A stretch of DNA of 64,000 nucleotides, taken from positions 1 through 64,000 of the IMG/VR virus record IMGVR_UViG_3300029585_000037, one strand, 5' to 3'. The DNA is from a virus. Each line of letters starts with the position of its first letter. Position 1 is the stretch's first letter. Positions 1-64,000 of this stretch are shown in pieces. The notes below the pieces were generated by a model. It was not told the DNA's origin. It saw nothing but the letters and a program-made list of their open reading frames with translations, and did not search any database. A program made the position numbers and the translations under genes.

Positions 1-1
1 A

Positions 2-268
2 CTTGTTATAGATATGCCACTTGAAGAATTAGCTGCTGCACTTTCTGATAATGCAGAGCACTTTGAAAAAGTTCTTGCTGGCTTAGGTAAAAAAGATGAG
101 AAGTTAGGTAAAAATCGTGACAAGATGGAAAAAGACCTAAAAGCTACAAAGAAAGCTAAAGCAACTGCTAAGAAAAAAGCAAAATCTGAAAAAGAAGAGC
201 CAAAGAAAGTTGCTAAAAAGACTACAAAGAAGTCAACTAAAAAGACTACAAAGAAGTCTAAGAAGTAA
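2..268 (+). CDS. 3' end of a gene for a lysine-rich basic protein (5' end probably upstream of window)
   Basis: Frame open from nt 2; first in-window Met at 14; last ~50 aa K/A/T-rich (KKAKATAKKKAKSEKEEPKKVAKKTTKKSTKKTTKKSKK), histone-H1-like tail; terminator follows. Confidence 0.5.
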   Translation, partial: LVIDMPLEELAAALSDNAEHFEKVLAGLGKKDEKLGKNRDKMEKDLKATKKAKATAKKKAKSEKEEPKKVAKKTTKKSTKKTTKKSKK

Positions 269-290
269 AAATAACTTCTAAACAAAACAA

Positions 291-316
291 AGCCTCACTT
301 GTAGTGGGGCTTTTTT
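291..316 (+). terminator. rho-independent terminator
   Basis: AGCCTCAC/GTGGGGCT 8-bp stem (one G-U), 5-nt loop, T6 run. Confidence 0.7.
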
Positions 317-322
317 AATTAC

Positions 323-360
323 CATAGTTAGCTAATAAAATTAAATAATAAAAACGATTT
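323..360 (+). promoter_or_regulatory. CATAGTTA box plus AATAAAAACGATTT leader motif
   Basis: CATAGTTAGCTAAT at 323-336 (member of recurrent CA(T)AGTTA family); AATAAAAACGATTT at 347-360 is identical to 62782-62795 upstream of the capsid gene. Confidence 0.3.
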
Positions 361-368
361 TCAAAATT

Positions 369-1583
369 ATGAAAGAGCAAATTATCAATAACTCTATTAT
401 GACGGAAACATTTTCAAAGTCATACCCAGTGATAAATAAATATATTGTAGAGAATGGAGATCATGTAGAAAGTAGAAATGGAGACACAAAAGAAATTTTA
501 AATTTCAAAACTGAAATACACAATCCATACAGAAGATGTGTTGGTAATAATGGAAGAGACATTAATGTATTCTTTTTATTAGCAGAAGCATTATGGATTT
601 TTAGAGGTCGTAAGGATGTTGATTTTCTGGTAAAGTTTAATAATCAGATGAAAGAATATTCGGATGACGGAGTTAATTTCCATGCTCCATATGGTTTTCG
701 TATGAGAAGATATGGTGTTAGTAGTTTTGATAATAGTAAACCTACTTCACCAGAAAATAATGGTCATGCACACCAGCAAATGATTGATGGGATAGATCAG
801 ATTTTATCTGCAATGATTATGCTTAAAGAAAATCCAGAAAGTAGAAGAGTTGTAATATCTATTTGGAATCCAGATTTAGATTTAGGTACTGTATCAAAGG
901 ACTTACCTTGTAATGATATGTTAATGTTGAAAGTAAGAGGTGGTAAATTACATTCTACAATAGCTAATAGAAGTAATGATTTGCATTGGGGTTTACCTAC
1001 AAATGTATTTCAGTTTAGTTTTGTTACTGAGATAATGTCTAATATAATGGGTATAGAATTAGGCACTCAAACTCATAATTCTCAAAGTCTTCATTTTTAT
1101 ATTGATAATCCGATAGCAATGAAGATGTATGAAAATATGAGCTTTACTAATTCAAAATTTGATGATCTGTATGATTATTCTAAAGAAATTAGGATTGATA
1201 TGAATTTTGATAAGGTTGATAAAAGAAACAGGCAAGATTTATCAAGTGATAGTATTGAAAGAAAACTTGCAATTGTAGATGATTTTATAGATAGAATTAT
1301 ATACAGTTTAGATAGAGGTGAAAAGATGCCCGCATCTGATTTAAAAGCCTTAAAGAACTTTTCAGAGTATTTATTCATAACTTATGAATTATTATGGAAT
1401 TATCTAAGATATAAATTTGGTACTACAAAAACTGATCAAGATAAAAAGAATGCTATTGAAAAATTAAATGTATTGTCAAATGAGTATGGTAATCCAGACA
1501 TAATTACTATGTGTAAGAATTTTTATGTTTCAAAAATGAAAGATAAGTCTGATTATCAAAATACTATTTTAGGTACTCTATAA
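369..1583 (+). CDS. Thymidylate-synthase-fold enzyme (ThyA / pyrimidine hydroxymethylase family), candidate dUMP hydroxymethylase
   Basis: By-eye match to ThyA motifs: ENPESRRVVISIWNP, catalytic Cys in DLPCNDML, NRSNDLHWGLPTNVFQF (Asn at the ThyA Asn177 position), SLHFY; ~130-aa extra C-terminal tail. Confidence 0.75.
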   Translation: MKEQIINNSIMTETFSKSYPVINKYIVENGDHVESRNGDTKEILNFKTEIHNPYRRCVGNNGRDINVFFLLAEALWIFRGRKDVDFLVKFNNQMKEYSDDGVNFHAPYGFRMRRYGVSSFDNSKPTSPENNGHAHQQMIDGIDQILSAMIMLKENPESRRVVISIWNPDLDLGTVSKDLPCNDMLMLKVRGGKLHSTIANRSNDLHWGLPTNVFQFSFVTEIMSNIMGIELGTQTHNSQSLHFYIDNPIAMKMYENMSFTNSKFDDLYDYSKEIRIDMNFDKVDKRNRQDLSSDSIERKLAIVDDFIDRIIYSLDRGEKMPASDLKALKNFSEYLFITYELLWNYLRYKFGTTKTDQDKKNAIEKLNVLSNEYGNPDIITMCKNFYVSKMKDKSDYQNTILGTL

Positions 1584-1584
1584 T

Positions 1585-4500
1585 ATGACAAAAGATTTTA
1601 AAAATTGGTGTGAGTCAAATTCTATAAAATTTTCTAAGACTAAAGATGGTTATTGGGAGATTAAAGGATTTGGCTCATTCATTTTTGTAGATGATAAGGA
1701 TGGTAAATTACTTGATGATACATTCTTGATTATGCTATCTGAAGATGAACAGGATATAGTAGAAGATCAGAAAGTTGATTATATAGTATATAAATGGGGT
1801 ACGAGATTTTTCTATACTTCTACTAAAGAAACAGGCAAAAATGAATATAATGAAATTGGTGTTAATCTAAAGTTAAACGATTTTAAAAACATAGGCAAAT
1901 ATGAACCTATTGTAGAAATAGATTTTGTTAATTTAGGAGTTCATACAGGATATGAATTGTTGAATGGCAGTTGTGAGGCATATCAGTATGCTGATAAGAC
2001 AAGTTATTTAGGTCATGATTGTTTAGGATTAGCTGAGAAAAATACACTTGCTGGCACAATAGCTTTTCAAACTGCTTGTCTGAAAAAAGATATAAAACCT
2101 ATTATTGGCTATACTGTTTCAGTGGCTTATAATTATGATCCAGAGATTGAAAACCAAGAATTGTTTGATTTAAAGTTTTATGCTAAAAATGAAAAAGGTT
2201 GGCGTAATTTATTACGTATGAATAAAGCTGTCAATGTTGATAATGAAGGGTTTTTAATAAAAGAAGATATTGAGTCATTGTCAGATGGTTTAATATGTGT
2301 TTTACCTATGGAAAGTTATTTTCATAAGTTTATTTATCAAAAGAAATTTGCAGTCAAGGAAATCAAGTATTTTAAAAGAATTTTCAAAAAAGATTTATAT
2401 TGTCAATTAGACTTAACAGAATTTGTAGATGATGGTATAGATATAGATAGATTGAAGATTATAAAAAAATACATGTCATCATATTACAAGATGATTAAAC
2501 CAGTTTATATTTCTGATGCTTATTATGTAGATAAAATAGATAGCGAAGTTAAAAGCATATTGAATAGCATAGACAGGAAAGCTAATCCAAAATCATCTGA
2601 TCAATATCTAAAGACAATAGATGACATATTTGATAAAAATATAGGTTTGTTTGAGTCAAATGAAGATAGTCTTGATATATTTCTTGAATCTATTGATAAT
2701 ACAGTAGTAATAGCAAAAGAATGTAATTTTCAGATTGATACAGGAAATCATAAATTACCTAAATTTGAAGTGAAAGACCCATTAGAATTATATTATGATT
2801 TATTAGCAAAAGGGTTTGAAAAAAAGATTGTTGGTAAAGTACCTGATGATAAACTTGAAGAATACTATGAACGCTTAGACAAAGAAAACAATGTAATTGT
2901 AAATGCTGGATTTATAGATTATTTCTTAATACTTTGGGATGTTATTGAGTATGCTAAAGCTAATGATATTTTAGTAGGAGTTGGTCGTGGTTCTGCTGGT
3001 GGAAGTTTGGTTGCATATCTTCTAAATATTATAGAGATTGACCCTATTGAATATGACCTTTTATTTGAGCGTTTTTTGAATGAGACGAGGGTATCTGGAG
3101 AGCGTGCGAAAGCAGCCGATGCCTTACCAGATATTGATTTAGATTTTGAAGGTAGAAAACGAGATGAAATAAAAAGATATATAGAACATAAGTATGGTGT
3201 TGATCATGTATGTTCTATTGGTACTTTTAATAGAATGAAAGTAAAATCTATTATTAAGGATTTTGCAAGAGTTATGGGAGTATCATTTCAGGAAGCAAAT
3301 TCAATTACAAAAAAGATTGATCCATTTGATAAAAAAGTAGCTAAAGGACTACCATATGAAGACATTTTTGATTGGGCATTAAAAAACAAAACTCTAAAGA
3401 ATTTTGTTCAGAAACACATTGACTTATTCGAGTTAATAAAAGCACCTATGAATCAACAACGTTCATCTTCTATACATGCGTCAGCTGTTATTATTACACC
3501 AAAAGAAGATAATGATGGAAATCCTATGACTATATATGATTGGATGCCTGTTAGAAAAATAGATGGAGTTCTTGTATCAGAATGGGAAGGCAAATACATA
3601 GATAAGGCTGGATTTTTAAAAGAAGACATATTAGGTATTGCTCAGCTTGATAAGTTCAGAATGACCTTAGAACTTATAAAGAAAAATCTGAATAAAGATA
3701 TAGACTTGAATCAAGTTAGTACTAAACACAAAAAGACATTCAAAACTTTTCAAAAAGGGATGAATGAGGATGTCTTTCAATTTGGTACTGGTGGATTGAA
3801 AAAATATTCTATTGATGTTAAGCCTACTGAAGTTGAAGACCTTATATCAATGAATGCCTTATACAGACCTGGTCCAATGAATTCTGATGCTCATAATGAT
3901 TTTGTTAGAATTAGACGTGGCAAAAAGAAAGCTGTATTTGATATAGGGATGGAAAAAGTTACAGAGAAAACATTTGGACTTTATGTTTATCAGGAACAGG
4001 TTATGCAGGCTATGGTGGTAGGTGGTATGACTCTTTCAGAGGCAGATCAAGTAAGAACTTACATGAAGAAATTTGATGACAAAAGTCTTCAAAAATTCAA
4101 AAAGAAATTCGTAAAAGGATACTCAAAAGTAGTCAAGAAAAAAGCTAAAAATCCTAAAAAATATGCAACTGAAGTTTGGGATAAATTATACCAATTCTCA
4201 AGCTATGGTTTTAACAGATCTCACGCTGCTGCTTATTCAGTAATGGGATATTGGAGTCAGTGGTTAAAAGTTAATTATCCATTAGAGTTCTGGACAGCTT
4301 CATTAAATTTTGTAAAACGTCTTGAAGATTTTCCAAATAGAATTTCTGAGATGCGTAAGATGACAAAGATTAGAGTAGCTCCACCAGATATCAATAAGTC
4401 CGATATATATTTTACATCAGATGTAGAAACTAATAATATATATTGGTCATTTGAGCAGATAAAACAAGTTGGTCCAGCATCAGCTGCTGCTATATTACAA

Positions 4501-5169
4501 GAACGTAAGGAAAATGGGCAATTTTATGACTTAGAAGAGTTCTTACAAAGAATACCTAAAAGACAAGTCAATAAAAGAGTTGTTGTTCACTTGATTTTAG
4601 CTGGAGCGTTTGATGAATTATGCATAGGTAATAATAATGACGTACGCAGAAGATTAGACATACTAAAAGAATATTTCCAACTAATTCGGGCTGATTTACC
4701 AGAAGAGTTTGAAGCTGAAGATTGTAAAAAAGCATTTTACTGGAAAATGAAGCAAAGAGAATTGACTGGATTTGCTGACTTATCATTTGATAGTTTATTA
4801 GCTAAAAACAAAAAGACAAAAAGGTATCTTAATATATATAAAACACCTCAAGAAATTTCTTTATTAGATTTACAATCTAAAGAAAAAATGCCTGTTTTAG
4901 TAGCTGGATTGGTAGTTAATGTAAAAATTAAAAACACTAAAAAAGGAGACAGGATGGCTAATATTACTATGGATAATAACAATAATACTTTCATGGTTAC
5001 GTTTTGGTCTCAAATGTTTGAAAAGAAAGGATTTGAGGAATATTTATCAGGGTTAAATAAAAGAGAAGTCGTAATAGCAATTAAAGCTCAAGTTTCCAAC
5101 TGGAAAGAGATGATTCAGATAACAAACACATACGATACTTCTCATACTAAAATTATAGAATTAACTTAA
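1585..5169 (+). CDS. dnaE: DNA polymerase III alpha subunit (DnaE-type replicative polymerase)
   Basis: 1194 aa; PHP-like FVNLGVHTGYELLNGS, GRGSAGGSLVAYLLNIIEIDP, LPDIDLDFE, NALYRPGP, GFNRSHAAAYS, C-terminal OB (VLVAGLVVNVK..KGDRMANITMD). Confidence 0.9.
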   Translation: MTKDFKNWCESNSIKFSKTKDGYWEIKGFGSFIFVDDKDGKLLDDTFLIMLSEDEQDIVEDQKVDYIVYKWGTRFFYTSTKETGKNEYNEIGVNLKLNDFKNIGKYEPIVEIDFVNLGVHTGYELLNGSCEAYQYADKTSYLGHDCLGLAEKNTLAGTIAFQTACLKKDIKPIIGYTVSVAYNYDPEIENQELFDLKFYAKNEKGWRNLLRMNKAVNVDNEGFLIKEDIESLSDGLICVLPMESYFHKFIYQKKFAVKEIKYFKRIFKKDLYCQLDLTEFVDDGIDIDRLKIIKKYMSSYYKMIKPVYISDAYYVDKIDSEVKSILNSIDRKANPKSSDQYLKTIDDIFDKNIGLFESNEDSLDIFLESIDNTVVIAKECNFQIDTGNHKLPKFEVKDPLELYYDLLAKGFEKKIVGKVPDDKLEEYYERLDKENNVIVNAGFIDYFLILWDVIEYAKANDILVGVGRGSAGGSLVAYLLNIIEIDPIEYDLLFERFLNETRVSGERAKAADALPDIDLDFEGRKRDEIKRYIEHKYGVDHVCSIGTFNRMKVKSIIKDFARVMGVSFQEANSITKKIDPFDKKVAKGLPYEDIFDWALKNKTLKNFVQKHIDLFELIKAPMNQQRSSSIHASAVIITPKEDNDGNPMTIYDWMPVRKIDGVLVSEWEGKYIDKAGFLKEDILGIAQLDKFRMTLELIKKNLNKDIDLNQVSTKHKKTFKTFQKGMNEDVFQFGTGGLKKYSIDVKPTEVEDLISMNALYRPGPMNSDAHNDFVRIRRGKKKAVFDIGMEKVTEKTFGLYVYQEQVMQAMVVGGMTLSEADQVRTYMKKFDDKSLQKFKKKFVKGYSKVVKKKAKNPKKYATEVWDKLYQFSSYGFNRSHAAAYSVMGYWSQWLKVNYPLEFWTASLNFVKRLEDFPNRISEMRKMTKIRVAPPDINKSDIYFTSDVETNNIYWSFEQIKQVGPASAAAILQERKENGQFYDLEEFLQRIPKRQVNKRVVVHLILAGAFDELCIGNNNDVRRRLDILKEYFQLIRADLPEEFEAEDCKKAFYWKMKQRELTGFADLSFDSLLAKNKKTKRYLNIYKTPQEISLLDLQSKEKMPVLVAGLVVNVKIKNTKKGDRMANITMDNNNNTFMVTFWSQMFEKKGFEEYLSGLNKREVVIAIKAQVSNWKEMIQITNTYDTSHTKIIELT

Positions 5170-5170
5170 T

Positions 5171-5794
5171 ATGAAAAACACATTTGATAATTTTCTTCAC
5201 GATAATGATTTTGACCAATTGAATAATATGGTTAGATGGAATGGTATGAACAGAATAAAAGATGAAACAGTAGCACATCATTCCTTTATAGTCTCTGTAT
5301 TTTCCAGAGTATTAGCTGAGGAAGTTTTTGTTGGTATTTTATTTCCAGATGTAAAGATAAAACTTGATATAGTTACTTATGCATTATTTCATGATTATGA
5401 TGAGATGTTTACTGGAGACGTTCTTCATAATTTAAAGTATAATCCATTTAATGGGCCAGAAATTAGAAATAACATAGATGAATATTTAGAGTATAAAATC
5501 AAAGATAAATTTAACAGTGGTTCTAAGACTGATAATATGTTCAAGAATACAATGTTAAAAGATTTTCCTAAATTTGTTTCAGAGTTAGTAAAGGTCGCAG
5601 ATTGGTTATCAATGTATTTTTATCTTTATAAAGAACAGGAATTAGGTAATACAGGAGTTTGTAAAACAAGACAATATTGTATAAAAGGTATAATAAATTC
5701 TGTTAATACTGTAATTGAATCATTAGAGAAACAGAATGATTATAAAATCAATTTAGATATTTTGAACGAAATTAAAACAATAAAATATGAGTAA
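5171..5794 (+). CDS. HD-domain phosphohydrolase, YfbR-like 5'-deoxynucleotidase
   Basis: RWNG..ETVAHHSFIVSVFSRVLAEE and ALFHDYDEMFTGD match the H..HD..D metal motif of YfbR-type HD nucleotidases. Confidence 0.65.
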   Translation: MKNTFDNFLHDNDFDQLNNMVRWNGMNRIKDETVAHHSFIVSVFSRVLAEEVFVGILFPDVKIKLDIVTYALFHDYDEMFTGDVLHNLKYNPFNGPEIRNNIDEYLEYKIKDKFNSGSKTDNMFKNTMLKDFPKFVSELVKVADWLSMYFYLYKEQELGNTGVCKTRQYCIKGIINSVNTVIESLEKQNDYKINLDILNEIKTIKYE

Positions 5795-6143
5795 AGTATG
5801 CTTTGATAAGGATTTAATGTCTCAAATAGAGAATTATAATGTGGAAGAAGTCTTAGAATTTCTTGATAAGTTACATTCAGTATCTCAAAAAATAACAAAA
5901 GAGAAAGATGAAGACTATGGAGGCAGTTGGCAAAAAGATGGATTGTTATCAGTACATCTAAATACTAAAAGAAAATGGGATAGGCTTCAAAATATATTTG
6001 AAAATGGTTTTAATGTTAATTTAGAAACAGAAACTGCTTTAGATACATTGATAGATTTGAGAAATTATGTGGGATTATATACATTTTTCTTGAGTAAGAA
6101 ATATCCAGAACAATTTCAGAAATTTTTAGAGCAAAATGGGTAA
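5787..6143 (+). CDS. DUF1599-like (nucleotide-modification-associated, MazG-like all-alpha) protein
   Basis: DEDYGGSWQKDGLLSVHLNTKRKWDRLQNI ... ALDTLIDLRNYVGLY resembles from memory the YG.SW...K..R / D...DL.NY pattern of DUF1599; overlaps upstream gene by 8 nt. Confidence 0.4.
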   Translation: MSKVCFDKDLMSQIENYNVEEVLEFLDKLHSVSQKITKEKDEDYGGSWQKDGLLSVHLNTKRKWDRLQNIFENGFNVNLETETALDTLIDLRNYVGLYTFFLSKKYPEQFQKFLEQNG

Positions 6144-6675
6144 AAGCAAATTAGTATTCAATCTTGGAGATAAGGTAGTAAAATTTACTGTTCAAGATTT
6201 TGATAAGAATGTAGAAATAGACAAGCTATTAAAGATTGATTATGGTAATCTTGTAGCCGAGTTAGTAACATTTCCAGTAGTTGTAAATAAATTAGGTTTA
6301 CTTGCTGCCGAAATGGACAATGAAGTTCAATTAGCTAAATTGAATTTATCTGTAACTGAAGCAAAATTAAAAGATAAAATACGTAAGCAATTAACATTTG
6401 AAGATGATAAGGGCAGACGTAAAACACCTACTATCGCAGAAGTAGATGATGCTTTAACAAGAAATAAATTATGGATAAAAAAGAAGACTGCTTACATTAC
6501 CATAATGAAAGAAAAAGAATACATGTATTCTATTTATGAGTCTGCTAAGGATAAGTCAAGAAAATTAGACAAACTTAGCTTAACTCTAAAAACTGGAGAC
6601 ATCGATACAGATATAATTCAAAGACAACTTAATAATGTCTATTTCAAGATAAAAGATGGATTCATTAAAGATTAA
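6136..6675 (+). CDS. hypothetical protein (coiled-coil; directly upstream of SSB/recombinase genes)
   Basis: 179-aa ORF, 8-nt overlap with upstream gene; no motif recognised. Confidence 0.55.
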   Translation: MGKSKLVFNLGDKVVKFTVQDFDKNVEIDKLLKIDYGNLVAELVTFPVVVNKLGLLAAEMDNEVQLAKLNLSVTEAKLKDKIRKQLTFEDDKGRRKTPTIAEVDDALTRNKLWIKKKTAYITIMKEKEYMYSIYESAKDKSRKLDKLSLTLKTGDIDTDIIQRQLNNVYFKIKDGFIKD

Positions 6676-6676
6676 A

Positions 6677-6691
6677 CATAGTTATAATTAG
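6677..6691 (+). promoter_or_regulatory. CATAGTTATAATTAG box (recurrent post-stop motif)
   Basis: Starts 2 nt after the stop codon at 6673-6675 and lies 24 nt upstream of the SSB start; followed by GTATAAATTC. Confidence 0.3.
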
Positions 6692-6714
6692 TATAAATTC
6701 AATACCTATAAAAA

Positions 6715-7899
6715 ATGTCAAATTTACGTAAGAAATACGCAAAAAAGGTCACTAAGCTAAAAGACCTGCAAGAAAAAAATGAGCAAGATGACGCTAATTT
6801 GGGATATTCTGGTAGTAATGACTATTTGGATATTACAGATGGTAAAACTAATAAATTTAGATTATTTCCAGCTCATGATGGGCCAGACTTCTTTAAGTTA
6901 AGAAAGCGTTACTGGGTAACTATCAATGGTGACGATGGAGATGCTAAAAGAACTGTTTTAGATGCAAGAGTTCATGGAGGACAAAAGCGAGATATCATTG
7001 ATGAATATGTTAAATTCGCTAAGAAAAATGTAAAAGATAATGATGTGTTATCTAAAATAACTCACTGGAAAGATGGCTTAACTGCAGAGCATTCTTGGAT
7101 TGCATATGCTATTAAGGTATCTAAAAAAGAACGTGAATTTGGATTATTGTCTTTCAAAAAGACAGTTAGAGATGCTATCAATAAGGCTATATTCATTGAG
7201 TCAGATGACGAGCCGATAGAAGTGGATCCATTCACTCACCCAGATGATGGTTTACCTTTACTTGTAAAGTATAACAGTAAGCCTAATAAGAAAAAAGGTG
7301 AAGACTATTATGATGTACAAATAGGTCGTAGAGCCGTGAGGCTTACAGATGAAGAACTTGAAAAGCATGATGCTTCTAAGTCTTTAGATGAGTTATTTGA
7401 TAATGTTTATACATTAAAAGATTTTGAACTTGCTTTAGATGCACTTGAGAAGTTCGATATTGATCATGAAGTTGATCTATTTGAAGATGATAGATGGCTT
7501 GAATTAGTTCAAGAAATTCGTGAAGCTTTGGGTGATTCAGAAGAGGATGATGAAGATGAACCTAAAAAGAAGTCTAAGAAAAAATCAAAAAAGAAAGTTG
7601 AAGACGATGAGGATGAGGATGATGAAGACGATGACGACTTTGAAGATGAAGAAGAAGATGAAGAAGAAGATGAAGAAGAAGATGAAGAAGAAGATGAAGA
7701 AGAAGATGATGATGAAGATGATGATGACTTTGAAGACGAGGATGAAGACGAAGAAGAAGATGAAGATGATGAGGAAGATGAGGAAGAAGAAGATGAAGAG
7801 CCTAAAAAGAAGTCTAAGAAAAAATCTAAAGATAAAAAAGGCAAAAAGTCTAAAATGTCTGTAGATGATATAAGAGCAAGACTACGCAAGAAAAAATAA
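6715..7899 (+). CDS. gp32-like single-stranded DNA-binding protein with giant acidic C-terminal tract
   Basis: NKFRLFPAHDG, SWIAYAIKV..EFGLLSFKKTVRDAINKAI, VDPFTHPDDGLPLLVKYNS are colinear with T4 gp32 blocks (VIRFLPS, YWANILVV..FKYRFGKKIWDKINAMI, VDVTCPWEGANFVLKV); ~90-aa D/E tract. Confidence 0.6.
   Translation: MSNLRKKYAKKVTKLKDLQEKNEQDDANLGYSGSNDYLDITDGKTNKFRLFPAHDGPDFFKLRKRYWVTINGDDGDAKRTVLDARVHGGQKRDIIDEYVKFAKKNVKDNDVLSKITHWKDGLTAEHSWIAYAIKVSKKEREFGLLSFKKTVRDAINKAIFIESDDEPIEVDPFTHPDDGLPLLVKYNSKPNKKKGEDYYDVQIGRRAVRLTDEELEKHDASKSLDELFDNVYTLKDFELALDALEKFDIDHEVDLFEDDRWLELVQEIREALGDSEEDDEDEPKKKSKKKSKKKVEDDEDEDDEDDDDFEDEEEDEEEDEEEDEEEDEEEDDDEDDDDFEDEDEDEEEDEDDEEDEEEEDEEPKKKSKKKSKDKKGKKSKMSVDDIRARLRKKK
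7537..7853 (+). repeat. Low-complexity GAA/GAT coding repeat flanked by a perfect 26-bp direct repeat
   Basis: CCTAAAAAGAAGTCTAAGAAAAAATC at 7561-7586 and 7801-7826; five perfect tandem GAAGAAGAAGAT units at 7648-7707. Confidence 0.9.
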
Positions 7900-7924
7900 T
7901 TTAGTATTGTTTGTAGTTGGAATA

Positions 7925-7956
7925 AAAGGGTATGTGATTAATTTTGCATACCCTTT
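7925..7956 (+). terminator. hairpin, putative terminator after SSB gene
   Basis: AAAGGGTATG / CATACCCTTT 10-bp stem, 12-nt loop; only a short T run. Confidence 0.45.
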
Positions 7957-7984
7957 CAAAGTTAAATATAAAAAGTTTAAAAAT

Positions 7985-9070
7985 ATGAGTATAATAGATA
8001 AAATTGTACAGAAATTTGATAATGAGGATATCATTAAATTTTCTGATAAGGATAATTTCAAAGAAATGAAATCTTGGTGTGGTACCAATGTTCCTCAGCT
8101 TGAATATAATTTAGGTACTCTTGGCTTACCAACAGGAATAATGGAAATTGCAGGTGTTTCTAAGTCTGGTAAAACCACTTTAGGACTTGAATCTATGGCT
8201 AACTTTCTAAGGCAAGACGAAAATGGTATAGCAGTAATTCTTTCATCTGAAAATAGAGATAATAAAGAGTATGCTGCTAAATTAGGAATAGATACTGAAA
8301 AAGTAATAATTCTTAAAATACGCTATGTTGAGGATATGTTTATGAAAGTAAAGAAAATGATTCAAGATGTAGAAGAGATTTTTGAGATTGAAAATCTTGG
8401 AGAACCAAAATTCTTTTTTCTATGGGATAGTTTAGGTGCTACATTATCTAAGGCTGAATTAGATACTATGGAGCATAATACAGCTGAAATGGAAAAGGCA
8501 ATGGCTAAAGGTAAGGCTATGTCTAAGTCAGCTACAAAACATGCTCAGATGGGTGCTTTTGCTAAACAAGCTAAGATGTTTAGTAAATTTTTATTAGGTG
8601 AAATGTATGACAAAACAATACATTTTATAATTCTTAACCACGTCTATAACAAGATGGATGGAAGAGGTGGAAAAAAATCTGGAGGTGGAGAATGGGTAGA
8701 GTATATGCCTACTATTAGACTAAGGATGGCAGTTGTAGGTCATGAAAAATTAGATGATGTGGAAGTTGCTCAATATTCTGAAATAAAAGTAGTCAAAAAT
8801 GATTTTGGATCAAGACGTAAAACAAAAGTAGAGATATTACTTGGAAAGGGATTTGTATTAAATGCTGAAGATATAGCATTTGCTGTAGAAGAGGGCATCA
8901 TAGAAAAAGTATCTGCATCTAAGTGGTCATTCATGAAAGGTAAGATGACTTGGAACTCCAAAAGAACATTCTATCAATTGTATTACGATAATAATAAGTA
9001 TTTACCTTTACTACATAAAAAGGTCACTAAAGCAAGACATGAACGTGTATTAGATGAAAGAGAGTCATAA
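7985..9070 (+). CDS. RecA/UvsX-family recombinase
   Basis: Walker A GVSKSGKTTLGLE, Walker B-like FFFLWDSLGA; start moved to Met 7985 because the listed 7907 start runs through the hairpin. Confidence 0.7.
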   Translation: MSIIDKIVQKFDNEDIIKFSDKDNFKEMKSWCGTNVPQLEYNLGTLGLPTGIMEIAGVSKSGKTTLGLESMANFLRQDENGIAVILSSENRDNKEYAAKLGIDTEKVIILKIRYVEDMFMKVKKMIQDVEEIFEIENLGEPKFFFLWDSLGATLSKAELDTMEHNTAEMEKAMAKGKAMSKSATKHAQMGAFAKQAKMFSKFLLGEMYDKTIHFIILNHVYNKMDGRGGKKSGGGEWVEYMPTIRLRMAVVGHEKLDDVEVAQYSEIKVVKNDFGSRRKTKVEILLGKGFVLNAEDIAFAVEEGIIEKVSASKWSFMKGKMTWNSKRTFYQLYYDNNKYLPLLHKKVTKARHERVLDERES

Positions 9071-9071
9071 T

Positions 9072-10106
9072 ATGAGCAAGATAAAACCAATAGCAGTATT
9101 CCTTACAGACACACATCTAAAAAAAGATAATCTTGATCTTGTATATGATATATTTAAACAAGCTATAGATTTAGCAGAAGATTTAGGTGTTGATAAAGTA
9201 TATCATGGTGGAGACTTCTTCACTAATCGTATTGCTCAGAATTTACAGACACTACTGACATTTTCAAAAATACTTAAATTGTTCAAAAAACGAGGTATTG
9301 AACTAATTGGTATTCCAGGCAATCATGATAAAACTAATCAAAATAGTGAAGATAGCTATCTTGATATATTTTCTAACTATTCTAATTTTAAAATTGTTAG
9401 AGATATTCATGTAGAAGTTGAAAAGGATGTTTCTATTGGTTTTTTACCATATTTTACGAGTTCTTATTTAGAACGCTTAAAGAAACTTAAAACTCATACT
9501 AAAAGTCTAAAAACTGGTAAAAACATATTGATAACTCATAAGGCTTTTAATGGAGTAAGAAACAATGACGGAACATTAGTAGAAGATGGTGTAAAAGTAA
9601 AAGATGTATCATTCTGGGATACAGTGATGGTAGGACATTATCATGATGCTTCAGAATTAGGTAAGAATATAGTATATACTGGATCAGCTTATCAAGGTAA
9701 TTACGGTGAAAATATAGAAGATAAAGGATTTACAATCATAATGTCAGATGGAACACTTGAATTTGAACCGTCTAAATTTCCAAAGTACATTAAAGTTAAA
9801 CTTGATATATCAGATGATATAGATAATGAAATTGAAATGCATGATGTATCTGAAAATAATGTTAGATTTGTATTTACAGGCGATAAGTCTGACATATCAA
9901 AAGTAGATAGGTCAAAGTTAGATGAATTAGGAATAGATTGTAAGTTTGAATTGAATGATGTAAATGAAGAGATACTGAAAGTAGAGCAAGGTGATTTTTC
10001 AGTAATGACTAAAAAAGTTATAGTAAAACATTTCAATGATTATTGTAAAATACAAGATATTCCTAAGAAGATGAAATCTAAGGGATTAAAAGTATTAATG
10101 AGATGA
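9072..10106 (+). CDS. sbcD: SbcD/Mre11-type nuclease (gp47-like)
   Basis: Calcineurin-like phosphoesterase motifs FLTDTHL, YHGGDFF, GIPGNHD, ITHKAF, VGHYH; Met at 9072 just after the recA-like stop. Confidence 0.8.
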   Translation: MSKIKPIAVFLTDTHLKKDNLDLVYDIFKQAIDLAEDLGVDKVYHGGDFFTNRIAQNLQTLLTFSKILKLFKKRGIELIGIPGNHDKTNQNSEDSYLDIFSNYSNFKIVRDIHVEVEKDVSIGFLPYFTSSYLERLKKLKTHTKSLKTGKNILITHKAFNGVRNNDGTLVEDGVKVKDVSFWDTVMVGHYHDASELGKNIVYTGSAYQGNYGENIEDKGFTIIMSDGTLEFEPSKFPKYIKVKLDISDDIDNEIEMHDVSENNVRFVFTGDKSDISKVDRSKLDELGIDCKFELNDVNEEILKVEQGDFSVMTKKVIVKHFNDYCKIQDIPKKMKSKGLKVLMR

Positions 10107-10486
10107 TAAGAATTTGGAACAAATATTTACTTGTAAACAACAATTATTTCATAAGGATAGACAAAAAAGGTAAATTTACTTTTAAAAAAGTATTTGGTAA
10201 AAAAGTAAGAATTGATGGTGATTTAGATTTATTCTTACACAAAGTAAGAGTAAGAGGCAAGGTATTCTATACAGTTTCTGAAGCTACTTCAGGTTGTAGA
10301 GTTGCTAAATTACATAAAAATCCTAAAAAAGCAATAGATAAGGCTAAACAGATATATGATGATAAGGGTGAAAATCTTATTAAGGTGAAATCTGATAGAA
10401 TGGTCAAACAATCGAGCCTATCACCCAGATTTAGATTTATAGTTAATCCTACAAGACAAAAAAGATGTGGCAACCTAACAAAATAA
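10103..10486 (+). CDS. hypothetical basic protein between sbcD and sbcC
   Basis: 127-aa ORF, ATGA overlap upstream, 22-nt overlap downstream. Confidence 0.5.
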   Translation: MIRIWNKYLLVNNNYFIRIDKKGKFTFKKVFGKKVRIDGDLDLFLHKVRVRGKVFYTVSEATSGCRVAKLHKNPKKAIDKAKQIYDDKGENLIKVKSDRMVKQSSLSPRFRFIVNPTRQKRCGNLTK

Positions 10487-12321
10487 TATTACATAATTTA
10501 ATGACGCATGTAGAAACTGAATATGAGTTTCAGAAAAATCGTTGCGTTATGATTTTCGGTAGAAATCTAACAGATGCTGGTACTGATAGTAATGGTACTG
10601 GAAAATCTACAATACTTGAAGCTATTTCTATTGCTATTACAGGACAGACTAATAGAGAAGTAAAAAAGGATGAATTTATAAATGATAATTCAGATGATTG
10701 TTTTGTTCAATTCGATTTGAATAATAATTTAGGTAATATTAATGAATTATCTATTAGACGTTGGTTTCATCGCAAAAAATCATCTAAGATAGAAATATGG
10801 GAAAATGGAGTTCTGAATGAAGAGATGACTTCAGTCAATGAAGCTAATAAGCGTATTTATGAACTTATAGGACTCACGAAAGAAGATTTACTACATTTTT
10901 TCATTATAGGTCAAGATACAAATTATTCATTCCTTACAGCAGGTGATACTGAGAAAAAAGATATCATATCCAGATTTTCAAACATAGATTTTATCAATGA
11001 TAAAATAGATGAATTAAAGGCTAATAAAAAAGACCTTGAATCAGAGATAGATGAACTTGATAAGGATATACAAAAGCTGGATAATAAGAATGAATTTTTA
11101 GTTGAGCAAAAAGAAGACCTTGAATTAAATTTTGAAAAAGAAAAATCTGAACGTATTAAAAGGCTGAAAAAGAAGATAGCTAAATATAAGACTTCAAAAA
11201 ATAAAGCTGAAAAGGATAAACGAGATAATGAAATTAAGCTCCAAGAAACTAATGATAAAATATCAGAAATTTCTATAAAAGAAACTGAGCAGCTTGAGAA
11301 AGATATCAGAACTACTAAGAAAGATATCAGAACTAAAAAAGACTCATTAAACCAGCTAAAATCAGATGATAAACATTATGATTTAATTTTAGAGGGCATG
11401 ATTATGTGTCCAGATTGTAAACATGAATTCAATCCATCTGAAGATACTCCATTGGAAGACATACCTAAGTTAAAGAAGTCTAACAAAAGTAAAAGAGAAA
11501 AATTACAAAAGCAAATAGATAGCCTTAATGAAAAGCAAAAGGAACTTGAAGATGAATTGGAAAATAATGAAGAACTTGAAGATGAATTATCGAGCCTAAA
11601 AAGAAGTTTGAAGAAAATTGAATTATCATTATCTACTTCAGATGATGAAATAAAAGAATATAATTCAAACATAAAAAGACTTAAAAAGAAAATCAAAAAA
11701 ATACAAAAAGAGACATCTGATAAGCAGATTGAGGATATCAATATAGAAATTGAAACTAATAATGAAATGCTACAAGTTCTTCAAAAGAGCCGAGAAGATT
11801 TTGAAGATGATATCCAGTCAGCTGATTATTGGATATACCATTTTGGTAAAAAGGGTTTTATGACCTATTTAACTAATAAGTCAGTCAAGTCTATTGAAGG
11901 TATTACGAATAGTTATTTGAAGAAAATGAACAGTGACCTTCAAGTCAATATTGATGGATTTACAAAGTTAAAAAATGGAGACATACGTGAGAAAATCAAT
12001 ATTGATATAGTGCGTAATGGAATGGTAGTAGGTAACTATCATAGATATTCTGGAGGTGAGAAAGGTCGTATAAATTTAGCTAATATCTTAGGATTGCAAA
12101 AGTTGATAAATATGACTTGCGATACTGGAGGACTGAATTTATTAGCATTAGATGAGGTTTTTGAAGGATTAGATCAGAGTGGTCAAAAGGATTTATTGAA
12201 TATCCTTGAAAATTTAAAATCCACATCATTAGTTGTTACTCATAGAAATCAATCCATAGGTGCTGAAAATGAATTGTTTATTGAAAAAATTGATGGAATC
12301 AGTATGGTAGTTTCAAAATAA
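10465..12321 (+). CDS. sbcC: SbcC/Rad50-type ATPase (gp46-like)
   Basis: Walker A NGTGKSTILEAISIAITG, long coiled coil with CPDC zinc hook, signature YSGGEKGR, Walker B LLALDEVFEGLD. Confidence 0.85.
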   Translation: MWQPNKIILHNLMTHVETEYEFQKNRCVMIFGRNLTDAGTDSNGTGKSTILEAISIAITGQTNREVKKDEFINDNSDDCFVQFDLNNNLGNINELSIRRWFHRKKSSKIEIWENGVLNEEMTSVNEANKRIYELIGLTKEDLLHFFIIGQDTNYSFLTAGDTEKKDIISRFSNIDFINDKIDELKANKKDLESEIDELDKDIQKLDNKNEFLVEQKEDLELNFEKEKSERIKRLKKKIAKYKTSKNKAEKDKRDNEIKLQETNDKISEISIKETEQLEKDIRTTKKDIRTKKDSLNQLKSDDKHYDLILEGMIMCPDCKHEFNPSEDTPLEDIPKLKKSNKSKREKLQKQIDSLNEKQKELEDELENNEELEDELSSLKRSLKKIELSLSTSDDEIKEYNSNIKRLKKKIKKIQKETSDKQIEDINIEIETNNEMLQVLQKSREDFEDDIQSADYWIYHFGKKGFMTYLTNKSVKSIEGITNSYLKKMNSDLQVNIDGFTKLKNGDIREKINIDIVRNGMVVGNYHRYSGGEKGRINLANILGLQKLINMTCDTGGLNLLALDEVFEGLDQSGQKDLLNILENLKSTSLVVTHRNQSIGAENELFIEKIDGISMVVSK

Positions 12322-12352
12322 TTTCGTTAATTAGCGAATTAAAATCATTACC

Positions 12353-12892
12353 ATGACTAAAGCACAAAAGAAAAAAAGAGATGAAAAATTATTAAGAGCT
12401 AAAAAGATAAAATTATCCAGAAAACCTACTGAATTGAATATTGTTGCTTTTGATCAGGCAACAATTTGTGGTGTAGCATATGAATTAGCTGGCACTGCAC
12501 AACCTAAGACTGAGTTATGGGACTTGAATATAAAGTCTAAAGAAAGTCAAGGAATGAAGTGGATAAGATTTGAAGCGAGATTGAAGAAGTTTTTGAAGAA
12601 ACATTCTATTCAAGTTTTAGCATATGAATTACCAGCTGGCAGAAATATAAACCCAATAATTCATTCATCTAAGTTAATAGCTATAATTGAAAAGTCCTGT
12701 GTAGAATTAGGAATAGAATATATAGAATTTTCAGCGAGTGAAATAAAGAAATTTGCTACAAATAATGGTAATGCTAATAAAGCTAAAATGATAGAATATG
12801 CTAAGACCTTATGGGGATATGATGGTAATGATGATAATGAATCAGATGCGTTGCATATTTTACATTTGTTAAAATCTAAAGTTAATGTATAA
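12353..12892 (+). CDS. ruvC: RuvC-like Holliday junction resolvase
   Basis: VAFDQATICGVAY (first catalytic Asp), YELPAG, C-terminal ESDALHILHLL typical of the RuvC fold. Confidence 0.65.
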   Translation: MTKAQKKKRDEKLLRAKKIKLSRKPTELNIVAFDQATICGVAYELAGTAQPKTELWDLNIKSKESQGMKWIRFEARLKKFLKKHSIQVLAYELPAGRNINPIIHSSKLIAIIEKSCVELGIEYIEFSASEIKKFATNNGNANKAKMIEYAKTLWGYDGNDDNESDALHILHLLKSKVNV

Positions 12893-13221
12893 TGGAAAAT
12901 AACTTCAAATGTCCTAAGACAAATAAAGAGTTCTTCATACCCAGACATATAACAGTCATGTCTTCAGATGGGGCTATTTATAAGGATAAATATGGTAAAG
13001 AACTGATTAATCCAGATAATGGTGAGAAATTAGTACCTATTGAAAAGAATTTTGATTATTCTGAAATGAATTTAATGATAGGTACTGGAAATGATAAGGA
13101 TGGACGTGCTAAAAGAACAGAAATGTTAAAGAAACGTTCAAAAGAACATTTTAAAAAGCACATAAAAGAAGATAAGTATGAGAAAAACAAGAAGTTAGTG
13201 AGAGACTTCAAGAACCAATAA
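12892..13221 (+). CDS. hypothetical protein
   Basis: 109-aa ORF; ATG overlaps the upstream stop (TAATG). Confidence 0.5.
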   Translation: MENNFKCPKTNKEFFIPRHITVMSSDGAIYKDKYGKELINPDNGEKLVPIEKNFDYSEMNLMIGTGNDKDGRAKRTEMLKKRSKEHFKKHIKEDKYEKNKKLVRDFKNQ

Positions 13222-13235
13222 TATCTAACTAAATT

Positions 13236-14018
13236 ATGAAATCAATCTTTGATGTACAAGAAATTGCTTATGATAAAATAGAGGCAAATAAAATTATAAT
13301 CTACATAAAAAAATCTAATCTTGAAAAGCGTAAAAGCGACATCGAGGATTTGAAGGTCAGGATATCCAAACTCAAAACAGTATCTAAAAAAGTTAATGAA
13401 AAAAGACGTATAGAGTATAAAATTAAACTAAAGCAACATCAATCTGAATTAAAGAGATTAAATAGTCAATTTTATTATAGAACAAATAAGTGTGATAAGA
13501 ATAAAATAATACTATTTAAGATGATGCGTAATATAATAGTTAAAAATATTCTAAACTATATTAAAATCACCGAAAACTCACCTGTAACTGATCAATGCAA
13601 TAATAGAATAGAAATGGAAGCTGAAGCATACATTGTTATGGATAAGTGTATTTCTAACTTTAATGTCAATAGTAAAAGTGATTTTTATTACTATTTCAAT
13701 AAGTCCTTAGCCAGAAATTTCTATAGAATGTTCGACAGAGAATATCGTAAAAAAGAAAAATATGATGGTTATAGTTCTGAAAGGAAACATCTGAGAAAAA
13801 CAGAACATGATAAAGGTATAAATTATGATGTAGATTTTCTAATTTCTCAAATGAATTTAGATGAATTACAGATCAGACTTGTGAAATCAAAATTAGCTGG
13901 ACAAAAGAAAGATGATTTTTTAAAAGAGAATGATGATGTAACCTCCAGCCGATATTATTCAACGTTAAAGAGTATAAAGCAAATAATGCTAAAAATGAAA
14001 GAAAATGGAGAATTTTAA
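13236..14018 (+). CDS. possible phage sigma factor (sigma-70/ECF-like regions 2 and 4)
   Basis: EAYIVMDKCISNFNVNSKSDFYYYFNKSLARNFYRMF resembles region 2 (FD....F.tY....ir); C-terminal LDELQIRLVKSKLAGQKKDDF...YYSTLKSIKQIML resembles region 4. Confidence 0.4.
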   Translation: MKSIFDVQEIAYDKIEANKIIIYIKKSNLEKRKSDIEDLKVRISKLKTVSKKVNEKRRIEYKIKLKQHQSELKRLNSQFYYRTNKCDKNKIILFKMMRNIIVKNILNYIKITENSPVTDQCNNRIEMEAEAYIVMDKCISNFNVNSKSDFYYYFNKSLARNFYRMFDREYRKKEKYDGYSSERKHLRKTEHDKGINYDVDFLISQMNLDELQIRLVKSKLAGQKKDDFLKENDDVTSSRYYSTLKSIKQIMLKMKENGEF

Positions 14019-14331
14019 TTATGTAAATAAAAAGCAAGTTATCTTATTTTTTGTAAAAAATGGATATCCAATATTAGAAGTAGAGATAATACCAGGACAA
14101 TCTGTATTCTTTATAGCTAATCAATTTGAACCGCCAATACAAGGCTCTGTACACAGTGCTCCATATATAAGTGTTACTGGTAAGGATATCACTAAATTTA
14201 TTATGGAAAATACATTCAATCAAGGAAACCCAGTTCAATTTAGAGAAAAATTAGAACAATTTAATCAAGACAATAAGGATATAGAATTCAAATTTTCTGA
14301 TAGACATATCTGGAGACATTATACATCATAA
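14005..14331 (+). CDS. hypothetical protein
   Basis: 108-aa ORF overlapping the upstream gene by 14 nt. Confidence 0.5.
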   Translation: MENFNYVNKKQVILFFVKNGYPILEVEIIPGQSVFFIANQFEPPIQGSVHSAPYISVTGKDITKFIMENTFNQGNPVQFREKLEQFNQDNKDIEFKFSDRHIWRHYTS

Positions 14332-14333
14332 AT

Positions 14334-15809
14334 ATGAAATACTCTAAGTATCAAAAAAAGATATTTAAGGTAGTAAAGAATGATGAATGTAATGTAGTAA
14401 TTTCTGCTGTAGCAGGTAGTGGTAAGACTACTACTATTGAGCATTGCATGAACATTATACCACCTGGAAAATCTACAATATCTTTAGCTTTTAACAATTC
14501 AATAGTAAAAGAATTGAAAGAACGTATAAAGAACAAGAATGTAGAAATAACTACCATGCACAGCTTTTGTTGGAAAAATCTTATGAGACATTATGGATAT
14601 AAGATTAAGTTAAACAAAAACAAGTCTTCAAAATACATAAAACAAATTCTAAAGAATTTTAAAGTGCCTGAAAAGAAACATGCTTATTACATGTTCGCAT
14701 TTTCTAATATGTCCAGCTTAATGAGGCAGAATATTATCTATGATATAGAATTAGTAGAAAGTTTAGCATTGAAATATGATTTTAATTTTGATGTTGTTGA
14801 AATGAAAATGCTACAAATTCTAATGAAGAAGATGGATAATGATAAAAAGGAGTTCGATTTTACAGACATGATTTATAGAGTAATAAAAGATGATGTAAGA
14901 TTGCCTAAATATGACTATATATTTGTAGATGAGTCGCAAGACCTCTCAGCTGCTCAGCAAATGGTTATTTCTAAGATTAAGAAAACAAAAGGTAGAATGA
15001 TAGCTGTAGGCGATCCAGCTCAAGCTATTTATGGTTTTGCTGGAGCTGATAATAATTCATATCATAAGCTAAGAAATTTGTTTGATAATACATTAGAATT
15101 GCCATTATCTGTAAATTATAGGTGTGGAGTTAATATTGTAAAAGAAGCACAAAAAATTAACACTCAAATTGAACCTTATGAATTTGCTAAACCAGGATTA
15201 GTTAGGGATGGCATAATAAAAGATATAAGGAATGGGGATTGGGTTCTTTGTAGGAATTTAAAGCCTTTAGTACAATTGAATATGTACTTTTTATCATTAC
15301 ATATAAAGTCTTATATAAAAGGTATAGATATTGGGACTAATCTTGCCTTAATGATTAAGCGTACTAATAAGTCATCTGTTGAAGCAGTAGCTAATCAGCT
15401 TGAAAAGAATATAGAGAATGAGAAGATTAAGATGCGTAAAAAGGGTGTAAGAAATCCTGATAATACTGAGAAAATTGATAATATGCTACAGAAGTTAGAT
15501 ATCATCAAATTACTTTCTCAAGACATGCATACTGCAAAACAAGTTATAGATAGAATTTACTCTATATTCAAAGAGCAGGGTGATGGAATTTGCTTATCTA
15601 CTATACATAAATCAAAAGGTTTGGAAAATGATAACATATTCATATTATGCCCAGAATTGATACCGAGTCAATTTGCTACACAACCTTGGCAATTAGAACA
15701 AGAAGATAATCTAATGTATGTAGCTATAACCAGAGCAAAGAAAAAATTGATATACATAAGAAATGACAAATTTAGAGAAGTTCAACAACATTTAAAACAA
15801 ATTTTATGA
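14334..15809 (+). CDS. UvrD/PcrA-type superfamily-1 DNA helicase
   Basis: AVAGSGKTTT (motif I), IFVDESQDLS (II), GDPAQAIYGFAGA (III), VNYRC, STIHKSKGLE, YVAITRAKKKL (VI). Confidence 0.85.
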   Translation: MKYSKYQKKIFKVVKNDECNVVISAVAGSGKTTTIEHCMNIIPPGKSTISLAFNNSIVKELKERIKNKNVEITTMHSFCWKNLMRHYGYKIKLNKNKSSKYIKQILKNFKVPEKKHAYYMFAFSNMSSLMRQNIIYDIELVESLALKYDFNFDVVEMKMLQILMKKMDNDKKEFDFTDMIYRVIKDDVRLPKYDYIFVDESQDLSAAQQMVISKIKKTKGRMIAVGDPAQAIYGFAGADNNSYHKLRNLFDNTLELPLSVNYRCGVNIVKEAQKINTQIEPYEFAKPGLVRDGIIKDIRNGDWVLCRNLKPLVQLNMYFLSLHIKSYIKGIDIGTNLALMIKRTNKSSVEAVANQLEKNIENEKIKMRKKGVRNPDNTEKIDNMLQKLDIIKLLSQDMHTAKQVIDRIYSIFKEQGDGICLSTIHKSKGLENDNIFILCPELIPSQFATQPWQLEQEDNLMYVAITRAKKKLIYIRNDKFREVQQHLKQIL

Positions 15810-16279
15810 TATTAAATGTATGGACTGATGGAAGTTGTAATAATAATTCTAAACATCTAAATTTCGCTAAAGGTGGTTGGGGTTTTTGTATATTAGATAA
15901 GAAAAATAAACTTATACATGAAGACTTAGGATATTACGAGCCTGCAACGTCATCTACTATGGAAATGATGGCTGTAATTAAGTCTTTAGAATATATCATA
16001 GAAAATCTATTAAAGTCAAGAACAGAGGTGTTTATTCACTCAGACAGTGCTTATGTAGTGAACTGTTTTTTAGAAAAATGGTATGTGAGATGGATGGAGA
16101 CAGATTTTTACGGAATTAAGAATGAAGAATTGTGGAGACAGATGATAAGTCTTTATAATACAAAGTTCTTAAAAGTGAAGTTTGTAAAGGTTAAAGGACA
16201 CTCAGGAATAGAATGGAATGAAAGAGCAGATTTTTTAGCTGGAGAAGCAAGAAAATATCTAATAGAAAATGGCGATTGA
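15806..16279 (+). CDS. rnhA: Ribonuclease H (type I)
   Basis: VWTDGSC, TSSTMEMMAVIKSLE, IHSDSAYVVN, VKGHSGIEWNERADFLA give the DEDD catalytic pattern. Confidence 0.85.
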   Translation: MILNVWTDGSCNNNSKHLNFAKGGWGFCILDKKNKLIHEDLGYYEPATSSTMEMMAVIKSLEYIIENLLKSRTEVFIHSDSAYVVNCFLEKWYVRWMETDFYGIKNEELWRQMISLYNTKFLKVKFVKVKGHSGIEWNERADFLAGEARKYLIENGD

Positions 16280-16511
16280 AAATATCATATTTAAACTTGA
16301 CAAAGTATTTTCTAAAGATGAAGTATATTTTGATTTAGGAATATGGAATAGACCAGATGGAGTACAATTGTATAAAATTTGGGTGAGTGATTATGATGTT
16401 TATACATCTAAAAAATTTAAGAAGATAACAGAATTATTGAGAAAAAAGTATCCTAATGTGCGATGGTTTTGTTACTATTGCAGTAAAAACAAAAGTGATG
16501 AAGTGGATTAA
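16269..16511 (+). CDS. hypothetical protein
   Basis: 80-aa ORF overlapping rnhA by 11 nt. Confidence 0.5.
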   Translation: MAIENIIFKLDKVFSKDEVYFDLGIWNRPDGVQLYKIWVSDYDVYTSKKFKKITELLRKKYPNVRWFCYYCSKNKSDEVD

Positions 16512-16917
16512 CTATATTGTGCAATTTTTATTTATTAGAATAGCTAAATTTGAGTTTCAATTACATAAAGATGATACTGTAAGTTTAGAACTATATTTAG
16601 ATAAAACAAATGAGAAGATTAACACCATCACCAGTTGTTATGGTATAGTTGGTTTCATAGTACCATTTAAGTATTTTAATAATTCTAATTCTTGGCATTA
16701 TTTACAGTTTAAATTTGCTATACCTTTTATTAGCAAACAAAAGATAATATTTAAGAAAATAAGAAAAAGACACGAGTTAAAAACAGCTAAAAGAAATTGT
16801 AAAAATTGTTTGTTTTACATTAGTCAGAATAATACTTGTGGTAAAAATAGAACAATTTCTAACTTAAATACATTTCCTTTTGAAAAAGAAATGAAGTGTT
16901 TTGAAAATTTAGATTAA
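16498..16917 (+). CDS. hypothetical protein (start uncertain)
   Basis: ORF open from 16456; Met at 16498 gives a 14-nt overlap; C-terminal CKNC..C cysteine pair. Confidence 0.4.
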   Translation: MKWINYIVQFLFIRIAKFEFQLHKDDTVSLELYLDKTNEKINTITSCYGIVGFIVPFKYFNNSNSWHYLQFKFAIPFISKQKIIFKKIRKRHELKTAKRNCKNCLFYISQNNTCGKNRTISNLNTFPFEKEMKCFENLD

Positions 16918-16918
16918 G

Positions 16919-18187
16919 ATGAAAATAGCAATCATTGGATTAGGTTATGTTGGTTTACCTTTAGCTGTAGAATTAGCTAAGAAACATCAAGTAATAGGTT
17001 ATGATTTAAGTCAATCAAGAGTGGATTCATTGAATGAATTTCAAGATGATACTAATGAGATAGAACTACAACAATTTATAGATGTATCTGAATCAATAGT
17101 ATTTACTACAGATGATGCAAAAATAGAGAATTGTGATACTTATATAATTACAGTGCCTACACCAGTAGATGAGAATAAATATCCAGATTTATCTGCATTA
17201 AGAATTTCAAGTAAATTAGTAGGTATGAGGATGAAAATAGGTAGTCTTGTAGTATATGAATCAACAGTATATCCTACAGCTACAGAAGATGTTTGTATTC
17301 CAATACTTGAGGAGTATTCAGGATTTACCTTAAATGAAGATTTTGGAGTAGGTTACAGTCCTGAACGTATAAACCCATCTGATAAAGTAAATACGCTATT
17401 AACTATAACAAAAGTAGTATCTGGCTCAAATTTATATTGGATGAATTGTACAAAAGAATTATATGAGTCAATAGGAATTACAACATATGGAGTATCTGAA
17501 TTAAAGATAGCTGAAGCATCTAAAATAGTAGAGAATATACAAAGAGATGTTAATATAGGCTTAATGAACGAATTGTCTGTGATATTTGACCGTATGGATA
17601 TAGATACTGAAGAAGTATTACAAGCAGCAGGAACAAAGTGGAATTTTCTTAATTTTAGACCAGGATTAGTAGGTGGACATTGTATAGGTGTTGATCCATA
17701 TTATCTTCTGAGAAAATCAGAAGAGTTAGGATATAGTCCAGGCATAATAAGACACGCCAGAATTACCAACGAAAATATGGCTAATTTCGTACTTAAAAAA
17801 GCATTAAGGAGATACCGAGAATTATATCCAGATAAAAAGCCTAACATATTATTAATGGGTATTACTTTCAAAGAAAATTGTCCTGATCTTAGAAATAGTA
17901 AGGTATTTGATATGATGAGGATTTTAGATGATTTTCATTATGATTATGATTTACATGACTCACAGTATGGTTCTAAATTCTTAGATAAAAGATTTGTTGA
18001 TTCAAGCACTTCTGTAGGAATATCTAAAAAGTATGATTTAGTATTTGTAAATGTTATGCATAATGATTACAAATACTTTGGATATGCTGATATAGTTTCT
18101 GATAATCATCTAATTGTAGATGTTCAAAATAAATTAGATAAGGCTACATTAAAAGAAGAGAAAAATCTGAACATAATTGGCTTATAA
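16919..18187 (+). CDS. Nucleotide-sugar 6-dehydrogenase (UDP-glucose/GDP-mannose dehydrogenase family; TviB/WbpO/Cap5O-like)
   Basis: N-terminal Rossmann MKIAIIGLGYVGLPLAVELA, catalytic GGHCIGVDPYYL, ITFKENCPDLRNSK. Confidence 0.85.
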   Translation: MKIAIIGLGYVGLPLAVELAKKHQVIGYDLSQSRVDSLNEFQDDTNEIELQQFIDVSESIVFTTDDAKIENCDTYIITVPTPVDENKYPDLSALRISSKLVGMRMKIGSLVVYESTVYPTATEDVCIPILEEYSGFTLNEDFGVGYSPERINPSDKVNTLLTITKVVSGSNLYWMNCTKELYESIGITTYGVSELKIAEASKIVENIQRDVNIGLMNELSVIFDRMDIDTEEVLQAAGTKWNFLNFRPGLVGGHCIGVDPYYLLRKSEELGYSPGIIRHARITNENMANFVLKKALRRYRELYPDKKPNILLMGITFKENCPDLRNSKVFDMMRILDDFHYDYDLHDSQYGSKFLDKRFVDSSTSVGISKKYDLVFVNVMHNDYKYFGYADIVSDNHLIVDVQNKLDKATLKEEKNLNIIGL

Positions 18188-18215
18188 CCAACTATTATTA
18201 TGCTAAATACAAAGC

Positions 18216-18449
18216 ATGACAACACAAGAGTTACAAACAATTGAAAGAATAGCGAGTAAAGGCTGTCAAATTTTAATGGATGGTAGAGTTATAATAATAG
18301 ATATGACAGGAGCAGAATTAGTGGAAATACCTTGTCCAGAACAAGGGTTTGATATCACTAAGCTACTAAAAGTAAACATAAGACAAGAAATTGAGGATGA
18401 AGAAAATATCTACATAGATATACTTAAAGAATTATACGAGATAATATGA
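18216..18449 (+). CDS. hypothetical protein
   Basis: 77-aa ORF in the + strand array. Confidence 0.5.
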   Translation: MTTQELQTIERIASKGCQILMDGRVIIIDMTGAELVEIPCPEQGFDITKLLKVNIRQEIEDEENIYIDILKELYEII

Positions 18450-18778
18450 TAACAGCAATCAAAAATTGGTTAGAAAAACATAATTTTAGAAAGCCTAAAT
18501 TACCAGAACAAAAACAGCCGACTGTTAAGGATATTGTAGAAATTTATAACTTTCATCATAATCATGCTACAAATGCCTTAAACCTTATAATGAGTTCTAA
18601 GATGGGTAATCAGTATATGTTCTCATTTATGTCTGTACAAGATCAAATTATAATTATGCGTGATAATCTTTACTTTAAACAGCAAGAGATGATTAAAAAA
18701 GAAAATTATCCACAAGCTGCTAAATTTAGAGATGATATTGTAAGAATGGATGAATTGATAGAGCAATTACAAAGGTAA
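18446..18778 (+). CDS. hypothetical protein
   Basis: 110-aa ORF, ATGA overlap upstream. Confidence 0.5.
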   Translation: MITAIKNWLEKHNFRKPKLPEQKQPTVKDIVEIYNFHHNHATNALNLIMSSKMGNQYMFSFMSVQDQIIIMRDNLYFKQQEMIKKENYPQAAKFRDDIVRMDELIEQLQR

Positions 18779-19182
18779 TGCTATATCCTGTAAAAATAGA
18801 CAAAACTGATACCTGCCTAACATATGTTTTAAAACGTAAAGGATTACACTACAAATGTTGCGTTTATGAAACATTAGACAAAATCTTCAATAGAATAGAA
18901 TTCAAAGAAAATACCTTAAAAACTGGAGACATCTTACTCTGGGACTTTAATACTGAATATATAGACATAGTTATAGAAATCACTAAGGATGGTGTACTAA
19001 AAAAGCATCCTGTATCAAAAAGGATACATTTTGCAGTATATGAGGGTGATGGTAAAATATCACATGTAGTTAGAAATACTATGATTAGACCTCTACCAGA
19101 ATTAGTTTTGGAAGACTTGAAAAGAGAGTCAAAGAGAATGCCAGATTCAATATTAAGGTTAAAAATATGGGAAGAGTTTTAG
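18778..19182 (+). CDS. hypothetical protein, possible NlpC/P60-like papain-fold
   Basis: DTCLTYVLKRKG ... GDILLWD ... HFAVYEGDGKISHV loosely follows the Cys...His...His order of NlpC/P60. Confidence 0.3.
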   Translation: MLYPVKIDKTDTCLTYVLKRKGLHYKCCVYETLDKIFNRIEFKENTLKTGDILLWDFNTEYIDIVIEITKDGVLKKHPVSKRIHFAVYEGDGKISHVVRNTMIRPLPELVLEDLKRESKRMPDSILRLKIWEEF

Positions 19183-20069
19183 ATAATTTAAGAGAACAAA
19201 CATATAAGTTCTTATTGGAAAATAGTTTCCACGGACAGGATGTACAACTTCATATTCATCCTCATGATTGTATGCTAATAAATAGGGAATGGTCAAGTGA
19301 AATAGCCTCACCAGAACCATTTATACAAAATGAAACTAAAGAAGTTTTTATGGAGGGTTTGAGAATGGAATTGGTAGTAAATTCATTCTGTAGAAGAGAT
19401 GATCCAGTAATTACTTACCGAGTACAAAAAATGAATGTTCCTCATAAAACAGAACATTATTGGAAAGATGAGACATTTCCTGTTTACGAATTAAGACAAA
19501 GTGTGGCAACAATCATAAATTATCATCACGAAATAATTATACCAATAGGAATACCTAATCCATATCAAGCTGCATCTGAAAGACTTTATGCTGACAAAAA
19601 ATCAGAAATGGAGTCAAATAGATTAGTAGCTAATAGAATTGATCATAAGATTTTAATTACAGAACATAGTGTGATAATAACTATCAATGAAAATGATATG
19701 TATAAGTATTATTACATAGATGGAGTTACAAAACAAGCTACTGAAAAATGCTGTAATTTTGCTAAACAAAAACTGTATGAGTCTATTAACAGTAAGGTTA
19801 ATGAGATAAAAAGAAGATGGAGAATAGAAGATACTGCAAGACATTATTCAGAGACAGGATTTATACCGATAGATGAGACTTCAGAACAAGTAAGAGCAGC
19901 AGTAGATTTTGCTTCAGGTTCAGATCATCCTGTTGATGCTATTGTAGGAATAAGAAACAAGATACCTACATTTGCTGTAATTGATGATTTAGAAGATAAT
20001 CAGAATGATCCAGAGAAAGTAAAAGCGTATCACGATATGATAACAAAACAACTCAAAAAAGACGATTAA
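19167..20069 (+). CDS. hypothetical protein
   Basis: 300-aa ORF, 16-nt overlap upstream. Confidence 0.55.
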   Translation: MGRVLDNLREQTYKFLLENSFHGQDVQLHIHPHDCMLINREWSSEIASPEPFIQNETKEVFMEGLRMELVVNSFCRRDDPVITYRVQKMNVPHKTEHYWKDETFPVYELRQSVATIINYHHEIIIPIGIPNPYQAASERLYADKKSEMESNRLVANRIDHKILITEHSVIITINENDMYKYYYIDGVTKQATEKCCNFAKQKLYESINSKVNEIKRRWRIEDTARHYSETGFIPIDETSEQVRAAVDFASGSDHPVDAIVGIRNKIPTFAVIDDLEDNQNDPEKVKAYHDMITKQLKKDD

Positions 20070-20070
20070 A

Positions 20071-20481
20071 ATGGAGATAGCAGCAACATTCATAGGTAAG
20101 GACTCATTAGGGTACGAAAATGGTAAACAATACCATCTAATCATTTTAGACGACAAAAGACCGACTATTATGCGAAAGGATAAGACTGGAATATGTCCGT
20201 ATGAAAGTTTCAAAGCGTTTATGGAGAATTGGACAAACATAACTCATCCAGAGAATTTAAAGCCTATAAAACTAATTCCTACAATGACAGAAGAGCAGCG
20301 TAAGGAATTTGTAAAGCATTGGAATGAACATATGAAGACTTCAGGAAACGATTTTCATATAATTCCTGATTGTAAAACTTTATGGCAAGGAATACAGGAT
20401 TTAAATGAATATAAGATAGATGCTTGTGATGAAGTATTTGTATCTAAAAAAGAAGTAAGAGAACTTTTAGACAATATGTAA
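20071..20481 (+). CDS. hypothetical protein
   Basis: 136-aa ORF, 1-nt spacer upstream. Confidence 0.55.
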   Translation: MEIAATFIGKDSLGYENGKQYHLIILDDKRPTIMRKDKTGICPYESFKAFMENWTNITHPENLKPIKLIPTMTEEQRKEFVKHWNEHMKTSGNDFHIIPDCKTLWQGIQDLNEYKIDACDEVFVSKKEVRELLDNM

Positions 20482-20942
20482 TGAACAAAAAAGAAGCAAT
20501 AGAGTCATTAGAACAAGGTAAGGTAATAACTCATACAACTTTTACAGATGAGGAGTATATCTATAAAGATGACGACAAAAAATTAAGAGATGAGAATGGA
20601 TACATTCTTGACGAAAAATGTTTTTGGGCTGATAGAACAGGAACAATTTGGGATAAGGATTGGAGTGTAAGGAATGATGTAATAGAAAGTGAAGATACTT
20701 CTACAGAAAGTTTTAAGCCATATCCTGTTAGATGTATGACTGAAATAACTATCAATCTACAAGGGCAAATTAAAATTAGTCCTAAAAATATAAAACAAAC
20801 GGATTTAGCTACAAAAGAAATAATTGATCAATTGATAAAAGAATTACAAACAAGAGATCAAGCATTCGTAAGTCAAATTCATTTACCTACTTGGGACAGA
20901 GAACAAGTTGAACAAAAACAAAGAATAACAATAGAACTTTAG
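20481..20942 (+). CDS. hypothetical protein
   Basis: 153-aa ORF, TAATG coupling. Confidence 0.55.
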   Translation: MNKKEAIESLEQGKVITHTTFTDEEYIYKDDDKKLRDENGYILDEKCFWADRTGTIWDKDWSVRNDVIESEDTSTESFKPYPVRCMTEITINLQGQIKISPKNIKQTDLATKEIIDQLIKELQTRDQAFVSQIHLPTWDREQVEQKQRITIEL

Positions 20943-20947
20943 AAATC

Positions 20948-21523
20948 ATGTTAAATACATTAATTTTTGTAGCATTAGGCTTCATAATATCAGTTCCAGT
21001 AACAATCTGGATATTAAGACAAAGAGCAAAAGAAGAGACAACAGGAGTACCTAAGATGGAGAAAATTCCAGAACCACCTGTAAAGAGATACCAAAATACT
21101 GTAGAAGACAGGAATGAGTATGTTCAAGAGCAATTAGAGTTAGACATAAGTCCTAAAAGACTTGAAAATATGACCTTTGAAGAACTTAAAAAAGAAGTGC
21201 AAGACAAAGGTGAACTAACTACAGTAGTGAGAGTAAGAGCATATAATGCTATGTTAGGACTTATGGCTATAAATGTAAAAGAAGATAAAGCAAAGTGGAT
21301 AGAACCATTAGAAGAGGGTGAAACAACGATGGAGTTTCATAGAGTATTCTGTCGAAATACAGAAGAGCAAAACAGACAAAGATTTAAACTAATTAACAAT
21401 TATTGGAAAGTAACTCTTGTTCCAGCAATGAGAGGTGATACTGATATGGGTAGTAGTTTTGGCCCAAATCACGATGGTTTAGGAATAACAAAAATAGAGC
21501 AAGTATTTAAAGAATTATTGTAA
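20948..21523 (+). CDS. membrane-anchored hypothetical protein
   Basis: N-terminal TM helix LNTLIFVALGFIISVPVTIWIL. Confidence 0.55.
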   Translation: MLNTLIFVALGFIISVPVTIWILRQRAKEETTGVPKMEKIPEPPVKRYQNTVEDRNEYVQEQLELDISPKRLENMTFEELKKEVQDKGELTTVVRVRAYNAMLGLMAINVKEDKAKWIEPLEEGETTMEFHRVFCRNTEEQNRQRFKLINNYWKVTLVPAMRGDTDMGSSFGPNHDGLGITKIEQVFKELL

Positions 21524-21711
21524 TGGAAAAGAAACAAAAAAGAAAGCTAAAAATAATACTGTTAGCAATTGTAATATTATTGTTACTTGTAAGCTGTGGT
21601 GAAGGTCAAATTTTAGGTAATACTGACAAATTAGTCTCTGAGATGACAAAAGAAGAGTTGTTATGGTCAGTATTAGCGATGTCAATAATAGGGAGTGCAA
21701 TAGGTAGTTAG
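21523..21711 (+). CDS. small putative lipoprotein/membrane protein
   Basis: Basic N-terminus, hydrophobic LLAIVILLLLVSCGEG (Cys after signal-like helix), second hydrophobic C-terminal segment. Confidence 0.5.
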   Translation: MEKKQKRKLKIILLAIVILLLLVSCGEGQILGNTDKLVSEMTKEELLWSVLAMSIIGSAIGS

Positions 21712-21713
21712 TT

Positions 21714-22046
21714 ATGAATCAAGCTCAACAAGATTTAGAAACCATAAAGGTATCGCCAATAGAATACAAAGCAGATGAAATTCTAAGATTTACATTAACA
21801 ATACCTCATATTATAAATCATAGAAATTTCTTGAATGTTAGAAGTCTAATTGAAAGAAAATTTAGACAAGTAATGGATACTTTGCCAGAGAACATAAGAC
21901 CATATGGAGAAGTAGAACAATTTGAACAAGCGCAATTACAACCTGAAAAGAAAATAGGGTTTGTAGTTAGATACCGAAAACTAACAGAAGATGAATTAGA
22001 TACAGAACGTATCGAATACTTTGTAAAAAATTTAGAAGAGTTATGA
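21714..22046 (+). CDS. hypothetical protein
   Basis: 110-aa ORF. Confidence 0.5.
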   Translation: MNQAQQDLETIKVSPIEYKADEILRFTLTIPHIINHRNFLNVRSLIERKFRQVMDTLPENIRPYGEVEQFEQAQLQPEKKIGFVVRYRKLTEDELDTERIEYFVKNLEEL

Positions 22047-22372
22047 TTGCAGTAATAGCTAATACATTCAGAGACTTTCAGAGTCATACTCACGGAGTAA
22101 GTACAGGAAGCAGATTTGAGTTTGTTTACATCGACAGACCTGAAAGAGTAAGAGGACTTCATTTAACAGCAGTTCTGGATATATCCTATGGAGACGACAG
22201 AAGACTACAAGAAATCAAAAGAGAAACGTATTACAGATTAGATACGTGCATCGCCAGAACAAAACAAAAAGAAATAAGATTAGAAAAACAAAATAAAGAG
22301 ATGTTTAAGGAACTAAGCAGCATCAGAAAACATTGGTTGTATAAGTTAGGTAAATTCTTGAAGATATTTTAA
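22043..22372 (+). CDS. hypothetical protein
   Basis: 109-aa ORF, ATGA overlap. Confidence 0.5.
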   Translation: MIAVIANTFRDFQSHTHGVSTGSRFEFVYIDRPERVRGLHLTAVLDISYGDDRRLQEIKRETYYRLDTCIARTKQKEIRLEKQNKEMFKELSSIRKHWLYKLGKFLKIF

Positions 22373-22373
22373 T

Positions 22374-22547
22374 ATGAGAAAATTAAATGTAAACGTAGAA
22401 TTAGCATTCGATTATAAGTATTGGACAACAGGTTGTATAAACTTAAATTTTCATACAAAAACATTTGAAATAGAGTTCTTATGTTTTGCTTGTTATGTAG
22501 ATTTAAAAACTAAATTAAAAACGAATAGAAATGGAAGTAGATTTTAG
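22374..22547 (+). CDS. small hypothetical protein (57 aa, below ORF-track cutoff)
   Basis: Hand translation MRKLNVNVELAFDYKYWTTGCINLNFHTKTFEIEFLCFACYVDLKTKLKTNRNGSRF; fills the only gap here and overlaps the next start by 17 nt. Confidence 0.4.
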   Translation: MRKLNVNVELAFDYKYWTTGCINLNFHTKTFEIEFLCFACYVDLKTKLKTNRNGSRF

Positions 22548-22812
22548 TCAGGTAATTAGACAGTGGAGTGAATTGTTAAATGAACAAAAATTAGAGTTAG
22601 AGCAAGACTTACAACAAATGTATGAAGAGATGGAAAAGAATAATCTGCCTATTTCTGAATTAGAAAGCTATCATAGATTAGGTTATGATGAAGATAAGGA
22701 CTTAGCACAGAACTATTTGTATGTAAAATCTGAACAAAAAGATGGAGTAATAGAAGTTAATCAGATATTCTTTCATTCAAAGAAGTCGTATAATGAGATT
22801 AACGAGTTGTGA
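22531..22812 (+). CDS. hypothetical protein
   Basis: 93-aa ORF. Confidence 0.5.
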   Translation: MEVDFSQVIRQWSELLNEQKLELEQDLQQMYEEMEKNNLPISELESYHRLGYDEDKDLAQNYLYVKSEQKDGVIEVNQIFFHSKKSYNEINEL

Positions 22813-22930
22813 TTAAATAAACATACAAAACCATAAAGAATTTTACATACATCCTATGAGTTTTAATTCAAATAAAACAACTATTAAGAAAACATAGGTT
22901 AAAAAATTGTAAAATTTCAAACAAAGGAAA

Positions 22931-24061
22931 ATGGCGAAATTACCAGAGGGTGTAGTAGATAAGAAGGCATACGCTAAGATGATAAAGCTACAAAAACATC
23001 CAATATTTAACAAAGGACTACCATATGTATGTAGCGATGGAACAGAGATAAACATCGGTTGGTTTCCAGGCATGATAAAGAAAAAGATGTCTCATCTACC
23101 TGCAGCAGAGATACAAGAGATGTTAGACAAGAAGTCCGAGTACTACCAGATAAATAATCAGTTAACAGTATACAAAAGAAACGCATACGGACTTGTACAA
23201 GGCAGACCACTAAAGGGTGAGAACAGGACAAGTATGATTGAGCGACGCAAAGAAGAGTTAATAGACCTCTTTGGCCGCATGTTTACTGTAGATGAAGTTT
23301 ACAAGATTGTACAAAAGGATTGGGGAATGCCTTTAGGTAAACGTCAGGTAATGGACTTCAGAACAAACCACGCTACAGAGATTGAGAAGAGAATAGAACG
23401 TCATCAGGCTACATATTCAGACATACGATTAGGAGTGAAAAGAAGTCGTATGGAAGAGTTATCTCACTTGTACAATAAACAAAAGGACAAGCATGAAGAG
23501 ACCAACGCCAGAGACGATTTAAAGATACTTTTGTCGATATTAGAACAGGTACGTAAAGAGGCAGAAGGCAATCGACTAACCATAGATGGAAAGGTTGATA
23601 TAAATTATGAAGCTAATATACACGTACATCTTCAACAAGAAGTTTTTAAGACCTTTAATCTGAAAGAGATAATTTTAGGTAGAGTAGCAGCGAAAATGGG
23701 AATTAACCCAGTTAAACTCATTTACAGCTTACAAAATAGCTACTATAAAAGGTTCAGTAACGTATTAGGTGATTATGATCCAGATGCAGATGGAGAAATG
23801 ATATACCCATCACAAATGAATTACGACTTTGAAAGGATTGGACGTATGCATCAACAACATGATCAAGATGTAGAAGATGCTATTATTCTTGAAGAAGAGA
23901 ATAATGATAAAGACGCTGAGAAAGCAGAGTTATTAAAGGCGAAACTGCTTGAAAAATTGAAGCGTAAGAAAGCTACTGTTAAAGATGCAGAAAGTGGAAT
24001 TAAGGCTCAAGAGGCAGTTAAGAAATCCAAGACTAAAAAGAAACGTAAAAAGACAAAGTGA
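22931..24061 (+). CDS. hypothetical protein with K-rich C-terminus
   Basis: 376-aa ORF after a 118-nt intergenic region; AAAGGAAA just upstream of the ATG (one of the few SD-like sequences). Confidence 0.6.
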   Translation: MAKLPEGVVDKKAYAKMIKLQKHPIFNKGLPYVCSDGTEINIGWFPGMIKKKMSHLPAAEIQEMLDKKSEYYQINNQLTVYKRNAYGLVQGRPLKGENRTSMIERRKEELIDLFGRMFTVDEVYKIVQKDWGMPLGKRQVMDFRTNHATEIEKRIERHQATYSDIRLGVKRSRMEELSHLYNKQKDKHEETNARDDLKILLSILEQVRKEAEGNRLTIDGKVDINYEANIHVHLQQEVFKTFNLKEIILGRVAAKMGINPVKLIYSLQNSYYKRFSNVLGDYDPDADGEMIYPSQMNYDFERIGRMHQQHDQDVEDAIILEEENNDKDAEKAELLKAKLLEKLKRKKATVKDAESGIKAQEAVKKSKTKKKRKKTK

Positions 24062-24264
24062 TGTACAAAATTGCTGAATTAAAAAATGAGAATAAAACTA
24101 CATCTACATATCTCGATCCAGTAGTTGGAGAAACAGAACAATCAGTATCTGTTATGAGTCTAAAATTTCCATTTAAGAAACAATATAAAACTTACTTAGA
24201 AGCAATATCTGGATTAGATGGAATAAAAAGACAAGGTAGATATGTAATTGTAAAATTAAACTAA
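24058..24264 (+). CDS. hypothetical protein
   Basis: 68-aa ORF, GTGATG overlap. Confidence 0.5.
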   Translation: MMYKIAELKNENKTTSTYLDPVVGETEQSVSVMSLKFPFKKQYKTYLEAISGLDGIKRQGRYVIVKLN

Positions 24265-24518
24265 TGGAAAATTTATTTGACAATTTAAGTGAAGAGAATA
24301 AAGACATCTTGAGACAAAGATGGTCAAATTTAGATGTTGGAGATACTTCTACAGATGATGATTTAAGAGAATTAAATACAGAACAAATATCAGGCTGTAT
24401 AATTGGATGGACTTTAGGTAGTGATGAATGGTTAGATTTTGTTTTAGAAACTATTGCGGAAGTTAAGGAATTTGATCCAAAAGATTTTAAAGAAGCAGTT
24501 TACAATATAGAGTTATAA
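24264..24518 (+). CDS. hypothetical acidic protein
   Basis: 84-aa ORF, TAATG coupling. Confidence 0.5.
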   Translation: MENLFDNLSEENKDILRQRWSNLDVGDTSTDDDLRELNTEQISGCIIGWTLGSDEWLDFVLETIAEVKEFDPKDFKEAVYNIEL

Positions 24519-24594
24519 AGCTACAAGACTATACAGAAGAGGATATACCATATCATGATGATTACGATAATGATGTAGATGACGATTTTTTATT

Positions 24595-24837
24595 ATGATA
24601 ACTGACGAACAAATAGAAGAGATAAAAGAATACCTACAAGGCTCATGTAATACCTTAGATGACGCTGTACAAACTATTTGTGGAGATAGTTATTCTGAAG
24701 ACGATTTATCTATTGAACAAATAGAAGACATCGAAAATTGGACAAGAGAATGTGAACAATGTAATTGGTGGTGTGAGACAAGCGAGTTCTCAGAGGGTGA
24801 TGGGACTATATGTGATGATTGTTATGAAGAAGAGTAG
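24595..24837 (+). CDS. small acidic Cys-rich (zinc-ribbon-like) protein
   Basis: CEQCNWWCE...CDDCYEEE paired CxxC motifs. Confidence 0.5.
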   Translation: MITDEQIEEIKEYLQGSCNTLDDAVQTICGDSYSEDDLSIEQIEDIENWTRECEQCNWWCETSEFSEGDGTICDDCYEEE

Positions 24838-24999
24838 ATGGTATTATTATTGGCATCCTGAAAGCGATGCTGTATGGCGAACTAAAGAGCAATGCTCTGG
24901 ACCAGTTTTGATATGGGTGTTCAAGAAATAGAGCCTAAGCAATTTTTAAGGCTGATTAAAGAATTAGACATGACTATAAAAGAAGCAACGAATGAGTAA
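24824..24999 (+). pseudogene. small gene split into two frames (35-aa ORF 24824-24931 and 28-aa ORF 24913-24999)
   Basis: Hand translation MKKSRWYYYWHPESDAVWRTKEQCSGPVLIWVFKK* and MGVQEIEPKQFLRLIKELDMTIKEATNE*; first overlaps the upstream gene by 14 nt, second overlaps the downstream start by 8 nt, as a single coupled gene would. Confidence 0.3.
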
Positions 25000-25549
25000 A
25001 TACAAAATAATTGACAATTTTCTAATAGAGCCTTATTTTCAAAGCATAAAGGACTATTTTGAACATCATAACATGCCTTGGTATTACAGTGACAGTGTAG
25101 TATATGGAGACAAAGCTGAAAAAGAAGATAAGAACGCTTATCAGTTTACAAATACACTTTACAATTACGACTTTCCATCTCAAGCTGGTTTAGATATGTT
25201 AGAGCCACTTTTAAATGAATTAAAGATATTTAGCCTAATCAGAATTAAAGTCAATTTTAACCCAGTCAGACAAAAGCCTTATGAGTCTGCTTATCATTAC
25301 GATAATGCTGACTTCAGTGGAAACGATTTACCATATACAGTAGGTATCTTCAATTTAACTACAAACAATGGGTACACTGAATTAAAAATAGGTAAGGAAA
25401 CAATTAAAATACCGAGTGTAGAAAACACGATGATATTATTAGCTGGAGACGTTCTGCATAGAGGTGTCTCATCTACAGACTATAAAAGAATGCTAATAAA
25501 CATGAACTTCATTAACAAAGACACAAAACTTCTATATGGCCATAGTTAA
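24992..25549 (+). CDS. possible 2OG-Fe(II) oxygenase-fold protein
   Basis: AYHYDNAD (HxD-like) and late LAGDVLHRGVSS (distal His, Arg) in a 185-aa protein. Confidence 0.35.
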   Translation: MSKYKIIDNFLIEPYFQSIKDYFEHHNMPWYYSDSVVYGDKAEKEDKNAYQFTNTLYNYDFPSQAGLDMLEPLLNELKIFSLIRIKVNFNPVRQKPYESAYHYDNADFSGNDLPYTVGIFNLTTNNGYTELKIGKETIKIPSVENTMILLAGDVLHRGVSSTDYKRMLINMNFINKDTKLLYGHS

Positions 25550-25611
25550 GAATAAAGAGCAACGGAACTGTTTTGCAGCATGTCCTCAATCTGTAATAAA
25601 TTTAGGTCGTT

Positions 25612-25974
25612 GTGTGTGTAATAATGAATTTATGTATGCTAAAGAAACCAGTAAAAAATCCGAGAAAACCAACGGACTCAAGAAAACCTTATGAACCGAG
25701 ACACTACAAGAATAAGTTAATTAGCTTAGAACGTAGATTGATTTACAAAGCCTTAGTCAAGACTAAAGGTAATATGGCTGAAGCTCATAGAATTAACTGT
25801 CCTGTAAATGAAAATAATCCTGTACCACGTTATTCGTACAATGCATATCTAAGTGCTTGTCATAGACATGGTTTTAAAAGTAAGGATTTTAAACAAGAGA
25901 TATTATGTCAAGAAATGAAACTAAATGCTGTTACAATTGTAAGCACTTCTATGGAGAAAGTGGAGGAACAGTAA
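25612..25974 (+). CDS. Fis-type HTH DNA-binding protein (start uncertain)
   Basis: LERRLIYKALVKTKGNMAEAHRI resembles the E..I..AL..t.GN...AA..LGI HTH_8 pattern. Confidence 0.4.
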   Translation: MCVIMNLCMLKKPVKNPRKPTDSRKPYEPRHYKNKLISLERRLIYKALVKTKGNMAEAHRINCPVNENNPVPRYSYNAYLSACHRHGFKSKDFKQEILCQEMKLNAVTIVSTSMEKVEEQ

Positions 25975-26108
25975 GTCAACCATATCCAGAATTAGTTTGT
26001 ACAAAAGGTCATTGGGATGGAGTAGAAGATACTGATACCTTGTTCAAAGTTATAGAATGTAAGGATTTTAATAATAAACAAAAGCACTCTGGAAAACAGA
26101 TGACGTAA
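25905..26108 (+). CDS. small Cys-rich protein
   Basis: 67 aa, CCYNCKHF...C...C; overlaps the upstream ORF by 70 nt, so one of the two boundaries is uncertain. Confidence 0.4.
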   Translation: MSRNETKCCYNCKHFYGESGGTVSQPYPELVCTKGHWDGVEDTDTLFKVIECKDFNNKQKHSGKQMT

Positions 26109-26218
26109 AGACCGTGTATATTGGATTTAAAATCCTTGAAACAGGTGTAGGTAATCCTACTAACAACAGACGTTGTAAGTCAAAGATAACAGATGAGTGC
26201 TTTTAAAATAACAAAATT

Positions 26219-26503
26219 ATGAGAACAAAAGAAGAGAAAGACCAAATGGTTGAAGCTATTAAAAGACAAAAAGCTGATCTACCAGAATTTAGTATGTTTG
26301 GAGATGCTAATTGGGAACAAGCAGATGCTCAGATTAGAGTTATACAAGAAGATTTGAATGAAGATGAAATAAGAGATGAGTGGGATGATACAGAAGATGA
26401 TGAAGATGATAATGGAGTAGTATCAGCTGCCTTAGATGCTGAAAGCTGGATGTTAGGTGATATGGATTCAGAAGATTTAATTGATTCAGAATACTTATCT
26501 TAA
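26219..26503 (+). CDS. very acidic small protein
   Basis: 94 aa, DEIRDEWDDTEDDEDDNG...DMDSEDLIDSE. Confidence 0.5.
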   Translation: MRTKEEKDQMVEAIKRQKADLPEFSMFGDANWEQADAQIRVIQEDLNEDEIRDEWDDTEDDEDDNGVVSAALDAESWMLGDMDSEDLIDSEYLS

Positions 26504-26513
26504 CAAAGTTATT

Positions 26514-26627
26514 ATGTATGTAAAACTCAAAGATATGAAAGCTACTTGTCACTACTGTAATGTAGAATGTGCTAATTTATGTACTGGTGAAGAAAGCGTA
26601 AACTGTCAGAACTTGCAAGAGGGTTAG
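26514..26627 (+). CDS. 37-aa Cys-rich peptide (below ORF-track cutoff)
   Basis: Hand translation MYVKLKDMKATCHYCNVECANLCTGEESVNCQNLQEG; sits between the acidic protein gene and a terminator. Confidence 0.3.
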   Translation: MYVKLKDMKATCHYCNVECANLCTGEESVNCQNLQEG

Positions 26628-26693
26628 ACAGGTATAATAAAATTGATTCATAATTTAGTTTTAAGAATTAATGATTAAGTTGGTTAGTAAGGA

Positions 26694-26725
26694 GTGGCTC
26701 AGACAAAGTTTGGGTCACTTTTTTT
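26694..26725 (+). terminator. rho-independent terminator
   Basis: GTGGCTCAGA/TTTGGGTCAC 10-bp stem (3 G-U), 5-nt loop, T7 run. Confidence 0.65.
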
Positions 26726-26766
26726 ACAAAAAGTTTTGTTAATACAAAAATATAATCGAACTTAGC
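26723..26766 (+). promoter_or_regulatory. 44-nt class-A promoter/operator motif, copy 1
   Basis: TTTACAAAAAGTTTTGTTAATACAAAAATATAATCGAACTTAGC; 24 nt upstream of the ATG at 26791. Confidence 0.55.
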
Positions 26767-26790
26767 GTCATAATTAAAAATCGGAAAGTT

Positions 26791-27174
26791 ATGTTTTTAG
26801 AAAATCATGAAATAGACGAGTTAGTACGAATGGCTGACGCTGACGGAATTTACGCTATGTTAGAAGATAATGGAGACATCGATGGAATGGCTTACATTGA
26901 AGATAAATACTTTAACAAAGATAGTAAAAAAGAAGAGCCTAAAAAAGTTGAGAATGCTCACTTTAATGTAATGGGATATACAAAAGACTTCTATGTAGAC
27001 AAGAAGTTTATGGGTAGTCTTAGATTAGATGAACCTGACCGTGAGGTATTCGGTTATCATGGTAGAAGACAGGAAACTCTTGACCAGGATTTAACCTTAA
27101 AAAAGGGTAAGAGAATGAAAAAGGGAACAATAGTAATAACAGAACTTCAAATGATTTGCGGTCGTCAAAAGTAA
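26791..27174 (+). CDS. hypothetical protein
   Basis: 127-aa ORF, first gene after class-A motif copy 1. Confidence 0.55.
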   Translation: MFLENHEIDELVRMADADGIYAMLEDNGDIDGMAYIEDKYFNKDSKKEEPKKVENAHFNVMGYTKDFYVDKKFMGSLRLDEPDREVFGYHGRRQETLDQDLTLKKGKRMKKGTIVITELQMICGRQK

Positions 27175-27177
27175 TAT

Positions 27178-27354
27178 ATGGAATATTTATCGACAGATAC
27201 AGACTTCAGATTAGCATGCGCAGATGCTGAGTATAAGATTATGGAACAGAACTTAGGAACAGGAGTATTCCTGAATACAGAACAAAAGCGTAGAATATTC
27301 CTACGTGAGTTACAAGACAAAGGATTTAAGATAACTAAAATAAAAGACAAATGA
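27178..27354 (+). CDS. small protein, paralog of the N-terminal half of the next gene (58 aa, below ORF-track cutoff)
   Basis: Hand translation MEYLSTDTDFRLACADAEYKIMEQNLGTGVFLNTEQKRRIFLRELQDKGFKITKIKDK aligns gap-free (~40% identity) with MKNIATDSDFYSACTEAEIKNRKQNPLHTMSLNTIGKRQVLIEELAKEGFYIVKV; ATGA overlap. Confidence 0.6.
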   Translation: MEYLSTDTDFRLACADAEYKIMEQNLGTGVFLNTEQKRRIFLRELQDKGFKITKIKDK

Positions 27355-27683
27355 AAAATATAGCTACTGACTCAGACTTCTATTCAGCATGTACTGAAGC
27401 TGAAATAAAGAACAGGAAGCAAAATCCATTACATACGATGTCTCTAAATACGATAGGTAAAAGACAAGTACTGATTGAAGAATTAGCTAAAGAGGGTTTT
27501 TATATTGTAAAAGTAGATGAGAAATTTAAAGAAGAGATTTTACAAGCTGTCAAGTCTGGTCAAGGAACAGACTGGGGATTTAATGGGGAAGATGAATTTC
27601 AATATGATACCTTTGATCCAGAATGGGCCACTGATTGGGTTATATCTAAAATAACAGGAATTATTCCAGAAATGGAAGATTAA
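27351..27683 (+). CDS. hypothetical protein (paralog pair member)
   Basis: 110-aa ORF. Confidence 0.55.
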   Translation: MKNIATDSDFYSACTEAEIKNRKQNPLHTMSLNTIGKRQVLIEELAKEGFYIVKVDEKFKEEILQAVKSGQGTDWGFNGEDEFQYDTFDPEWATDWVISKITGIIPEMED

Positions 27684-27726
27684 AGTGGAATGAAATTATA
27701 ATTTATTACAAACAATCAAACCCAAG

Positions 27727-27756
27727 AGCCGTATTAACCATACGGCTTTATTTATT
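27727..27756 (+). terminator. rho-independent terminator
   Basis: AGCCGTAT/ATACGGCT perfect 8-bp stem, 5-nt loop, TTTATTTATT. Confidence 0.7.
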
Positions 27757-27822
27757 GAGACAAAGTTAGACAATACACCTGCCTGGTATAAGCCTGAACA
27801 GACAAAAATAAATTGAAAAAAG

Positions 27823-27866
27823 TTTACAAAATATTTTGTAGATACAAAACAATTTACGAATTTAGC
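27823..27866 (+). promoter_or_regulatory. 44-nt class-A promoter/operator motif, copy 2
   Basis: TTTACAAAATATTTTGTAGATACAAAACAATTTACGAATTTAGC; contains the perfect palindrome TACAAAATATTTTGTA. Confidence 0.55.
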
Positions 27867-27909
27867 CTCAGAATTAAAAAACAAAGTATAACCACTTAAT
27901 ATTTTAACA

Positions 27910-28443
27910 ATGGAAAATTTAACTTTAAAACAGGCAAGTAATTATGAATTAACTCCAGAGGGTACTGTAATCAACAAGAAGACAGGAAAGCTGATGACGG
28001 AAACAAATGGAACAGTAACACTATCTGTAGGTGGTAAGCGTAAAAGATTTAAAGTAGCTGAGTTAATCGATACAAATCAGCCTAAAAAGAAAGCTAAGAA
28101 AACAACTCATAAGAGTAAATACAAAGGCTTTAAAATAGAGAATACTGGTAATTCAGATGGGTATGTAGTAACTACTGAAGATGAGAAATTCTTTGAAACT
28201 AAGGTTGAGAAGACAGTAGGATATAGACACTGTGGTAATTTTACAAAGCTATCTTCTGCTAAAAAGAAAATAGATGAACTTGTAGAACAAGCTGAAAAGC
28301 CTACAAAAGTAAATGGTAAGATAGTTCGTAAGGTAGGTGATGAAAGAACACGTAAGGATGGTAGAGTAATGGTATGGAGTAAGACACCTACAGGATTTGA
28401 CTGGAGACGTAAGGTTGATCATAGACGTAAAGAGAACAAATAA
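27910..28443 (+). CDS. NUMOD4-like DNA-binding protein with C-terminal shared basic module; no nuclease domain seen
   Basis: N-terminus NYELTPEGTVINKKTGKLMTETNGTVTLSVGGKRKRFKVAELI resembles the NUMOD4 pattern of HNH homing-endonuclease N-termini; C-terminus KVGDERTRKDGRVMVWSKTPTGFDWRRK repeats the module at 43095 and 59681. Confidence 0.5.
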   Translation: MENLTLKQASNYELTPEGTVINKKTGKLMTETNGTVTLSVGGKRKRFKVAELIDTNQPKKKAKKTTHKSKYKGFKIENTGNSDGYVVTTEDEKFFETKVEKTVGYRHCGNFTKLSSAKKKIDELVEQAEKPTKVNGKIVRKVGDERTRKDGRVMVWSKTPTGFDWRRKVDHRRKENK

Positions 28444-28444
28444 T

Positions 28445-28774
28445 ATGAACACTTTACCATACAAAAGAAGACCTTGTAAAAACTGCCCTTTCAAAAAAGA
28501 TACGATGAAAGGGTGGTTAGGCAAGGACAGGATGACTGAAATTTTACAAGCTGATACATTCGTATGTCACAAAACAGTAGATTATGAAAAGACTGATGAT
28601 GATGGAAGAGATTTACCTGACCCTAATAGACTTCAATGTGCTGGACATATGCTAATTAAAGGTTCAGAGAATGAGTTTGTACGTACAGCTAATAATTTAG
28701 GTATTGAATTAGATTTAAATGGTAAGGATGAGGTGTTTTCATCTAAAGCAGATTGCATCAATCATCATAGTTAA
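28445..28774 (+). CDS. Cys-rich protein (CxxCPF...CH...CAGH)
   Basis: Met at 28445 right after the upstream stop; RPCKNCPFKKD..W....FVCHKT....CAGH. Confidence 0.5.
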   Translation: MNTLPYKRRPCKNCPFKKDTMKGWLGKDRMTEILQADTFVCHKTVDYEKTDDDGRDLPDPNRLQCAGHMLIKGSENEFVRTANNLGIELDLNGKDEVFSSKADCINHHS

Positions 28775-28788
28775 GAATTAAAACCGAT
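28766..28788 (+). promoter_or_regulatory. CATAGTTAAG-AATTAAAACCGAT motif (near-identical to 32554-32577)
   Basis: Overlaps the upstream stop codon; ends 6 nt before the ATG at 28795. Confidence 0.35.
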
Positions 28789-28794
28789 TAAGAA

Positions 28795-28983
28795 ATGACA
28801 TCAAAAACAAATAGTCAAGAAGTTAAGATATTCTCAGATGAAGAGACTACAGGAAAACAAGAAGTTCACTATACAAAAGAAGATGACTGGTTAGTAGTAA
28901 ACCACGATGGATATGAAATGAGTCTAAGACTTGAGAACTTTAGAAAATTAAACAAATTAGTAGAAGATACTGTAAAAGAATAG
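28795..28983 (+). CDS. hypothetical protein
   Basis: 62-aa ORF. Confidence 0.45.
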   Translation: MTSKTNSQEVKIFSDEETTGKQEVHYTKEDDWLVVNHDGYEMSLRLENFRKLNKLVEDTVKE

Positions 28984-28985
28984 TT

Positions 28986-29225
28986 ATGGCCAAATTAATG
29001 AAAGTAATATCCGAGCCGAGTGCTAACAAACATTTACCAGAACCATTTGAGATAGGTGAAAAGGTAATATATTTGGGTGAAGTAGAACGTACTGACCCTA
29101 ACACTCCAGAAACATTCTACAAACAATTCATAAAAGTTAAACGACTAAAAACGAAGTCTATAATGACAGAAAGTCGTAAACATTTTGAAGAAATAGGTAA
29201 GAAAAATGAAGGGAAACAAAAGTAA
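28986..29225 (+). CDS. hypothetical protein
   Basis: 79-aa ORF. Confidence 0.45.
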   Translation: MAKLMKVISEPSANKHLPEPFEIGEKVIYLGEVERTDPNTPETFYKQFIKVKRLKTKSIMTESRKHFEEIGKKNEGKQK

Positions 29226-29478
29226 GTTTATACGCCAAGTCGCAAAATCCGTTGTTGAAAGTGAGAATGTAGATAAGCTAATTGAAGAGATGGCAGAATT
29301 AACATTCTCACTTCTTAAATTACGCTCCAACCCAGAAAGTGAGAAGTGGTTAAAAGAAGTTCAAGGTGAGCTGTCAGATGTAAAAGCGAGTTTAGATATA
29401 AACATAAATATATTCGGCAGAAAGCAAATTGCTAAACTCCATAGAACAAAGTTATCTAAAATAAAGAAGAGATTATGA
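29206..29478 (+). CDS. hypothetical protein
   Basis: 90-aa helical ORF, 20-nt overlap upstream. Confidence 0.45.
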   Translation: MKGNKSKFIRQVAKSVVESENVDKLIEEMAELTFSLLKLRSNPESEKWLKEVQGELSDVKASLDININIFGRKQIAKLHRTKLSKIKKRL

Positions 29479-29825
29479 TACGTAAATTTTTCAGATGGAT
29501 ATTCAGAAATGAGTTAGAAAGTCTTGAACAACAAATTGAAGATAATGCTTGTATAGGAGATAAATTGCAGCAACAATATGAGCGAATGAATAATATATTC
29601 GATAATTTAGATGTATCTGTAGATTTACATCATCATGCTCCAAGCTGGGCAGTAATATCGATACAAGGTGAAAGAACAGACTACATAAAATTTGTAGATT
29701 TGGGTAATAGAGATATACGAGAAATTGGAAGATTTTTAAGTATGTTCGATAGACAAAAAGTAGATGCTAATCCCAGAGACAGAGATTTGTTAGGGATAAA
29801 AAGACAACCAAAAAGAAGATTTTAA
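29475..29825 (+). CDS. hypothetical protein
   Basis: 116-aa ORF, ATGA overlap. Confidence 0.5.
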   Translation: MIRKFFRWIFRNELESLEQQIEDNACIGDKLQQQYERMNNIFDNLDVSVDLHHHAPSWAVISIQGERTDYIKFVDLGNRDIREIGRFLSMFDRQKVDANPRDRDLLGIKRQPKRRF

Positions 29826-29827
29826 TT

Positions 29828-30337
29828 ATGAGATTATATAAGGTCATAAATAGTGAGAAATTCAAAGATGCTAAAGAGTTTCTTGAGTTAATATACAAAC
29901 AGAAAAAAGAAAACTTAGATTTTATTCGAGAAAATATAACACCTTTTGATTGGCAAATGTATAGTGGATGGAGTGGAGGTTTTTACATGTTAGAAACCTT
30001 TAATGGATTCATTCCTAAACCTAAATTAGACAAAATTCCATCAGGTTGGAAATTTGATAAGGATAATGAAGAATTGTTAGTACCTAACAAAAGAACTAAA
30101 TTAGGTAAGAAGATTTATGAAGATTTAAACAATTTACAGAATTGGAGTTTTCATAAAATTTTTGATGTTCTAAATATACATGTAGAAACTATTGGTAGAT
30201 TCACAATTCCAGGATTATATTTATCAAAAGATGAAAAAGAAGTTTATCTCAAAGTTGATTTTAAAGTAGAACTTGATGAAAAAGATTTTGAAGAAGTTAC
30301 AGTAACATATGTAAATAAAATGTTAGGTATAAAATGA
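29828..30337 (+). CDS. hypothetical protein
   Basis: 169-aa ORF. Confidence 0.55.
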   Translation: MRLYKVINSEKFKDAKEFLELIYKQKKENLDFIRENITPFDWQMYSGWSGGFYMLETFNGFIPKPKLDKIPSGWKFDKDNEELLVPNKRTKLGKKIYEDLNNLQNWSFHKIFDVLNIHVETIGRFTIPGLYLSKDEKEVYLKVDFKVELDEKDFEEVTVTYVNKMLGIK

Positions 30338-30939
30338 TCAAGGATAGAACATTTATGGATATAGCGAGGTTAATCGCAAATGAAAGTAAAGCTAAGAAAC
30401 GTAAAGTTGGAGCTATCATAGTCAAAGACAATAACATCTTAGCAGTAGGCTACAATGGAACTCCATCAGGACATGATAATACGTGTGAAGATGAAGAAGA
30501 GTATATGGGGAGAGATTACAAAGCTCATACAAGATTAGTAACCAGACCAGAAGTCCTACATGCTGAAAGTAACGCTATATCTAAATGTGCAAGATCAGTT
30601 AATAGTAGCGAGAGTGCAACGATTTACACGACTACTGCACCATGTTTAGAGTGTGCTAAGCTCATTATCCAGTCAGGTATAGTAGAAGTTGTATATGAAG
30701 ATGAATACGGCAAACCTGATGGTGTTAATTTACTATTAAAAAATCATACAAAAGTTAGAAAATTAAAAAGTAATGAAGATATATTGATTAATGATTACTT
30801 CATTTACAATAAAAGTCATAATTCAAGAAATCCTGAATGGGAATTACATAGATGTGAACAAATAGATGTAATACAAGGAGTTGGAAAATTCATAAATGGT
30901 AAATATCATCATATTTGGTGTTTTAAAATTAAAAGATAA
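30334..30939 (+). CDS. dCMP deaminase (ComEB/CDA zinc deaminase) with ~50-aa C-terminal extension
   Basis: VGAIIVKDNNILAVGYNG, HAESNAI (H-A-E), PCLECAKLI (PCxxC). Confidence 0.85.
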   Translation: MIKDRTFMDIARLIANESKAKKRKVGAIIVKDNNILAVGYNGTPSGHDNTCEDEEEYMGRDYKAHTRLVTRPEVLHAESNAISKCARSVNSSESATIYTTTAPCLECAKLIIQSGIVEVVYEDEYGKPDGVNLLLKNHTKVRKLKSNEDILINDYFIYNKSHNSRNPEWELHRCEQIDVIQGVGKFINGKYHHIWCFKIKR

Positions 30940-31289
30940 TGAAAAAATTACATAAAGACTTAAAAGAAGTCATAGACAATAATTACTTTGATCTAATTGT
31001 AAAGATTGAAAGTATAGATAGAGGTGGTATCCTTAATTATGTAAAGGATGGATCAATGTTAATATGTACGATTGATCATGACACTTCAGAGGGTATTGTA
31101 GAATTAGATTTGTTTAAAGAACAGATTAACCTACTTATCAAAAATCTGGAAGACCTTACAAACGCTTCAGTAGGCTTTATAATTCCAGATGAACAATTAC
31201 GCATATTCGAGTCAGATGAATTTGTTATAGACTACTTAGACCGTAGAATGAAGACATTTGATTTAACATTAATCCAAGAAACTGAATAA
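30939..31289 (+). CDS. hypothetical protein
   Basis: 116-aa ORF, TAATG coupling. Confidence 0.5.
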   Translation: MKKLHKDLKEVIDNNYFDLIVKIESIDRGGILNYVKDGSMLICTIDHDTSEGIVELDLFKEQINLLIKNLEDLTNASVGFIIPDEQLRIFESDEFVIDYLDRRMKTFDLTLIQETE

Positions 31290-31301
31290 TCAAATATTAT
31301 A

Positions 31302-31517
31302 ATGGCAAAGAAAGTAAGATACAGATTTAATACGTCATACAATTTAAAGAGAACTCATGCACATATGTTAAAGAATTTTGACGTAAGTCAAGTGAGTTCA
31401 AATAATACAAAACACGATGGTTACCACATGTTCTTTACAGTAAGAGATGAAGTGGAAGAGGCAAGAATAAAATCTCATTTTAAGAAAATAGGAATAGAAT
31501 TAACAAAAATATCATGA
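31302..31517 (+). CDS. hypothetical protein
   Basis: 71-aa ORF. Confidence 0.45.
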   Translation: MAKKVRYRFNTSYNLKRTHAHMLKNFDVSQVSSNNTKHDGYHMFFTVRDEVEEARIKSHFKKIGIELTKIS

Positions 31518-31756
31518 CACGTTACGCAAGAGTATCAAAAACTTATGGAGTGCCACCTAATCAAAAATTTAAAGAGCCTAATAAAAGTAAAATGGTTAAA
31601 GAGATGAAAATGGAAAAATCTAAAGAAGACATCAACAAGACTAAAAAAGAAGAGTTCAACAAAAACAAACAAGATGAGTTGAATAAGTCTTCAAGAGATA
31701 GTATCAAACCTCAAACCTTAGAAGATGGCAAAAATACTGATAGACTTTCAAAGTAA
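31514..31756 (+). CDS. hypothetical K/E-rich protein
   Basis: 80-aa ORF, ATGA overlap. Confidence 0.45.
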   Translation: MTRYARVSKTYGVPPNQKFKEPNKSKMVKEMKMEKSKEDINKTKKEEFNKNKQDELNKSSRDSIKPQTLEDGKNTDRLSK

Positions 31757-31976
31757 GCTAATAGACCTCTATTTGCTTAAAACTGTTGAAAAGGGTGAGG
31801 AATGGGATGAAAAAGAACAAGAGATGAAGTGGACAATACTCATCAATAATTCTGTTCCTGAGTCTATGGTATCGACAAAATTTCGTTTTAGATTCAATAC
31901 AGAAGAGCACCGAGACAGAGAATGGAAAGTATTGAGAGGTAAATTAGAGGGCGTAGAGTTCTTAGAAATTCTTTAA
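31725..31976 (+). CDS. hypothetical protein
   Basis: 83-aa ORF, 32-nt overlap. Confidence 0.45.
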   Translation: MAKILIDFQSKLIDLYLLKTVEKGEEWDEKEQEMKWTILINNSVPESMVSTKFRFRFNTEEHRDREWKVLRGKLEGVEFLEIL

Positions 31977-32056
31977 CAAAGTTAATGTAAATGAATAAGC
32001 CTGATGGATCGACAGGTATAATAATTTCGATTAAGTGTAATTTTAAATTTTTAATT

Positions 32057-32494
32057 ATGAAAAACCTTTTAACAATTGTGTGCTTTATCTTCTGTGTAGG
32101 ATTTGCCACGACAAGCTGGGGGATGATCCCAGAAATGGAAGACAATCCGATTGAGATTGTAGATTTAGTTGATTATGACGTAACTATTAGTGTAGCTGAG
32201 TTTACACCTGTAGATTTGCAGATTAACGATATAAATTATAATTCCTTTGTAAAGCAAGAAAATGCTGAAACTATCTTTGTAGTAACCTCTGAAAAATTTA
32301 TCGATGTAGCTGTGCCTGATATTCCTATTATGGTTATGCGATATAATGATACTTATAAGAATTTACAAGAAGATACCATACCAGATAATTACAATAAACT
32401 AAGTGCCTTTAAATACTTGAAGCGACAACATAGTGAAGTCAGTTATGATAATCCGTATATTGAAACAAAACGATTGTCCAGCTGGCGAGTGTAA
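32057..32494 (+). CDS. secreted hypothetical protein
   Basis: Met at 32057 gives the signal peptide MKNLLTIVCFIFCVGFATTSWG; terminator follows. Confidence 0.55.
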   Translation: MKNLLTIVCFIFCVGFATTSWGMIPEMEDNPIEIVDLVDYDVTISVAEFTPVDLQINDINYNSFVKQENAETIFVVTSEKFIDVAVPDIPIMVMRYNDTYKNLQEDTIPDNYNKLSAFKYLKRQHSEVSYDNPYIETKRLSSWRV

Positions 32495-32517
32495 CAAGCA
32501 ATACTATATATATTAAG

Positions 32518-32548
32518 AAAGTCCTGTCTAATTGATAGGACTTTTTTT
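32518..32548 (+). terminator. rho-independent terminator
   Basis: AAAGTCCT/AGGACTTT stem, 11-nt loop, T7 run. Confidence 0.7.
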
Positions 32549-32553
32549 ATGTT

Positions 32554-32577
32554 CATAGTTAAGTAATTAAAACCGAT
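32554..32577 (+). promoter_or_regulatory. CATAGTTAAGTAATTAAAACCGAT motif (near-identical to 28766-28788)
   Basis: Starts 6 nt after the terminator; ends 4 nt before the ATG at 32582. Confidence 0.35.
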
Positions 32578-32581
32578 AAAT

Positions 32582-32833
32582 ATGGACGGAATAACTAAAG
32601 AAACTAAACAAGATTGGAAACGTATTCGTAAAACAAATGCGTACCGATTTATGAGTAAGTATGAAGACCATGTAATTCATATAATTAAGGCTGGTCATAA
32701 GAACGCTTATAATCCAGATGAAAATATGTATTTTGTAGTACATGAAGATGCTCATATGATGAGAAATGGTGAGTGTAACTTTTTGACTAAACAAGAGATT
32801 AAGGACACATTCGATATAGACGTGGATTTTTAG
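32582..32833 (+). CDS. hypothetical protein
   Basis: 83-aa ORF between two hairpins. Confidence 0.5.
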   Translation: MDGITKETKQDWKRIRKTNAYRFMSKYEDHVIHIIKAGHKNAYNPDENMYFVVHEDAHMMRNGECNFLTKQEIKDTFDIDVDF

Positions 32834-32855
32834 ATTTTTCACCTATAATATCTAT

Positions 32856-32887
32856 ACCTCAGCGTAGTTCGTTGGGGTTTATTTTTC
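32856..32887 (+). terminator. weak hairpin terminator
   Basis: ACCTCA/TGGGGT 6-bp stem (one U-G), 11-nt loop, TTTATTTTT. Confidence 0.35.
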
Positions 32888-32910
32888 ATTCAAATTTTTC
32901 TAAATAATTT

Positions 32911-35238
32911 ATGAGTAACGTACAAATGCAAGACTTCAATTTCATCAGTAAGTACTCCCACTACTTGCCAGAGGTCGACAAAAAAGAAACATGGGAACAG
33001 AGCATCGATAGGATTTACAATATGCATATGATAAAATATGCTGACGAGATGACTCCAGAATTAGAAAGTCTAATTGAAAAAGCAAAACAAGCTGAAAAAG
33101 AACGTAAGGTGTTATCAGCTCAAAGAGTTAGGCAGTTTGCTGGAGTAGGTATTCTAAGGAATAATTGTAAATTATATAATTGTGCATCATCCTATGTAGA
33201 TAGAGTGCAATTCTTTCCAGAAATAATGTGGGTTCTGCTTTGCGGTGCAGGTGCAGGATTTAGTATTCAAAACAAACATATAAGTCAATTGCCTGAAGCT
33301 CATGATGTAGGTAATGATAAATTCTATTATACAATAGAAGATAGCATTGAAGGGTGGGCACATGCAATAGGTTATCTGGTAAACTCTTATATGAAAGATG
33401 AAAACTCAGAGTACCACGCTGCATATGGTAAAACAGTAGTGTTTGATTATAGTCTAATTAGACCTGCTGGAGCATTAATTGCAGGACAATTCAAAGCACC
33501 TGGACCAGATGGACTTAGAAATTCTATTGAAAAGATAAGAAGTATATTTGAAAAGGCAGTAGGTGGAAATAAGAAGTCGAGACAGTTATTCAGTATCGAA
33601 ATTTATGATATTACGATGTGGATAGCTGATGCTGTTTTAAGTGGTGGCGTAAGACGTAGTGCAACCATATGTATATTCTCAATCGATGATGAGGATATGA
33701 TGAAAGCTAAGACAGGGAATTGGTTTAATGAAAATCCTCAAAGACGTTTGTCTAACAATTCAGCTGCTCTGATAAGAGGCAAGGCTACTAAGGAACAATT
33801 TTTAGACATATTTAATTCTATTAAGGAATTTGGCGAGCCAGGATTTGTATTTACACCAAATGAAGATATTACATATAATCCTTGTGTAGAGATAGGTAAA
33901 AGACCTCAAACAGAAGATGGGCGATCAGGATGGCAATTCTGTAATTTAACTGAAGGTAATGGACGTTATTGTGATACTCCAGAGAAATTCTATGAAGTAT
34001 GTGAAGCATCTGCGATTATAGGAACTTTACAAGCTGGATATGATAAATTTTCATTCCTTGGAGAAATAACAGAAGAGATAGTTGCACGTGAAGCCTTACT
34101 TGGAGTGTCTATTACAGGATGGATGATGAATCCAGATGTATTATTTGATAAAGAAGTGTTGAAAAAAGGTGCTAATATAGTTAAGGAAACAAACGCAAGA
34201 GTTGCTGATATAATAGGTATTAGACATGCTGCAAGAACTACTTGTACAAAGCCTGCAGGCAACAGTTCAATTCTATTAGCTACATCTTCAGGAATACATG
34301 GAGACCATTCACCGAGATATATCAGACGTATTCAAGTTAATAAAGACGAAACAGCTGGACAAGTTTATGCTGAAACTAATCCTTTCGCAGTAGAGCAGTC
34401 TGTATGGAAACACACTGATAATATCGTATCTTTTGCAATAAAATCTACAGGTGGAGCTAAATTTAAAAAAGAACTTGTAGGAATAGAACAATTAGAATAT
34501 GTTAAGCATGCACAAAAGTACTGGGTTGAAGAGGGTACTCGACAAGAATTATGTGTTGATCCAGAGACCAGACATAATATATCTAATACAATACAAGTAG
34601 CTCATGACGGATGGGATAAGGTAGCAGATTATGTTTGGGAAAACAAAGATTATTTCGCTGGTATTAGTTTCTTGGCAGCTTCAGGTGACTTAGATTATCC
34701 TCAAGCTCCATTTAGTCAAGTGCTAACTCCAGAAGAGATGGTGAAAGAGTATGGGTCAGGTGTAGTCCTTGCTTCAGGTTTAATCGTAGATGGTTTAAAA
34801 GCCTTTGAAAATAATCTTTGGACTGCTTGCGACTATGGATTAGGTCGTATGAAGTTAGAATTCAACAAAGAGAAAGCAATAGAACTTATTTCAAATAATA
34901 CAAGAGACAATGACAATGGAGATATTTTCTTCAGCTACATGATAGAGGGTGTTATGGTTACTGATATAAATGCTGTTATTGGTCATGTAAAGAATAAGTA
35001 TGATGAAAAGATAGATTGGGTAAGACGTTTCCAGAAATTCGCTAAGTCTTATTTAGATGGAGATTTACAAAGAACTGCATATTGTTTAAAACATGTATCA
35101 TTATGGCATTCTTGGTGTAAGCTAAGAAATGAGATGAAAGAAGTGGATTGGAACAGCGTTAGTTTTAAAGATGACTACATCGCATCTGCTGCAGATAATG
35201 TAGCTACAGCTTGTGCAGGTGGAGCTTGTGAAATTTAA
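32911..35238 (+). CDS. nrdJ: Class II (adenosylcobalamin-dependent) ribonucleotide reductase
   Basis: 775 aa; YNPCVEIGK (NPC.E catalytic Cys/Glu), FCNLTEGN, C-terminal redox pair CAGGACEI. Confidence 0.8.
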   Translation: MSNVQMQDFNFISKYSHYLPEVDKKETWEQSIDRIYNMHMIKYADEMTPELESLIEKAKQAEKERKVLSAQRVRQFAGVGILRNNCKLYNCASSYVDRVQFFPEIMWVLLCGAGAGFSIQNKHISQLPEAHDVGNDKFYYTIEDSIEGWAHAIGYLVNSYMKDENSEYHAAYGKTVVFDYSLIRPAGALIAGQFKAPGPDGLRNSIEKIRSIFEKAVGGNKKSRQLFSIEIYDITMWIADAVLSGGVRRSATICIFSIDDEDMMKAKTGNWFNENPQRRLSNNSAALIRGKATKEQFLDIFNSIKEFGEPGFVFTPNEDITYNPCVEIGKRPQTEDGRSGWQFCNLTEGNGRYCDTPEKFYEVCEASAIIGTLQAGYDKFSFLGEITEEIVAREALLGVSITGWMMNPDVLFDKEVLKKGANIVKETNARVADIIGIRHAARTTCTKPAGNSSILLATSSGIHGDHSPRYIRRIQVNKDETAGQVYAETNPFAVEQSVWKHTDNIVSFAIKSTGGAKFKKELVGIEQLEYVKHAQKYWVEEGTRQELCVDPETRHNISNTIQVAHDGWDKVADYVWENKDYFAGISFLAASGDLDYPQAPFSQVLTPEEMVKEYGSGVVLASGLIVDGLKAFENNLWTACDYGLGRMKLEFNKEKAIELISNNTRDNDNGDIFFSYMIEGVMVTDINAVIGHVKNKYDEKIDWVRRFQKFAKSYLDGDLQRTAYCLKHVSLWHSWCKLRNEMKEVDWNSVSFKDDYIASAADNVATACAGGACEI

Positions 35239-35260
35239 CAAACAATTAAAACAATAATTT

Positions 35261-35701
35261 ATGTCACAAAAAGTAAGAGTAGTAGCTGAGAATGGAGTTC
35301 AGTTACCTAAGTATGAAACAGAAGCATCTGCTGGTATGGATGTGAGAGCAAATATCACCGAGCCAGTAGTATTAGAGTCGATGGAAAGAGCACTCATTAA
35401 AACTGGTTTGTCTATTGAATTACCAGTAGGTATGGAGTGTCAAGTAAGACCAAGAAGTGGTTTAGCCTATAAGCAAGGAATTACTGTATTAAATGCTCCA
35501 GGCACTATTGATGCAGATTATAGAGGTGAAATTGGTGTAATTCTTGTTAACCTATCTAATGAGAATGTAACTATACACCCTAATGACAGAATAGCTCAAT
35601 TAGTATTCGCTAAGCATGAAAGAATACATTGGATATCAGCTACAGAGTTATCTGAAACAGAACGTGGCTCTGGTGGTTTTGGTTCTACTGGTAAGTCATA
35701 A
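35261..35701 (+). CDS. dut: dUTP diphosphatase (trimeric dUTPase)
   Basis: [48 protein letters not shown]: all five dUTPase motifs. Confidence 0.95.
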
Positions 35702-35725
35702 TTTGTATTTTACTTCCATCCCTGA

Positions 35726-35760
35726 AAGGACATTCTGTAATGGAGTGTCCTTTTGTTTTT
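35726..35760 (+). terminator. rho-independent terminator
   Basis: AAGGACA/TGTCCTT stem, 13-nt loop, TTTTGTTTTT. Confidence 0.6.
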
Positions 35761-35782
35761 ACAAAGTTTTCTTATACAAAAC
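35758..35782 (+). promoter_or_regulatory. partial class-A-like motif
   Basis: TTTACAAAGTTTTCTTATACAAAAC matches the first 25 nt of the class-A motif but lacks the CGAAYTTAGC end. Confidence 0.3.
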
Positions 35783-35790
35783 AAACAAAA

Positions 35791-36183
35791 ATGAAAGCAA
35801 AAGTGATTTTAGCAATAGTATTATTTGTGTTAAATACTATATTATGCTTAGGGCAAAGTGGGATAGCTATAAAGGGTGATGATACTTTTACAGAAGAGGA
35901 CAAAAGGATAGGTAAGGAAATCATAATTCTGAGAAATATACGTCAGGCTATGCAAAATTCTTGTGATTCAATACAATTTTATTCAGTTCAATATTACAAT
36001 GTTCCACAAGATGAATGGAATAGTATAGATAAAAAGATACTGTTTTTTCAAAAAGAGTTGAAGGAACGCATAAATACATATAATCTTCAGTCCAGAATAT
36101 TCTTTATACCTTATAAAAGATTACAGGTTGTTGGATTAAAACAAGAATACAGCTATGAAAATTTCACTTGTATATCCGAATAG
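35791..36183 (+). CDS. secreted hypothetical protein
   Basis: Met at 35791 gives the signal peptide MKAKVILAIVLFVLNTILCLGQSG. Confidence 0.55.
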   Translation: MKAKVILAIVLFVLNTILCLGQSGIAIKGDDTFTEEDKRIGKEIIILRNIRQAMQNSCDSIQFYSVQYYNVPQDEWNSIDKKILFFQKELKERINTYNLQSRIFFIPYKRLQVVGLKQEYSYENFTCISE

Positions 36184-36237
36184 AGCATTTACAAGGTTAT
36201 TAGTAGTGTATAATATAAATTTTAAATACAAATCATT

Positions 36238-36441
36238 ATGGCAAAAGATGCAATTATGGCGTATAACGTCAAGAAAAAAGAAAAAGAAGAGATGCAAGAT
36301 GCAGTCATCGACAGAAATGGTAAGCGTTGTTTCGCTAAAGGAGTTTCTGCAGATGGAGACAAATTGTGTGTTGCAATCGGACTTGATAATGCTAAGAAAG
36401 CTATCAAGAATGGCGTAGCCACAAAAGGTGAAGGCTGGTAG
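36238..36441 (+). CDS. small basic hypothetical protein
   Basis: 67-aa ORF; preferred over two overlapping alternative-frame ORFs because of normal composition. Confidence 0.45.
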   Translation: MAKDAIMAYNVKKKEKEEMQDAVIDRNGKRCFAKGVSADGDKLCVAIGLDNAKKAIKNGVATKGEGW

Positions 36442-36474
36442 TCTAACTTTAGATTGATTAATAGCTCAATCGTT

Positions 36475-36546
36475 TCTACATTAGCTCAGTAGGTAGAGCA
36501 ACAGAGACTAATCTGTAGGTCACTGGTTCGAGTCCAGTATGTAGAT
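36475..36546 (+). tRNA. tRNA-like gene with canonical acceptor, D and T arms but a 6-nt anticodon loop (GACUAA); identity undetermined
   Basis: TCTACAT-TA-GCTC-AGTAGGTA-GAGC-A-ACAGA-GACTAA-TCTGT-AGGTC-ACTGG-TTCGAGT-CCAGT-ATGTAGA-T; 72 nt; no encoded CCA. Confidence 0.6.
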
Positions 36547-36569
36547 CAAATTTATGTTCTTTTACATTT

Positions 36570-36915
36570 GGGGGTGCTTGGTTTTGACAGGTACGAAATT
36601 TAAAACAATTAGTCAAGGTATATGGTTGTGAATACCTTTAAAATTCCATCTAAATTTTAAATGGCAAAGTTTTAACAATGCCTTCTATGAATGCTCCGAT
36701 GAGAGCAGCTGCCTAATAGGTTCATAGACGAGTGACGACTACTTTGGAACAGAAAGTCGTAAGTTGTGCAGTTTGTCTATTCTGCCTATAAAGATAGTCT
36801 GGTGGAGTCATTCAGTTGACCTTATCTTGGACAGATGTAAAATGTATCCTATGACTATGAATAAATTGTTTTGAGTGGACTATTTTGGACGGCAGTTCGA
36901 CTCTGCCCACCTCCA
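36570..36915 (+). ncRNA. ssrA: tmRNA (ssrA), full length, with tag reading frame at 36663-36719
   Basis: 5' GGGGGTGCTTGGTTTTGACAGG and 3' GGACGGCAGTTCGACTCTGCCCACCTCCA match the conserved tmRNA termini; 7-bp acceptor stem with G3-U; T-arm GGCAG/TTCGACT/CTGCC; frame ...AAT GCT CCG ATG AGA GCA GCT GCC TAA TAG. Confidence 0.85.
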
Positions 36916-37136
36916 CGAAAATCCAACCGATAGGTAAGGTATTACTCAATACCGAACTGACTGCGGATAGGGTCAATAGGAGTTGCTTTTGGGTGAAGTG
37001 ACACGGAGTTTGTTAGACTTATATAACATGATGCATCGCTGCGCACCGTATTTGACGCTGCCAAAAAATCATGGGAGATTAATGGCTTGTCTTTCAAACT
37101 CCAACCCACCTATTGTTAACACCCAAAATTCATATT

Positions 37137-37385
37137 ATGTTAACAGAAACAGAACTTCAAGCGACTTTAGAAAAACAATCTAATGATGAATTAGACCTTT
37201 ATCAGAGAATGATGGAGATAATAAAAAGTTGTGTAGTACAAGAACACTGTGATACTGCAAAGAAAATGTTAGACCAAATTTCTAACACTAATGAGAATTT
37301 AGCAGCAGCGTTAATGTATCCATTAAGGCTTAAAAGAAGAGCCATAAGAAATATGAATCCAGAAATAAAGTATGAAGAAAGCTAA
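37137..37385 (+). CDS. hypothetical protein
   Basis: ORF open from 37113; Met at 37137 (MLTETELQ...) preferred; 14-nt overlap with the next gene. Confidence 0.5.
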   Translation: MLTETELQATLEKQSNDELDLYQRMMEIIKSCVVQEHCDTAKKMLDQISNTNENLAAALMYPLRLKRRAIRNMNPEIKYEES

Positions 37386-38001
37386 ATACATTATCTTAGA
37401 TTGCGAGACAGGTGGTTTAAGTCCTCAAGAAAATCCAATAACACAAATAGCGTTACTAACTATTGATAATACCTTAAAAGAAGTAGAACGCTTTGAAACT
37501 TTCATAAAGCCTTATGATGATTTGAAAATAACCAAAGGTGCTTTAGATGCAACAGGGTTGTCCATGGCTGATATAAATTCAGGAATATCGAATAAACAAG
37601 CTGTAAAAGTTTTAATAGATTATTTCAAAAAAGCTAAGGGTGGAAGTCATGCTTCATTAAAACCTGTAGTTGTAGGTCATAATGTACAATTTGATACTGG
37701 ATTTTTAGAATACTTATTCCAGTCAGCTAATGATGATTTTTGGAAATATGTTAATCCTACTACTGTAGATACTATGGTACTCACTAAGATGTTTAATCCT
37801 ACTATATCAAGCCTAAAATTAGGTATATGTTGTGAAGAAGTAGGTATTGATCTTCCAGATGCACATAAAGCTATGAATGATGTTATAGCAACTACAGATT
37901 TATTCAGAGTATATATAAACAAATTAAGAGATGCTGGAGATGTGACAGTATCTAATTCTAACAATGATAAACCTAAATCAAGGGTAAAATTCCAATTTTA
38001 A
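37372..38001 (+). CDS. dnaQ: DEDDh 3'-5' exonuclease (DnaQ/epsilon-like proofreading subunit)
   Basis: ExoI YIILDCETGGL, ExoII VVGHNVQFDTGFL, ExoIII HKAMNDVIATTDLF. Confidence 0.8.
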   Translation: MKKAKYIILDCETGGLSPQENPITQIALLTIDNTLKEVERFETFIKPYDDLKITKGALDATGLSMADINSGISNKQAVKVLIDYFKKAKGGSHASLKPVVVGHNVQFDTGFLEYLFQSANDDFWKYVNPTTVDTMVLTKMFNPTISSLKLGICCEEVGIDLPDAHKAMNDVIATTDLFRVYINKLRDAGDVTVSNSNNDKPKSRVKFQF

Positions 38002-38003
38002 TT

Positions 38004-38750
38004 ATGTCTAAAAAAGAAAATGATAAGGTAACCAAAGACGTACCACAAACGTCAACGAGCAACCAGAAAAATGACCAACCTACTGATAAAGAGGTTCAAG
38101 AGAAAGTAATGAAGCGTGTGGATGAGATAGTCCAAGAGAAACAAGAAGAGGCAGATGCTAATTTTAAGTTTCTAATGATAGGTGGAAATGTACCTGAACT
38201 ATCAGAATCAATTTTAGCCTTAGCAGAAGCATCAGATCATCAAATTTCTGTATTTGAATTAGATAATAGTGAAATGTCTTTTATAACTAAGAGCCGAAGT
38301 GAAAAAAGAGCAGAAGAGTCAGCTGTAGATTTTCTGAAAGATGAAAAGAATATACAACATGCTAAACAGCAGTGTATAGAAATTAAGAAGATATACTATG
38401 GTGATAAGGTTGAAAATCCTGAAGAGATTGAAGGCTGGATGGACAAAAGACGTTTAAAAAAGAAAGTTAATGCGAGTTGGAAACAATTAGATAGCTTATT
38501 ACAACATTTAGACTTATTTGGTATGGTTAAATGGGATACTGATAATCGACATAGATTTGATGTTACAATTGATCCAAATTTAATCATTAATAATAAAGTA
38601 AATGAGCTTGAACAACTATTAAATTTAGCGAAAGGTAAAATACTTGCTTTGTATGATGACAGAAGTCAAATGTCAGATGAGTCAAAGAAAGTATTAACGA
38701 GCCTTAAACGCAAATTTAATACGGACAGAGAATGGAACTTGAAACATTAG
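38004..38750 (+). CDS. hypothetical protein; positional candidate for small terminase subunit
   Basis: 248-aa ORF overlapping the terL start by 19 nt; no motif recognised. Confidence 0.5.
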   Translation: MSKKENDKVTKDVPQTSTSNQKNDQPTDKEVQEKVMKRVDEIVQEKQEEADANFKFLMIGGNVPELSESILALAEASDHQISVFELDNSEMSFITKSRSEKRAEESAVDFLKDEKNIQHAKQQCIEIKKIYYGDKVENPEEIEGWMDKRRLKKKVNASWKQLDSLLQHLDLFGMVKWDTDNRHRFDVTIDPNLIINNKVNELEQLLNLAKGKILALYDDRSQMSDESKKVLTSLKRKFNTDREWNLKH

Positions 38751-40405
38751 ATTATAGGGTACTCGACAAATTTGATAATGCCTTTTCAGTTGAAAAACTT
38801 GGAGAGGCATTTCGTATTTTAGATGAGATTATCGATGGATTAGATGAATATGGAATGCGTGAGCTTTTAGGTGGTAGAACTGCCGATATTGATAAAGTTT
38901 ATGCAGTTCTATTAGAAGAGATACTAAAGGTACTTTACGGACAAGAAAATCAGATAGATGAAAAATTAGGCTATTTCGACCATCTTACAGACAACATAGA
39001 GAATGTATTATGTACAGAAAATCTTACATATTTTATCATTTCTAAGATACCAGAATTTGAACTAAACTGGCATCACTTAGAATGGGGAGACATAGCTCAA
39101 AGATACGATAAATTTAACATAATTGCAGCACGTGACCATGGTAAGAGTTTCTACTGGAGTAATGCTTATCCAATATGGAAGATGTGGAGATATCAGTCAG
39201 CAAACAATGCACGTAAAGACTTAAAATTATGTAAAAAAGGATTTATGTTTTCATTTTCTCAAGAACAGGCAATAGACCTCTTAGAGATTATGAAAAATAC
39301 AATAGAAGATAATGATAGTTTACGTGAAAGGCTATTTCCAGGCAAAGGTGATGGTTGGGCAAAAACAGAGATAGTTTGTAAGAATGGAGCCAGAATGAAA
39401 ACAAAAGGTTTTGGATCATCTGTACGTGGAGCTCACCCTGGATATATAATAGTAGATGATGGTTTAAAAGATAATGTAATTTACAGTTCAGTACAACGTA
39501 AGAAGTCTATAGATTATTTTCATGCGGTGATTATGAATATGATTGTTCCTAAAGGACAAGTTGCTGTTGTAGGTACTCCATTTCACTCTAATGATTTATA
39601 TGGAGATTTGAAGAGTAAAACAGGTTGGCATGTTCGTGAATATCCAGCTATATTTCCAGATGGTAAAATACTATGGCGTGAGCGTTGGGGTTTTAAGGAA
39701 CTTTTAGACAAACGTGAAACGCAAGGTAATTTAATATTCTCAAGAGAAAATCTTGTAAAACCTGTAACAAATGAAAGTACGATATTTCCAGATGAGGTTA
39801 TCAGAAGAGCCTATGTTGGAATGCAAGATTATACATTTAGTCATAGTAGAGATGGGTTTAAGATGAAATTCGATAGAGTTGTAACAGCTGTCGATTTTAG
39901 TATATCATCTTCAGTTGGAGCCGATTATACTGTAATCATGACTGCTGGAGTAGATGATAAAGATAACATTTGGCTGATGAACATTACCAGATTTAAAGGT
40001 AAGAAGTTTGCTGAGCAAATGGCTGTAATGAAACAGATAAATACAGCTTTTAAGCCTGATGTAATGATGATGGAAGATAACGTATTCCAACAGATATTTG
40101 TTCAAGAAAGTGATCGAGCAGGACTACCAGTTCAAGGTCATACGACTGGTAAGAATAAATACGACTTAAAAGCTGGTTTGCCAGGATTAGCAATACTTTT
40201 TGAACGTGGTAAGATTAGAATACCAAGAGGTGATCAAAACTCAATAGATATGAGTGATTTATTAGCTTCAGAGTTATCGAGTGTAACTTGGACTGAAAAA
40301 GGATTAGAGGGTGTTGGGGAACACGATGATATGGCGATGTGTATGTGGATACTATCTTTAGCTGCCAAGAAACTAACTACTGGATTCAGTTTTAAATTCT
40401 TATAA
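38732..40405 (+). CDS. terL: Terminase large subunit
   Basis: Walker A-like IIAARDHGKSFYWS, Walker B GYIIVDDG, RNase-H-like nuclease half (AVDFSISS..DYTVIMT, HDDMAMCMW). Confidence 0.8.
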   Translation: MELETLDYRVLDKFDNAFSVEKLGEAFRILDEIIDGLDEYGMRELLGGRTADIDKVYAVLLEEILKVLYGQENQIDEKLGYFDHLTDNIENVLCTENLTYFIISKIPEFELNWHHLEWGDIAQRYDKFNIIAARDHGKSFYWSNAYPIWKMWRYQSANNARKDLKLCKKGFMFSFSQEQAIDLLEIMKNTIEDNDSLRERLFPGKGDGWAKTEIVCKNGARMKTKGFGSSVRGAHPGYIIVDDGLKDNVIYSSVQRKKSIDYFHAVIMNMIVPKGQVAVVGTPFHSNDLYGDLKSKTGWHVREYPAIFPDGKILWRERWGFKELLDKRETQGNLIFSRENLVKPVTNESTIFPDEVIRRAYVGMQDYTFSHSRDGFKMKFDRVVTAVDFSISSSVGADYTVIMTAGVDDKDNIWLMNITRFKGKKFAEQMAVMKQINTAFKPDVMMMEDNVFQQIFVQESDRAGLPVQGHTTGKNKYDLKAGLPGLAILFERGKIRIPRGDQNSIDMSDLLASELSSVTWTEKGLEGVGEHDDMAMCMWILSLAAKKLTTGFSFKFL

Positions 40406-40406
40406 A

Positions 40407-40979
40407 ATGAAAGTATATAATTTTCCATCTAAATTTCTATTTCAAACAAAAGTAGAAAATCATAAGGAACTTAAAAATCAACTTTTTGATAAGATAATAG
40501 ATTTATCAAAAAAGAATGAAAAAGAATATAAACAAAATCATGATACTTGGGATTGTAAAGTATTAACAAGTTTCTTTGATCCAGACTCAGCTGTTATATT
40601 TAATGAAAATCCTGATTTGTATGATGCTATTTGGAAAGCGTTTGATGAAATGTTAGGTAATGTAATTTTAAATTCTAAAGTGCCAAAAAGTAAGCTAAAT
40701 AGAATATGGTTTAATCTTTACAAAAAAGGATATAACCAAGAGGTACACCAGCATTGTGGTAGTGATTTTTCAGGAGTTTATATATTACATTGCACAGAGC
40801 CTAACAAGACAGTATTCTATTCAAATGAAAATCATAGATTGCTAAATAAGACATTAAAAACAGAAGATGTAGAAGAGGGTACTATATTATTATTTCCATC
40901 TCATCTATCTCATTATGTAAATGAAATACAAGATGAATTAAGAGTTACAGTAGCTTTTAATATCACTTGCGAAGTTTAA
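40407..40979 (+). CDS. 2OG-Fe(II) oxygenase family protein (TIGR02466/2OG-FeII_Oxy_5-like)
   Basis: VHQHCGSDFSGVYILH and LLFPSHLSHYV...RVTVAFNI follow the H.H...SGVYY / FPS.L.H / R.S..FN pattern. Confidence 0.6.
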   Translation: MKVYNFPSKFLFQTKVENHKELKNQLFDKIIDLSKKNEKEYKQNHDTWDCKVLTSFFDPDSAVIFNENPDLYDAIWKAFDEMLGNVILNSKVPKSKLNRIWFNLYKKGYNQEVHQHCGSDFSGVYILHCTEPNKTVFYSNENHRLLNKTLKTEDVEEGTILLFPSHLSHYVNEIQDELRVTVAFNITCEV

Positions 40980-40996
40980 TTTAAAAAATATATATT

Positions 40997-41287
40997 ATGA
41001 GTAAAAAGACAGTTTTAGTATTAAATGGAATTTCATATGTGTTGATGAATCAACAAATTTATGAAAGAAACGGAATTAAGTACAAAAATTCTTACTGGTT
41101 AGAGGGTGCTGGATATGATACAAATGATGATGGTAAGATAGCTAACATAACATTTGAATGTAAAATTCCTGAAGGGTGTTCTGATGTTGATTTAGGAAGT
41201 CTTAATCCAGATTGTTTAATTAAGAATGAAAACGGTTCATTAGAACTTATTTCAGAAATTAATGAAGAAGCAAAAATAGCTGCTTAA
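40997..41287 (+). CDS. hypothetical protein
   Basis: 96-aa ORF followed by a strong terminator. Confidence 0.5.
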   Translation: MSKKTVLVLNGISYVLMNQQIYERNGIKYKNSYWLEGAGYDTNDDGKIANITFECKIPEGCSDVDLGSLNPDCLIKNENGSLELISEINEEAKIAA

Positions 41288-41304
41288 AAACAATAAAATT
41301 ATTG

Positions 41305-41341
41305 AAAATCCTACTTTATGAAAATTTAGTAGGATTTTTTT
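41305..41341 (+). terminator. rho-independent terminator
   Basis: AAAATCCTACT/AGTAGGATTTT 11-bp perfect stem, 12-nt loop, T run. Confidence 0.75.
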
Positions 41342-41382
41342 ACACCTTATAATATGTATTAAATGTACAAAATCAAAAAATA

Positions 41383-41438
41383 TTTACAAAATAATTGGTC
41401 AAAAATTTTGTTAATTTACAAAATAGTTAGAATTTAGC
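41383..41438 (+). promoter_or_regulatory. class-A promoter/operator motif, copy 3 (upstream half displaced)
   Basis: TTTACAAAATAATTGGTCAAAAATTTTGTTAATTTACAAAATAGTTAGAATTTAGC; ends 28 nt before the ATG at 41467. Confidence 0.5.
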
Positions 41439-41466
41439 TTCAGATTTAACAATTAATATTTCAACA

Positions 41467-42021
41467 ATGGAAACTTTACAAACAACAGAATTAGGAAAAT
41501 CTTACTGGGCTGAAACAGGAGTATATCAAAAACAATATAGTGAATTATACGAGAAACATGTTCCAGCTTCAGGTATGGCAAAAACATTAAATGGAGAACT
41601 TATTAGAGCAATTAGCCGATTATTTTATGAGTATTGTAATAATGGTAATTGTAATGCTTGCCATGTAGAATATGCTACTGAAGAATATACTTGTCACGAT
41701 TGTCATGGAACAGGATATTATGATGAGGATGAAGAAGATGAATGTACAACTTGTTATGGTAGTGGAATTTATGAAGAAGAGTATGAAGAGGATGGTGAAG
41801 TAACTGAAATGTATGCTGCTTTTTTAGACTTAATAGAAGAGAATGTTCCTGATACTTCTAAAGAAGTTCAAGAAGTCCGAGAATTTATTTCAGAAAATCT
41901 TTATGGTAGTAGTCAATTTGGAGATAAGAATATGCAGAAGTACAACATACTTTGTGACAAGGTTATTTTCTATGTGCTAACCAACGATGATAAAGATTTA
42001 CCAGAAAATTACGATAACTAA
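41467..42021 (+). CDS. acidic protein with DnaJ-type CxxCxGxG zinc-finger repeats
   Basis: CHDCHGTGYY...CTTCYGSGIY. Confidence 0.55.
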   Translation: METLQTTELGKSYWAETGVYQKQYSELYEKHVPASGMAKTLNGELIRAISRLFYEYCNNGNCNACHVEYATEEYTCHDCHGTGYYDEDEEDECTTCYGSGIYEEEYEEDGEVTEMYAAFLDLIEENVPDTSKEVQEVREFISENLYGSSQFGDKNMQKYNILCDKVIFYVLTNDDKDLPENYDN

Positions 42022-42031
42022 TAAATAATCA

Positions 42032-42059
42032 GAAGAGGGTGTGTAAAATCATCCTCTTC
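42032..42059 (+). terminator. hairpin (weak terminator, no T run)
   Basis: GAAGAGGGT/ATCCTCTTC 9-bp stem, 10-nt loop. Confidence 0.3.
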
Positions 42060-42075
42060 ATAATAAAACTCAATC

Positions 42076-42222
42076 ATGATAAAGAAGATATATTCAGACT
42101 TAAAAGAATGGTGGAATGATAATCCATGGGAATTCATTGGAAATTTTCTATTTGTATTACTTATATTTACCTTATTCTATGGAATTATGTTACTACATGC
42201 TGTAGCTACAGGAAATTATTAG
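42076..42222 (+). CDS. 48-aa single-pass membrane peptide (below ORF-track cutoff)
   Basis: Hand translation MIKKIYSDLKEWWNDNPWEFIGNFLFVLLIFTLFYGIMLLHAVATGNY; ends before class-A motif copy 4. Confidence 0.45.
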   Translation: MIKKIYSDLKEWWNDNPWEFIGNFLFVLLIFTLFYGIMLLHAVATGNY

Positions 42223-42231
42223 ACAAAATAA

Positions 42232-42275
42232 TTTACAAAAAATTTTGTAGTTACAAAACAAATATCGAATTTAGC
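42232..42275 (+). promoter_or_regulatory. 44-nt class-A promoter/operator motif, copy 4
   Basis: TTTACAAAAAATTTTGTAGTTACAAAACAAATATCGAATTTAGC; ends 28 nt before the ATG at 42304. Confidence 0.55.
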
Positions 42276-42303
42276 TGTATATTTAATCATAAATACTTAA
42301 AAG

Positions 42304-43035
42304 ATGGAAAGTAAAATTTTAGACAAAATCAAGAAATTAGTAAAGAAACAACAATCGGCTGAAGAGTTAGGTTCAGTTAAAGAAGCAGAGATATTTGCTT
42401 CTAAGGTTCAAGAACTTCTTAACAAGCATAATCTGTCTATGTCTCAGTTACCTAAAGACAAAATTCAAGAAGAGGTGACTGATAATATCTTAAAGAGAAA
42501 AATACCGAGTATTGGTGGTAATTCTAATATGCAGATACTTTCTGCTATAGCAAGAAATAACTGGTGTAAAGTATATTCTTATGGTAAGGCGAGTTCTAAT
42601 CAATGTATCCTTATAGGAAGTCCTGAAAATGTTGAAGTTGTTAAATATATTGCTTCAGTAGTAACACCTATATTCGTAAGAGCAAGTAAGGATGCTTATC
42701 AAGAATATTTAGCTGATTATGGGCCAGTTATAGGCTTAGATACTTACCAGAGACGATTTATAATGGGTGCAGCTGAAGGGTTGAATGATAAATTAGCTGC
42801 TGAAAAAGAAAAATTTGTAGCTGAAAATAATTGTACTGCACTTGTGAGAACAAATGAAGTAGCTATTACAGATTATGCTGAAAATAAGTATGGTAGTTCA
42901 TCCAGAGGTCGTAAAACTGTAACTAATCGTGCAGCAGCTGGAGCGTATGATAATGGATACAAAACTGGAAAGAATGTATCTATCAACAAAGGAGTTGGAA
43001 CTACCAAACCGATAAGCAGAGGTTTGTTGAAATAA
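42304..43035 (+). CDS. DUF2786-like protein
   Basis: N-terminus LDKIKKLVKKQQSAEELGSVKEAEIFASKVQELLNKHNL matches the remembered DUF2786 pattern (KI.KLLAL...GN..EAE.A..KAQELL.KH.I). Confidence 0.5.
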   Translation: MESKILDKIKKLVKKQQSAEELGSVKEAEIFASKVQELLNKHNLSMSQLPKDKIQEEVTDNILKRKIPSIGGNSNMQILSAIARNNWCKVYSYGKASSNQCILIGSPENVEVVKYIASVVTPIFVRASKDAYQEYLADYGPVIGLDTYQRRFIMGAAEGLNDKLAAEKEKFVAENNCTALVRTNEVAITDYAENKYGSSSRGRKTVTNRAAAGAYDNGYKTGKNVSINKGVGTTKPISRGLLK

Positions 43036-43046
43036 CAGTTATTAAT
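43036..43046 (+). promoter_or_regulatory. CAGTTATTAAT post-stop box
   Basis: Immediately follows the TAA stop at 43033-43035; identical 11-mer at 62747. Confidence 0.3.
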
Positions 43047-43048
43047 CA

Positions 43049-43085
43049 AAGCGTATAGAAGTTTATTTTTTATACGCTTATTTTA
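43049..43085 (+). terminator. rho-independent terminator
   Basis: AAGCGTATA/TATACGCTT 9-bp stem, 13-nt loop, ATTTT. Confidence 0.6.
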
Positions 43086-43094
43086 CATTTAAAT

Positions 43095-44147
43095 ATGAAG
43101 ACATCAGAACACTTAAAAGATATACTTGAAAAAGCACGTAAAGTAGGTGATACCAAAGTAGGTAAGGATGGTAAACAAAGAGTTTGGACAAAAACCCCAT
43201 CTGGATATGATTGGAGAAGAGTTAAAGGATCAGGAGATAAGTCTGCTGGCTCAAAAGCAACTGCCTCTACCAGTAAAAAGAAAGATGTTAAAAAACCTTT
43301 ACCTAAGTCAGGTAAACCTCAAGGAGCAATTAAAAAGAACTCTATTGCTGATAAGAAACCAAAAGATAATTCTATTGGTAAAATGATATCAATAAATAAT
43401 GATGTTAATCTTATTAGTATGTCTGATTTAAAAGACAAAAAATTAGAGGTTGTTGATGTAAAAAATGTTGAATTTGCATCTGGCTCAAAAAAATATTATA
43501 TTGTTAATTTTGATGGGGTACAAAGAGAAATATCAGAAGATTTAGCCAGTATTGATGATGGAGTTACAGTAGAACGTAATGATGATAGTAATTCTAAGTC
43601 TGAACAAGAAGATGAAGAAATTTTACAAGAAAGATTGAATAGAATAGATGGCGACCCATCAGGATTTAAGGGTGCTGGAGAACAAGTGGTTATCAGAAAA
43701 TTGAAAAATTCTGAAAATTATGAAGATTTTAAACAAAAATTATCTGATAGTTTCTTAGGTAAACAAAAGATGGGTAATTGGGGTAAATATAAGGTTGAAG
43801 AAAAAGATATTTCAAATTACGCAAATAAAATTTGGGGTAAAAAAGAAGATGATTTTAAGTTAGATGTAAAAGATATAGAGAATAAAATCCCAGAACCAGA
43901 TGTAACTATTGCAGTTTTGCAAGATATAGAGGTTGATAATGAAAATAAAATTATCAATATAAATAGACTTGCTTCAAGAGAAAGCAGACATCCAGGTGAA
44001 TATGGTAAAAGAGGTTTAAAAGCTGCTAAAAAGTTAGATGAATGGGAGAATGATGTAACTGATAAATTATCGAAATATAATTATACCATTCATTTTTCAG
44101 CTAAAATTGATGAAGTACAAAAAGCATTAGAAACTTTTAATTTATAA
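43095..44147 (+). CDS. hypothetical protein with N-terminal shared basic module
   Basis: MKTSEHLKDILEKARKVGDTKVGKDGKQRVWTKTPSGYDWRRVKG parallels the N-terminus of the 59681 protein; then a K/S/P-rich linker. Confidence 0.6.
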   Translation: MKTSEHLKDILEKARKVGDTKVGKDGKQRVWTKTPSGYDWRRVKGSGDKSAGSKATASTSKKKDVKKPLPKSGKPQGAIKKNSIADKKPKDNSIGKMISINNDVNLISMSDLKDKKLEVVDVKNVEFASGSKKYYIVNFDGVQREISEDLASIDDGVTVERNDDSNSKSEQEDEEILQERLNRIDGDPSGFKGAGEQVVIRKLKNSENYEDFKQKLSDSFLGKQKMGNWGKYKVEEKDISNYANKIWGKKEDDFKLDVKDIENKIPEPDVTIAVLQDIEVDNENKIININRLASRESRHPGEYGKRGLKAAKKLDEWENDVTDKLSKYNYTIHFSAKIDEVQKALETFNL

Positions 44148-44150
44148 ATT

Positions 44151-44399
44151 ATGTTAGACAAAATATTAGAAATTCTTGGAAACAATCCTACAGTTAGTAT
44201 AATAGCAGTAGCAGTCATACTTATTGTATTTATGTACTTATTTAGAGATTTAATCAAAAAGTACCTATCTAAAAAGTTTAATCTGTTTACAGAAGAGCAA
44301 GTTAAGGACTTTGCAAGATTTTATGAAAGAAACAATATGATGAAGACAAGCGAATTGCAAGAAGATTTGTTTGAGCTTTGGAAACAAGATAACAATTAA
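44151..44399 (+). CDS. small membrane-anchored protein
   Basis: TM helix PTVSIIAVAVILIVFMYLF. Confidence 0.5.
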   Translation: MLDKILEILGNNPTVSIIAVAVILIVFMYLFRDLIKKYLSKKFNLFTEEQVKDFARFYERNNMMKTSELQEDLFELWKQDNN

Positions 44400-44410
44400 A
44401 ACCTTATAAA

Positions 44411-45250
44411 ATGAGTAAATTATTCTTAGAAACAGAAGACTTCAATGGAAGACTTAATAAAAGTATCTTCACTAACATTGAAAAAGGAATGAGTCAAAAA
44501 GAATTTGACAATATGTATCCATCTGCTAATTTCGATGTATTTGAAAAATCTGTAGTTGAGGGATATATTTTAGATACCTATAAAGCTACTGGTGGAGAGA
44601 TTGTTAAAGGTAGTTTTAATGATACTCCAGAAATAGCTAAAGCACTTGCTCATATGAAAGAGCAAATATCAGGATTATCACCTGTTAACATTTCAGATAA
44701 TGGTGTTAAAAAAGAAGTTTTTGTAATGTTGAAAGCAAAATCTGAAGAGGGTGATGATAAATTACAAAAGGGTAAGATAGCTAACAATTTAATGTATAGC
44801 GATGCTGGAGCAATAGAGTTTGAAAAAACAGGTGAAGAGATTAAAACGCAAGTATCAGCCTTAAAACTTATTGAAAAGAATAAGTGTAAGGAATTAGCTG
44901 ATAAGTTAAGCGAAATGCAGACTAAATTTAAAGAAAATCCTACTGAGGATTGTTATAAGTATGGTTTAGCTGCTGATATAGAATGTCCTTACAAATGTTT
45001 TAATTGGAACTTGACTTACTTTGATGCTGGAGAGAACATGAACAGTTCTTTTGAAAATTCAGATGGTAGTTATTCTAACAGAGTAGCTTCAGAAGAGGAT
45101 GCTCAATTCCATAGAGAATGGAATAACACTGTAGAAAAATGGATTGATTGTCATGCTGAGATAAAAGCAATAGAGGTTTATGAAAATAACCTTAAAGATG
45201 ATAAGACATATAAACTAACTGCTAATCAAATGTTATTCTTTGGGTTTTAA
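44411..45250 (+). CDS. hypothetical protein
   Basis: 279-aa ORF, terminator downstream. Confidence 0.55.
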   Translation: MSKLFLETEDFNGRLNKSIFTNIEKGMSQKEFDNMYPSANFDVFEKSVVEGYILDTYKATGGEIVKGSFNDTPEIAKALAHMKEQISGLSPVNISDNGVKKEVFVMLKAKSEEGDDKLQKGKIANNLMYSDAGAIEFEKTGEEIKTQVSALKLIEKNKCKELADKLSEMQTKFKENPTEDCYKYGLAADIECPYKCFNWNLTYFDAGENMNSSFENSDGSYSNRVASEEDAQFHREWNNTVEKWIDCHAEIKAIEVYENNLKDDKTYKLTANQMLFFGF

Positions 45251-45274
45251 TTGTTTGTAATTTGAAGTTAGTCG

Positions 45275-45304
45275 AAAATGCCTGTGTAATGCGGGCATTT
45301 TTTA
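45275..45304 (+). terminator. rho-independent terminator
   Basis: AAAATGCCTG/CGGGCATTTT stem (one U-G), 7-nt loop, T run. Confidence 0.65.
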
Positions 45305-45324
45305 TCCATCGTTACTAAATAAAA

Positions 45325-45678
45325 ATGAGTTTAGCATTATTTAGAGGCAAAGGCAAAGTAAAAAGCATTGGAGAGCCTGTTCATTTCGATAACGGAATAA
45401 CTTTACTTAATATAGAAGTAGAAATGGAGCATTCTAACCAGATTTTACCATTCTATCTGGTAGATACCAAAGATAAGCCGAGAACTTTTAATATGATTCA
45501 AAAACATTTTGGGAAATATGGTGCTTTTGAAATAGATGAAGAAATACAATTCGATTACAATGTTATAGTAAAAGATAAGGACAAAGGATTGTGTAAGATG
45601 AAAATTTGGTCAATATATAATAGAGTTCTAAAAAATGTGGAAAGACAAGATAAGACAACAAGTAAAACAAGGAAGTAA
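45325..45678 (+). CDS. hypothetical protein
   Basis: 117-aa ORF. Confidence 0.5.
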   Translation: MSLALFRGKGKVKSIGEPVHFDNGITLLNIEVEMEHSNQILPFYLVDTKDKPRTFNMIQKHFGKYGAFEIDEEIQFDYNVIVKDKDKGLCKMKIWSIYNRVLKNVERQDKTTSKTRK

Positions 45679-45871
45679 GTTAAGAAAAATACATTCTGAA
45701 CTCAAGAAATTGATTAAAGTAATGTTGCTTGGAGATACTGAATTTGATTTGATATATTCTTCAAGTAGAGATCAGTATGTATTTATAAGACCAAAAACAA
45801 AGTTATCTAAGAAGACATCTAAGTTGCTATTAATGAATGGATACAAAAAACTTTATTTAACATGGAAATGA
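45635..45871 (+). CDS. hypothetical basic protein (start uncertain)
   Basis: 78-aa ORF; alternative Met at 45722. Confidence 0.4.
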   Translation: MWKDKIRQQVKQGSKLRKIHSELKKLIKVMLLGDTEFDLIYSSSRDQYVFIRPKTKLSKKTSKLLLMNGYKKLYLTWK

Positions 45872-46098
45872 GAAACAGAATTTTAGTAGTGATATTTCTG
45901 GTAGTGGGAATATTAGGAGTGATATTTTTTACAGGTGATGATATAACTCCACAAAGAGAGCCTATATTTGATATAATAGACAAGAACAAAAATCTTGAAA
46001 AAGAAGTGGATACATTGAAAATAGAAATTGATTCACTTGAAAATCAAATTGATACTCTTAATTTAGAATTAGACAAAATACGTGCACATAATATTTAG
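45862..46098 (+). CDS. membrane-anchored coiled-coil protein
   Basis: TM ILVVIFLVVGILGVIFF then heptad-like LEKEVDTLKIEIDSLENQIDTLNLELDKI. Confidence 0.5.
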   Translation: MEMRNRILVVIFLVVGILGVIFFTGDDITPQREPIFDIIDKNKNLEKEVDTLKIEIDSLENQIDTLNLELDKIRAHNI

Positions 46099-46138
46099 AA
46101 GTTTTACAGATATTTAAAATTGTAGAACTTAATATATA

Positions 46139-47155
46139 ATGGCATACGAGCGCAAGAATTGGTATCATCTTCTACCAAGTGATAAAAAGGAATTAGATAA
46201 GAAAAATCTAAAATTGTTTTTCAATTTAATGATTGAAAGACAAGATATTTGGTATAAAAGATTTTTATTAGGACAACCTGCTCCATGGACTAAAAATAAA
46301 TTCTTCAAAAATCACAAGTTTACAAATGTTTATAGAGAATTAGACCGTAATTCTCAGTGGCTTATACAAAATGTAATTCTAAAAGAAAAAGATAAAAGAA
46401 ATCTTGTATGGAAAATACTTTTATACAGGATTTTCAACAATCCAGAATTATTTATTTGGATATCATTCCAAGAAACTTCATTTAATAGCTATTTTCCAGA
46501 CTTTAAGGAATATGATAGAGATGAATTAGCTAATCTAATAATAGAATATAGAGAATTGGGTAAAAAGCCATTTACATCAGCTTATTTCATCAATCCTAAT
46601 TGTAGAGGTATGACTAGAACTGAACATTACGCTAAGAATGTAGTGTTTGATTTATACAATTCTGTAGAAGATGTATTGCAAATAATGGAAAATTCTAATG
46701 ATCCAGAAGATTTAATACAAAGACTTGAAAAGTGCAGAGCAGTGGCGAGTTTTATATCACATGAGTTCTACCAAGATTTTACTTATCCAGAAATTTATAC
46801 AGGAAAGTCTTTAATGAACTTTGATCAAGATGATTATACGAATGTGGGAGATGGCGCAGCACTTGGAATACGTTTGATATTTCCATCACTTGTAGGTAAA
46901 AAACAAAAAGAAGCAATTTACATTTTACGTGATTATGGTAATGATTATCTTGAGTCACATGGCTTTAAATTTCTGGTATGGAATATTGATAAGCAAAAGT
47001 ATGAGGTGTCTAATAAAGGTAGTATAACTTTACACCAAGTGGAGATGTGGTTGTGTGAGTTCGGCAAGTATTGGAAAATGAAAGTTGGGCTGGGGAAACA
47101 ACGTGGAAAATTCATACCGAGAACCATCGCCACACGTCAACCTCGAAACATGTAA
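46139..47155 (+). CDS. aGPT-Pplase-like protein (alpha-glutamyl/putrescinyl thymine pyrophosphorylase family; DNA base hypermodification)
   Basis: N-terminal block IERQDIWYKRFLLGQPAPWTKNKFFKNHKFTNVYRELDRNSQWL matches the remembered family signature ER..I...R..G.P.PWT.D.I....+FTNVYRE.DR.T.W. Confidence 0.55.
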   Translation: MAYERKNWYHLLPSDKKELDKKNLKLFFNLMIERQDIWYKRFLLGQPAPWTKNKFFKNHKFTNVYRELDRNSQWLIQNVILKEKDKRNLVWKILLYRIFNNPELFIWISFQETSFNSYFPDFKEYDRDELANLIIEYRELGKKPFTSAYFINPNCRGMTRTEHYAKNVVFDLYNSVEDVLQIMENSNDPEDLIQRLEKCRAVASFISHEFYQDFTYPEIYTGKSLMNFDQDDYTNVGDGAALGIRLIFPSLVGKKQKEAIYILRDYGNDYLESHGFKFLVWNIDKQKYEVSNKGSITLHQVEMWLCEFGKYWKMKVGLGKQRGKFIPRTIATRQPRNM

Positions 47156-47158
47156 TTA

Positions 47159-47169
47159 CAGTTATTACT
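47159..47169 (+). promoter_or_regulatory. CAGTTATTACT post-stop box
   Basis: 3 nt after the TAA at 47153-47155; AATTAAAATC follows at 47182. Confidence 0.25.
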
Positions 47170-47199
47170 TATTCAATAAATAATTAAAATCATAAAATT

Positions 47200-47535
47200 A
47201 TGAATGCTGATACAAGAATTTTCGGAGTTATAAACAAAGAAGATGAAACAATTTCATGTGAGATCAAAGGACTTGCAGTGAAAGAAAAGGAGATAGTAGT
47301 GTCTCATGTTCAATTTTCTGAAGGATGGTTAGAACAAAAAGCTGCAGAAGACAATACAAGTAGTGTGTTGGAAACAATTTCTTTTCATCCAGAACAGGAA
47401 TTAACACAAACAGAAATTAAAGAATTTTTTGAAACTGAAGATGACAAAGAAAACTTTAATTGGGAAGTTAAGAATTTAATAACAGGTGAAGTTTTATTAG
47501 AAGCAACTGAAGCTGAACCAGAACAAGGATTATAA
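47200..47535 (+). CDS. acidic hypothetical protein
   Basis: 111-aa ORF. Confidence 0.5.
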   Translation: MNADTRIFGVINKEDETISCEIKGLAVKEKEIVVSHVQFSEGWLEQKAAEDNTSSVLETISFHPEQELTQTEIKEFFETEDDKENFNWEVKNLITGEVLLEATEAEPEQGL

Positions 47536-47537
47536 TC

Positions 47538-49097
47538 ATGTCAGAAATTAATCAGAATATTCAGAAAAAAGAATTTGAGAGACGTTTGCACATTCTTAAA
47601 GGCTTTACAAACATTGATGAAATAGCTAATGTGCACATTCAACAGCTTGAAAAGGCAGTAGGTAGCGAGAATATTTATGAATATTCTGGTTTACAAAAAC
47701 TGACTCAAGATGTATTAGCTAAAGGAGACAAGGCTGAAATTTTTAAGGCTAAAAAATTCATCAATGAACTCAATCCAGTTAATGTAATTGGAGAAGATGG
47801 TTTACCTACAACTGTATTCCTTGAAAAAGGACATATGGATTTTTCTAATTCACGCACCTATGCAGACAACGCTGAAAATCGTAAGAAAAACAGAGTAGGT
47901 CAGCAGTATGGTGGGCGTAATGTAGAAGATAAGAATGTAGATAATTCTACTAAAGATAATGATCCACCTAAAGAACAAAATGAGGGTGCTAAGGATTATG
48001 ATAAAAGTCCTGAAGACTGGGTTACTGAGACCTCTTCTGAAGATTTAAAGAAGTTCGTAGATACTGCAGATGACAGTCAGATAGAACTCATAGAATTAGC
48101 TGAGGAAGAGTTAATGAACAGAGGTGAGTACGGAACTGATCCAGATAATGATCCAGGCAATCCTGAAAATCAAAATTCTGAAACAAATCAAGAACAGGAA
48201 GATGAGGCTGGAAGATATGATGATGAATTATCTTTAGATGAGATGAATAGGATGTTTTGGGATTTACCAGATGATCAAAGAGAACAAATAATTGGCGACA
48301 GTATCAGACATAATGTTTCTCCAATTACGGCTATGAAATTTCAAAATATGCATGTTCGTAATAATGAAGAAACTCACGCTAAAATAGATGCTGCACAAGC
48401 CGCATTAGACGAGTTAAAAGGAGCAACTGGCCATCCTGATACTAATTCTGAGACAGTTTCTGAAGATGAAGTTAAGGCTTGGGTGAGAGGTGAAGCAGAA
48501 CTTGACAAGGAACAATTAGAACAATTTTTATTCGATAATCCTAATTTTGCACAAGCTGATATACTTAAAAATGAATTAGCTAATTGGGATGAAGAAGATG
48601 TTGAAGATATGGATAATGATTCAGAAAGTTCTAAAATAGCTGATCAAGTTGAAAAAGAAACTTATACAGATGATGGCAGTCAATATAAAAAAGATGTTCA
48701 AAAAGATGAACAATCTTACAAAGATCAAGTTGATTCAGATGAAGCACAAGAAATAAATGATAAAATAGATGATTTTACTGATGATATAATTGATTCTTTG
48801 AATTCTGATGATATAGACTCAATTATAAATTCTATAGAACATTATCAAGAGTCATATCTTGGAACAATGAACAAATTATTATTACCTTTAAGTGAAGAAC
48901 AAAAATCTAAGGTAAATGAAATTTGGAATGAATATTCAGGAAATGAAGGTAGATTTGAAGATTATGAAAAAGGTTTCTTTGATTCAGAAGATAAGGAACA
49001 AGCTGAACAATTAGCATCTAAGATAGGTGGAGAAATAGAAGAACAAGGTGGTTTAATATATGTTTACGACAAAGATGGTAACATATATAATGGATAA
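47538..49097 (+). CDS. large highly acidic protein upstream of portal (possible scaffold/ejected protein)
   Basis: 519 aa, D/E/N/Q-rich; contains RTYADNAENRKKNRVGQQYGG (nt 47856-47915). Confidence 0.6.
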   Translation: MSEINQNIQKKEFERRLHILKGFTNIDEIANVHIQQLEKAVGSENIYEYSGLQKLTQDVLAKGDKAEIFKAKKFINELNPVNVIGEDGLPTTVFLEKGHMDFSNSRTYADNAENRKKNRVGQQYGGRNVEDKNVDNSTKDNDPPKEQNEGAKDYDKSPEDWVTETSSEDLKKFVDTADDSQIELIELAEEELMNRGEYGTDPDNDPGNPENQNSETNQEQEDEAGRYDDELSLDEMNRMFWDLPDDQREQIIGDSIRHNVSPITAMKFQNMHVRNNEETHAKIDAAQAALDELKGATGHPDTNSETVSEDEVKAWVRGEAELDKEQLEQFLFDNPNFAQADILKNELANWDEEDVEDMDNDSESSKIADQVEKETYTDDGSQYKKDVQKDEQSYKDQVDSDEAQEINDKIDDFTDDIIDSLNSDDIDSIINSIEHYQESYLGTMNKLLLPLSEEQKSKVNEIWNEYSGNEGRFEDYEKGFFDSEDKEQAEQLASKIGGEIEEQGGLIYVYDKDGNIYNG

Positions 49098-49114
49098 ATA
49101 AAGTAAAGTAATTT

Positions 49115-50713
49115 ATGTCTAAGATAGCTAAACAACTTGAAGCAACTGAGAAACTTCAACAGAAACTTATGGTAAAACAAGGTATTCTGATGGAGAAGGC
49201 ATTGTCTTCAAGTTCACCTACAGACATTCTAAGAGCTCAAAAGACATTAGAGTTCATAGAACAAAGGAAACAGAGTCAAAAGAAATCATTTATTGTTGAT
49301 CCTTTAGATTTTCAATCTAATTTTGGTTATAAGGATAAACCATTTTCTATGAGTTATAATACTCTTAGAGCAATGTCTAAAACACCTATAATCAACGCTA
49401 TCATAAAGACACGTAAAAATCAGATAGCTGATTTTGCAGAGCCTCAAGCTGATAAGTATTCTACTGGATTTGTAATTCGTAAGAAACGTAAACTTGGAAA
49501 AGAAGAGGATGATGAGACAACTCCAGAAGAGTGGGCTAAAATAGAGTATATACAAGACTTTATTTTGAATTGCGGTCGCAATCAATCTTGGGAGGGTGAT
49601 GATTTTGAAACCTTTATACGTAAGGTAGTAGAAGATAGCTTAACATATGATCAAATGACTTTTGAAGTTGTTAGAGACCATTCTGGAGATTTATTTGAAT
49701 TCTTTGCTACAGATGCATCTACTTTTAGAGTAGCTGATAGTTATGATGATGACGAATATGATAAGGATGAGCGTGAAGAGGTTATGGGATATTACCCATC
49801 TTATGTTCAGGTTTATAATAATGAGATAAAATCTGAATTTTATCCTTGGGAATTATGCTTTGGAGTTAGAAATCCATCTACTAATTTATATAATGTGGGT
49901 TATGGCGTATCTGAGCTGGAAGAACTGGTTGCTACAGTCACTTCTATGCTTTGGGCTGAGGATTATAATAAAAAGTTCTTTTCACAAGGTAGTGCACCAA
50001 AAGGATTATTGAAAGTTAAGGCTGGTAATGTTAGTGAAAAACAACTTTCTGCTTTCAGACAAGAATGGCAGGCAATGTTAACAGGTGTGCAGAACTCTTG
50101 GAAAACACCGATAGTAGATGCAGACATAGATTGGATAGACCTGCAAAAGAACAATAGAGATATGGAGTACACTCAATGGATGGACTATCTTATCAAAATT
50201 TCTTGTGCAATCTATTCTATGGATCCAAATGAGATAGGGTTCAATATTTCTAACTCATCTACAGGTGGGTCAACATTTGAGTCTAATAATGAACAAAAAT
50301 TAAAGCATTCAAAAGACAAAGGATTATATCCTATATTAAAGTTTATACAAAGAAAAATTAACAAATACATAGTAGGTCAGATTGATCCAGATTATGAATT
50401 TGTATTTGCAGGACTAAATGGAATGACTCTTGAAGAAGAGTTAGATGTAGAAGTTAAAAAGCTATCTAATTTCCAAACCTTAAATGAGACACGTAAGAAA
50501 TTTGGTATGAGTGAAATAGAGGGTGGAGACATCGTACTTAATCCTACATTTACTCAAAATCAAATGATGCAACAGCAACAAGAAATGGGAATGGGTCAAA
50601 ATCCATTTATGATAGATGATGAGTCTGAAGATGATAACAATAATCCTTTTTTACAGGATGACGATGAAGATGGAAATAATCCATTCTTGAAATCGTTTCT
50701 AAATAACTTATAA
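49115..50713 (+). CDS. Portal protein
   Basis: 532 aa; N-terminal FSMSYNTLRAMSKTPIINAIIKTRKNQIADFA resembles the Phage_portal start; acidic/Q-rich C-terminus. Confidence 0.6.
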   Translation: MSKIAKQLEATEKLQQKLMVKQGILMEKALSSSSPTDILRAQKTLEFIEQRKQSQKKSFIVDPLDFQSNFGYKDKPFSMSYNTLRAMSKTPIINAIIKTRKNQIADFAEPQADKYSTGFVIRKKRKLGKEEDDETTPEEWAKIEYIQDFILNCGRNQSWEGDDFETFIRKVVEDSLTYDQMTFEVVRDHSGDLFEFFATDASTFRVADSYDDDEYDKDEREEVMGYYPSYVQVYNNEIKSEFYPWELCFGVRNPSTNLYNVGYGVSELEELVATVTSMLWAEDYNKKFFSQGSAPKGLLKVKAGNVSEKQLSAFRQEWQAMLTGVQNSWKTPIVDADIDWIDLQKNNRDMEYTQWMDYLIKISCAIYSMDPNEIGFNISNSSTGGSTFESNNEQKLKHSKDKGLYPILKFIQRKINKYIVGQIDPDYEFVFAGLNGMTLEEELDVEVKKLSNFQTLNETRKKFGMSEIEGGDIVLNPTFTQNQMMQQQQEMGMGQNPFMIDDESEDDNNNPFLQDDDEDGNNPFLKSFLNNL

Positions 50714-50714
50714 T

Positions 50715-52391
50715 ATGTCAGGAAACAGCGGCAGAGGTACAAAGAATTTAGGCTTAATGAAAGCTATTCATGTAGGTGTTAACCCACCTTTGAATACAAA
50801 AATTCTTTGGTACAACGATAATACAGAGCCTTATACTACTGGGCCAGCAAAAGTACATTATTTCTATAATGTTATAAATTCTCAATGGGAGCCATTATAT
50901 GGGCAAGGAACAGGTAGTGGTAATTTTGGTTATATGTCTTATGCATCAGATTGTAAAGGTGCTGATTTTTCTTTGGAATTAGATACTGAAATTCATACTC
51001 ATTGGGCTTTAGTTATTTCTGATAATGAAATACAGCAGAACCAGCTAATTCCATCTTTATTCGATGGAAGATGGACTAAGTATTGCAGTGATGAATCAGT
51101 AGGTGGTGGAAATTATACTTATATTGCTTATGCAGATGATTGTGATGGAGATAATTTCAGCACTAATAGAATTTACAAAGTACCTTGCAGTGATTGTGAA
51201 TTGATATCTTCAGCTGAGAAAATAGAAGGCAGTGAATCAATAATAAAGACTTATAATGGAGATGGCTCATTTGATTTAGAGTTTGTCAATGCTAAACCAG
51301 GTGATAAGATATTATTGGACTTAGAAATGGGTGGAGAGCCTTTGATTGATTTTAGAACTTATTGTATAAAAGTACAAAAAGGTGATTTATCTGGAATAGT
51401 AGCCTTAAATTTAGATACAACTGATCAAGGAAGTTTTTATGTTAGTGGAGCTTCAGAACCAGAAGAGAAATTCATAGATGACAATGATGGTGGATCAAAA
51501 ATGTTAGTTTATCTACCAAATAATCAAAAGATAGAAACTATTACTGGAACTATAAGAGTATTTGTAGGAACTGAAGGTTGTTGTAGTGATAATGCAGGTG
51601 GAGCAGATTGTATAGCTTATAGAAAATGTTTTGCTATAATTACTTCAGAAGAACCTATTGATGAATTAACTGTAGATTTATTTGCTGGTAAATGGATTTG
51701 TAATTGTTGTTGTGATGATTCAAAAGATGATCCAAAAGTAAAAAATATAGAGGTTCAAGTAAAGTCTTTAAATGATTTTGTAAAAGAAGATAAGATTGAA
51801 CAAGACCAAAAAATTGAAGCTAATTCAAATAATATCATAAAAAATGCTGATAATCTGACATTAGTTGAACAAGAATTATTATTAGCTATACAAAATATTG
51901 ATAAAAATTATAGCCAACAAATAAACAATCTTAATCAGCAAATTTTAGATTTACAACAAGTTAATCAAGACCAGTCTGATCAAATTGAAGAATTGCAAAA
52001 TCAAGATATTGTAGCTATTGTAACACCTACAATAGAAGATTTAATTGAACAGAATAATACAGAGATACAATCTGATATACAAGATGTTCAAAATAATTTA
52101 CAAGAATTCATTAGTAATACCTATAATGTAGATCATGCTCAGGTTGTTGATGATATAGCTAATCTAAATGATAGAATAGATGAGCTTGAATTTACTCCAC
52201 CATTCTATAAGGATTTATTTGGAGATACAGTTACGATAGGTTCAGATGAACACGGAATACCTAAAGTATCTTCTGTATTTGTATTTGATAATGAGAAAAA
52301 ATCTGTAGAGGTAGATATAATTCTTGTAGATAATGATGTTACAATAAGACATAATGATAAATTAGATGGCTATTTTGCTATTATAAACTAA
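50715..52391 (+). CDS. tail fibre/spike-like structural protein
   Basis: Two copies of the Y..YA.D..G..FS module (FGYMSYASDCKGADFS, YTYIAYADDCDGDNFS), central Q/N-rich coiled coil, Cys clusters (GCCSD, CNCCCDD). Confidence 0.55.
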   Translation: MSGNSGRGTKNLGLMKAIHVGVNPPLNTKILWYNDNTEPYTTGPAKVHYFYNVINSQWEPLYGQGTGSGNFGYMSYASDCKGADFSLELDTEIHTHWALVISDNEIQQNQLIPSLFDGRWTKYCSDESVGGGNYTYIAYADDCDGDNFSTNRIYKVPCSDCELISSAEKIEGSESIIKTYNGDGSFDLEFVNAKPGDKILLDLEMGGEPLIDFRTYCIKVQKGDLSGIVALNLDTTDQGSFYVSGASEPEEKFIDDNDGGSKMLVYLPNNQKIETITGTIRVFVGTEGCCSDNAGGADCIAYRKCFAIITSEEPIDELTVDLFAGKWICNCCCDDSKDDPKVKNIEVQVKSLNDFVKEDKIEQDQKIEANSNNIIKNADNLTLVEQELLLAIQNIDKNYSQQINNLNQQILDLQQVNQDQSDQIEELQNQDIVAIVTPTIEDLIEQNNTEIQSDIQDVQNNLQEFISNTYNVDHAQVVDDIANLNDRIDELEFTPPFYKDLFGDTVTIGSDEHGIPKVSSVFVFDNEKKSVEVDIILVDNDVTIRHNDKLDGYFAIIN

Positions 52392-52397
52392 TAAACA

Positions 52398-53198
52398 ATG
52401 TATACAAAAGATTTTCATGTAGATACCGATGGTAATGGTAATAGACTTTTAAATTGGCTATTAGATCCATCTTGTGATTTAAAAGAATTACAAGGTGTAA
52501 AATCAATAGATAGCTTAAATTTAGTAAGTAATAATTTAGTCATTGCTTTTACAAAATTTGATGGTTCAACAGGAACAGTATCTCAAGATATGTCAGGATT
52601 TGCTGCAGATGTAAGTGTTGATAATGTTACATTTACTAATCCGAGTTCTGGAGTATGGAATTTAAATGTTATTGAAGATGACGGAACGACTCATACAGTA
52701 AATTTAGCATCACTTTTAGCAGTGGTAGTTAATTCGAGTTCAGAAATAACTTTAAATGGTAACGGCACACCAGAAAATCCTTTAACAGCGACTATAAAAG
52801 AGATTGCAGCTGATAAAATTCTATATGATAAAAGAAAGGTGGAATTATTAGATGCAGCTAATGTTCAAGAAGCAATAGATGAATTAGCTACAGATTATGA
52901 CAAGTTAGATAAAACAAGAAGATGGGTTTCATATAGAGTAGATGATCCACCTACACGTGTCGATATAGATTTGAATTTACCAGAGCCTATGGCTGATATG
53001 AGTTCTTTTATTATACAGTGTAAGGCTATAGATAAAGAAAAAAATAATGGTGAACTTGTAGAATTGAATGTAATTTTAAAAGGAATAAATAAAGTAGCTG
53101 TTTATCTTGAAAGTGAATTAAGATATCCAACATTAGCTGTAGAGATAAGTTATATAGTTGGACAACTTCCAATAGGTACTTTATATGTAAATAAATAA
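52398..53198 (+). CDS. structural (fibre-associated) hypothetical protein
   Basis: 266-aa ORF between two fibre-like genes. Confidence 0.5.
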   Translation: MYTKDFHVDTDGNGNRLLNWLLDPSCDLKELQGVKSIDSLNLVSNNLVIAFTKFDGSTGTVSQDMSGFAADVSVDNVTFTNPSSGVWNLNVIEDDGTTHTVNLASLLAVVVNSSSEITLNGNGTPENPLTATIKEIAADKILYDKRKVELLDAANVQEAIDELATDYDKLDKTRRWVSYRVDDPPTRVDIDLNLPEPMADMSSFIIQCKAIDKEKNNGELVELNVILKGINKVAVYLESELRYPTLAVEISYIVGQLPIGTLYVNK

Positions 53199-53204
53199 TA
53201 AATT

Positions 53205-54032
53205 ATGTGTTGCGGACAAAACGATATACAAAAAGGTAATTTTACTTACATCAGATATGCTACTGACAAAAATGGTAGTAATTTTTCTAAGAATAGAAAT
53301 GATGTTCAACATAAGAGATGTTATCAAGCTATCTATGTTTCAGATGTAGAATTAGATGAGACAAGTACTTTATTTCCAAACTATTTTAATGGGCTTTGGT
53401 TTAATATTTGTGATGTAGAACAAAGTAAAAATGATGATTTACGAATAATGTTTGAATGGGGTATTCGTAAAGAACAAGATGTTAAGGATCAATTAATAAT
53501 CAAAAGAAGTGATTTTTTCTCAAATGAATATGGATTGATTTTAGATTATGAATTACTTACAATTAAATTAAGTAATTTTGATACTGTAAAAGACAAAAAT
53601 CCTGTATTACTCATAGACCGATATAAGAGTAAGAAGTATAGAGGTATGGATCCAATTTCTGAAGGTTCAACAACGGATGAAAGAAAATACAGAAGAGCAG
53701 GATATAAACATGAAATTGACCCTCAATCAAATAATAGAATAAATGAGATACCTTTATTGAACTCTATACAAGATATAGATTTCAATCAGGATAGATATTT
53801 TAGATTTCAATCAGGATATGTATATCCATCTGGGTCACCTAAGATGCACAATAGAACAAGAAGATTTAATTGTGGATGGTGTTATTTATCATTTAGAGTT
53901 AGATATGTAGAAGATGGTAAGGTAATAGAAACAGGTTCATTAGGTCAGCTTAGAATGATGGTAAATGGAATATATGATGATAAAACAAGAGAAAAAGGTC
54001 AACCGTATAGATTGACATACAACTATAAATAA
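53205..54032 (+). CDS. fibre-module-containing structural protein
   Basis: N-terminus FTYIRYATDKNGSNFSKNR...CYQAIYVSD...YFNGLWFNIC repeats the module of the 50715 protein. Confidence 0.5.
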   Translation: MCCGQNDIQKGNFTYIRYATDKNGSNFSKNRNDVQHKRCYQAIYVSDVELDETSTLFPNYFNGLWFNICDVEQSKNDDLRIMFEWGIRKEQDVKDQLIIKRSDFFSNEYGLILDYELLTIKLSNFDTVKDKNPVLLIDRYKSKKYRGMDPISEGSTTDERKYRRAGYKHEIDPQSNNRINEIPLLNSIQDIDFNQDRYFRFQSGYVYPSGSPKMHNRTRRFNCGWCYLSFRVRYVEDGKVIETGSLGQLRMMVNGIYDDKTREKGQPYRLTYNYK

Positions 54033-54035
54033 GAT

Positions 54036-54230
54036 GTACTGGACTTGCAATATAGTTCAGTATAGTGAAGTTGGAGTGACGCTTAGTTTTAGTAGGTTCG
54101 CCTATTGAGATTAAGCTGAAAGCTAATTTCACTTGATAGGCAGCGATGTCTATCTTTAGTGGGAGTGTGAAAAACTAATCCTGATAAGGAGAGTTTGAAA
54201 ACCTGCCCTGATAAGGGTGGGTTGAAACAC
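54036..54230 (+). promoter_or_regulatory. structured, relatively GC-rich intergenic element upstream of the lysis cassette
   Basis: Hairpins TACTGGA/TTCAGTA and GCCTATTGAG...CTTGATAGGC (nested AGCT stem); tandem CCTGATAAGGAGAGTTTGAAAAC / CCTGATAAGGGTGGGTTGAAACAC at 54180-54230. Confidence 0.4.
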
Positions 54231-54251
54231 TTCCAATTAAATATATGAAAT

Positions 54252-54872
54252 ATGAAACCTATTCAACAAGACTACAGATATAATTTGTTTGTAATGTTTA
54301 ATGAATTAAAAAATGAATTCATAATGATTTTAAAATCAATAATAAGTTTTGCATTAAAACAACTTGTATTGATGCATAAAGGTAGTATCATGGTAAAATT
54401 TAAAAGCACATTGGTATTGTCTATAATGACAGCTGCTCCTGTAGGACTGTTTGAAACGCTAAGTAATTGGCTGATTGATAACAGTGCTTACATAGGCTTT
54501 GTCTTGTTTGCAATAGTTGTAGATCATATTTTAGGATCAGCAGTCCACCTTTGGGTGAAAAGAGATTTTAGCTTTAAGAAAAATATAATAGGTATTTTTG
54601 TAAAATTAGGACTTGTTTTTACAGTAGGTGTTTTATTTGAAGGCTTTCAATATATATATCCTGAAGATAATGTTATAACAGATTATCTTTCATTAATAAC
54701 GAGATTGATGGTTTTCTTATATCCAGCAGGTTCTGCATTTATGAATTGTGCAATATTAACAAAAGGCAAATTTCCACCGATAGGATGGATAAATAAAATA
54801 TCTAAGTTTAATCAGAATTTGAACGTAAGTGAGTTTAAAACTGATGGAGAAAAATCAGAAAATTATGACTAA
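54252..54872 (+). CDS. holin-like multi-pass membrane protein (start uncertain; Met 54390 possible)
   Basis: At least 4 hydrophobic helices; directly upstream of the amidase gene. Confidence 0.55.
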   Translation: MKPIQQDYRYNLFVMFNELKNEFIMILKSIISFALKQLVLMHKGSIMVKFKSTLVLSIMTAAPVGLFETLSNWLIDNSAYIGFVLFAIVVDHILGSAVHLWVKRDFSFKKNIIGIFVKLGLVFTVGVLFEGFQYIYPEDNVITDYLSLITRLMVFLYPAGSAFMNCAILTKGKFPPIGWINKISKFNQNLNVSEFKTDGEKSENYD

Positions 54873-55137
54873 TACTAGAAGGACAAGTAAAATAGAGAAA
54901 CTGGTAAATTTCTTGGTTTTAGTGAGTCTTTTATTGATATTACCAGCAGCTGTAATAGGAATGTATAATTCTTATGAAAATGCTAATAAGATTAAAAGCA
55001 TGCCAAAGGATTTTCCAATGCAACAAAAATTGGAAATGATTGAAAAATATGATAGAAATATCATTGTTGTAGATAGCTTAAAGAAACGTGTTAAAATTCT
55101 TGAACAAAAAGTAAAAGCTATAAATAATCAAAAATAA
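54865..55137 (+). CDS. single-pass membrane protein (holin/antiholin partner candidate)
   Basis: Met at 54865 overlaps the holin stop; TM LVNFLVLVSLLLILPAAVIGM. Confidence 0.5.
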   Translation: MTNTRRTSKIEKLVNFLVLVSLLLILPAAVIGMYNSYENANKIKSMPKDFPMQQKLEMIEKYDRNIIVVDSLKKRVKILEQKVKAINNQK

Positions 55138-55142
55138 TAGTT

Positions 55143-55679
55143 ATGAAAAGATTTGCAGTGTTAATAGGACATAGATCAAAAAGACAAGGTGCTTTTAGTG
55201 AAACATTACAACAATCAGAATTTCAATTTAATGAGCCTATTGCTGAAATGTTATCAGATGTAGCTGATATTTATTATAGACCTAATACTCCAGGTGTAAG
55301 TGAAACATATAGAGTTAAACAAGTGTTGAATAAGGTTAATAAAAAGAAATATGATTTAGTTGTAGAATTACATTTTGATAGTTTTTCAGACCAAAGAGCA
55401 AATGGCTGTTCTGCATTACACTACATAACTAATAGAAAAACAAAAGAATTAGCTCAATATTTTGTAAATGAAGTTAATTCCAGAATAGGCATAAGAAAAC
55501 GTAGTTTAATACCTATAAAATCAAGAAAACAAAGAGGTGGTACATTTATAATTCATTCAAAGGCAGATGCTATATTATTAGAGCCATTTTTCGGTAGTAA
55601 TAGAGATGATTGTTATAAAATAATGAATTGTAAAAGAGAATATGCTCAAATTATAAGAGATTTATTCAGCAAGGTTTAA
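55143..55679 (+). CDS. N-acetylmuramoyl-L-alanine amidase (Amidase_3-type endolysin)
   Basis: VLIGHRSKRQGA, LVVELHFDSFSD..ANGCSALHY, ADAILLEPFFGSNRDD follow the Amidase_3 zinc-ligand order (H, E, H). Confidence 0.7.
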   Translation: MKRFAVLIGHRSKRQGAFSETLQQSEFQFNEPIAEMLSDVADIYYRPNTPGVSETYRVKQVLNKVNKKKYDLVVELHFDSFSDQRANGCSALHYITNRKTKELAQYFVNEVNSRIGIRKRSLIPIKSRKQRGGTFIIHSKADAILLEPFFGSNRDDCYKIMNCKREYAQIIRDLFSKV

Positions 55680-55695
55680 TAAGTAAAATATTATC

Positions 55696-56118
55696 ATGAT
55701 TTTCATAGGTAACTTATTGAAAAAGTATTGGCCATACCTGCTTTTAGCAGGTGTTGTCATCTTCTTGGGTGTTAGATTATTTGATTCATCTAATGCTACA
55801 AAATTAGTAAAAAAAGAACTTGAAGAAGTTAAAGATGAAAAGAAAGTTCTACAGGAGTCTGAAGAATGTTTGATAGACTCATTAGAAGTTGTACAAGAAG
55901 AGTATAAACAGCTTGAAAAAGAAAAACAACAACTCTATAGAACGTATATTAAAACCAGAAATGAAATAGACGATAAAATCCAAAAAGATGAAGACAATAT
56001 TTCCAACATTGATTATATTCCTATTGATTCCATTCGCAGGTATCTGTCAGGATACAAATATAGTCCTCTCCCAAGAACAAGGAGTAGAAGTAACCAAAGG
56101 ACTACAGCAAGGCAGTGA
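55696..56118 (+). CDS. i-spanin-like protein (N-terminal TM plus coiled coil)
   Basis: TM YWPYLLLAGVVIFLGVRLF, then E/K-rich helix. Confidence 0.5.
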   Translation: MIFIGNLLKKYWPYLLLAGVVIFLGVRLFDSSNATKLVKKELEEVKDEKKVLQESEECLIDSLEVVQEEYKQLEKEKQQLYRTYIKTRNEIDDKIQKDEDNISNIDYIPIDSIRRYLSGYKYSPLPRTRSRSNQRTTARQ

Positions 56119-56422
56119 TCTCAAAGAAACTGTATTACAATTAGAAGATGCCTTAGCAGAGGCAGAAGCAATTATAGCTAAACAAAAAGAGCAATTATTG
56201 AAAAAAGATCATGAGATAAGTTTACTTAATCTTAGATTGGAAAATAATGCTAATCAAATAGCTAATCTAAATAGACAATTTGAACTTGAAGAAGCACTCT
56301 TGAAAGACCGATTGAGAAAGCGTTTTGGTTTTGGTTTAGCTTCAGGACTCAGTATAGGTGAAGAATTTAAGGTGCAACCATTTATAGGTGTAGGTGTAAC
56401 ATGGAATTTATTTAGGTTTTAA
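55988..56422 (+). CDS. o-spanin-like outer-membrane protein, overlapping the i-spanin-like gene out of frame
   Basis: Signal peptide MKTIFPTLIIFLLIPFAGIC-QD, coiled coil, C-terminal beta-signal-like GVGVTWNLFRF; 131-nt overlap. Confidence 0.5.
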   Translation: MKTIFPTLIIFLLIPFAGICQDTNIVLSQEQGVEVTKGLQQGSDLKETVLQLEDALAEAEAIIAKQKEQLLKKDHEISLLNLRLENNANQIANLNRQFELEEALLKDRLRKRFGFGLASGLSIGEEFKVQPFIGVGVTWNLFRF

Positions 56423-56655
56423 TGTCTAAGAAGCAAGATGAAATAAAGAAACAAAAGGCTAAAGAAAACAAAATCATTAAACAAAATCAAGAGATACTTA
56501 ATGATATTGTTAAAACTAAGCAACAACGTCATGTCAAAGTTCAAGACGAGCCTATATTTTCAAATATTTTGAAAGATTTTAGAGTTTCATATGCTAAAAC
56601 TGTAGTTATGAATTCTGCTAATGAAATACTTAAATATGTGAGGGATGAAGTTTAG
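56422..56655 (+). CDS. hypothetical protein
   Basis: 77-aa ORF, TAATG coupling. Confidence 0.45.
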   Translation: MSKKQDEIKKQKAKENKIIKQNQEILNDIVKTKQQRHVKVQDEPIFSNILKDFRVSYAKTVVMNSANEILKYVRDEV

Positions 56656-57547
56656 CATGAAACAAATAAATAAAATGATAGAGATTATCCAAAAAAATCA
56701 AGCGATTTTTATTGGTTCTCAATTAGGCTTAGAGTATTTATCAGATTATCAAATACAAGTCCTTAAAACTCACGGAATAGACTTAAAAGACTTTGAAAAT
56801 ATATCTGATTTGGAAAAATCTTACTATTTCGGAATGTTTGCACAAGCATTAGGTGGAACAAAATCATTTAAGGCTAAGAAAAAAGATTTTGATAAATGGT
56901 TAAAAAAGGAATTGGAAACACCTTTAAGTCCTACAAAACAATCTGCATTAGAATATCTTAAAAATAGAACTTTTACAGATATATCTGGATTAGGTAACAA
57001 ATTTTCTACAAATTTTTCTAATAGAATTTTAACAGCATCTGTAGCTAAGCAAAATAAATTACAAAAGAAGATTAAAAAGAAAACTATACAGGCTGTAAAA
57101 GATAATTCTACTGTACAAGAACTTGCTTCAGAATTAAGAGAAATGACTGAAGATTGGGCAAGAGATTTTTCCAGAATATCAGATTATGTCTTACAAGAAG
57201 CATATGGATTTGGAAGAGCACAACAAATTATAGAAGATTATGGTGAAGATGTTTTAGTATATAAGCAGACTTTTCCAGGTGTTTGTAAACCTTGCGAAAA
57301 GAATTATGGAACACCAGGTGAAAAACCAGTAATTTATAAATTAACAGATTTATTAAAAAATGGAAATAATATAGGTCGTAAGGAACAATTACCAGTTGTA
57401 GGTAATGCACATCCTTGGGCCAGAAGTATATTGCATCCTATACCACCTAATAGTAAATGGGATGATGAAAAGAAACAGTTTGTTTTGAAGCGTAATACTA
57501 AAGGTGTAAAACGTAAAAGCAAAGTTAAGATTAAAATAACGGAATAA
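56645..57547 (+). CDS. MuF/SPP1 gp7-like minor head (head morphogenesis) protein
   Basis: C-terminal VCKPCEKNYG...GNAHPWARSILHPIP parallels the C..C...G...HPNCRC motif region (degenerate). Confidence 0.45.
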   Translation: MKFSMKQINKMIEIIQKNQAIFIGSQLGLEYLSDYQIQVLKTHGIDLKDFENISDLEKSYYFGMFAQALGGTKSFKAKKKDFDKWLKKELETPLSPTKQSALEYLKNRTFTDISGLGNKFSTNFSNRILTASVAKQNKLQKKIKKKTIQAVKDNSTVQELASELREMTEDWARDFSRISDYVLQEAYGFGRAQQIIEDYGEDVLVYKQTFPGVCKPCEKNYGTPGEKPVIYKLTDLLKNGNNIGRKEQLPVVGNAHPWARSILHPIPPNSKWDDEKKQFVLKRNTKGVKRKSKVKIKITE

Positions 57548-57553
57548 TTTATT

Positions 57554-58219
57554 ATGGCTAAGAAAAAACAAAAGCAAGATTTATTGCTTATCCAACCTCA
57601 TTCAGATGATATAATATTTAGTGCAAGTTATTTTCTATTTAATAGAGAAAAATATGGTAAGGTTACTATGTTAACTATTGAATATGATGAAAAAAGACTT
57701 GAAGAAGATGCAAAACTTTGTGAGATGTTCGACATGAAATTACTCACAATAAAAACAAAGGTTGATTCAAAAGGGTATCATAAAGAATATTATGCTGACC
57801 GTAAGAAAATAGATGATGATAGTGCTTGGGAATTTTGTTTATCTAAATTAGGTAAAAAGAAAATGAACAAAATGATCAATGATATTGATAGAGTATTAGA
57901 CAAATATTCTGATAGAACTATTGTTACTTGCATGGGAGTTGGCCATCCTTTTCATTGGTTAATTACTCTGCTTACTTCAGAAGATGCAGACCTCTTCTAC
58001 AGAGATTTTCCTCATAGTTATAAAAGACGTAATCAAGAATATCTAAAGTTAGTTCAACAAGAAAATTTTAAACCTAATTTTGAATTTTTTGATAAAGAAT
58101 TACATGATAAGAAGTTTGATATTGTAAAACAAATTTACAAGTCTCAATCATCCTTATTATTCTTTGAGAAACGATACATTGAGAAATTACTACCAGAAGA
58201 GTTTTATGAAAAAAGATAA
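57554..58219 (+). CDS. PIG-L/LmbE-family deacetylase-like protein
   Basis: LLIQPHSDDIIFSA (cf. PHPDD) and GVGHPFHWLI (cf. HPDH). Confidence 0.5.
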   Translation: MAKKKQKQDLLLIQPHSDDIIFSASYFLFNREKYGKVTMLTIEYDEKRLEEDAKLCEMFDMKLLTIKTKVDSKGYHKEYYADRKKIDDDSAWEFCLSKLGKKKMNKMINDIDRVLDKYSDRTIVTCMGVGHPFHWLITLLTSEDADLFYRDFPHSYKRRNQEYLKLVQQENFKPNFEFFDKELHDKKFDIVKQIYKSQSSLLFFEKRYIEKLLPEEFYEKR

Positions 58220-59633
58220 AAAATTAAAAATACGCATTTGTACATTCGATATTGCTAAATATGGAGGTATAGTGCAGAATGTAGAAAGTCGTGTGAAGGC
58301 TTTTAAGGAATTAGGTCATGATGTAGATATAATATTTCTTACATATTCTAAGACCTTAGCTCAATCTCAATATGAGCGTAAATTAGCAAGTTTAGAAAGT
58401 GGTGAATTTCAAGCTACAAAAGATAATAAAAGCCAATATGGTGGATATACTAAGTCTGAGATAACAGGATATTGGAGAAATTCTTATTATGGTTGGTTAT
58501 TGCCACCTGAGACTAACAGAATACCAGTATTTCATGAAGATGCCTTAGAAATGTGGCATAATGCTGTAGATGATGCTGATTTATTATTTTGGAGTTTTAT
58601 GCCTACAAAAACTAAAGAAGCAAAAGGATTTGATTTTTGGCCAAAATTCTTTGATTTACCTAAGTCTATAAGACAAGTCATGGCAGTTCATGATGGTTAT
58701 TTTGATATAAGAAGTTCTTGGGTAAGATATTTAGCTAAAAAGATAACTTACTTAGATTGCGTACATGTATCTGCTTATAATTCTGTTCAGAATGTGAAGA
58801 TACCAAGATATTTGAATTTTGCAAGTAGATATATACCAGATAATTTTCCATATAAGGATATAAATGATAGACCAGTAGATTTTTTTGCTGCTCATGTATT
58901 TAAGTCTATGAAGAAAATGGAAGATATATTAGCATTAACACCTTATTTAGAAGATAGCACTGTTTGGATAGGTGGTTCTGGTATAGAATTATACTATATG
59001 ATGGCTAAAGATGATGTTAAGCCTAAATATACTGTTTCTGAAAAGACTGATCCAGATTGTAAAAAGAAACATATTGGAATGAGTCTGTGGGATAGGGCAG
59101 TAAAGTATGGTATGGAACACATGGGTTTCATGTCTAATGAAGATGTTTATTTCACCTTACAAAATGCAAAATTTGCAATAGACCCAAGTTTTAGTAAACA
59201 TTATGCTCAGTATTCTAATACGCATTTAAATGGCTTTACGATAGAAGCAATAATAAATGGTTGCTATCCTGTATTACGTGATACTACTGGTTTAGTACCA
59301 CCTGCAGTAGAAATAGATGATATTATATACGATGAGTTAAAAGCTATATATGTCCCATGGGATGCTACTCCTAAAGAATTTGCTAAAATATTGAATAAGG
59401 CTAAAAATATGTCATCTAAGAAATACAAAAAGGATGTAAAACATAATTTTGAATTAGCTAAGAGATTATTTGATCCAAACAAAAATATGCAATCAGTCAT
59501 AGACATAGCATTTTCAAAAAAGAAATTAAAGAAACTTAAAAAAGGTGAAAATTCAGACAAAGTAATCAAAGACAGTGAAAAGGTAATGACTGAATTTTTC
59601 AATTGTCAAGTTCCAATAATTTGGAGTGAATAA
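58206..59633 (+). CDS. Glycosyltransferase (GT-B, group-1-like)
   Basis: Met at 58206; KIRICTFDIAKYGGIVQNVESRVKAFKELGHDVDII N-terminal GT4-like start; GFTIEAIINGCYPVLRD nucleotide-sugar motif region. Confidence 0.6.
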   Translation: MKKDKKLKIRICTFDIAKYGGIVQNVESRVKAFKELGHDVDIIFLTYSKTLAQSQYERKLASLESGEFQATKDNKSQYGGYTKSEITGYWRNSYYGWLLPPETNRIPVFHEDALEMWHNAVDDADLLFWSFMPTKTKEAKGFDFWPKFFDLPKSIRQVMAVHDGYFDIRSSWVRYLAKKITYLDCVHVSAYNSVQNVKIPRYLNFASRYIPDNFPYKDINDRPVDFFAAHVFKSMKKMEDILALTPYLEDSTVWIGGSGIELYYMMAKDDVKPKYTVSEKTDPDCKKKHIGMSLWDRAVKYGMEHMGFMSNEDVYFTLQNAKFAIDPSFSKHYAQYSNTHLNGFTIEAIINGCYPVLRDTTGLVPPAVEIDDIIYDELKAIYVPWDATPKEFAKILNKAKNMSSKKYKKDVKHNFELAKRLFDPNKNMQSVIDIAFSKKKLKKLKKGENSDKVIKDSEKVMTEFFNCQVPIIWSE

Positions 59634-59680
59634 TTTTTCTACAGCTATTATTTGGGTAAATAAATTTATTTTACCTGAAT

Positions 59681-61159
59681 ATGAAAACATCTGAAGAATT
59701 AGACAACATATTGACCAAAGCAAGGCAAGTTGGAGATACAAAAGTAGGTAAAGACGGACAAACGAGATACTGGACAGAAATTAAACCAGGCAAATTCGAC
59801 TGGAGAAAAACACCTCCAAAAGGCATGAAGTCTCAGAGTTCAGAAGAGCCTAAAAAACAAACTAAGTACGATAAATTAAAAAGTCATCTGAAGAATACCA
59901 CTTCAGATAAATTACGTAAATTCGCATCTGGAGACCGAAATGATCCAAATTTGAGACAATATGCTTTTGATGAATTAAAATCAAGAGGTGAAGATGTTTC
60001 AGACATAGATTTGAATACTGGTAATTATGGAGCTTTAAAGGAAGCATTTAAAACAGATGACAACGTTGAAGACTTTAATCCAGAAGCAACAGGTGATGTA
60101 GAATTAGTAGATGATTGGAAAGATCCAGAATTCATTAAAAAGAATTTCGGTAATTTAAAGACTAAGCAACAGCGTATAGAATACGATGATTTTGCTTATA
60201 AACAAAAAATCAATAGTCCAAGATATAAATCACCACAAAAAGAGATACATTCATTAAATAAAATGTATGCTCAATTCTTAGGTTCAAAATCACCATTAAT
60301 GATTGCGTCTGGTGGTGCAGGTGTAGGTAAAACTTATAATTTACATCTTGTAGCTAAGGCTATGAAGATGGAACAATTTGATCCTGCAAAACATACTGCT
60401 GTTAATCCAACTTTTGCTGAAAAAATAGAAGAGGGTGAAGAAGATTATTATGACGAGCCAAATACGAGTTATGATTATGTTGAAGTGCCTGAAGTAAAGT
60501 CCCCACTACAGTTAGTACAATTACTTAAAGAACATAATGGTAAAACATTAGTGTTTGATGATACAGACAATATACTTAAAGACCCAGACTCATTAGGTAT
60601 AATGAAGAAAGCTACTGCATCATCTGGAAAACGTATAGTTGGTAAGAAGTCTTCAAATGAAAAGACAAATATTGACCCATTTGAATTTACTGGTAAAATT
60701 CTATTCCTATCTAATATGGGTCAACATGAATTTACAAAAAATGAACATCTTAATGCTATTTATTCAAGAGCATTGAAAAAAGATATTTATTTCACAAAAC
60801 AAGAACAACTTCATTTTATAGATAAGTTAAAACATAAATTTGAATTCACTGGTATTCCAAGACTTGAAGACAAAGAAGAGGATATCAAAGAACGTGAAGA
60901 AGTATTTAACTTATTAAAAGATAACATAGACGCTATTGATCCAGGCAAATTTAATGTTAGATCAATGAAAGAAGCATTAGAAGTTAAACGTGCTAATGAT
61001 AATGCTATACAAATAACAAAAGATAATCCAGTAATTGGAGAAATGTTATTCGGTAACACAGAAGAGGACTGGAAAGAAGATGTTATAGATTTCTTGGTTA
61101 AAGGCTATGTTCCTAAGCAGCAAAAAATCAGCAAGGCGATGCGTTCAAGCATATTGTAA
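59681..61159 (+). CDS. P-loop NTPase with N-terminal shared basic module
   Basis: N-terminus MKTSEELDNILTKARQVGDTKVGKDGQTRYWTEIKPGKFDWRK; Walker A ASGGAGVGKTYNL, Walker B TLVFDDTDN. Confidence 0.6.
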   Translation: MKTSEELDNILTKARQVGDTKVGKDGQTRYWTEIKPGKFDWRKTPPKGMKSQSSEEPKKQTKYDKLKSHLKNTTSDKLRKFASGDRNDPNLRQYAFDELKSRGEDVSDIDLNTGNYGALKEAFKTDDNVEDFNPEATGDVELVDDWKDPEFIKKNFGNLKTKQQRIEYDDFAYKQKINSPRYKSPQKEIHSLNKMYAQFLGSKSPLMIASGGAGVGKTYNLHLVAKAMKMEQFDPAKHTAVNPTFAEKIEEGEEDYYDEPNTSYDYVEVPEVKSPLQLVQLLKEHNGKTLVFDDTDNILKDPDSLGIMKKATASSGKRIVGKKSSNEKTNIDPFEFTGKILFLSNMGQHEFTKNEHLNAIYSRALKKDIYFTKQEQLHFIDKLKHKFEFTGIPRLEDKEEDIKEREEVFNLLKDNIDAIDPGKFNVRSMKEALEVKRANDNAIQITKDNPVIGEMLFGNTEEDWKEDVIDFLVKGYVPKQQKISKAMRSSIL

Positions 61160-61163
61160 TTTA

Positions 61164-61174
61164 CAGTTATAATT
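61164..61174 (+). promoter_or_regulatory. CAGTTATAATT post-stop box
   Basis: 4 nt after the TAA at 61157-61159; 21 nt upstream of the protease-scaffold ATG. Confidence 0.3.
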
Positions 61175-61195
61175 TTAACATATTATATTTAACAA

Positions 61196-62746
61196 ATGAG
61201 TAAATTCAAATTTTATACACCAGTCGAAATTCGTAAGGCTAAAGATAAGGATGGAAATCATATCATGCGTCTTGGTGGAATAGCATCTACAATGGATGAA
61301 GACTCAGATGGTGAATTCTTAGACCCATCTGGATTTGAAATAACAGAATTTGAAACTGTTGGTGTAGTTAATTGGCATCATCAGGCAAAAGATAAGCCTT
61401 CAACAATAATTGGTGAACCAGCAGTAGCTGAGATACGTAAAGATGGTTTCTATGTAGAGACAGATTTATATCCATCTTCAGCAACAGCTCAAGAAGTATA
61501 TGAATTAGCTGAAGTGCTTGAAAGAGATAGTAAGACCAGAAGATTAGGATATTCAATTGAAGGAGTGGTATTAGAACGTGCGAGTGATGATAAAACTCAT
61601 CCTGATTATAAGATAGTTAAGAAAGCTCAAATAACTGGTTTAGCTATCACACATATGCCTAAGAATGCTAATACTTTTGCACAAATAATCAAAGGTCATG
61701 TAGATAATATAGATTGTTGTGATGAGGATGAAGAAGATACTGAAAAATCATTATCTACAGAGTCAGGAGCAGCTTTAATGCCTGAATCAGTTGATGGTTC
61801 TAAAAAGAAAAAAGACATAGATAATGTTAAGTTAGTTAAGTCTAATTATAATGTTGTCCAATTATCTGAAAAATTAATGTATAAGAGGATTTTCGATACA
61901 TTTTCAGATATTAACATACAGAAAGCAAAGAAAATCTTTACATTTTTAACTAAAATTAATGACGTTATGGCAAAAAATAAGGTATCAGATGCCGATTTAC
62001 AGAAAGCTATGTCATACTTTGGGTTTGAAGATAATGACCAAAATCCGTTTTTGGAAAAGTCTGATAAGTCAGAGGACAAATCACCAGATGAAATTGCTGA
62101 CGAAGTCGAGCAAATGACTTATGGCGATGACAACAATGACAAAGATAGCGAAGACAAAGAAGATGATAACGTAGAAAAAGGTCAATCATCTTCTGAAGAC
62201 GACAAGAAAATTGCTAAAAGTAAAGATAATACTGAACTTGATAATTTATCAAAAGGTACAGTACTTATCTTGAAGAAAGCAATAGAGAAAGCTCAAACCA
62301 GTAATTCTACTGAGAATAAGGCTTTAGCTACACTTGTAAAAGCTCAGTTAGACCAAAATGAAATCTTAAAATCTAAGGTAGAAAGTTTAAGTGAAGTTGT
62401 TGAATCACAACAAGAACTTATTAAAGGTCAACAAGAGACCATATCTTCTATCTCATCTAAGATGGAAAGAATGGGAAGAGCACCACGAGCAAGAAAATCT
62501 ATTACGAAAGGGTACACTGAAAAAGAGTCATTCCAGAAAGGTAAACAAGCACCTCAAGGGAATGTTCTATCTATGACTAAGAATTATGGACAAGTTCTTG
62601 AAGTATTAGATGCAGCATCTATGAGTAAGGGTGGTTATGATGAAGAATTTGGAAAGGCTGTTATGTCTTTTGAATCTTCTAAAACATTACCATCTAATGT
62701 TATTGCTCGATTAAAAACAGAAAAAGGATTAGTAATTGTAGATTAA
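61196..62746 (+). CDS. prohead protease fused to scaffold-like acidic/coiled-coil C-terminal half
   Basis: N-terminus MRLGGIASTMDEDSDGEFLDPSGF..VNWHHQ..GYSIEG resembles prohead serine protease starts; the C-terminal 300 aa are D/E/K/S-rich helical; directly upstream of the capsid gene. Confidence 0.5.
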   Translation: MSKFKFYTPVEIRKAKDKDGNHIMRLGGIASTMDEDSDGEFLDPSGFEITEFETVGVVNWHHQAKDKPSTIIGEPAVAEIRKDGFYVETDLYPSSATAQEVYELAEVLERDSKTRRLGYSIEGVVLERASDDKTHPDYKIVKKAQITGLAITHMPKNANTFAQIIKGHVDNIDCCDEDEEDTEKSLSTESGAALMPESVDGSKKKKDIDNVKLVKSNYNVVQLSEKLMYKRIFDTFSDINIQKAKKIFTFLTKINDVMAKNKVSDADLQKAMSYFGFEDNDQNPFLEKSDKSEDKSPDEIADEVEQMTYGDDNNDKDSEDKEDDNVEKGQSSSEDDKKIAKSKDNTELDNLSKGTVLILKKAIEKAQTSNSTENKALATLVKAQLDQNEILKSKVESLSEVVESQQELIKGQQETISSISSKMERMGRAPRARKSITKGYTEKESFQKGKQAPQGNVLSMTKNYGQVLEVLDAASMSKGGYDEEFGKAVMSFESSKTLPSNVIARLKTEKGLVIVD

Positions 62747-62795
62747 CAGTTATTAATTGTTTGTAAAATGAATATATTAACAATAAAAACGATTT
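62747..62795 (+). promoter_or_regulatory. CAGTTATTAAT box plus AATAAAAACGATTT leader motif upstream of capsid gene
   Basis: Box immediately follows the TAA at 62744-62746; the 14-mer at 62782-62795 is identical to 347-360. Confidence 0.35.
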
Positions 62796-62798
62796 AAT

Positions 62799-64000
62799 AT
62801 GACACCAGGATTAAATTTAGCCGATTATGCTAAACAAGCCGTGAATAACGGACAGTCGCAGTTGATCGGTGGTTCGTCTATGCAAGAATTGAACCAATTA
62901 AACAAAGCGTTGGAAGCTGGGCAAATCACTGGCCGTGAGACTACTGATTTATCCACTGCTTCTGGTGCTCCTTTGAAAGTTGAGAGTCTTGACAAGACCT
63001 TAAAACATTTGACTTTCAAGGAAAGTGACATTGTACTTTGGAAAAACATTCCAAAGAAGTCTGCCTATAACACTGTAGAAGAGTACAACCAATTAGTTGA
63101 TTACGGTCAACAAAGAGGTGGTTTCTACAATGAAGGTGAATTACCTAATGAAGAGGACTCAACGTATGTAAGACGTGCTCAGTTAGTTAAGTTTATGGGA
63201 GTAGTGAAGTCTGTGACTCACCCTATGACCTTAGTTAACACGCATGTTGGAAATGCTATTGAGCGTGAAGTTAAGAATGGAACTATGTGGATTTTACGCC
63301 AATTGAACCGTTCTTTATACTTTGGTGATGAAACTCTTGTACCTCAAGAATTTAATGGCTTTTTAGCTCAACATCAAAAGAACTCTGGTTATACAGACCT
63401 TGATGCCTACTTCAATTCAGAAGTTGTAATAGACCTTAGAGGTCAGGCACTTTCAGAAGATGCTATTGAAGATGCAGCGAATGGAATTGTACAAAACTTT
63501 GGTTTAGGTACTCAATTATTTGCTCCACCAAAAGTATTATCTGATTTTGTTAAGAATTTCTATGGTAATAAATTTATCAATCCTAATACTAATCAGACTT
63601 CTGCTGGTATTATGGGTCAAAGAGTTCAAGCCTTTGATTCTCAATTCGGTAGAATTGGTTTAAATTGGGATATATTCTTTAACAAAAAAGCACCTAAGCG
63701 TTCTACTGCTGGTTCTACTTCACCTATGGCACCTCAGCCTGTAGTTACTGGAGCAGTTACGCCAGTTGGAGTAGATGCTTCATCTGCTTGGAATGCTGAT
63801 GATGCTGCTGATTATATCTATGCTGTTTCTGCTGTTAATAGATATGGAGAAAGTTCTTTAACAATACTTGGAGGTGGAAACCCTGCTACTGTTGTAGCTG
63901 GTGGTTCAGTAGATTTAGCCTTTACAGATGGTGGAGGTATCAATCCTGCAACAGCTTACCAAGTATATCGTTCAAATAAGAATGCTGCTACTGCTGCAGC
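62799..64000 (+). CDS. Major capsid protein (3' end beyond window)
   Basis: Not in the ORF track because no stop lies in the window; hand translation MTPGLNLADYAKQAVNNGQSQLIGGSSMQELNQLNKALEAGQITGRETTDLSTASGAPLKVESLDKTLKHLTFKESDIVLWKNIPKKSAYNTVEEYNQLVDYG... fits the N-terminal pattern of HK97-fold capsid proteins; follows protease-scaffold; noticeably higher G+C and biased codons. Confidence 0.7.
   Translation, partial: MTPGLNLADYAKQAVNNGQSQLIGGSSMQELNQLNKALEAGQITGRETTDLSTASGAPLKVESLDKTLKHLTFKESDIVLWKNIPKKSAYNTVEEYNQLVDYGQQRGGFYNEGELPNEEDSTYVRRAQLVKFMGVVKSVTHPMTLVNTHVGNAIEREVKNGTMWILRQLNRSLYFGDETLVPQEFNGFLAQHQKNSGYTDLDAYFNSEVVIDLRGQALSEDAIEDAANGIVQNFGLGTQLFAPPKVLSDFVKNFYGNKFINPNTNQTSAGIMGQRVQAFDSQFGRIGLNWDIFFNKKAPKRSTAGSTSPMAPQPVVTGAVTPVGVDASSAWNADDAADYIYAVSAVNRYGESSLTILGGGNPATVVAGGSVDLAFTDGGGINPATAYQVYRSNKNAATAA

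What the first reader, a model, noticed from the sequence alone, without database searches (positions are those of the whole stretch)
36570..36915. Full-length phage-encoded tmRNA (ssrA) with a divergent tag ending ...PMRAAA
Seen in sequence:
- The 5' end GGGGGUGCUUGGUUUUGACAGG and the 3' end GGACGGCAGUUCGACUCUGCCCACCUCCA reproduce both conserved tmRNA termini. E. coli has GGGGCUGAUUCUGGAUUCGACGGG ... GGACGCGGGUUCAACUCCCGCCAGCUCCACCA.
- These ends pair into a 7-bp acceptor stem with the G3-U alanine identity pair, and there is a GGCAG/UUCGACU/CUGCC T-arm.
- Between them lies GGC AAA GUU UUA ACA AUG CCU UCU AUG AAU GCU CCG AUG AGA GCA GCU GCC UAA UAG (36663-36719). It ends Ala-Ala-Ala plus a double stop, and an in-frame UAA sits 12 nt upstream.

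Because both halves and a tag frame are present, this is not the 3' ssrA fragment that temperate phages carry as attP.

The tag is at most GKVLTMPSMNAPMRAAA, and the resume codon is unknown. It is long and lacks the ...ALAA terminus I remember for bacterial tags. The encoded 3' end is ACGA rather than ACCA.

The phage may sustain or redirect trans-translation during infection.
Basis: partly seen in the sequence, partly recalled or inferred. Interest (0 to 1): 0.8.

Follow-up and report, generated by a model that had tools for sequence, protein, structure and literature searches.

The report
Phage-encoded full-length tmRNA gene
An uncultivated ~94-kb phage carries a complete, apparently working copy of tmRNA, the bacterial RNA that frees stalled ribosomes; the call is correct, but phage tmRNAs are already known, so this is a new example, not a new kind of thing.

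Summary
Window 36570-36918 (+) matches Rfam tmRNA RF00023 end to end (67.5 bits, gathering score 47, E 3.8e-24).

A homologous tmRNA sits at the same position in a related phage contig (L109, terminase 81% identical). Between the two, 57 base pairs stay 98% paired, with 8 compensatory double changes (none in slid controls) and 2 more counted by hand. The 17-codon tag frame survives an in-frame 3-nt indel.

The resume codon is GGC (36663), preceded by U(-5)A(-4) as the E. coli U85/A86 rule expects. The tag is (A)GKVLTMPSMNAPMRAAA.

- No SmpB, CCA-adding enzyme or integrase was found in 95 window ORFs or in the next 10 kb.
- Eight other terminase relatives lack the gene at this locus, so it is an accessory gene.
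- The features called divergent are mostly normal for phage tmRNAs: long tags and a non-CCA 3' end. Only the AAA ending is rare.
- GKV-type tags recur in two-piece tmRNAs of Bacteroidota phages, such as Maribacter phage Panino.
- ARAGORN misses this gene.

Phage tmRNAs are documented in about 2.3% of phage genomes. Verdict: new member of a known kind, modest interest.

The parts
36570..36918 (+). tmRNA (ssrA) gene, one-piece. The mature RNA probably runs from 36570 to 36915, with CCA added after transcription.
   Evidence: Rfam RF00023 scores 67.5 bits (gathering 47), E 3.8e-24, model 1-374. The syntenic homolog L109 2268-2632 scores 56.6 bits. The minimum-free-energy fold recovers the acceptor stem, T-arm and H2, z = -2.39.
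36570..36576 (+). 5' strand of the acceptor stem (GGGGGUG). G3 at 36572 forms the G-U alanine identity pair with U at 36912.
   Evidence: Read directly from the sequence. All 7 pairs are kept in both sequences.
36598..36610 (+). 5' strand of helix H2 (AUUUAAAACAAUU), which pairs with 36864-36876.
   Evidence: 13 bp. Against L109 there are 3 compensatory double changes, 2 one-sided changes and 1 mismatch (helix 2).
36615..36649 (+). Pseudoknot PK1. Stem 1 is AAGGU 36615-36619 with ACCUU 36634-36638. Stem 2 is either GAAU 36630-36633 with AUUC 36643-36646, or AUGG 36622-36625 with CCAU 36646-36649.
   Evidence: Stem 1 is invariant. The GAAU/AUUC register has one compensatory change (U:A to C:G in L109). 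The AUGG/CCAU register matches the Rfam and E. coli topology but loses a pair in L109. The register is not settled.
36663..36713 (+). Tag reading frame: resume codon GGC at 36663-36665, then 17 codons encoding GKVLTMPSMNAPMRAAA.
   Evidence: Translation. U(-5)A(-4) lies upstream only in this frame (rule from PMC2481249). L109 has a 17-codon frame, GKVINMMPSTRIAAIAA, with a 3-nt in-frame indel. ARAGORN picks this frame in the chimeras.
36714..36719 (+). Tandem stop codons UAA UAG that end the tag.
   Evidence: Read directly from the sequence.
36724..36785 (+). Pseudoknot PK2. Stem 1 is AUAGACGAG 36724-36732 with UUUGUCUAU 36772-36780. Stem 2 is GCAG 36768-36771 with CUGC 36782-36785. The pseudoknot encloses a hairpin at 36735-36760 with loop GGAACAG.
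   Evidence: Stem 1 has 1 compensatory change (helix 5). Stem 2 is GCAG/CUGC here and GUAU/AUAC in L109, 2 compensatory changes counted by hand. The hairpin stem covaries across IMG/VR phage tmRNAs: ACGAC/GUCGU, ACUAC/GUAGU, GCAC/GUGC, GGAC/GUCC and GAGC/GCUC.
36794..36858 (+). 3' domain, in the place of PK3/PK4. The closing helix is AUAGUC 36794-36799 with GACUAU 36853-36858. Inside are the motif UGGUGGA (36800-36806) and hairpins at 36807-36820 and 36823-36837.
   Evidence: The closing helix is kept, with C:G changed to U:G in L109 (helix 8). UGGUGGA followed by a hairpin is shared with other IMG/VR phage tmRNAs. The internal fold is not resolved with two sequences.
36864..36876 (+). 3' strand of helix H2 (AAUUGUUUUGAGU).
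36891..36907 (+). T-arm: GGCAG, loop UUCGACU, CUGCC.
   Evidence: 5 bp, with 3 compensatory double changes against L109 (GAGGG/CCCUC) (helix 9).
36908..36918 (+). 3' strand of the acceptor stem (CACCUCC, 36908-36914), discriminator A (36915), then CGA in place of CCA.
   Evidence: Read directly from the sequence. L109 has ACUA. Only 12 of 59 distinct IMG/VR relatives encode ACCA.
36475..36547 (+). Adjacent tRNA-like gene, 23 nt upstream. It is probably co-transcribed with the tmRNA. Its anticodon loop has 6 nt (GACUAA).
   Evidence: Rfam tRNA 57 bits. ARAGORN reports 'tRNA-???'. The homologs in L101 and L109 have the 7-nt loop CAACUAA.

Best explanation
This is a genuine one-piece tmRNA gene carried as an accessory gene by a lytic-looking ~94-kb phage that probably infects Bacteroidota.

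Proposed mechanism, with shown and inferred steps marked:

1. The RNA is transcribed on the + strand together with the upstream tRNA-like gene. Host RNase P cuts its 5' end (inferred).
2. The 3' end is trimmed to the discriminator A at 36915. Host CCA-adding enzyme completes it, because the gene encodes ACGA (the sequence is shown; the processing is inferred).
3. Host AlaRS charges it with alanine through the G3-U pair (the pair is shown; the charging is inferred).
4. With host SmpB and EF-Tu it enters ribosomes stalled on broken mRNAs (inferred). No phage SmpB was found in ~74 kb of the ~94-kb contig.
5. Translation resumes at GGC 36663 and adds (A)GKVLTMPSMNAPMRAAA. It stops at UAA UAG, which releases the ribosome. 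The ...AA-COOH end marks the product for host proteases (frame and tag are shown; the fate of the product is inferred).

The likely benefit is extra ribosome-rescue capacity while the infection floods the cell with damaged or non-stop mRNA.
For: - The Rfam full-length hit lies above the gathering score in both the window and the syntenic homolog L109.
- In the window/L109 comparison, 57 pairs are 98.2% paired with 8 compensatory double changes. All six slid controls give 0. Two more compensatory changes in PK2 stem 2 were counted by hand.
- The tag frame is conserved at 17 codons across a 3-nt indel and ends in AA plus a stop in both sequences.
- U(-5)A(-4) precedes only this frame. Among ARAGORN-called phage tmRNAs, 37 of 41 have UA there. 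A86 is the main frame determinant in E. coli (PMC2481249).
- ARAGORN accepts the tag and the 3' two-thirds of the gene once two AU-rich 5' pieces are swapped.
- The context is phage and has no integrase.
- The hairpin with loop GGAACAG, the UGGUGGA motif, the non-CCA ends and the long tags are shared with many IMG/VR phage tmRNAs.
- GKV-type tags occur in Maribacter phage Panino and in a Sunxiuqinia contig.
- Some phages depend on trans-translation to form plaques, as the lambda-immP22 assay shows (PMC2481249).
Against: - There are no expression, aminoacylation or tagging data.
- Only two independent sequences support the covariation. The PK1 stem-2 register and the PK3/PK4 region are unresolved.
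- Eight other terminase relatives (73-88% identical to the window's terminase) lack the gene within 4.5-5 kb of the terminase, so it is dispensable.
- The adjacent tRNA-like gene has a defective-looking 6-nt anticodon loop in this phage.
- The tag ends AAA, not the hydrophobic-AA ending usual in relatives (1 of 39). That may weaken protease recognition.
- The +2 frame is also open for 20 codons in both sequences.
- An all-AU hairpin (36637-36661) could mask the resume context.
- The host is unknown, and SmpB could lie in the ~20 kb of the contig that was not examined.
Confidence: 0.8

Rival explanations
1. The gene is a decaying relic. On this view a tmRNA was captured from a host or another phage, is no longer functional in this genome, and is on its way to being lost.
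For: - ARAGORN does not detect it.
- 8 of 9 informative terminase relatives lack it at this locus.
- The neighbouring tRNA-like gene has lost one anticodon-loop base relative to L101 and L109.
- The tag ends in the rare AAA, and no CCA is encoded.
Against: - Every helix that can be checked is intact in the window copy itself.
- Differences from L109 are compensatory, not disruptive: 8 of 57 pairs change on both sides, and only 2 of 114 cells are unpaired, both in L109.
- The frame, the double stop and the UA context are all intact.
- The window copy scores higher against Rfam than L109 does, 67.5 against 56.6 bits.
- The ARAGORN failure is explained by AU-richness in two short segments.
- Non-CCA ends are the norm in this phage group.
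Confidence: 0.1
2. The RNA redirects or blocks host trans-translation rather than supplementing it. It could outcompete host tmRNA for SmpB and attach a phage-specific tag whose fate differs from host-tagged proteins: stabilised, or sent to another protease or adaptor. Alternatively it could act as an SmpB sink.
For: - The tag is long and unlike the short tags I recall for Bacteroidota hosts (GENNYALAA-type; from memory, not tested here).
- An N-terminal GK(V/T)(I/L/M) motif recurs in one-piece and two-piece phage tmRNAs.
- The AAA ending may bind ClpX less well.
- A TLD-only phage molecule has been proposed to titrate SmpB (PMC4131195).
- No phage SmpB was found.
Against: - The tags of this phage group still end in hydrophobic-AA or AAA followed by a stop, which is the hallmark of degradation tags.
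- A complete mRNA-like domain with a correct resume context argues for productive tagging, not simple sequestration.
- Nothing in the data speaks to the fate of tagged proteins.
Confidence: 0.08
3. The gene is an attP-type ssrA sequence used for integration into the host tmRNA gene. The full-length copy would restore the gene after insertion.
For: tmRNA genes are common integration sites. This role was suggested for the tmRNA of Maribacter phage Panino, which has an integrase (PMC11590407).
Against: - No integrase or recombinase Pfam family was found among the 95 window ORFs or the 10 kb beyond them.
- The tag and the middle of the RNA have diverged freely between two phages, whereas attP identity with a host gene would constrain them.
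- Both halves of the gene are present, and its GC content and motifs are phage-like.
Confidence: 0.02

Closest known systems
Bacterial one-piece tmRNA (SsrA, Rfam RF00023), for example E. coli 10Sa RNA
   Same: It shares the tRNA-like domain with G3-U, discriminator A and the T-arm. It also has the long H2 helix and PK1 shortly before the resume codon. The U-A at -5/-4, a tag ending in AA followed by stop codons, and further pseudoknotted structure before H2 closes are all present. Its length of 349 nt compares with 363 nt in E. coli.
   Different: It is encoded by a phage, with no smpB nearby. CCA is not encoded. The tag is 17 codons, against 10 in E. coli, and ends AAA rather than LAA. The RNA is very AU-rich (39% GC). 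The PK3/PK4 region could not be matched to the bacterial consensus, where the Rfam alignment has low posterior probability.
Phage-encoded tmRNAs already described: mycobacteriophages Bxz1, Cali, Catera and others, and Bacillus phage G (PMC4131195); huge phages (PMC7162821); 402 of 18,146 phage genomes in one survey (PMC9004378); Cellulophaga phage Calle (PMC8776804)
   Same: Like these, it is a complete ssrA in a phage genome, often next to tRNA genes, with an unproven function.
   Different: No detectable sequence similarity to any of the 50,697 deposited phage genomes was found beyond ~30 nt of the T-arm. It is missed by ARAGORN, the tool used in those surveys. Unlike some huge phages, no phage SmpB was found.
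Two-piece (permuted) tmRNA of Maribacter phage Panino, and related RF04321 members in IMG/VR contigs and a Sunxiuqinia indica contig
   Same: The 5' acceptor and D-analog sequence is nearly identical (GGGGGUGxUUGGxUUUGACAG). The tags start the same way: Panino GKVMNVSFAPTVRQFA, Sunxiuqinia GKTIQMFDYEAKVAA, window GKVLTMPSMNAPMRAAA, L109 GKVINMMPSTRIAAIAA. The host phylum is Bacteroidota where known.
   Different: In those genes the order is circularly permuted and the pseudoknot-rich middle is missing. The window gene is in the standard order, with H2, PK1, PK2 and a 3' domain. RF04321 scores it only 16.1 bits.
One-piece phage tmRNAs in IMG/VR that share the 5' end, such as L024/L049/L051 with tag GNVYNNMEVSGLLATSKVAA
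   Same: These are the best nhmmer matches after L109, at 45.7 bits. Shared features are GCUGCCUAAU(U)AGGU around the stop codon, the hairpin with loop GGAACAG, long tags and frequent non-CCA ends.
   Different: Similarity is confined to the termini and a few motifs. The tag sequences and the middle domains are not alignable.

Membership tests
tmRNA, one-piece (Rfam RF00023) | Covariance-model score at or above the curated gathering score over the full model | tested here: met
   67.5 bits against 47, model positions 1-374 of 374, E 3.8e-24. The homolog L109 scores 56.6 bits.
tmRNA, one-piece (Rfam RF00023) | tRNA-like domain: 7-bp acceptor stem with a G3-U70 alanine identity pair, discriminator A, and a T-arm with a UUCRANU-type loop | tested here: met
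   Acceptor 36570-36576 with 36908-36914, G36572-U36912, A36915, and T-arm 36891-36907 with loop UUCGACU. The T-stem has 3 compensatory changes against L109.
tmRNA, one-piece (Rfam RF00023) | Long helix H2 joining the tRNA-like domain to the pseudoknot ring | tested here: met
   13 bp, 36598-36610 with 36864-36876, with 3 compensatory changes. It is recovered by the MFE fold.
tmRNA, one-piece (Rfam RF00023) | Pseudoknot PK1 a short distance 5' of the resume codon | tested here: met
   Stem 1 (AAGGU/ACCUU) is conserved. Two candidate second stems exist, one with a compensatory change. PK1 ends 13-16 nt before the resume codon. ARAGORN accepts this PK1 in the chimeras. The stem-2 register is not settled.
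tmRNA, one-piece (Rfam RF00023) | Internal tag reading frame with a defined resume codon, U-A at -5/-4, a C-terminal ...AA and a stop codon | tested here: met
   GGC at 36663, upstream UAAAU, 17 codons, AAA, then UAA UAG. The frame is conserved in L109 across a 3-nt indel (PMC2481249).
tmRNA, one-piece (Rfam RF00023) | Pseudoknots PK2-PK4 between the tag and H2 | tested here: inconclusive
   A PK2-like pseudoknot is supported by 3 compensatory changes. The region 36794-36858 has a conserved closing helix and hairpins, but its topology cannot be fixed with two sequences. The Rfam alignment there has low posterior probability.
tmRNA, one-piece (Rfam RF00023) | Mature 3' CCA, alanylation, SmpB binding and trans-translation activity | not testable with these tools
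   The gene encodes ACGA, so CCA must be added after transcription. That is also true for 47 of 59 distinct relatives. No RNA or biochemical data exist.
tmRNA, one-piece (Rfam RF00023) | Detection by ARAGORN (an operational criterion used in phage surveys) | tested here: not met
   No call even at -ps70. L109 is also missed. The cause is localised to nt 28-45 and the 12 nt before the resume codon. This is a tool limitation, not a missing defining feature.
Permuted two-piece tmRNA (Rfam RF04321) | Gene order with the 3' acceptor piece upstream of the 5' acceptor and coding piece | tested here: not met
   The order is standard. RF04321 gives only 16.1 bits (gathering 47, E 0.81) over the T-arm.
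attP-type ssrA fragment of temperate phages | Only the 3' part of ssrA is present, next to an integrase | tested here: not met
   The gene is full length with a 5' half and a tag frame. No integrase family was found among 95 ORFs or the next 10 kb.

The most novel reading that the evidence does not exclude
The window's RNA may belong to a phage-specific tmRNA lineage of Bacteroidota phages that exists in both one-piece and permuted two-piece forms. Its long tags share a conserved start, GK(V/T)(I/L/M). On this reading the tags are shaped by phage needs rather than host proteolysis: a phage-chosen fate for tagged proteins, or rescue of ribosomes stalled by host RNA-targeting defences. The odd neighbouring tRNA would then be part of the same translation-rescue cassette.
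Probability: 0.1. Interest if true: 0.6.

Novelty: new member of a known kind. Interest (0 to 1): 0.3.

Why it matters
The finding adds a well-supported, sequence-divergent example to the small set of phage tmRNAs. It also yields three practical points.

- **Surveys undercount.** ARAGORN-only surveys, the usual way phage tmRNAs are counted, miss this gene. They also missed about a quarter of the tmRNA-like loci sampled here.
- **Shared traits across the group.** In the IMG/VR phage tmRNAs sharing this 5' end, unusually long tags and genes without an encoded CCA are typical.
- **One-piece and two-piece forms are linked.** Both forms share the same 5' end and the same tag start in Bacteroidota phages. 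That gives a handle on how permuted tmRNA genes arise.

It does not by itself answer why phages carry tmRNA. The phage is uncultivated, so the question is not directly testable with this example.

Tried and rejected
- **ARAGORN.** Runs at default and lowered thresholds gave no call. Single-feature edits did not rescue detection: CCA, UUCGAC, an LAA ending, a GCA resume codon, the T-loop, or a shorter tag. Only swapping nt 28-45 together with the 12 nt before the resume codon did.
- **IMG/VR scan with the 5' end pattern.** It returned 99 loci, all only distantly related.
- **Terminase peptide-pattern search of IMG/VR.** It found nothing.
- **Metagenome scans.** The exact 5' 22-mer gave 0 hits. 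The 19-mer around the resume codon gave 47 hits, all unrelated coding sequence.
- **Further IMG/VR scans.** The resume 17-mer, the GGAACAG hairpin and the CCUAUGACUAU motif gave only chance hits. The 3' TLD pattern found only unrelated tmRNAs.
- **Genome scan of GTDB species representatives with the 5' pattern.** It gave one hit, a permuted tmRNA in Sunxiuqinia indica.
- **BLAST of the tmRNA against 50,697 phage genomes.** Only ~30-nt T-arm matches appeared.
- **Syntenic look-ups.** Ten terminase relatives were fetched; only P0003 (L109/L110) carries the gene, eight others lack it at this locus and P0001's contig (L108) is too short to tell.
- **Covariance model.** I did not build one from the two sequences, because the model length (~350) exceeds the calibration limit.
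- **Stop-codon recoding.** I considered it because of the odd tRNA and rejected it. The standard code gives 94% coding density with 95 tightly packed ORFs.
- **Short alternative tag (A)AKF in the +1 frame.** Rejected, because it lacks the UA context and the AA ending.

Full report
**1. Observation**

- Rfam's tmRNA model RF00023 matches it end to end (model 1-374). The score is 67.5 bits against a gathering score of 47. E is 3.8e-24 for the whole 64-kb window against 4227 families, and 6.8e-26 on the local region.
- The 7-bp acceptor stem pairs 36570-36576 with 36908-36914 and includes G3-U (36572/36912). The discriminator is A36915.
- The T-arm is GGCAG/UUCGACU/CUGCC at 36891-36907.
- The frame GGC...GCC UAA UAG lies at 36663-36719, with an in-frame UAA at 36651-36653.
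- The encoded 3' end is ACGA.

**2. Context**

The window is phage DNA.

- It encodes a terminase large subunit (38732-40405), a class II-type ribonucleotide reductase (32911-35238), dUTPase, a DEDDh exonuclease, a portal protein, DNA polymerase III alpha, RecA and an amidase.
- All genes lie on the + strand and GC is about 31%.
- The standard genetic code gives 95 tightly packed ORFs covering 94% of the window.
- The terminase is also encoded, residue for residue, on JGI metagenome contig Ga0265381_100144 (93,934 bp).
- The closest isolated phages by terminase are Bacteroides phages DAC19 and relatives, at only 35.6% identity.
- The tmRNA lies in the largest non-coding gap of the window (36419-37027). 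It starts 23 nt after a tRNA-like gene (36475-36547).
- No SmpB, CCA-adding enzyme or integrase family was found among the 95 ORFs. None appears in the precomputed Pfam hits for the next 10 kb of the contig.

**3. Relatives and conservation**

The terminase has many relatives on ~90-100-kb contigs. I fetched the syntenic region for ten of them.

- One, P0003 (81% identical terminase; L109 from ENA and the identical L110 from Logan), has the same tRNA followed by a tmRNA. That tmRNA lies at L109 2268-2632 and scores 56.6 bits against Rfam.
- Eight others have no tmRNA within 4.5-5 kb of the terminase, by Rfam or nhmmer. They are P0002, P0004, P0008, P0021, P0025, P0015, P0014 and P0009, at 73-88% identity.
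- The contig of the 96% relative (L108) is too short to tell.
- Relative to L101 (88% terminase), the tmRNA plus about 200 nt downstream is an insertion or deletion directly after the conserved tRNA.

The gene is therefore an accessory gene that is gained and lost within this phage group.

**4. Structure**

The window and L109 tmRNAs are 83% identical in aligned columns. For a hand-derived structure of 57 pairs in nine helices, 98.2% of cells form standard pairs. Eight pairs change on both sides, and no such change appears in any of six slid controls. The eight fall as follows:

| Helix | Compensatory double changes |
|---|---|
| T-stem | 3 |
| H2 | 3 |
| PK1 second stem | 1 |
| PK2 first stem | 1 |

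- PK2's second stem (GCAG/CUGC against GUAU/AUAC) adds two more by hand count, because MAFFT misaligns it.
- A hairpin with loop GGAACAG (36735-36760) has a stem that covaries across more distant IMG/VR phage tmRNAs.
- The minimum-free-energy fold recovers the acceptor stem, T-arm and H2, with z = -2.39.
- Two things remain open. The first is the register of PK1's second stem. GAAU/AUUC has the compensatory change, while AUGG/CCAU has the E. coli-like topology but loses a pair in L109. The second is the fold of 36794-36858, which has a conserved closing helix and the UGGUGGA motif shared with other phage tmRNAs.

**5. Tag and resume codon**

- Frame 0 from GGC 36663 gives 17 codons, GKVLTMPSMNAPMRAAA, followed by two stops.
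- L109 gives 17 codons, GKVINMMPSTRIAAIAA. The two are related by substitutions and a 3-nt in-frame indel.
- The five bases before GGC are UAAAU. This places U at -5 and A at -4, the positions of E. coli U85 and A86. A86 is the main determinant of frame choice there (PMC2481249).
- The +1 and +2 frames would have AA at those positions. This figure is partly circular, because ARAGORN may use that motif.
- The +1 frame is 3 codons long. The +2 frame is open for 20 codons in both sequences but ends in ...LIGS and ...IIER.
- When the AU-rich 5' pieces are replaced, ARAGORN reports exactly GKVLTMPSMNAPMRAAA**.

The appended peptide is therefore (A)GKVLTMPSMNAPMRAAA.

**6. How unusual it is**

- IMG/VR holds at least 99 loci with the 5' end GGGGGTGNNTGGNTTTGACNGG. 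ARAGORN calls a tmRNA in 75 of the 100 loci held at that point.
- Among 59 distinct one-piece candidates, only 12 encode ACCA. The rest have ACAA, ACTT, ACTA, ACGA and similar ends.
- One-piece tags are mostly 17-26 residues long.
- Tag endings are VAA, MAA, IAA or LAA. AAA occurs once in 39.
- Length and missing CCA are thus group traits, and only the AAA ending stands out.
- None of these sequences resembles the window in the middle.
- The 50,697 deposited phage genomes give only ~30-nt T-arm matches.
- One of those matches is the annotated SsrA of Maribacter phage Panino, whose host is in the Flavobacteriia. It is a permuted two-piece tmRNA with tag GKVMNVSFAPTVRQFA.
- The same 5' end and GK-type tags occur in RF04321 (permuted tmRNA) members in IMG/VR and in a Sunxiuqinia indica (Bacteroidota) contig, whose tag is GKTIQMFDYEAKVAA.
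- Together with the terminase affinity, this points to a Bacteroidota host. That is an inference.

**7. Mechanism**

Shown here: a complete tRNA-like domain with the alanine identity pair, H2, PK1, a correctly set tag frame, a PK2-like pseudoknot, and purifying or compensatory evolution in two phages.

Inferred: RNase P processing, 3' trimming and CCA addition, alanylation, use of host SmpB and EF-Tu, ribosome rescue, and proteolysis of the tagged products. The likely benefit is extra rescue capacity during infection.

Rival explanations:
- a decaying relic (0.1);
- a redirecting or inhibitory tmRNA (0.08);
- an attP-type element (0.02).

**8. Comparison and novelty**

Complete tmRNAs in phages are established.

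- Bxz1-like mycobacteriophages and Bacillus phage G carry them (PMC4131195).
- Huge phages carry them, some together with SmpB (PMC7162821).
- One survey found them in 402 of 18,146 phage genomes (PMC9004378).
- Flavobacterial phages Calle and Panino carry them (PMC8776804, PMC11590407).

This gene passes the membership tests for one-piece tmRNA that can be run in silico. It is a new, divergent member, not a new kind.

**Verdict:** observation confirmed, interpretation supported, novelty 'new member of a known kind', interest 0.3.

Noticed in passing
window 36475-36547 (+); L109 2076-2148; L101 3264-3338: The tRNA-like gene just upstream of the tmRNA has a 6-nt anticodon loop (GACUAA) in the window. 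ARAGORN reports 'tRNA-???'. Its homologs in two related phages have a 7-nt loop, CAACUAA, which means A33 instead of U33 and a rare ACU anticodon. The body resembles phage tRNA-Ile(GAU). Its identity and function are unclear.
   Followed up: partly
window 36919-37136: A 218-nt non-coding stretch follows the tmRNA. It is absent from L101 and not conserved in L109. It is GC-richer than its surroundings and its fold has z = -2.38. No Rfam family matched it at E <= 1.
   Followed up: partly
L109 2149-2267: A 119-nt spacer lies between the tRNA and the tmRNA in the related phage. It has an inverted repeat (AAGTGAGAA...TTCTCACTT) and is not present in the window, where the spacer is 23 nt.
   Followed up: no
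window 46139-47152, with 35261-35701 and 40407-40979: The window encodes a 5-hmdU DNA kinase homolog (PF18723, E 3.9e-46). It also encodes dUTPase, a dCMP deaminase, a thymidylate-synthase family protein and a 2OG-Fe(II) oxygenase. Together these suggest the phage hypermodifies thymidine in its DNA.
   Followed up: partly
L010, L052, L074, L077, L093 (IMG/VR); L107 4675-5015 (Sunxiuqinia indica); L204 1441-1773 (Maribacter phage Panino): Permuted two-piece tmRNAs (Rfam RF04321, 53-76 bits for the IMG/VR and Sunxiuqinia loci; Panino by ARAGORN and its own annotation) share the window's 5' end and have GK-type tags of 15-16 residues (L074 reads DK...). They sit among tRNA genes, in phages or a likely prophage of Bacteroidota. 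One-piece and two-piece forms therefore seem to coexist in one phage tmRNA lineage.
   Followed up: partly
L001-L100: ARAGORN called no tmRNA in 25 of 100 loci, 24 of them IMG/VR loci holding a tmRNA-type 5' end and the 25th (L100) a copy of the window itself. Some of these are cut at contig ends. Surveys of phage tmRNAs that rely on ARAGORN alone probably undercount them.
   Followed up: no
proteins P0028, P0044, P0052, P0062 (terminase homologs): Some terminase large-subunit homologs are ~890-907 aa long. They carry intein or homing-endonuclease Pfam domains (PF05203, PF05204, PF14528), so inteins have invaded the terminase in this phage group.
   Followed up: no

Follow-up and report, generated by a model that had tools for sequence, protein, structure and literature searches.

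A standalone PF18723 protein in an uncultured phage with a 5-hydroxymethyl-dUMP toolkit and no detectable 5-hmdU DNA kinase

Known 5-hmdU systems and the PF18723 family

Hypermodification of thymidine in phage DNA starts with a dUMP hydroxymethylase that leads to 5-hmdU-containing DNA, on which a kinase, an ADDT transferase and finally tailoring enzymes act in turn. The 5-hmdU DNA kinase installs a single phosphate, giving 5-PmdU and not a pyrophosphate, and the enzyme that was shown experimentally to displace it belongs to clade 2, termed ADDT (Lee 2021, PMC8989533). In the same work, the clade 1 protein of phage M6 (gp55) was dispensable for N-alpha-GlyT formation in vitro, the SP10 gp186 kinase worked without its clade 1 (PF18723) domain, and hypermodification in M6 and ViI depended on sequence context (Lee 2021, PMC8989533). 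The proven transferases M6 gp51 and PaMx11 gp46 are members of PF18724 and not of PF18723; in PaMx11 gp46, the metal is bound by Glu243/Thr244 and Cys247 serves as the nucleophile (PMC11472151). A demonstrated activity was found in the literature for no PF18723 protein.

According to later papers citing that work, PF18723 corresponds to “aGPT-Pplase clade 1” of Iyer et al. (2013). Current Pfam holds no aGPT-Pplase name and lists the family as “HMUDK_hel, 5-hmdU DNA kinase helical domain,” and the labels are mixed in GenBank: for orthologs that share 99.4% identity with M6 gp55, one record gives “aGPT-Pplase1 domain-containing protein” and a second gives “5-hmdU DNA kinase helical domain-containing protein.” These mixed labels indicate that the first-pass annotation of the locus described here, which called it aGPT-Pplase-like, had used the former name of the correct family. 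Its statement that such enzymes displace a pyrophosphate does not hold given the single phosphate and the clade 2 identity of the displacing enzyme described above.

The Bacillus “hmU phages” SPO1 and SP8 carry a toolkit that replaces T by 5-hmdU, which is then kept in virion DNA. HTVC023P-type pelagiphages, uncultured podoviruses with genomes of ~60 kb, carry pairs of TS and aG/PT-PPlase1 genes lying close together near PolA, sometimes with a 5′-deoxynucleotidase next to both and with no kinase mentioned (Buchholz et al. 2022, PMC9599517).

The protein encoded at 46139..47155

The window is a stretch of 64,000 nucleotides from an uncultured virus of ~94 kb (IMG/VR virus record IMGVR_UViG_3300029585_000037, positions 1 to 64,000), whose host is probably a member of Bacteroidota. 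The gene of interest is an exact ATG-to-stop ORF and almost certainly encodes a standalone member of PF18723 (Table 1). Its product matches the Pfam profile with E=3.9e-46 and 158.1 bits (cut-off 25) over residues 24-316, which correspond to profile positions 4-276 of 281, and PF18723 is the sole Pfam family found at E<=1; the best PHROG match is phrog_2396 (E=1.9e-41). M6 gp55 and the C-terminal part of SP10 gp186 (gp186C) match the same Pfam model. The name aGPT-Pplase-like thus stands for the historic clade 1 family and not for a demonstrated pyrophosphorylase or transferase, since an HMM search of the kind which the first-pass annotation had proposed gave the clade 1 match and none to clade 2: PF18724 is absent at E<=1, compared with E=1.4e-46 for M6 gp51. 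The protein also has no match to PF18748 (HMUDK_HMUD1, the 5-hmdU DNA kinase) in Pfam and none in NCBIfam, carries no Walker A, and retrieves nothing from a PDB sequence search at E<=10. Promoter and terminator scans gave nothing above chance.

Table 1. Features of the window discussed in the text, with their positions, strand and supporting evidence.
Feature	Position	Strand	Evidence or remark
ThyA-superfamily protein, phage dUMP hydroxymethylase type, 404 aa	369..1583	+	PF00303
HD / YfbR-like phosphohydrolase, candidate 5′-deoxynucleotidase	5171..5794	+	Pfam PF12917 YfbR-like, PF13023 HD_3
dCMP deaminase	30334..30939	+	PF00383 E=1e-25
dUTPase / dCTP-deaminase-like protein	35261..35701	+	phmmer E=1e-46 to relatives' Pfam-annotated dUTPase/DCD genes
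Conserved unannotated 279-aa neighbour, synteny partner	44411..45250	+	orthologs in relatives
PF18723 gene (HMUDK_hel, formerly aGPT-Pplase clade 1)	46139..47155	+	338 aa, standalone, no P-loop
N-terminal signature block, aa 31-73: MIERQDIWYKRF..PWT..KFTNVYRELDRNSQ	46229..46357	+	invariant residues in alignments
Helix-hairpin-helix-like G-x-G-x-x-x-G motif, aa 234-246, TNVGDGAALGIRL	46838..46876	+	invariant Gly, model
Putative catalytic helix, aa 298-311, LHQVEMWLCEFGKY: E302, C306, E307, K310	47030..47071	+	
Variable hotspot, PF18723 to portal: acidic 111-aa and acidic 519-aa proteins	47200..49097	+	
Portal protein, synteny anchor	49115..50713	+	PF04860

The N-terminal motif on which the earlier family call was based is present, and its key residues R34, R41, P49, W50, F61, N63, R66, L68 and D69 are invariant in an alignment of 38 family sequences that includes M6 gp55, SP10 gp186C and YungSlug. 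In a wider set of 22 diverse homologs, both kinase-associated and kinase-less, R34, F61, N63, R66 and D69 stay invariant and R41, P49, W50 and L68 vary; R97 and Y149 of the window protein are likewise found in 22/22. The glycines G237, G239 and G243 are invariant in both sets, and the AlphaFold2 (AF2) model of the window protein (pLDDT 88.5) places a helix at 238-247. Within the putative catalytic helix, C306, E307 and K310 are invariant in 22/22 diverse homologs, with or without a kinase, and E302 is either E or Q across the family. Purifying selection is strong: 61 columns are invariant among 35 sequences sharing 46-87% identity with the window protein.

According to the model, the protein is all-helical and HhH-containing and would be DNA-glycosylase-like, a distant structural cousin of ADDT. 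Foldseek against BFVD gave SP10 gp186 as the best match (TMq 0.78, E=3.6e-14), followed by the phiRSL1, Nodularia and PhiW-14 homologs, and reached ADDT proteins at E=8.6e-4 to 0.06. The best PDB match was also an ADDT structure, 8z2n, a weak one at TM of about 0.4 (prob 0.93), so that ADDT would be the nearest other fold as judged from the model. Similarity to HhH glycosylases was weak (MjOgg, E=0.25, TM 0.33-0.47; AlkA, E=2.4), and no HhH-GPD match was found with Pfam.

ADDT members (M6 gp51, ViI gp247, PhiW-14 gp109, YuA Pplase2 and PaMx11 gp46/PUGT, with structures 8z2m and 8z2n) share with the window protein an HhH-containing helical architecture and a C-terminal helix with E-x-x-L-C, spaced as the Glu243 ligand and Cys247 nucleophile: E302-M303-W-L-C306 of the window protein has the same Glu-Cys spacing as E243-T244-x-x-C247 of PaMx11 gp46. 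They differ in that Met303 stands where ADDT has its metal-binding Thr, and in the residue after the Cys, which is an invariant Glu in the window family and a Lys in ADDT. When the family was aligned to a 30-sequence ADDT profile with hhalign, the catalytic motif was the sole aligned segment (E302/C306 against E243/C247), in an overall match that is not significant (E=0.19, probability below 1%). An hhalign match of the family profile to the single M6 gp51 sequence was judged spurious.

M6 gp55, SP10 gp186C and PhiW-14 gp72 are the closest described relatives. They are 22-29% identical to the window protein and share with it the Pfam family, the length, the all-helical fold and the invariant residues, among them the HhH hairpin and C306-E307-x-x-K310, and the window genome also has a dUMP hydroxymethylase of the SP8/M6 type. 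Unlike these three, the window PF18723 gene is neither fused nor adjacent to a 5-hmdU DNA kinase, is separated from the ThyA-like gene by 44.6 kb, where theirs are a few kb apart at most, and is a core gene of its lineage located upstream of the portal. The distance agrees with the 45 kb estimated at first pass. The immediate neighbours also match that description: upstream lie ORFs that are small or lack an annotation, and downstream the two acidic proteins. A small-terminase role for the window protein was considered and rejected as a propagated mis-annotation; M6 gp54, SP10 gp186 and phrog_800, which bear this label, are mis-annotated kinase and kinase-fusion proteins.

A 5-hmdU toolkit and the search for a kinase

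The window phage encodes what is needed for 5-hydroxymethyl-dUMP synthesis and dTTP suppression, a pre-replicative toolkit of a dUMP hydroxymethylase-type ThyA, a dCMP deaminase, a dUTPase-like protein (PF00692, E=2.2e-31 in a Pfam batch scan) and an HD phosphohydrolase. The last is encoded two genes downstream of the ThyA-like gene and adjoins the Pol III alpha replicase gene; a 5′-deoxynucleotidase is likewise annotated in Pam3. The hydroxymethylase type, the dCMP deaminase and the dUTPase/nucleotidase functions are the same as in SPO1 and SP8, which are absent among the PF18723 tblastn matches; the window phage has a PF18723 gene in addition to this set. It resembles the HTVC023P-type pelagiphages in combining a hydroxymethylase-type TS with PF18723, and differs from them in the 45 kb between the two genes, its ~94-kb genome, its Pol III alpha and its probable Bacteroidota host.

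That the phage DNA contains 5-hmdU is read from the gene content. We regard it as very improbable that the ThyA-like gene encodes an ordinary thymidylate synthase, with unmodified DNA and PF18723 as a relic or a protein of unrelated function, even if tblastn aligns no more than the first ~60% of its product with known enzymes. The protein retains Cys181, R201-S-x-D204 and Asn212. Its best match in cultured phages is SP8 (38% identity, E=5e-43; T4-type td reaches about 1e-6), and phmmer matches it to M6 gp58 at E=6e-38. It is much more similar to the SP8/SP10/M6 enzymes than to td or ThyA, and shares with the former an NRSNDLHWG block and a C-terminal extension. Moreover, PF18723 is under the strong purifying selection described above, and at least 16 contigs of the lineage carry both PF18723 and this SP8/M6-type ThyA-like gene. 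A tie of the PF18723 family to 5-hmdU DNA biology is supported.

A search of the wider genome for a 5-hmdU DNA kinase, as proposed in the first-pass annotation, covered 82.4 of its ~93.8 kb (about 88%) and found none. Queries with M6 gp54, M6 gp51 and SP10 gp186 against all ORFs of the 82.4 kb returned only noise in phmmer, neither PF18748 nor PF18724 turned up when 83 unannotated ORFs were scanned against Pfam in a batch, and broadened local kinase and ADDT profiles gave nothing in the window genome even at E<=1. Walker-A candidates resolved in Pfam to RecA, TerL and AAA_30 only, and no small ORF of the 82.4 kb has an N-terminal Walker A. No PLP or radical-SAM tailoring gene was found in the window genome besides the missing ADDT, and the TAGT, BubE and radical SAM/SPASM genes of one relative (L008) have no counterpart there. 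A weak Glyco_transf_5 match in the batch scan (E=0.003) was discarded as noise, being untraceable in ten ORFs re-scanned singly. With the same tools, other phage groups yielded the kinase in 11 loci, ADDT in three and PF18723 in 14, indicating that these genes can be detected.

With both the kinase and ADDT undetectable in the 82.4 kb covered, the known pathway cannot run in the window phage, and the classic kinase-to-transferase hypermodification pathway is not encoded in this part of its genome. The post-replicative hypermodification that the first-pass annotation had implied is therefore not borne out, and we see no sign that any donor group, new or otherwise, is transferred. The underlying scheme, in which a kinase activates 5-hmdU and the window protein displaces the phosphate with a possibly new donor, is the activity originally predicted for the family and still annotated in some records. 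SP10 speaks for it: this phage makes alpha-glutamylthymidine, Lee (2018) gives no second PPlase paralog for it, and a broad ADDT profile found no match on a 12.8-kb SP10 stretch, so that clade 1 might be the transferase in SP10; the Cys/Glu motif also resembles that of ADDT. We nevertheless consider this scheme unlikely, because all proven transferases belong to PF18724, M6 gp55 is not needed in vitro, the intermediate is a monophosphate, and the kinase is missing from about 88% of the genome and from the side of PF18723 in nearly all relatives.

A somewhat less unlikely, though still doubtful, variant is that a kinase hides in the unread ~10 kb, or is encoded by a non-homologous ORF such as the 279-aa neighbour, and that PF18723 works as in M6, SP10 and Lucky3. 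M6, SP10, YungSlug, Pam3 and Lucky3, the five cultured phages considered, all carry PF18723 either as a fusion with a kinase or next to one, which argues for a functional dependence on phosphorylation, and many ORFs of the window lack any annotation. One locus (L157) pairs PF18723 with a different, APS-kinase-like P-loop kinase family, demonstrating that partner replacement does occur, and in another (L048) TerL is followed by a divergent P-loop ORF of the AAA_18 type. Against this stand, beside the lack of small N-terminal Walker A ORFs, the L048 kinase and that of a relative (L078), which as queries find nothing in the window genome; the region of the relatives equivalent to most of the unread part, which is a tail module without a kinase match; and the conserved neighbours, including the 279-aa protein, which have no nucleotide-binding motif and no Pfam match. 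PHROGs also returned no match for ten unannotated window proteins, the 279-aa neighbour among them.

PF18723 across the lineage and its possible function

The window genome belongs to a large, uncultured lineage whose hosts are probably Bacteroidota and whose contigs measure about 85-124 kb; a metagenome scan also retrieved an 83%-identical relative of 21.7 kb. PF18723 is present in 83/83 related viral loci. It is a core gene lying shortly before the portal, which follows it in 76-77 of the 83, and its position between TerL and portal is conserved. In 75/83 loci, an ortholog of the 279-aa neighbour precedes PF18723 by about 1.1 kb, and relatives fill the hotspot between PF18723 and the portal with small proteins, with an FkbM-type methyltransferase (20 loci) or with other genes. 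The observation made at first pass that no P-loop kinase adjoins the gene was confirmed and extends beyond the window: a kinase beside PF18723 is absent in 81/83 loci of the lineage. Only in L078 was a cassette of kinase, divergent ADDT and FkbM methyltransferase inserted directly upstream of PF18723, a case which also counts in favour of the classic pathway in that it shows the lineage can host kinase and ADDT at this locus. In other phage groups, PF18723 lies close to a ThyA-like gene in 14 loci; in six of these, neither a kinase nor a Walker-A ORF lies within 4 kb. The retention of PF18723 without a kinase means that the function of the family cannot be kinase assistance only, and since the putative catalytic residues are identical with and without a kinase, phosphorylation by a P-loop kinase beforehand is probably no strict requirement for its core activity.

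The dispensability of gp55 and of the SP10 domain in vitro makes a non-catalytic or accessory role conceivable. PF18723 would then be a DNA-binding or reader protein for 5-hmdU DNA, for example marking or selecting phage DNA for packaging or lending sequence specificity to other enzymes. Such a role is implied by the Pfam name and would suit the predicted HhH DNA-binding motif, the conserved TerL-portal position and the sequence-context dependence in M6 and ViI. We judge it rather improbable, about on a par with the hidden kinase, since the invariant Cys-Glu-x-x-Lys and about ten invariant Arg/Asn/Asp/Tyr residues form an active-site signature and not a binding surface, PF18723 is conserved where no kinase exists to assist, and a separate candidate TerS, a 248-aa ORF, exists upstream of TerL.

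The reading that we favour, with about even confidence, is that the window PF18723 protein is an enzyme that depends on a Cys, acts on 5-hmdU in DNA and has no strict need of the P-loop kinase. In the proposed mechanism, replication would put 5-hmdU in place of T in DNA, and the PF18723 protein would bind this DNA via its HhH hairpin and flip out the base. Cys306, aided by Glu307/Lys310 and the E209/N235/E302 triad, could then attack C6 of the pyrimidine, a chemistry shown for Cys247 of ADDT (PMC11472151). The attack would activate the C5 hydroxymethyl carbon, and candidate products are thymine, an adduct or unchanged 5-hmdU. A stronger form of this reading, which we put forward only tentatively, is that PF18723 is a stand-alone, kinase-independent enzyme whose Cys306 attacks C6 of 5-hmdU to give thymine or an undescribed base, with kinase and ADDT as an optional add-on to the conserved core, as in L078.

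PF18723 is the second “PPlase” paralog, predicted in 2013 as relayed by later papers, and Pfam labels it merely as a kinase helical domain. In this uncultured lineage it is strictly conserved together with a hydroxymethylase, with the kinase and ADDT almost always absent. The annotation of other genomes calls for caution, as a match to PF18723 or “aGPT-Pplase1” alone does not justify inferring hypermodified thymidine. The lineage offers a clean natural system for finding the function of PF18723, with ThyA-like protein and PF18723 and nothing else, and a candidate for this function is the conversion of 5-hmdU to thymine in DNA. If the stand-alone enzyme exists as outlined and its product is thymine, it would fill the polymer-level 5-hmdU-to-T step of SP10, PhiW-14, M6 and ViI.

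Family identity of the window PF18723 protein

The first-pass annotation had proposed an aGPT-Pplase-like gene, and both its ORF on the + strand (see table) and the N-terminal block quoted from the product were found exactly as described. The window has a GC content of about 30% with nearly every gene on the + strand, and no Shine-Dalgarno sequence lies upstream of this ORF. The sole Pfam match of the protein is PF18723, HMUDK_hel (“5-hmdU DNA kinase, helical domain”), at E=3.9e-46 (158 bits, cut-off 25) over residues 24-316. In PHROGs the protein matched phrog_2396 (1.9e-41), which has no assigned function, and in part also phrog_800, mislabelled “terminase small subunit”; NCBIfam and PDB sequence searches returned no match. 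Mis-annotation of 5-hmdU DNA kinases and their fusions under this name, occasionally as “baseplate hub”, is widespread in GenBank/RefSeq, including M6 gp54, SP10 gp186 and many ViI-like phages, and has spread into PHROGs (phrog_800).

Because the family names conflict, reference proteins were scanned with Pfam. PF18723 is the family of M6 gp55 and of SP10 gp186 residues 313-598, PF18724 (ADDT, “amino acid:DNA transferase”) that of M6 gp51, and PF18748 (HMUDK_HMUD1, the P-loop kinase) that of M6 gp54 and the SP10 gp186 N-terminus. Two GenBank records name M6 gp55 orthologs of 99.4% identity differently, one as “aGPT-Pplase1 domain-containing protein” and the other as “5-hmdU DNA kinase helical domain-containing protein”, thus PF18723 is the old aGPT-Pplase clade 1 and the first-pass annotation had identified the family correctly, by an outdated name. 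The biochemistry it attached, displacement of a pyrophosphate, belongs to clade 2 and needs correction, since the kinase installs a single phosphate (5-PmdU) (Lee et al. 2021, PMC8989533). This classic transferase model is one main rival for the window protein, however group transfer was shown for clade 2 (M6 gp51, ViI gp247, PhiW-14 gp109 and PaMx11 gp46) and not for clade 1 (PMC8989533). Reconstitution worked without M6 gp55, and a SP10 gp186 construct lacking the C-terminal domain was still an active kinase (PMC8989533). Later structural papers treat clade 2 alone, and our literature search found no function assigned to clade 1. The window gene thus adds a member to a known, functionally uncharacterised family, and the kinase-less context of this member is informative.

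Fold and conserved residues

With 35 homologs as input, AlphaFold2 gave a confident model (pLDDT 88.5, pTM 0.86), helical throughout, a single beta-hairpin excepted. Its best match among viral models is the PF18723 protein SP10 gp186 (E=3.6e-14, TMq 0.78), followed by PF18723 proteins of phiRSL1, a Nodularia phage and PhiW-14, and then by ADDT proteins (E=8.6e-4 to 0.06, TM 0.39-0.49). The top PDB match, PaMx11 gp46/PUGT (8z2n), is weak (E=0.064, prob 0.93, TM about 0.4), with HhH glycosylases and DUF2419 below it. PUGT holds its active-site metal with Glu243 and Thr244, and uses Cys247 to attack the base at C6 (PMC11472151). Its E-T-I-L-C segment compares with E302-M-W-L-C306 of the window protein, the sole segment aligned by hhalign between the two family profiles, at E=0.19 and thus without statistical support.

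An alignment of 38 sequences, among them M6 gp55, the YungSlug homolog and the C-terminal part of SP10 gp186, shows no variation at R34, R41, P49, W50, F61, N63, R66, L68 and D69. Across 22 diverse PF18723 proteins, some kinase-associated and some kinase-less, R41, P49, W50 and L68 vary, while R34, F61, N63, R66 and D69 are still invariant in both groups, as are R97, A148, Y149, F205, G237, G239, G243, C306, E307 and K310. A second main rival makes the window protein a non-catalytic reader. The residue pattern suggests an enzyme that works by a Cys-Glu-Lys catalytic centre, with a chemistry that does not seem to differ between the two groups. E209, N235 and E302 change together (to Q, A/L and Q), each version of the set occurring with and without kinases, which suggests two subtypes set apart by a coupled, possibly metal-binding site. 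As an enzyme, the protein would act on 5-hmdU in DNA through attack of Cys306 at C6.

A 5-hmdU toolkit without a recognisable kinase or ADDT

Among cultured phages, the ThyA-like protein finds its best match (38% identity, E=5e-43) in Bacillus phage SP8, a classic example of complete replacement by 5-hmdU. Matches to T4-type td and dCMP hydroxymethylases stand at about 1e-6. Catalytic Cys181, R201-S-x-D204 and Asn212 are kept, and an NRSNDLHWG block and long C-terminal extension are common to this protein and the SP8, SP10, M6 and YungSlug enzymes. With the phosphohydrolase, deaminase and dUTPase-like genes and a class II-like RNR also encoded in the genome, it forms the gene set known as the pre-replicative toolkit of 5-hmdU phages (Lee 2021, PMC8989533). 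From this gene content we infer that the window phage DNA contains 5-hmdU, which is absent from virion DNA of SP10, PhiW-14, M6 and ViI (Lee 2021, PMC8989533). The replicase is of Pol III alpha type, whereas M6, SP10, SP8 and pelagiphages carry PolA-type polymerases.

Coordinates of features in the window and in compared loci
Feature	Location	Strand	Remarks
ThyA-like	369..1583	+	phmmer vs M6 hydroxymethylase gp58: 6e-38
Pol III alpha-type replicase	1585-5169	+	PHP + DNA_pol3_alpha + HHH_6; between ThyA-like and HD genes
HD/YfbR-like phosphohydrolase	5171..5794		next to the replicase gene
UDP-glucose/GDP-mannose 6-dehydrogenase	16919-18187	+	three Pfam domains; among replication genes
dCMP deaminase	30334..30939
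dUTPase-like gene	35261..35701
tRNA	36475-36546	+	Rfam RF00005, 57 bits; ARAGORN: anticodon undetermined (“tRNA-???”)
tmRNA	36570-36918	+	Rfam RF00023 full-length, 67.5 bits, E=3.8e-24; immediately after tRNA
2OG-Fe(II) oxygenase	40407-40979	+	PF13759; directly after TerL; not TET/JBP type
PF18723 gene	46139..47155	+	ATG start, 338 aa
Two strongly acidic proteins	47200-49097	+	111 + 519 aa, D/E/N-rich; between PF18723 and portal
FkbM-type protein	L028 11113-12159		~348 aa; C-terminal domain PF05050, E=1.8e-9
Modification cassette	L078 1311-6313 (IMGVR_UViG_3300033066_000822)		P-loop kinase, ADDT, FkbM methyltransferase, PF18723, portal
PF18723 with APS-kinase-like P-loop ORF	L157 1123-2414		ORF: PF01583, E=2.7e-12; directly after PF18723

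Phage-encoded tmRNA is unusual, and ARAGORN missed this one. The window genome yielded no convincing glycosyltransferase; a relative, L008, has TAGT (PF20691). The acidic proteins are shared with the closest relatives only and have no Pfam or PHROG match.

The window matches JGI contig 3300026613 Ga0265381_100144 (93,934 bp), whose ends, on the coordinate mapping, would overlap by about 99 bp at window 8831-8929. The genome is therefore circular or terminally redundant and about 93.8 kb long, implying that the window is a circular permutation of the complete genome. The missing partner kinase remarked on at first pass was borne out well beyond the neighbourhood of the gene, with no recognisable kinase or ADDT in the 82.4 kb searched. 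Over this stretch phmmer with M6 gp54, M6 gp51 and SP10 gp186 gave noise only, neither PF18748 nor PF18724 came up when 83 unannotated ORFs were run against Pfam, and the window genome had no match, even at E<=1, to broadened local profiles of the kinase and of ADDT. Walker-A ORFs comprise DnaB, a RecA-like ATPase, TerL, UvrD, the dUTPase-like gene (with its motif close to the C-terminus) and a protein of 492 aa encoded among the structural genes. Relatives have a tail module, without any kinase match, in the first ~6.5 kb of their equivalent of the unread ~10 kb. The third main rival is a hidden or non-homologous kinase serving the window protein. Among more distant ThyA-linked loci of other phage groups, the same tools recovered a kinase in 11, ADDT in 3 and PF18723 in 14, so they are able to detect such genes.

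Conservation in the lineage and the link to hydroxymethylase

A library-wide profile search (E<=1e-3) gave 3,837 PF18723 representatives, and only about four among the best 150 are long enough for an N-terminal fusion. All of the best 120 homologs are standalone proteins, 325-386 aa long, and many of their contigs measure 90-120 kb. None of the 83 related loci (1.4 Mb) lacks PF18723, which has the portal just downstream in 76-77 and, upstream, a conserved 279-aa protein in 75 and DUF7168 in 67; at least 16 contigs are common to the PF18723 and ThyA-like locus lists. The window phage TerL is closest to those of Bacteroides thetaiotaomicron phages (about 36% identity).

Only one of the 83 loci, L078, has a kinase, ADDT and FkbM methyltransferase cassette directly upstream of PF18723. 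Its kinase is a weak PF18748 match and its ADDT a PF18724 match (26.9 bits, cut-off 26.2). The cassette shows that the slot beside PF18723 takes up modification genes, and suggests that the thymidine hypermodification of this phage is methylated and possibly new. In 20 of the 83 loci (e.g., L028, L030, L031 and L047) an FkbM-type methyltransferase lies immediately downstream of PF18723 with neither kinase nor ADDT; the window has no counterpart. Another locus, L048, carries a divergent P-loop ORF directly after TerL.

In all five cultured phages examined (M6, SP10, YungSlug, Pam3 and Lucky3) PF18723 is fused or adjacent to the kinase. Bacillus phage YungSlug encodes a Tad2-like (Thoeris anti-defence 2) domain protein (L007 6348-6878) between the two genes. 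The complete Lucky3 genome has no ADDT, none was found in the 12.8-kb stretch of SP10 scanned, and the Lee 2018 listing has no second PPlase paralog in SP10. Fourteen uncultured loci of other groups have PF18723 and the ThyA-like gene no more than about 4.5 kb apart, and side by side in most of them; seven have an HMUDK-type kinase, six no kinase within 4 kb, and one (L157) an APS-kinase-like protein that may be a non-orthologous replacement. A pairing of TS with “aG/PT-PPlase1” was already known in HTVC023P-type pelagiphages (PMC9599517). From the cultured and uncultured gene contexts, PF18723 is tied more tightly to the hydroxymethylase than to kinase or ADDT. A P-loop kinase would not be strictly needed for the core PF18723 activity, and an attractive possibility is that its product is thymine, through the so far unassigned conversion of 5-hmdU to thymine at the polymer level.
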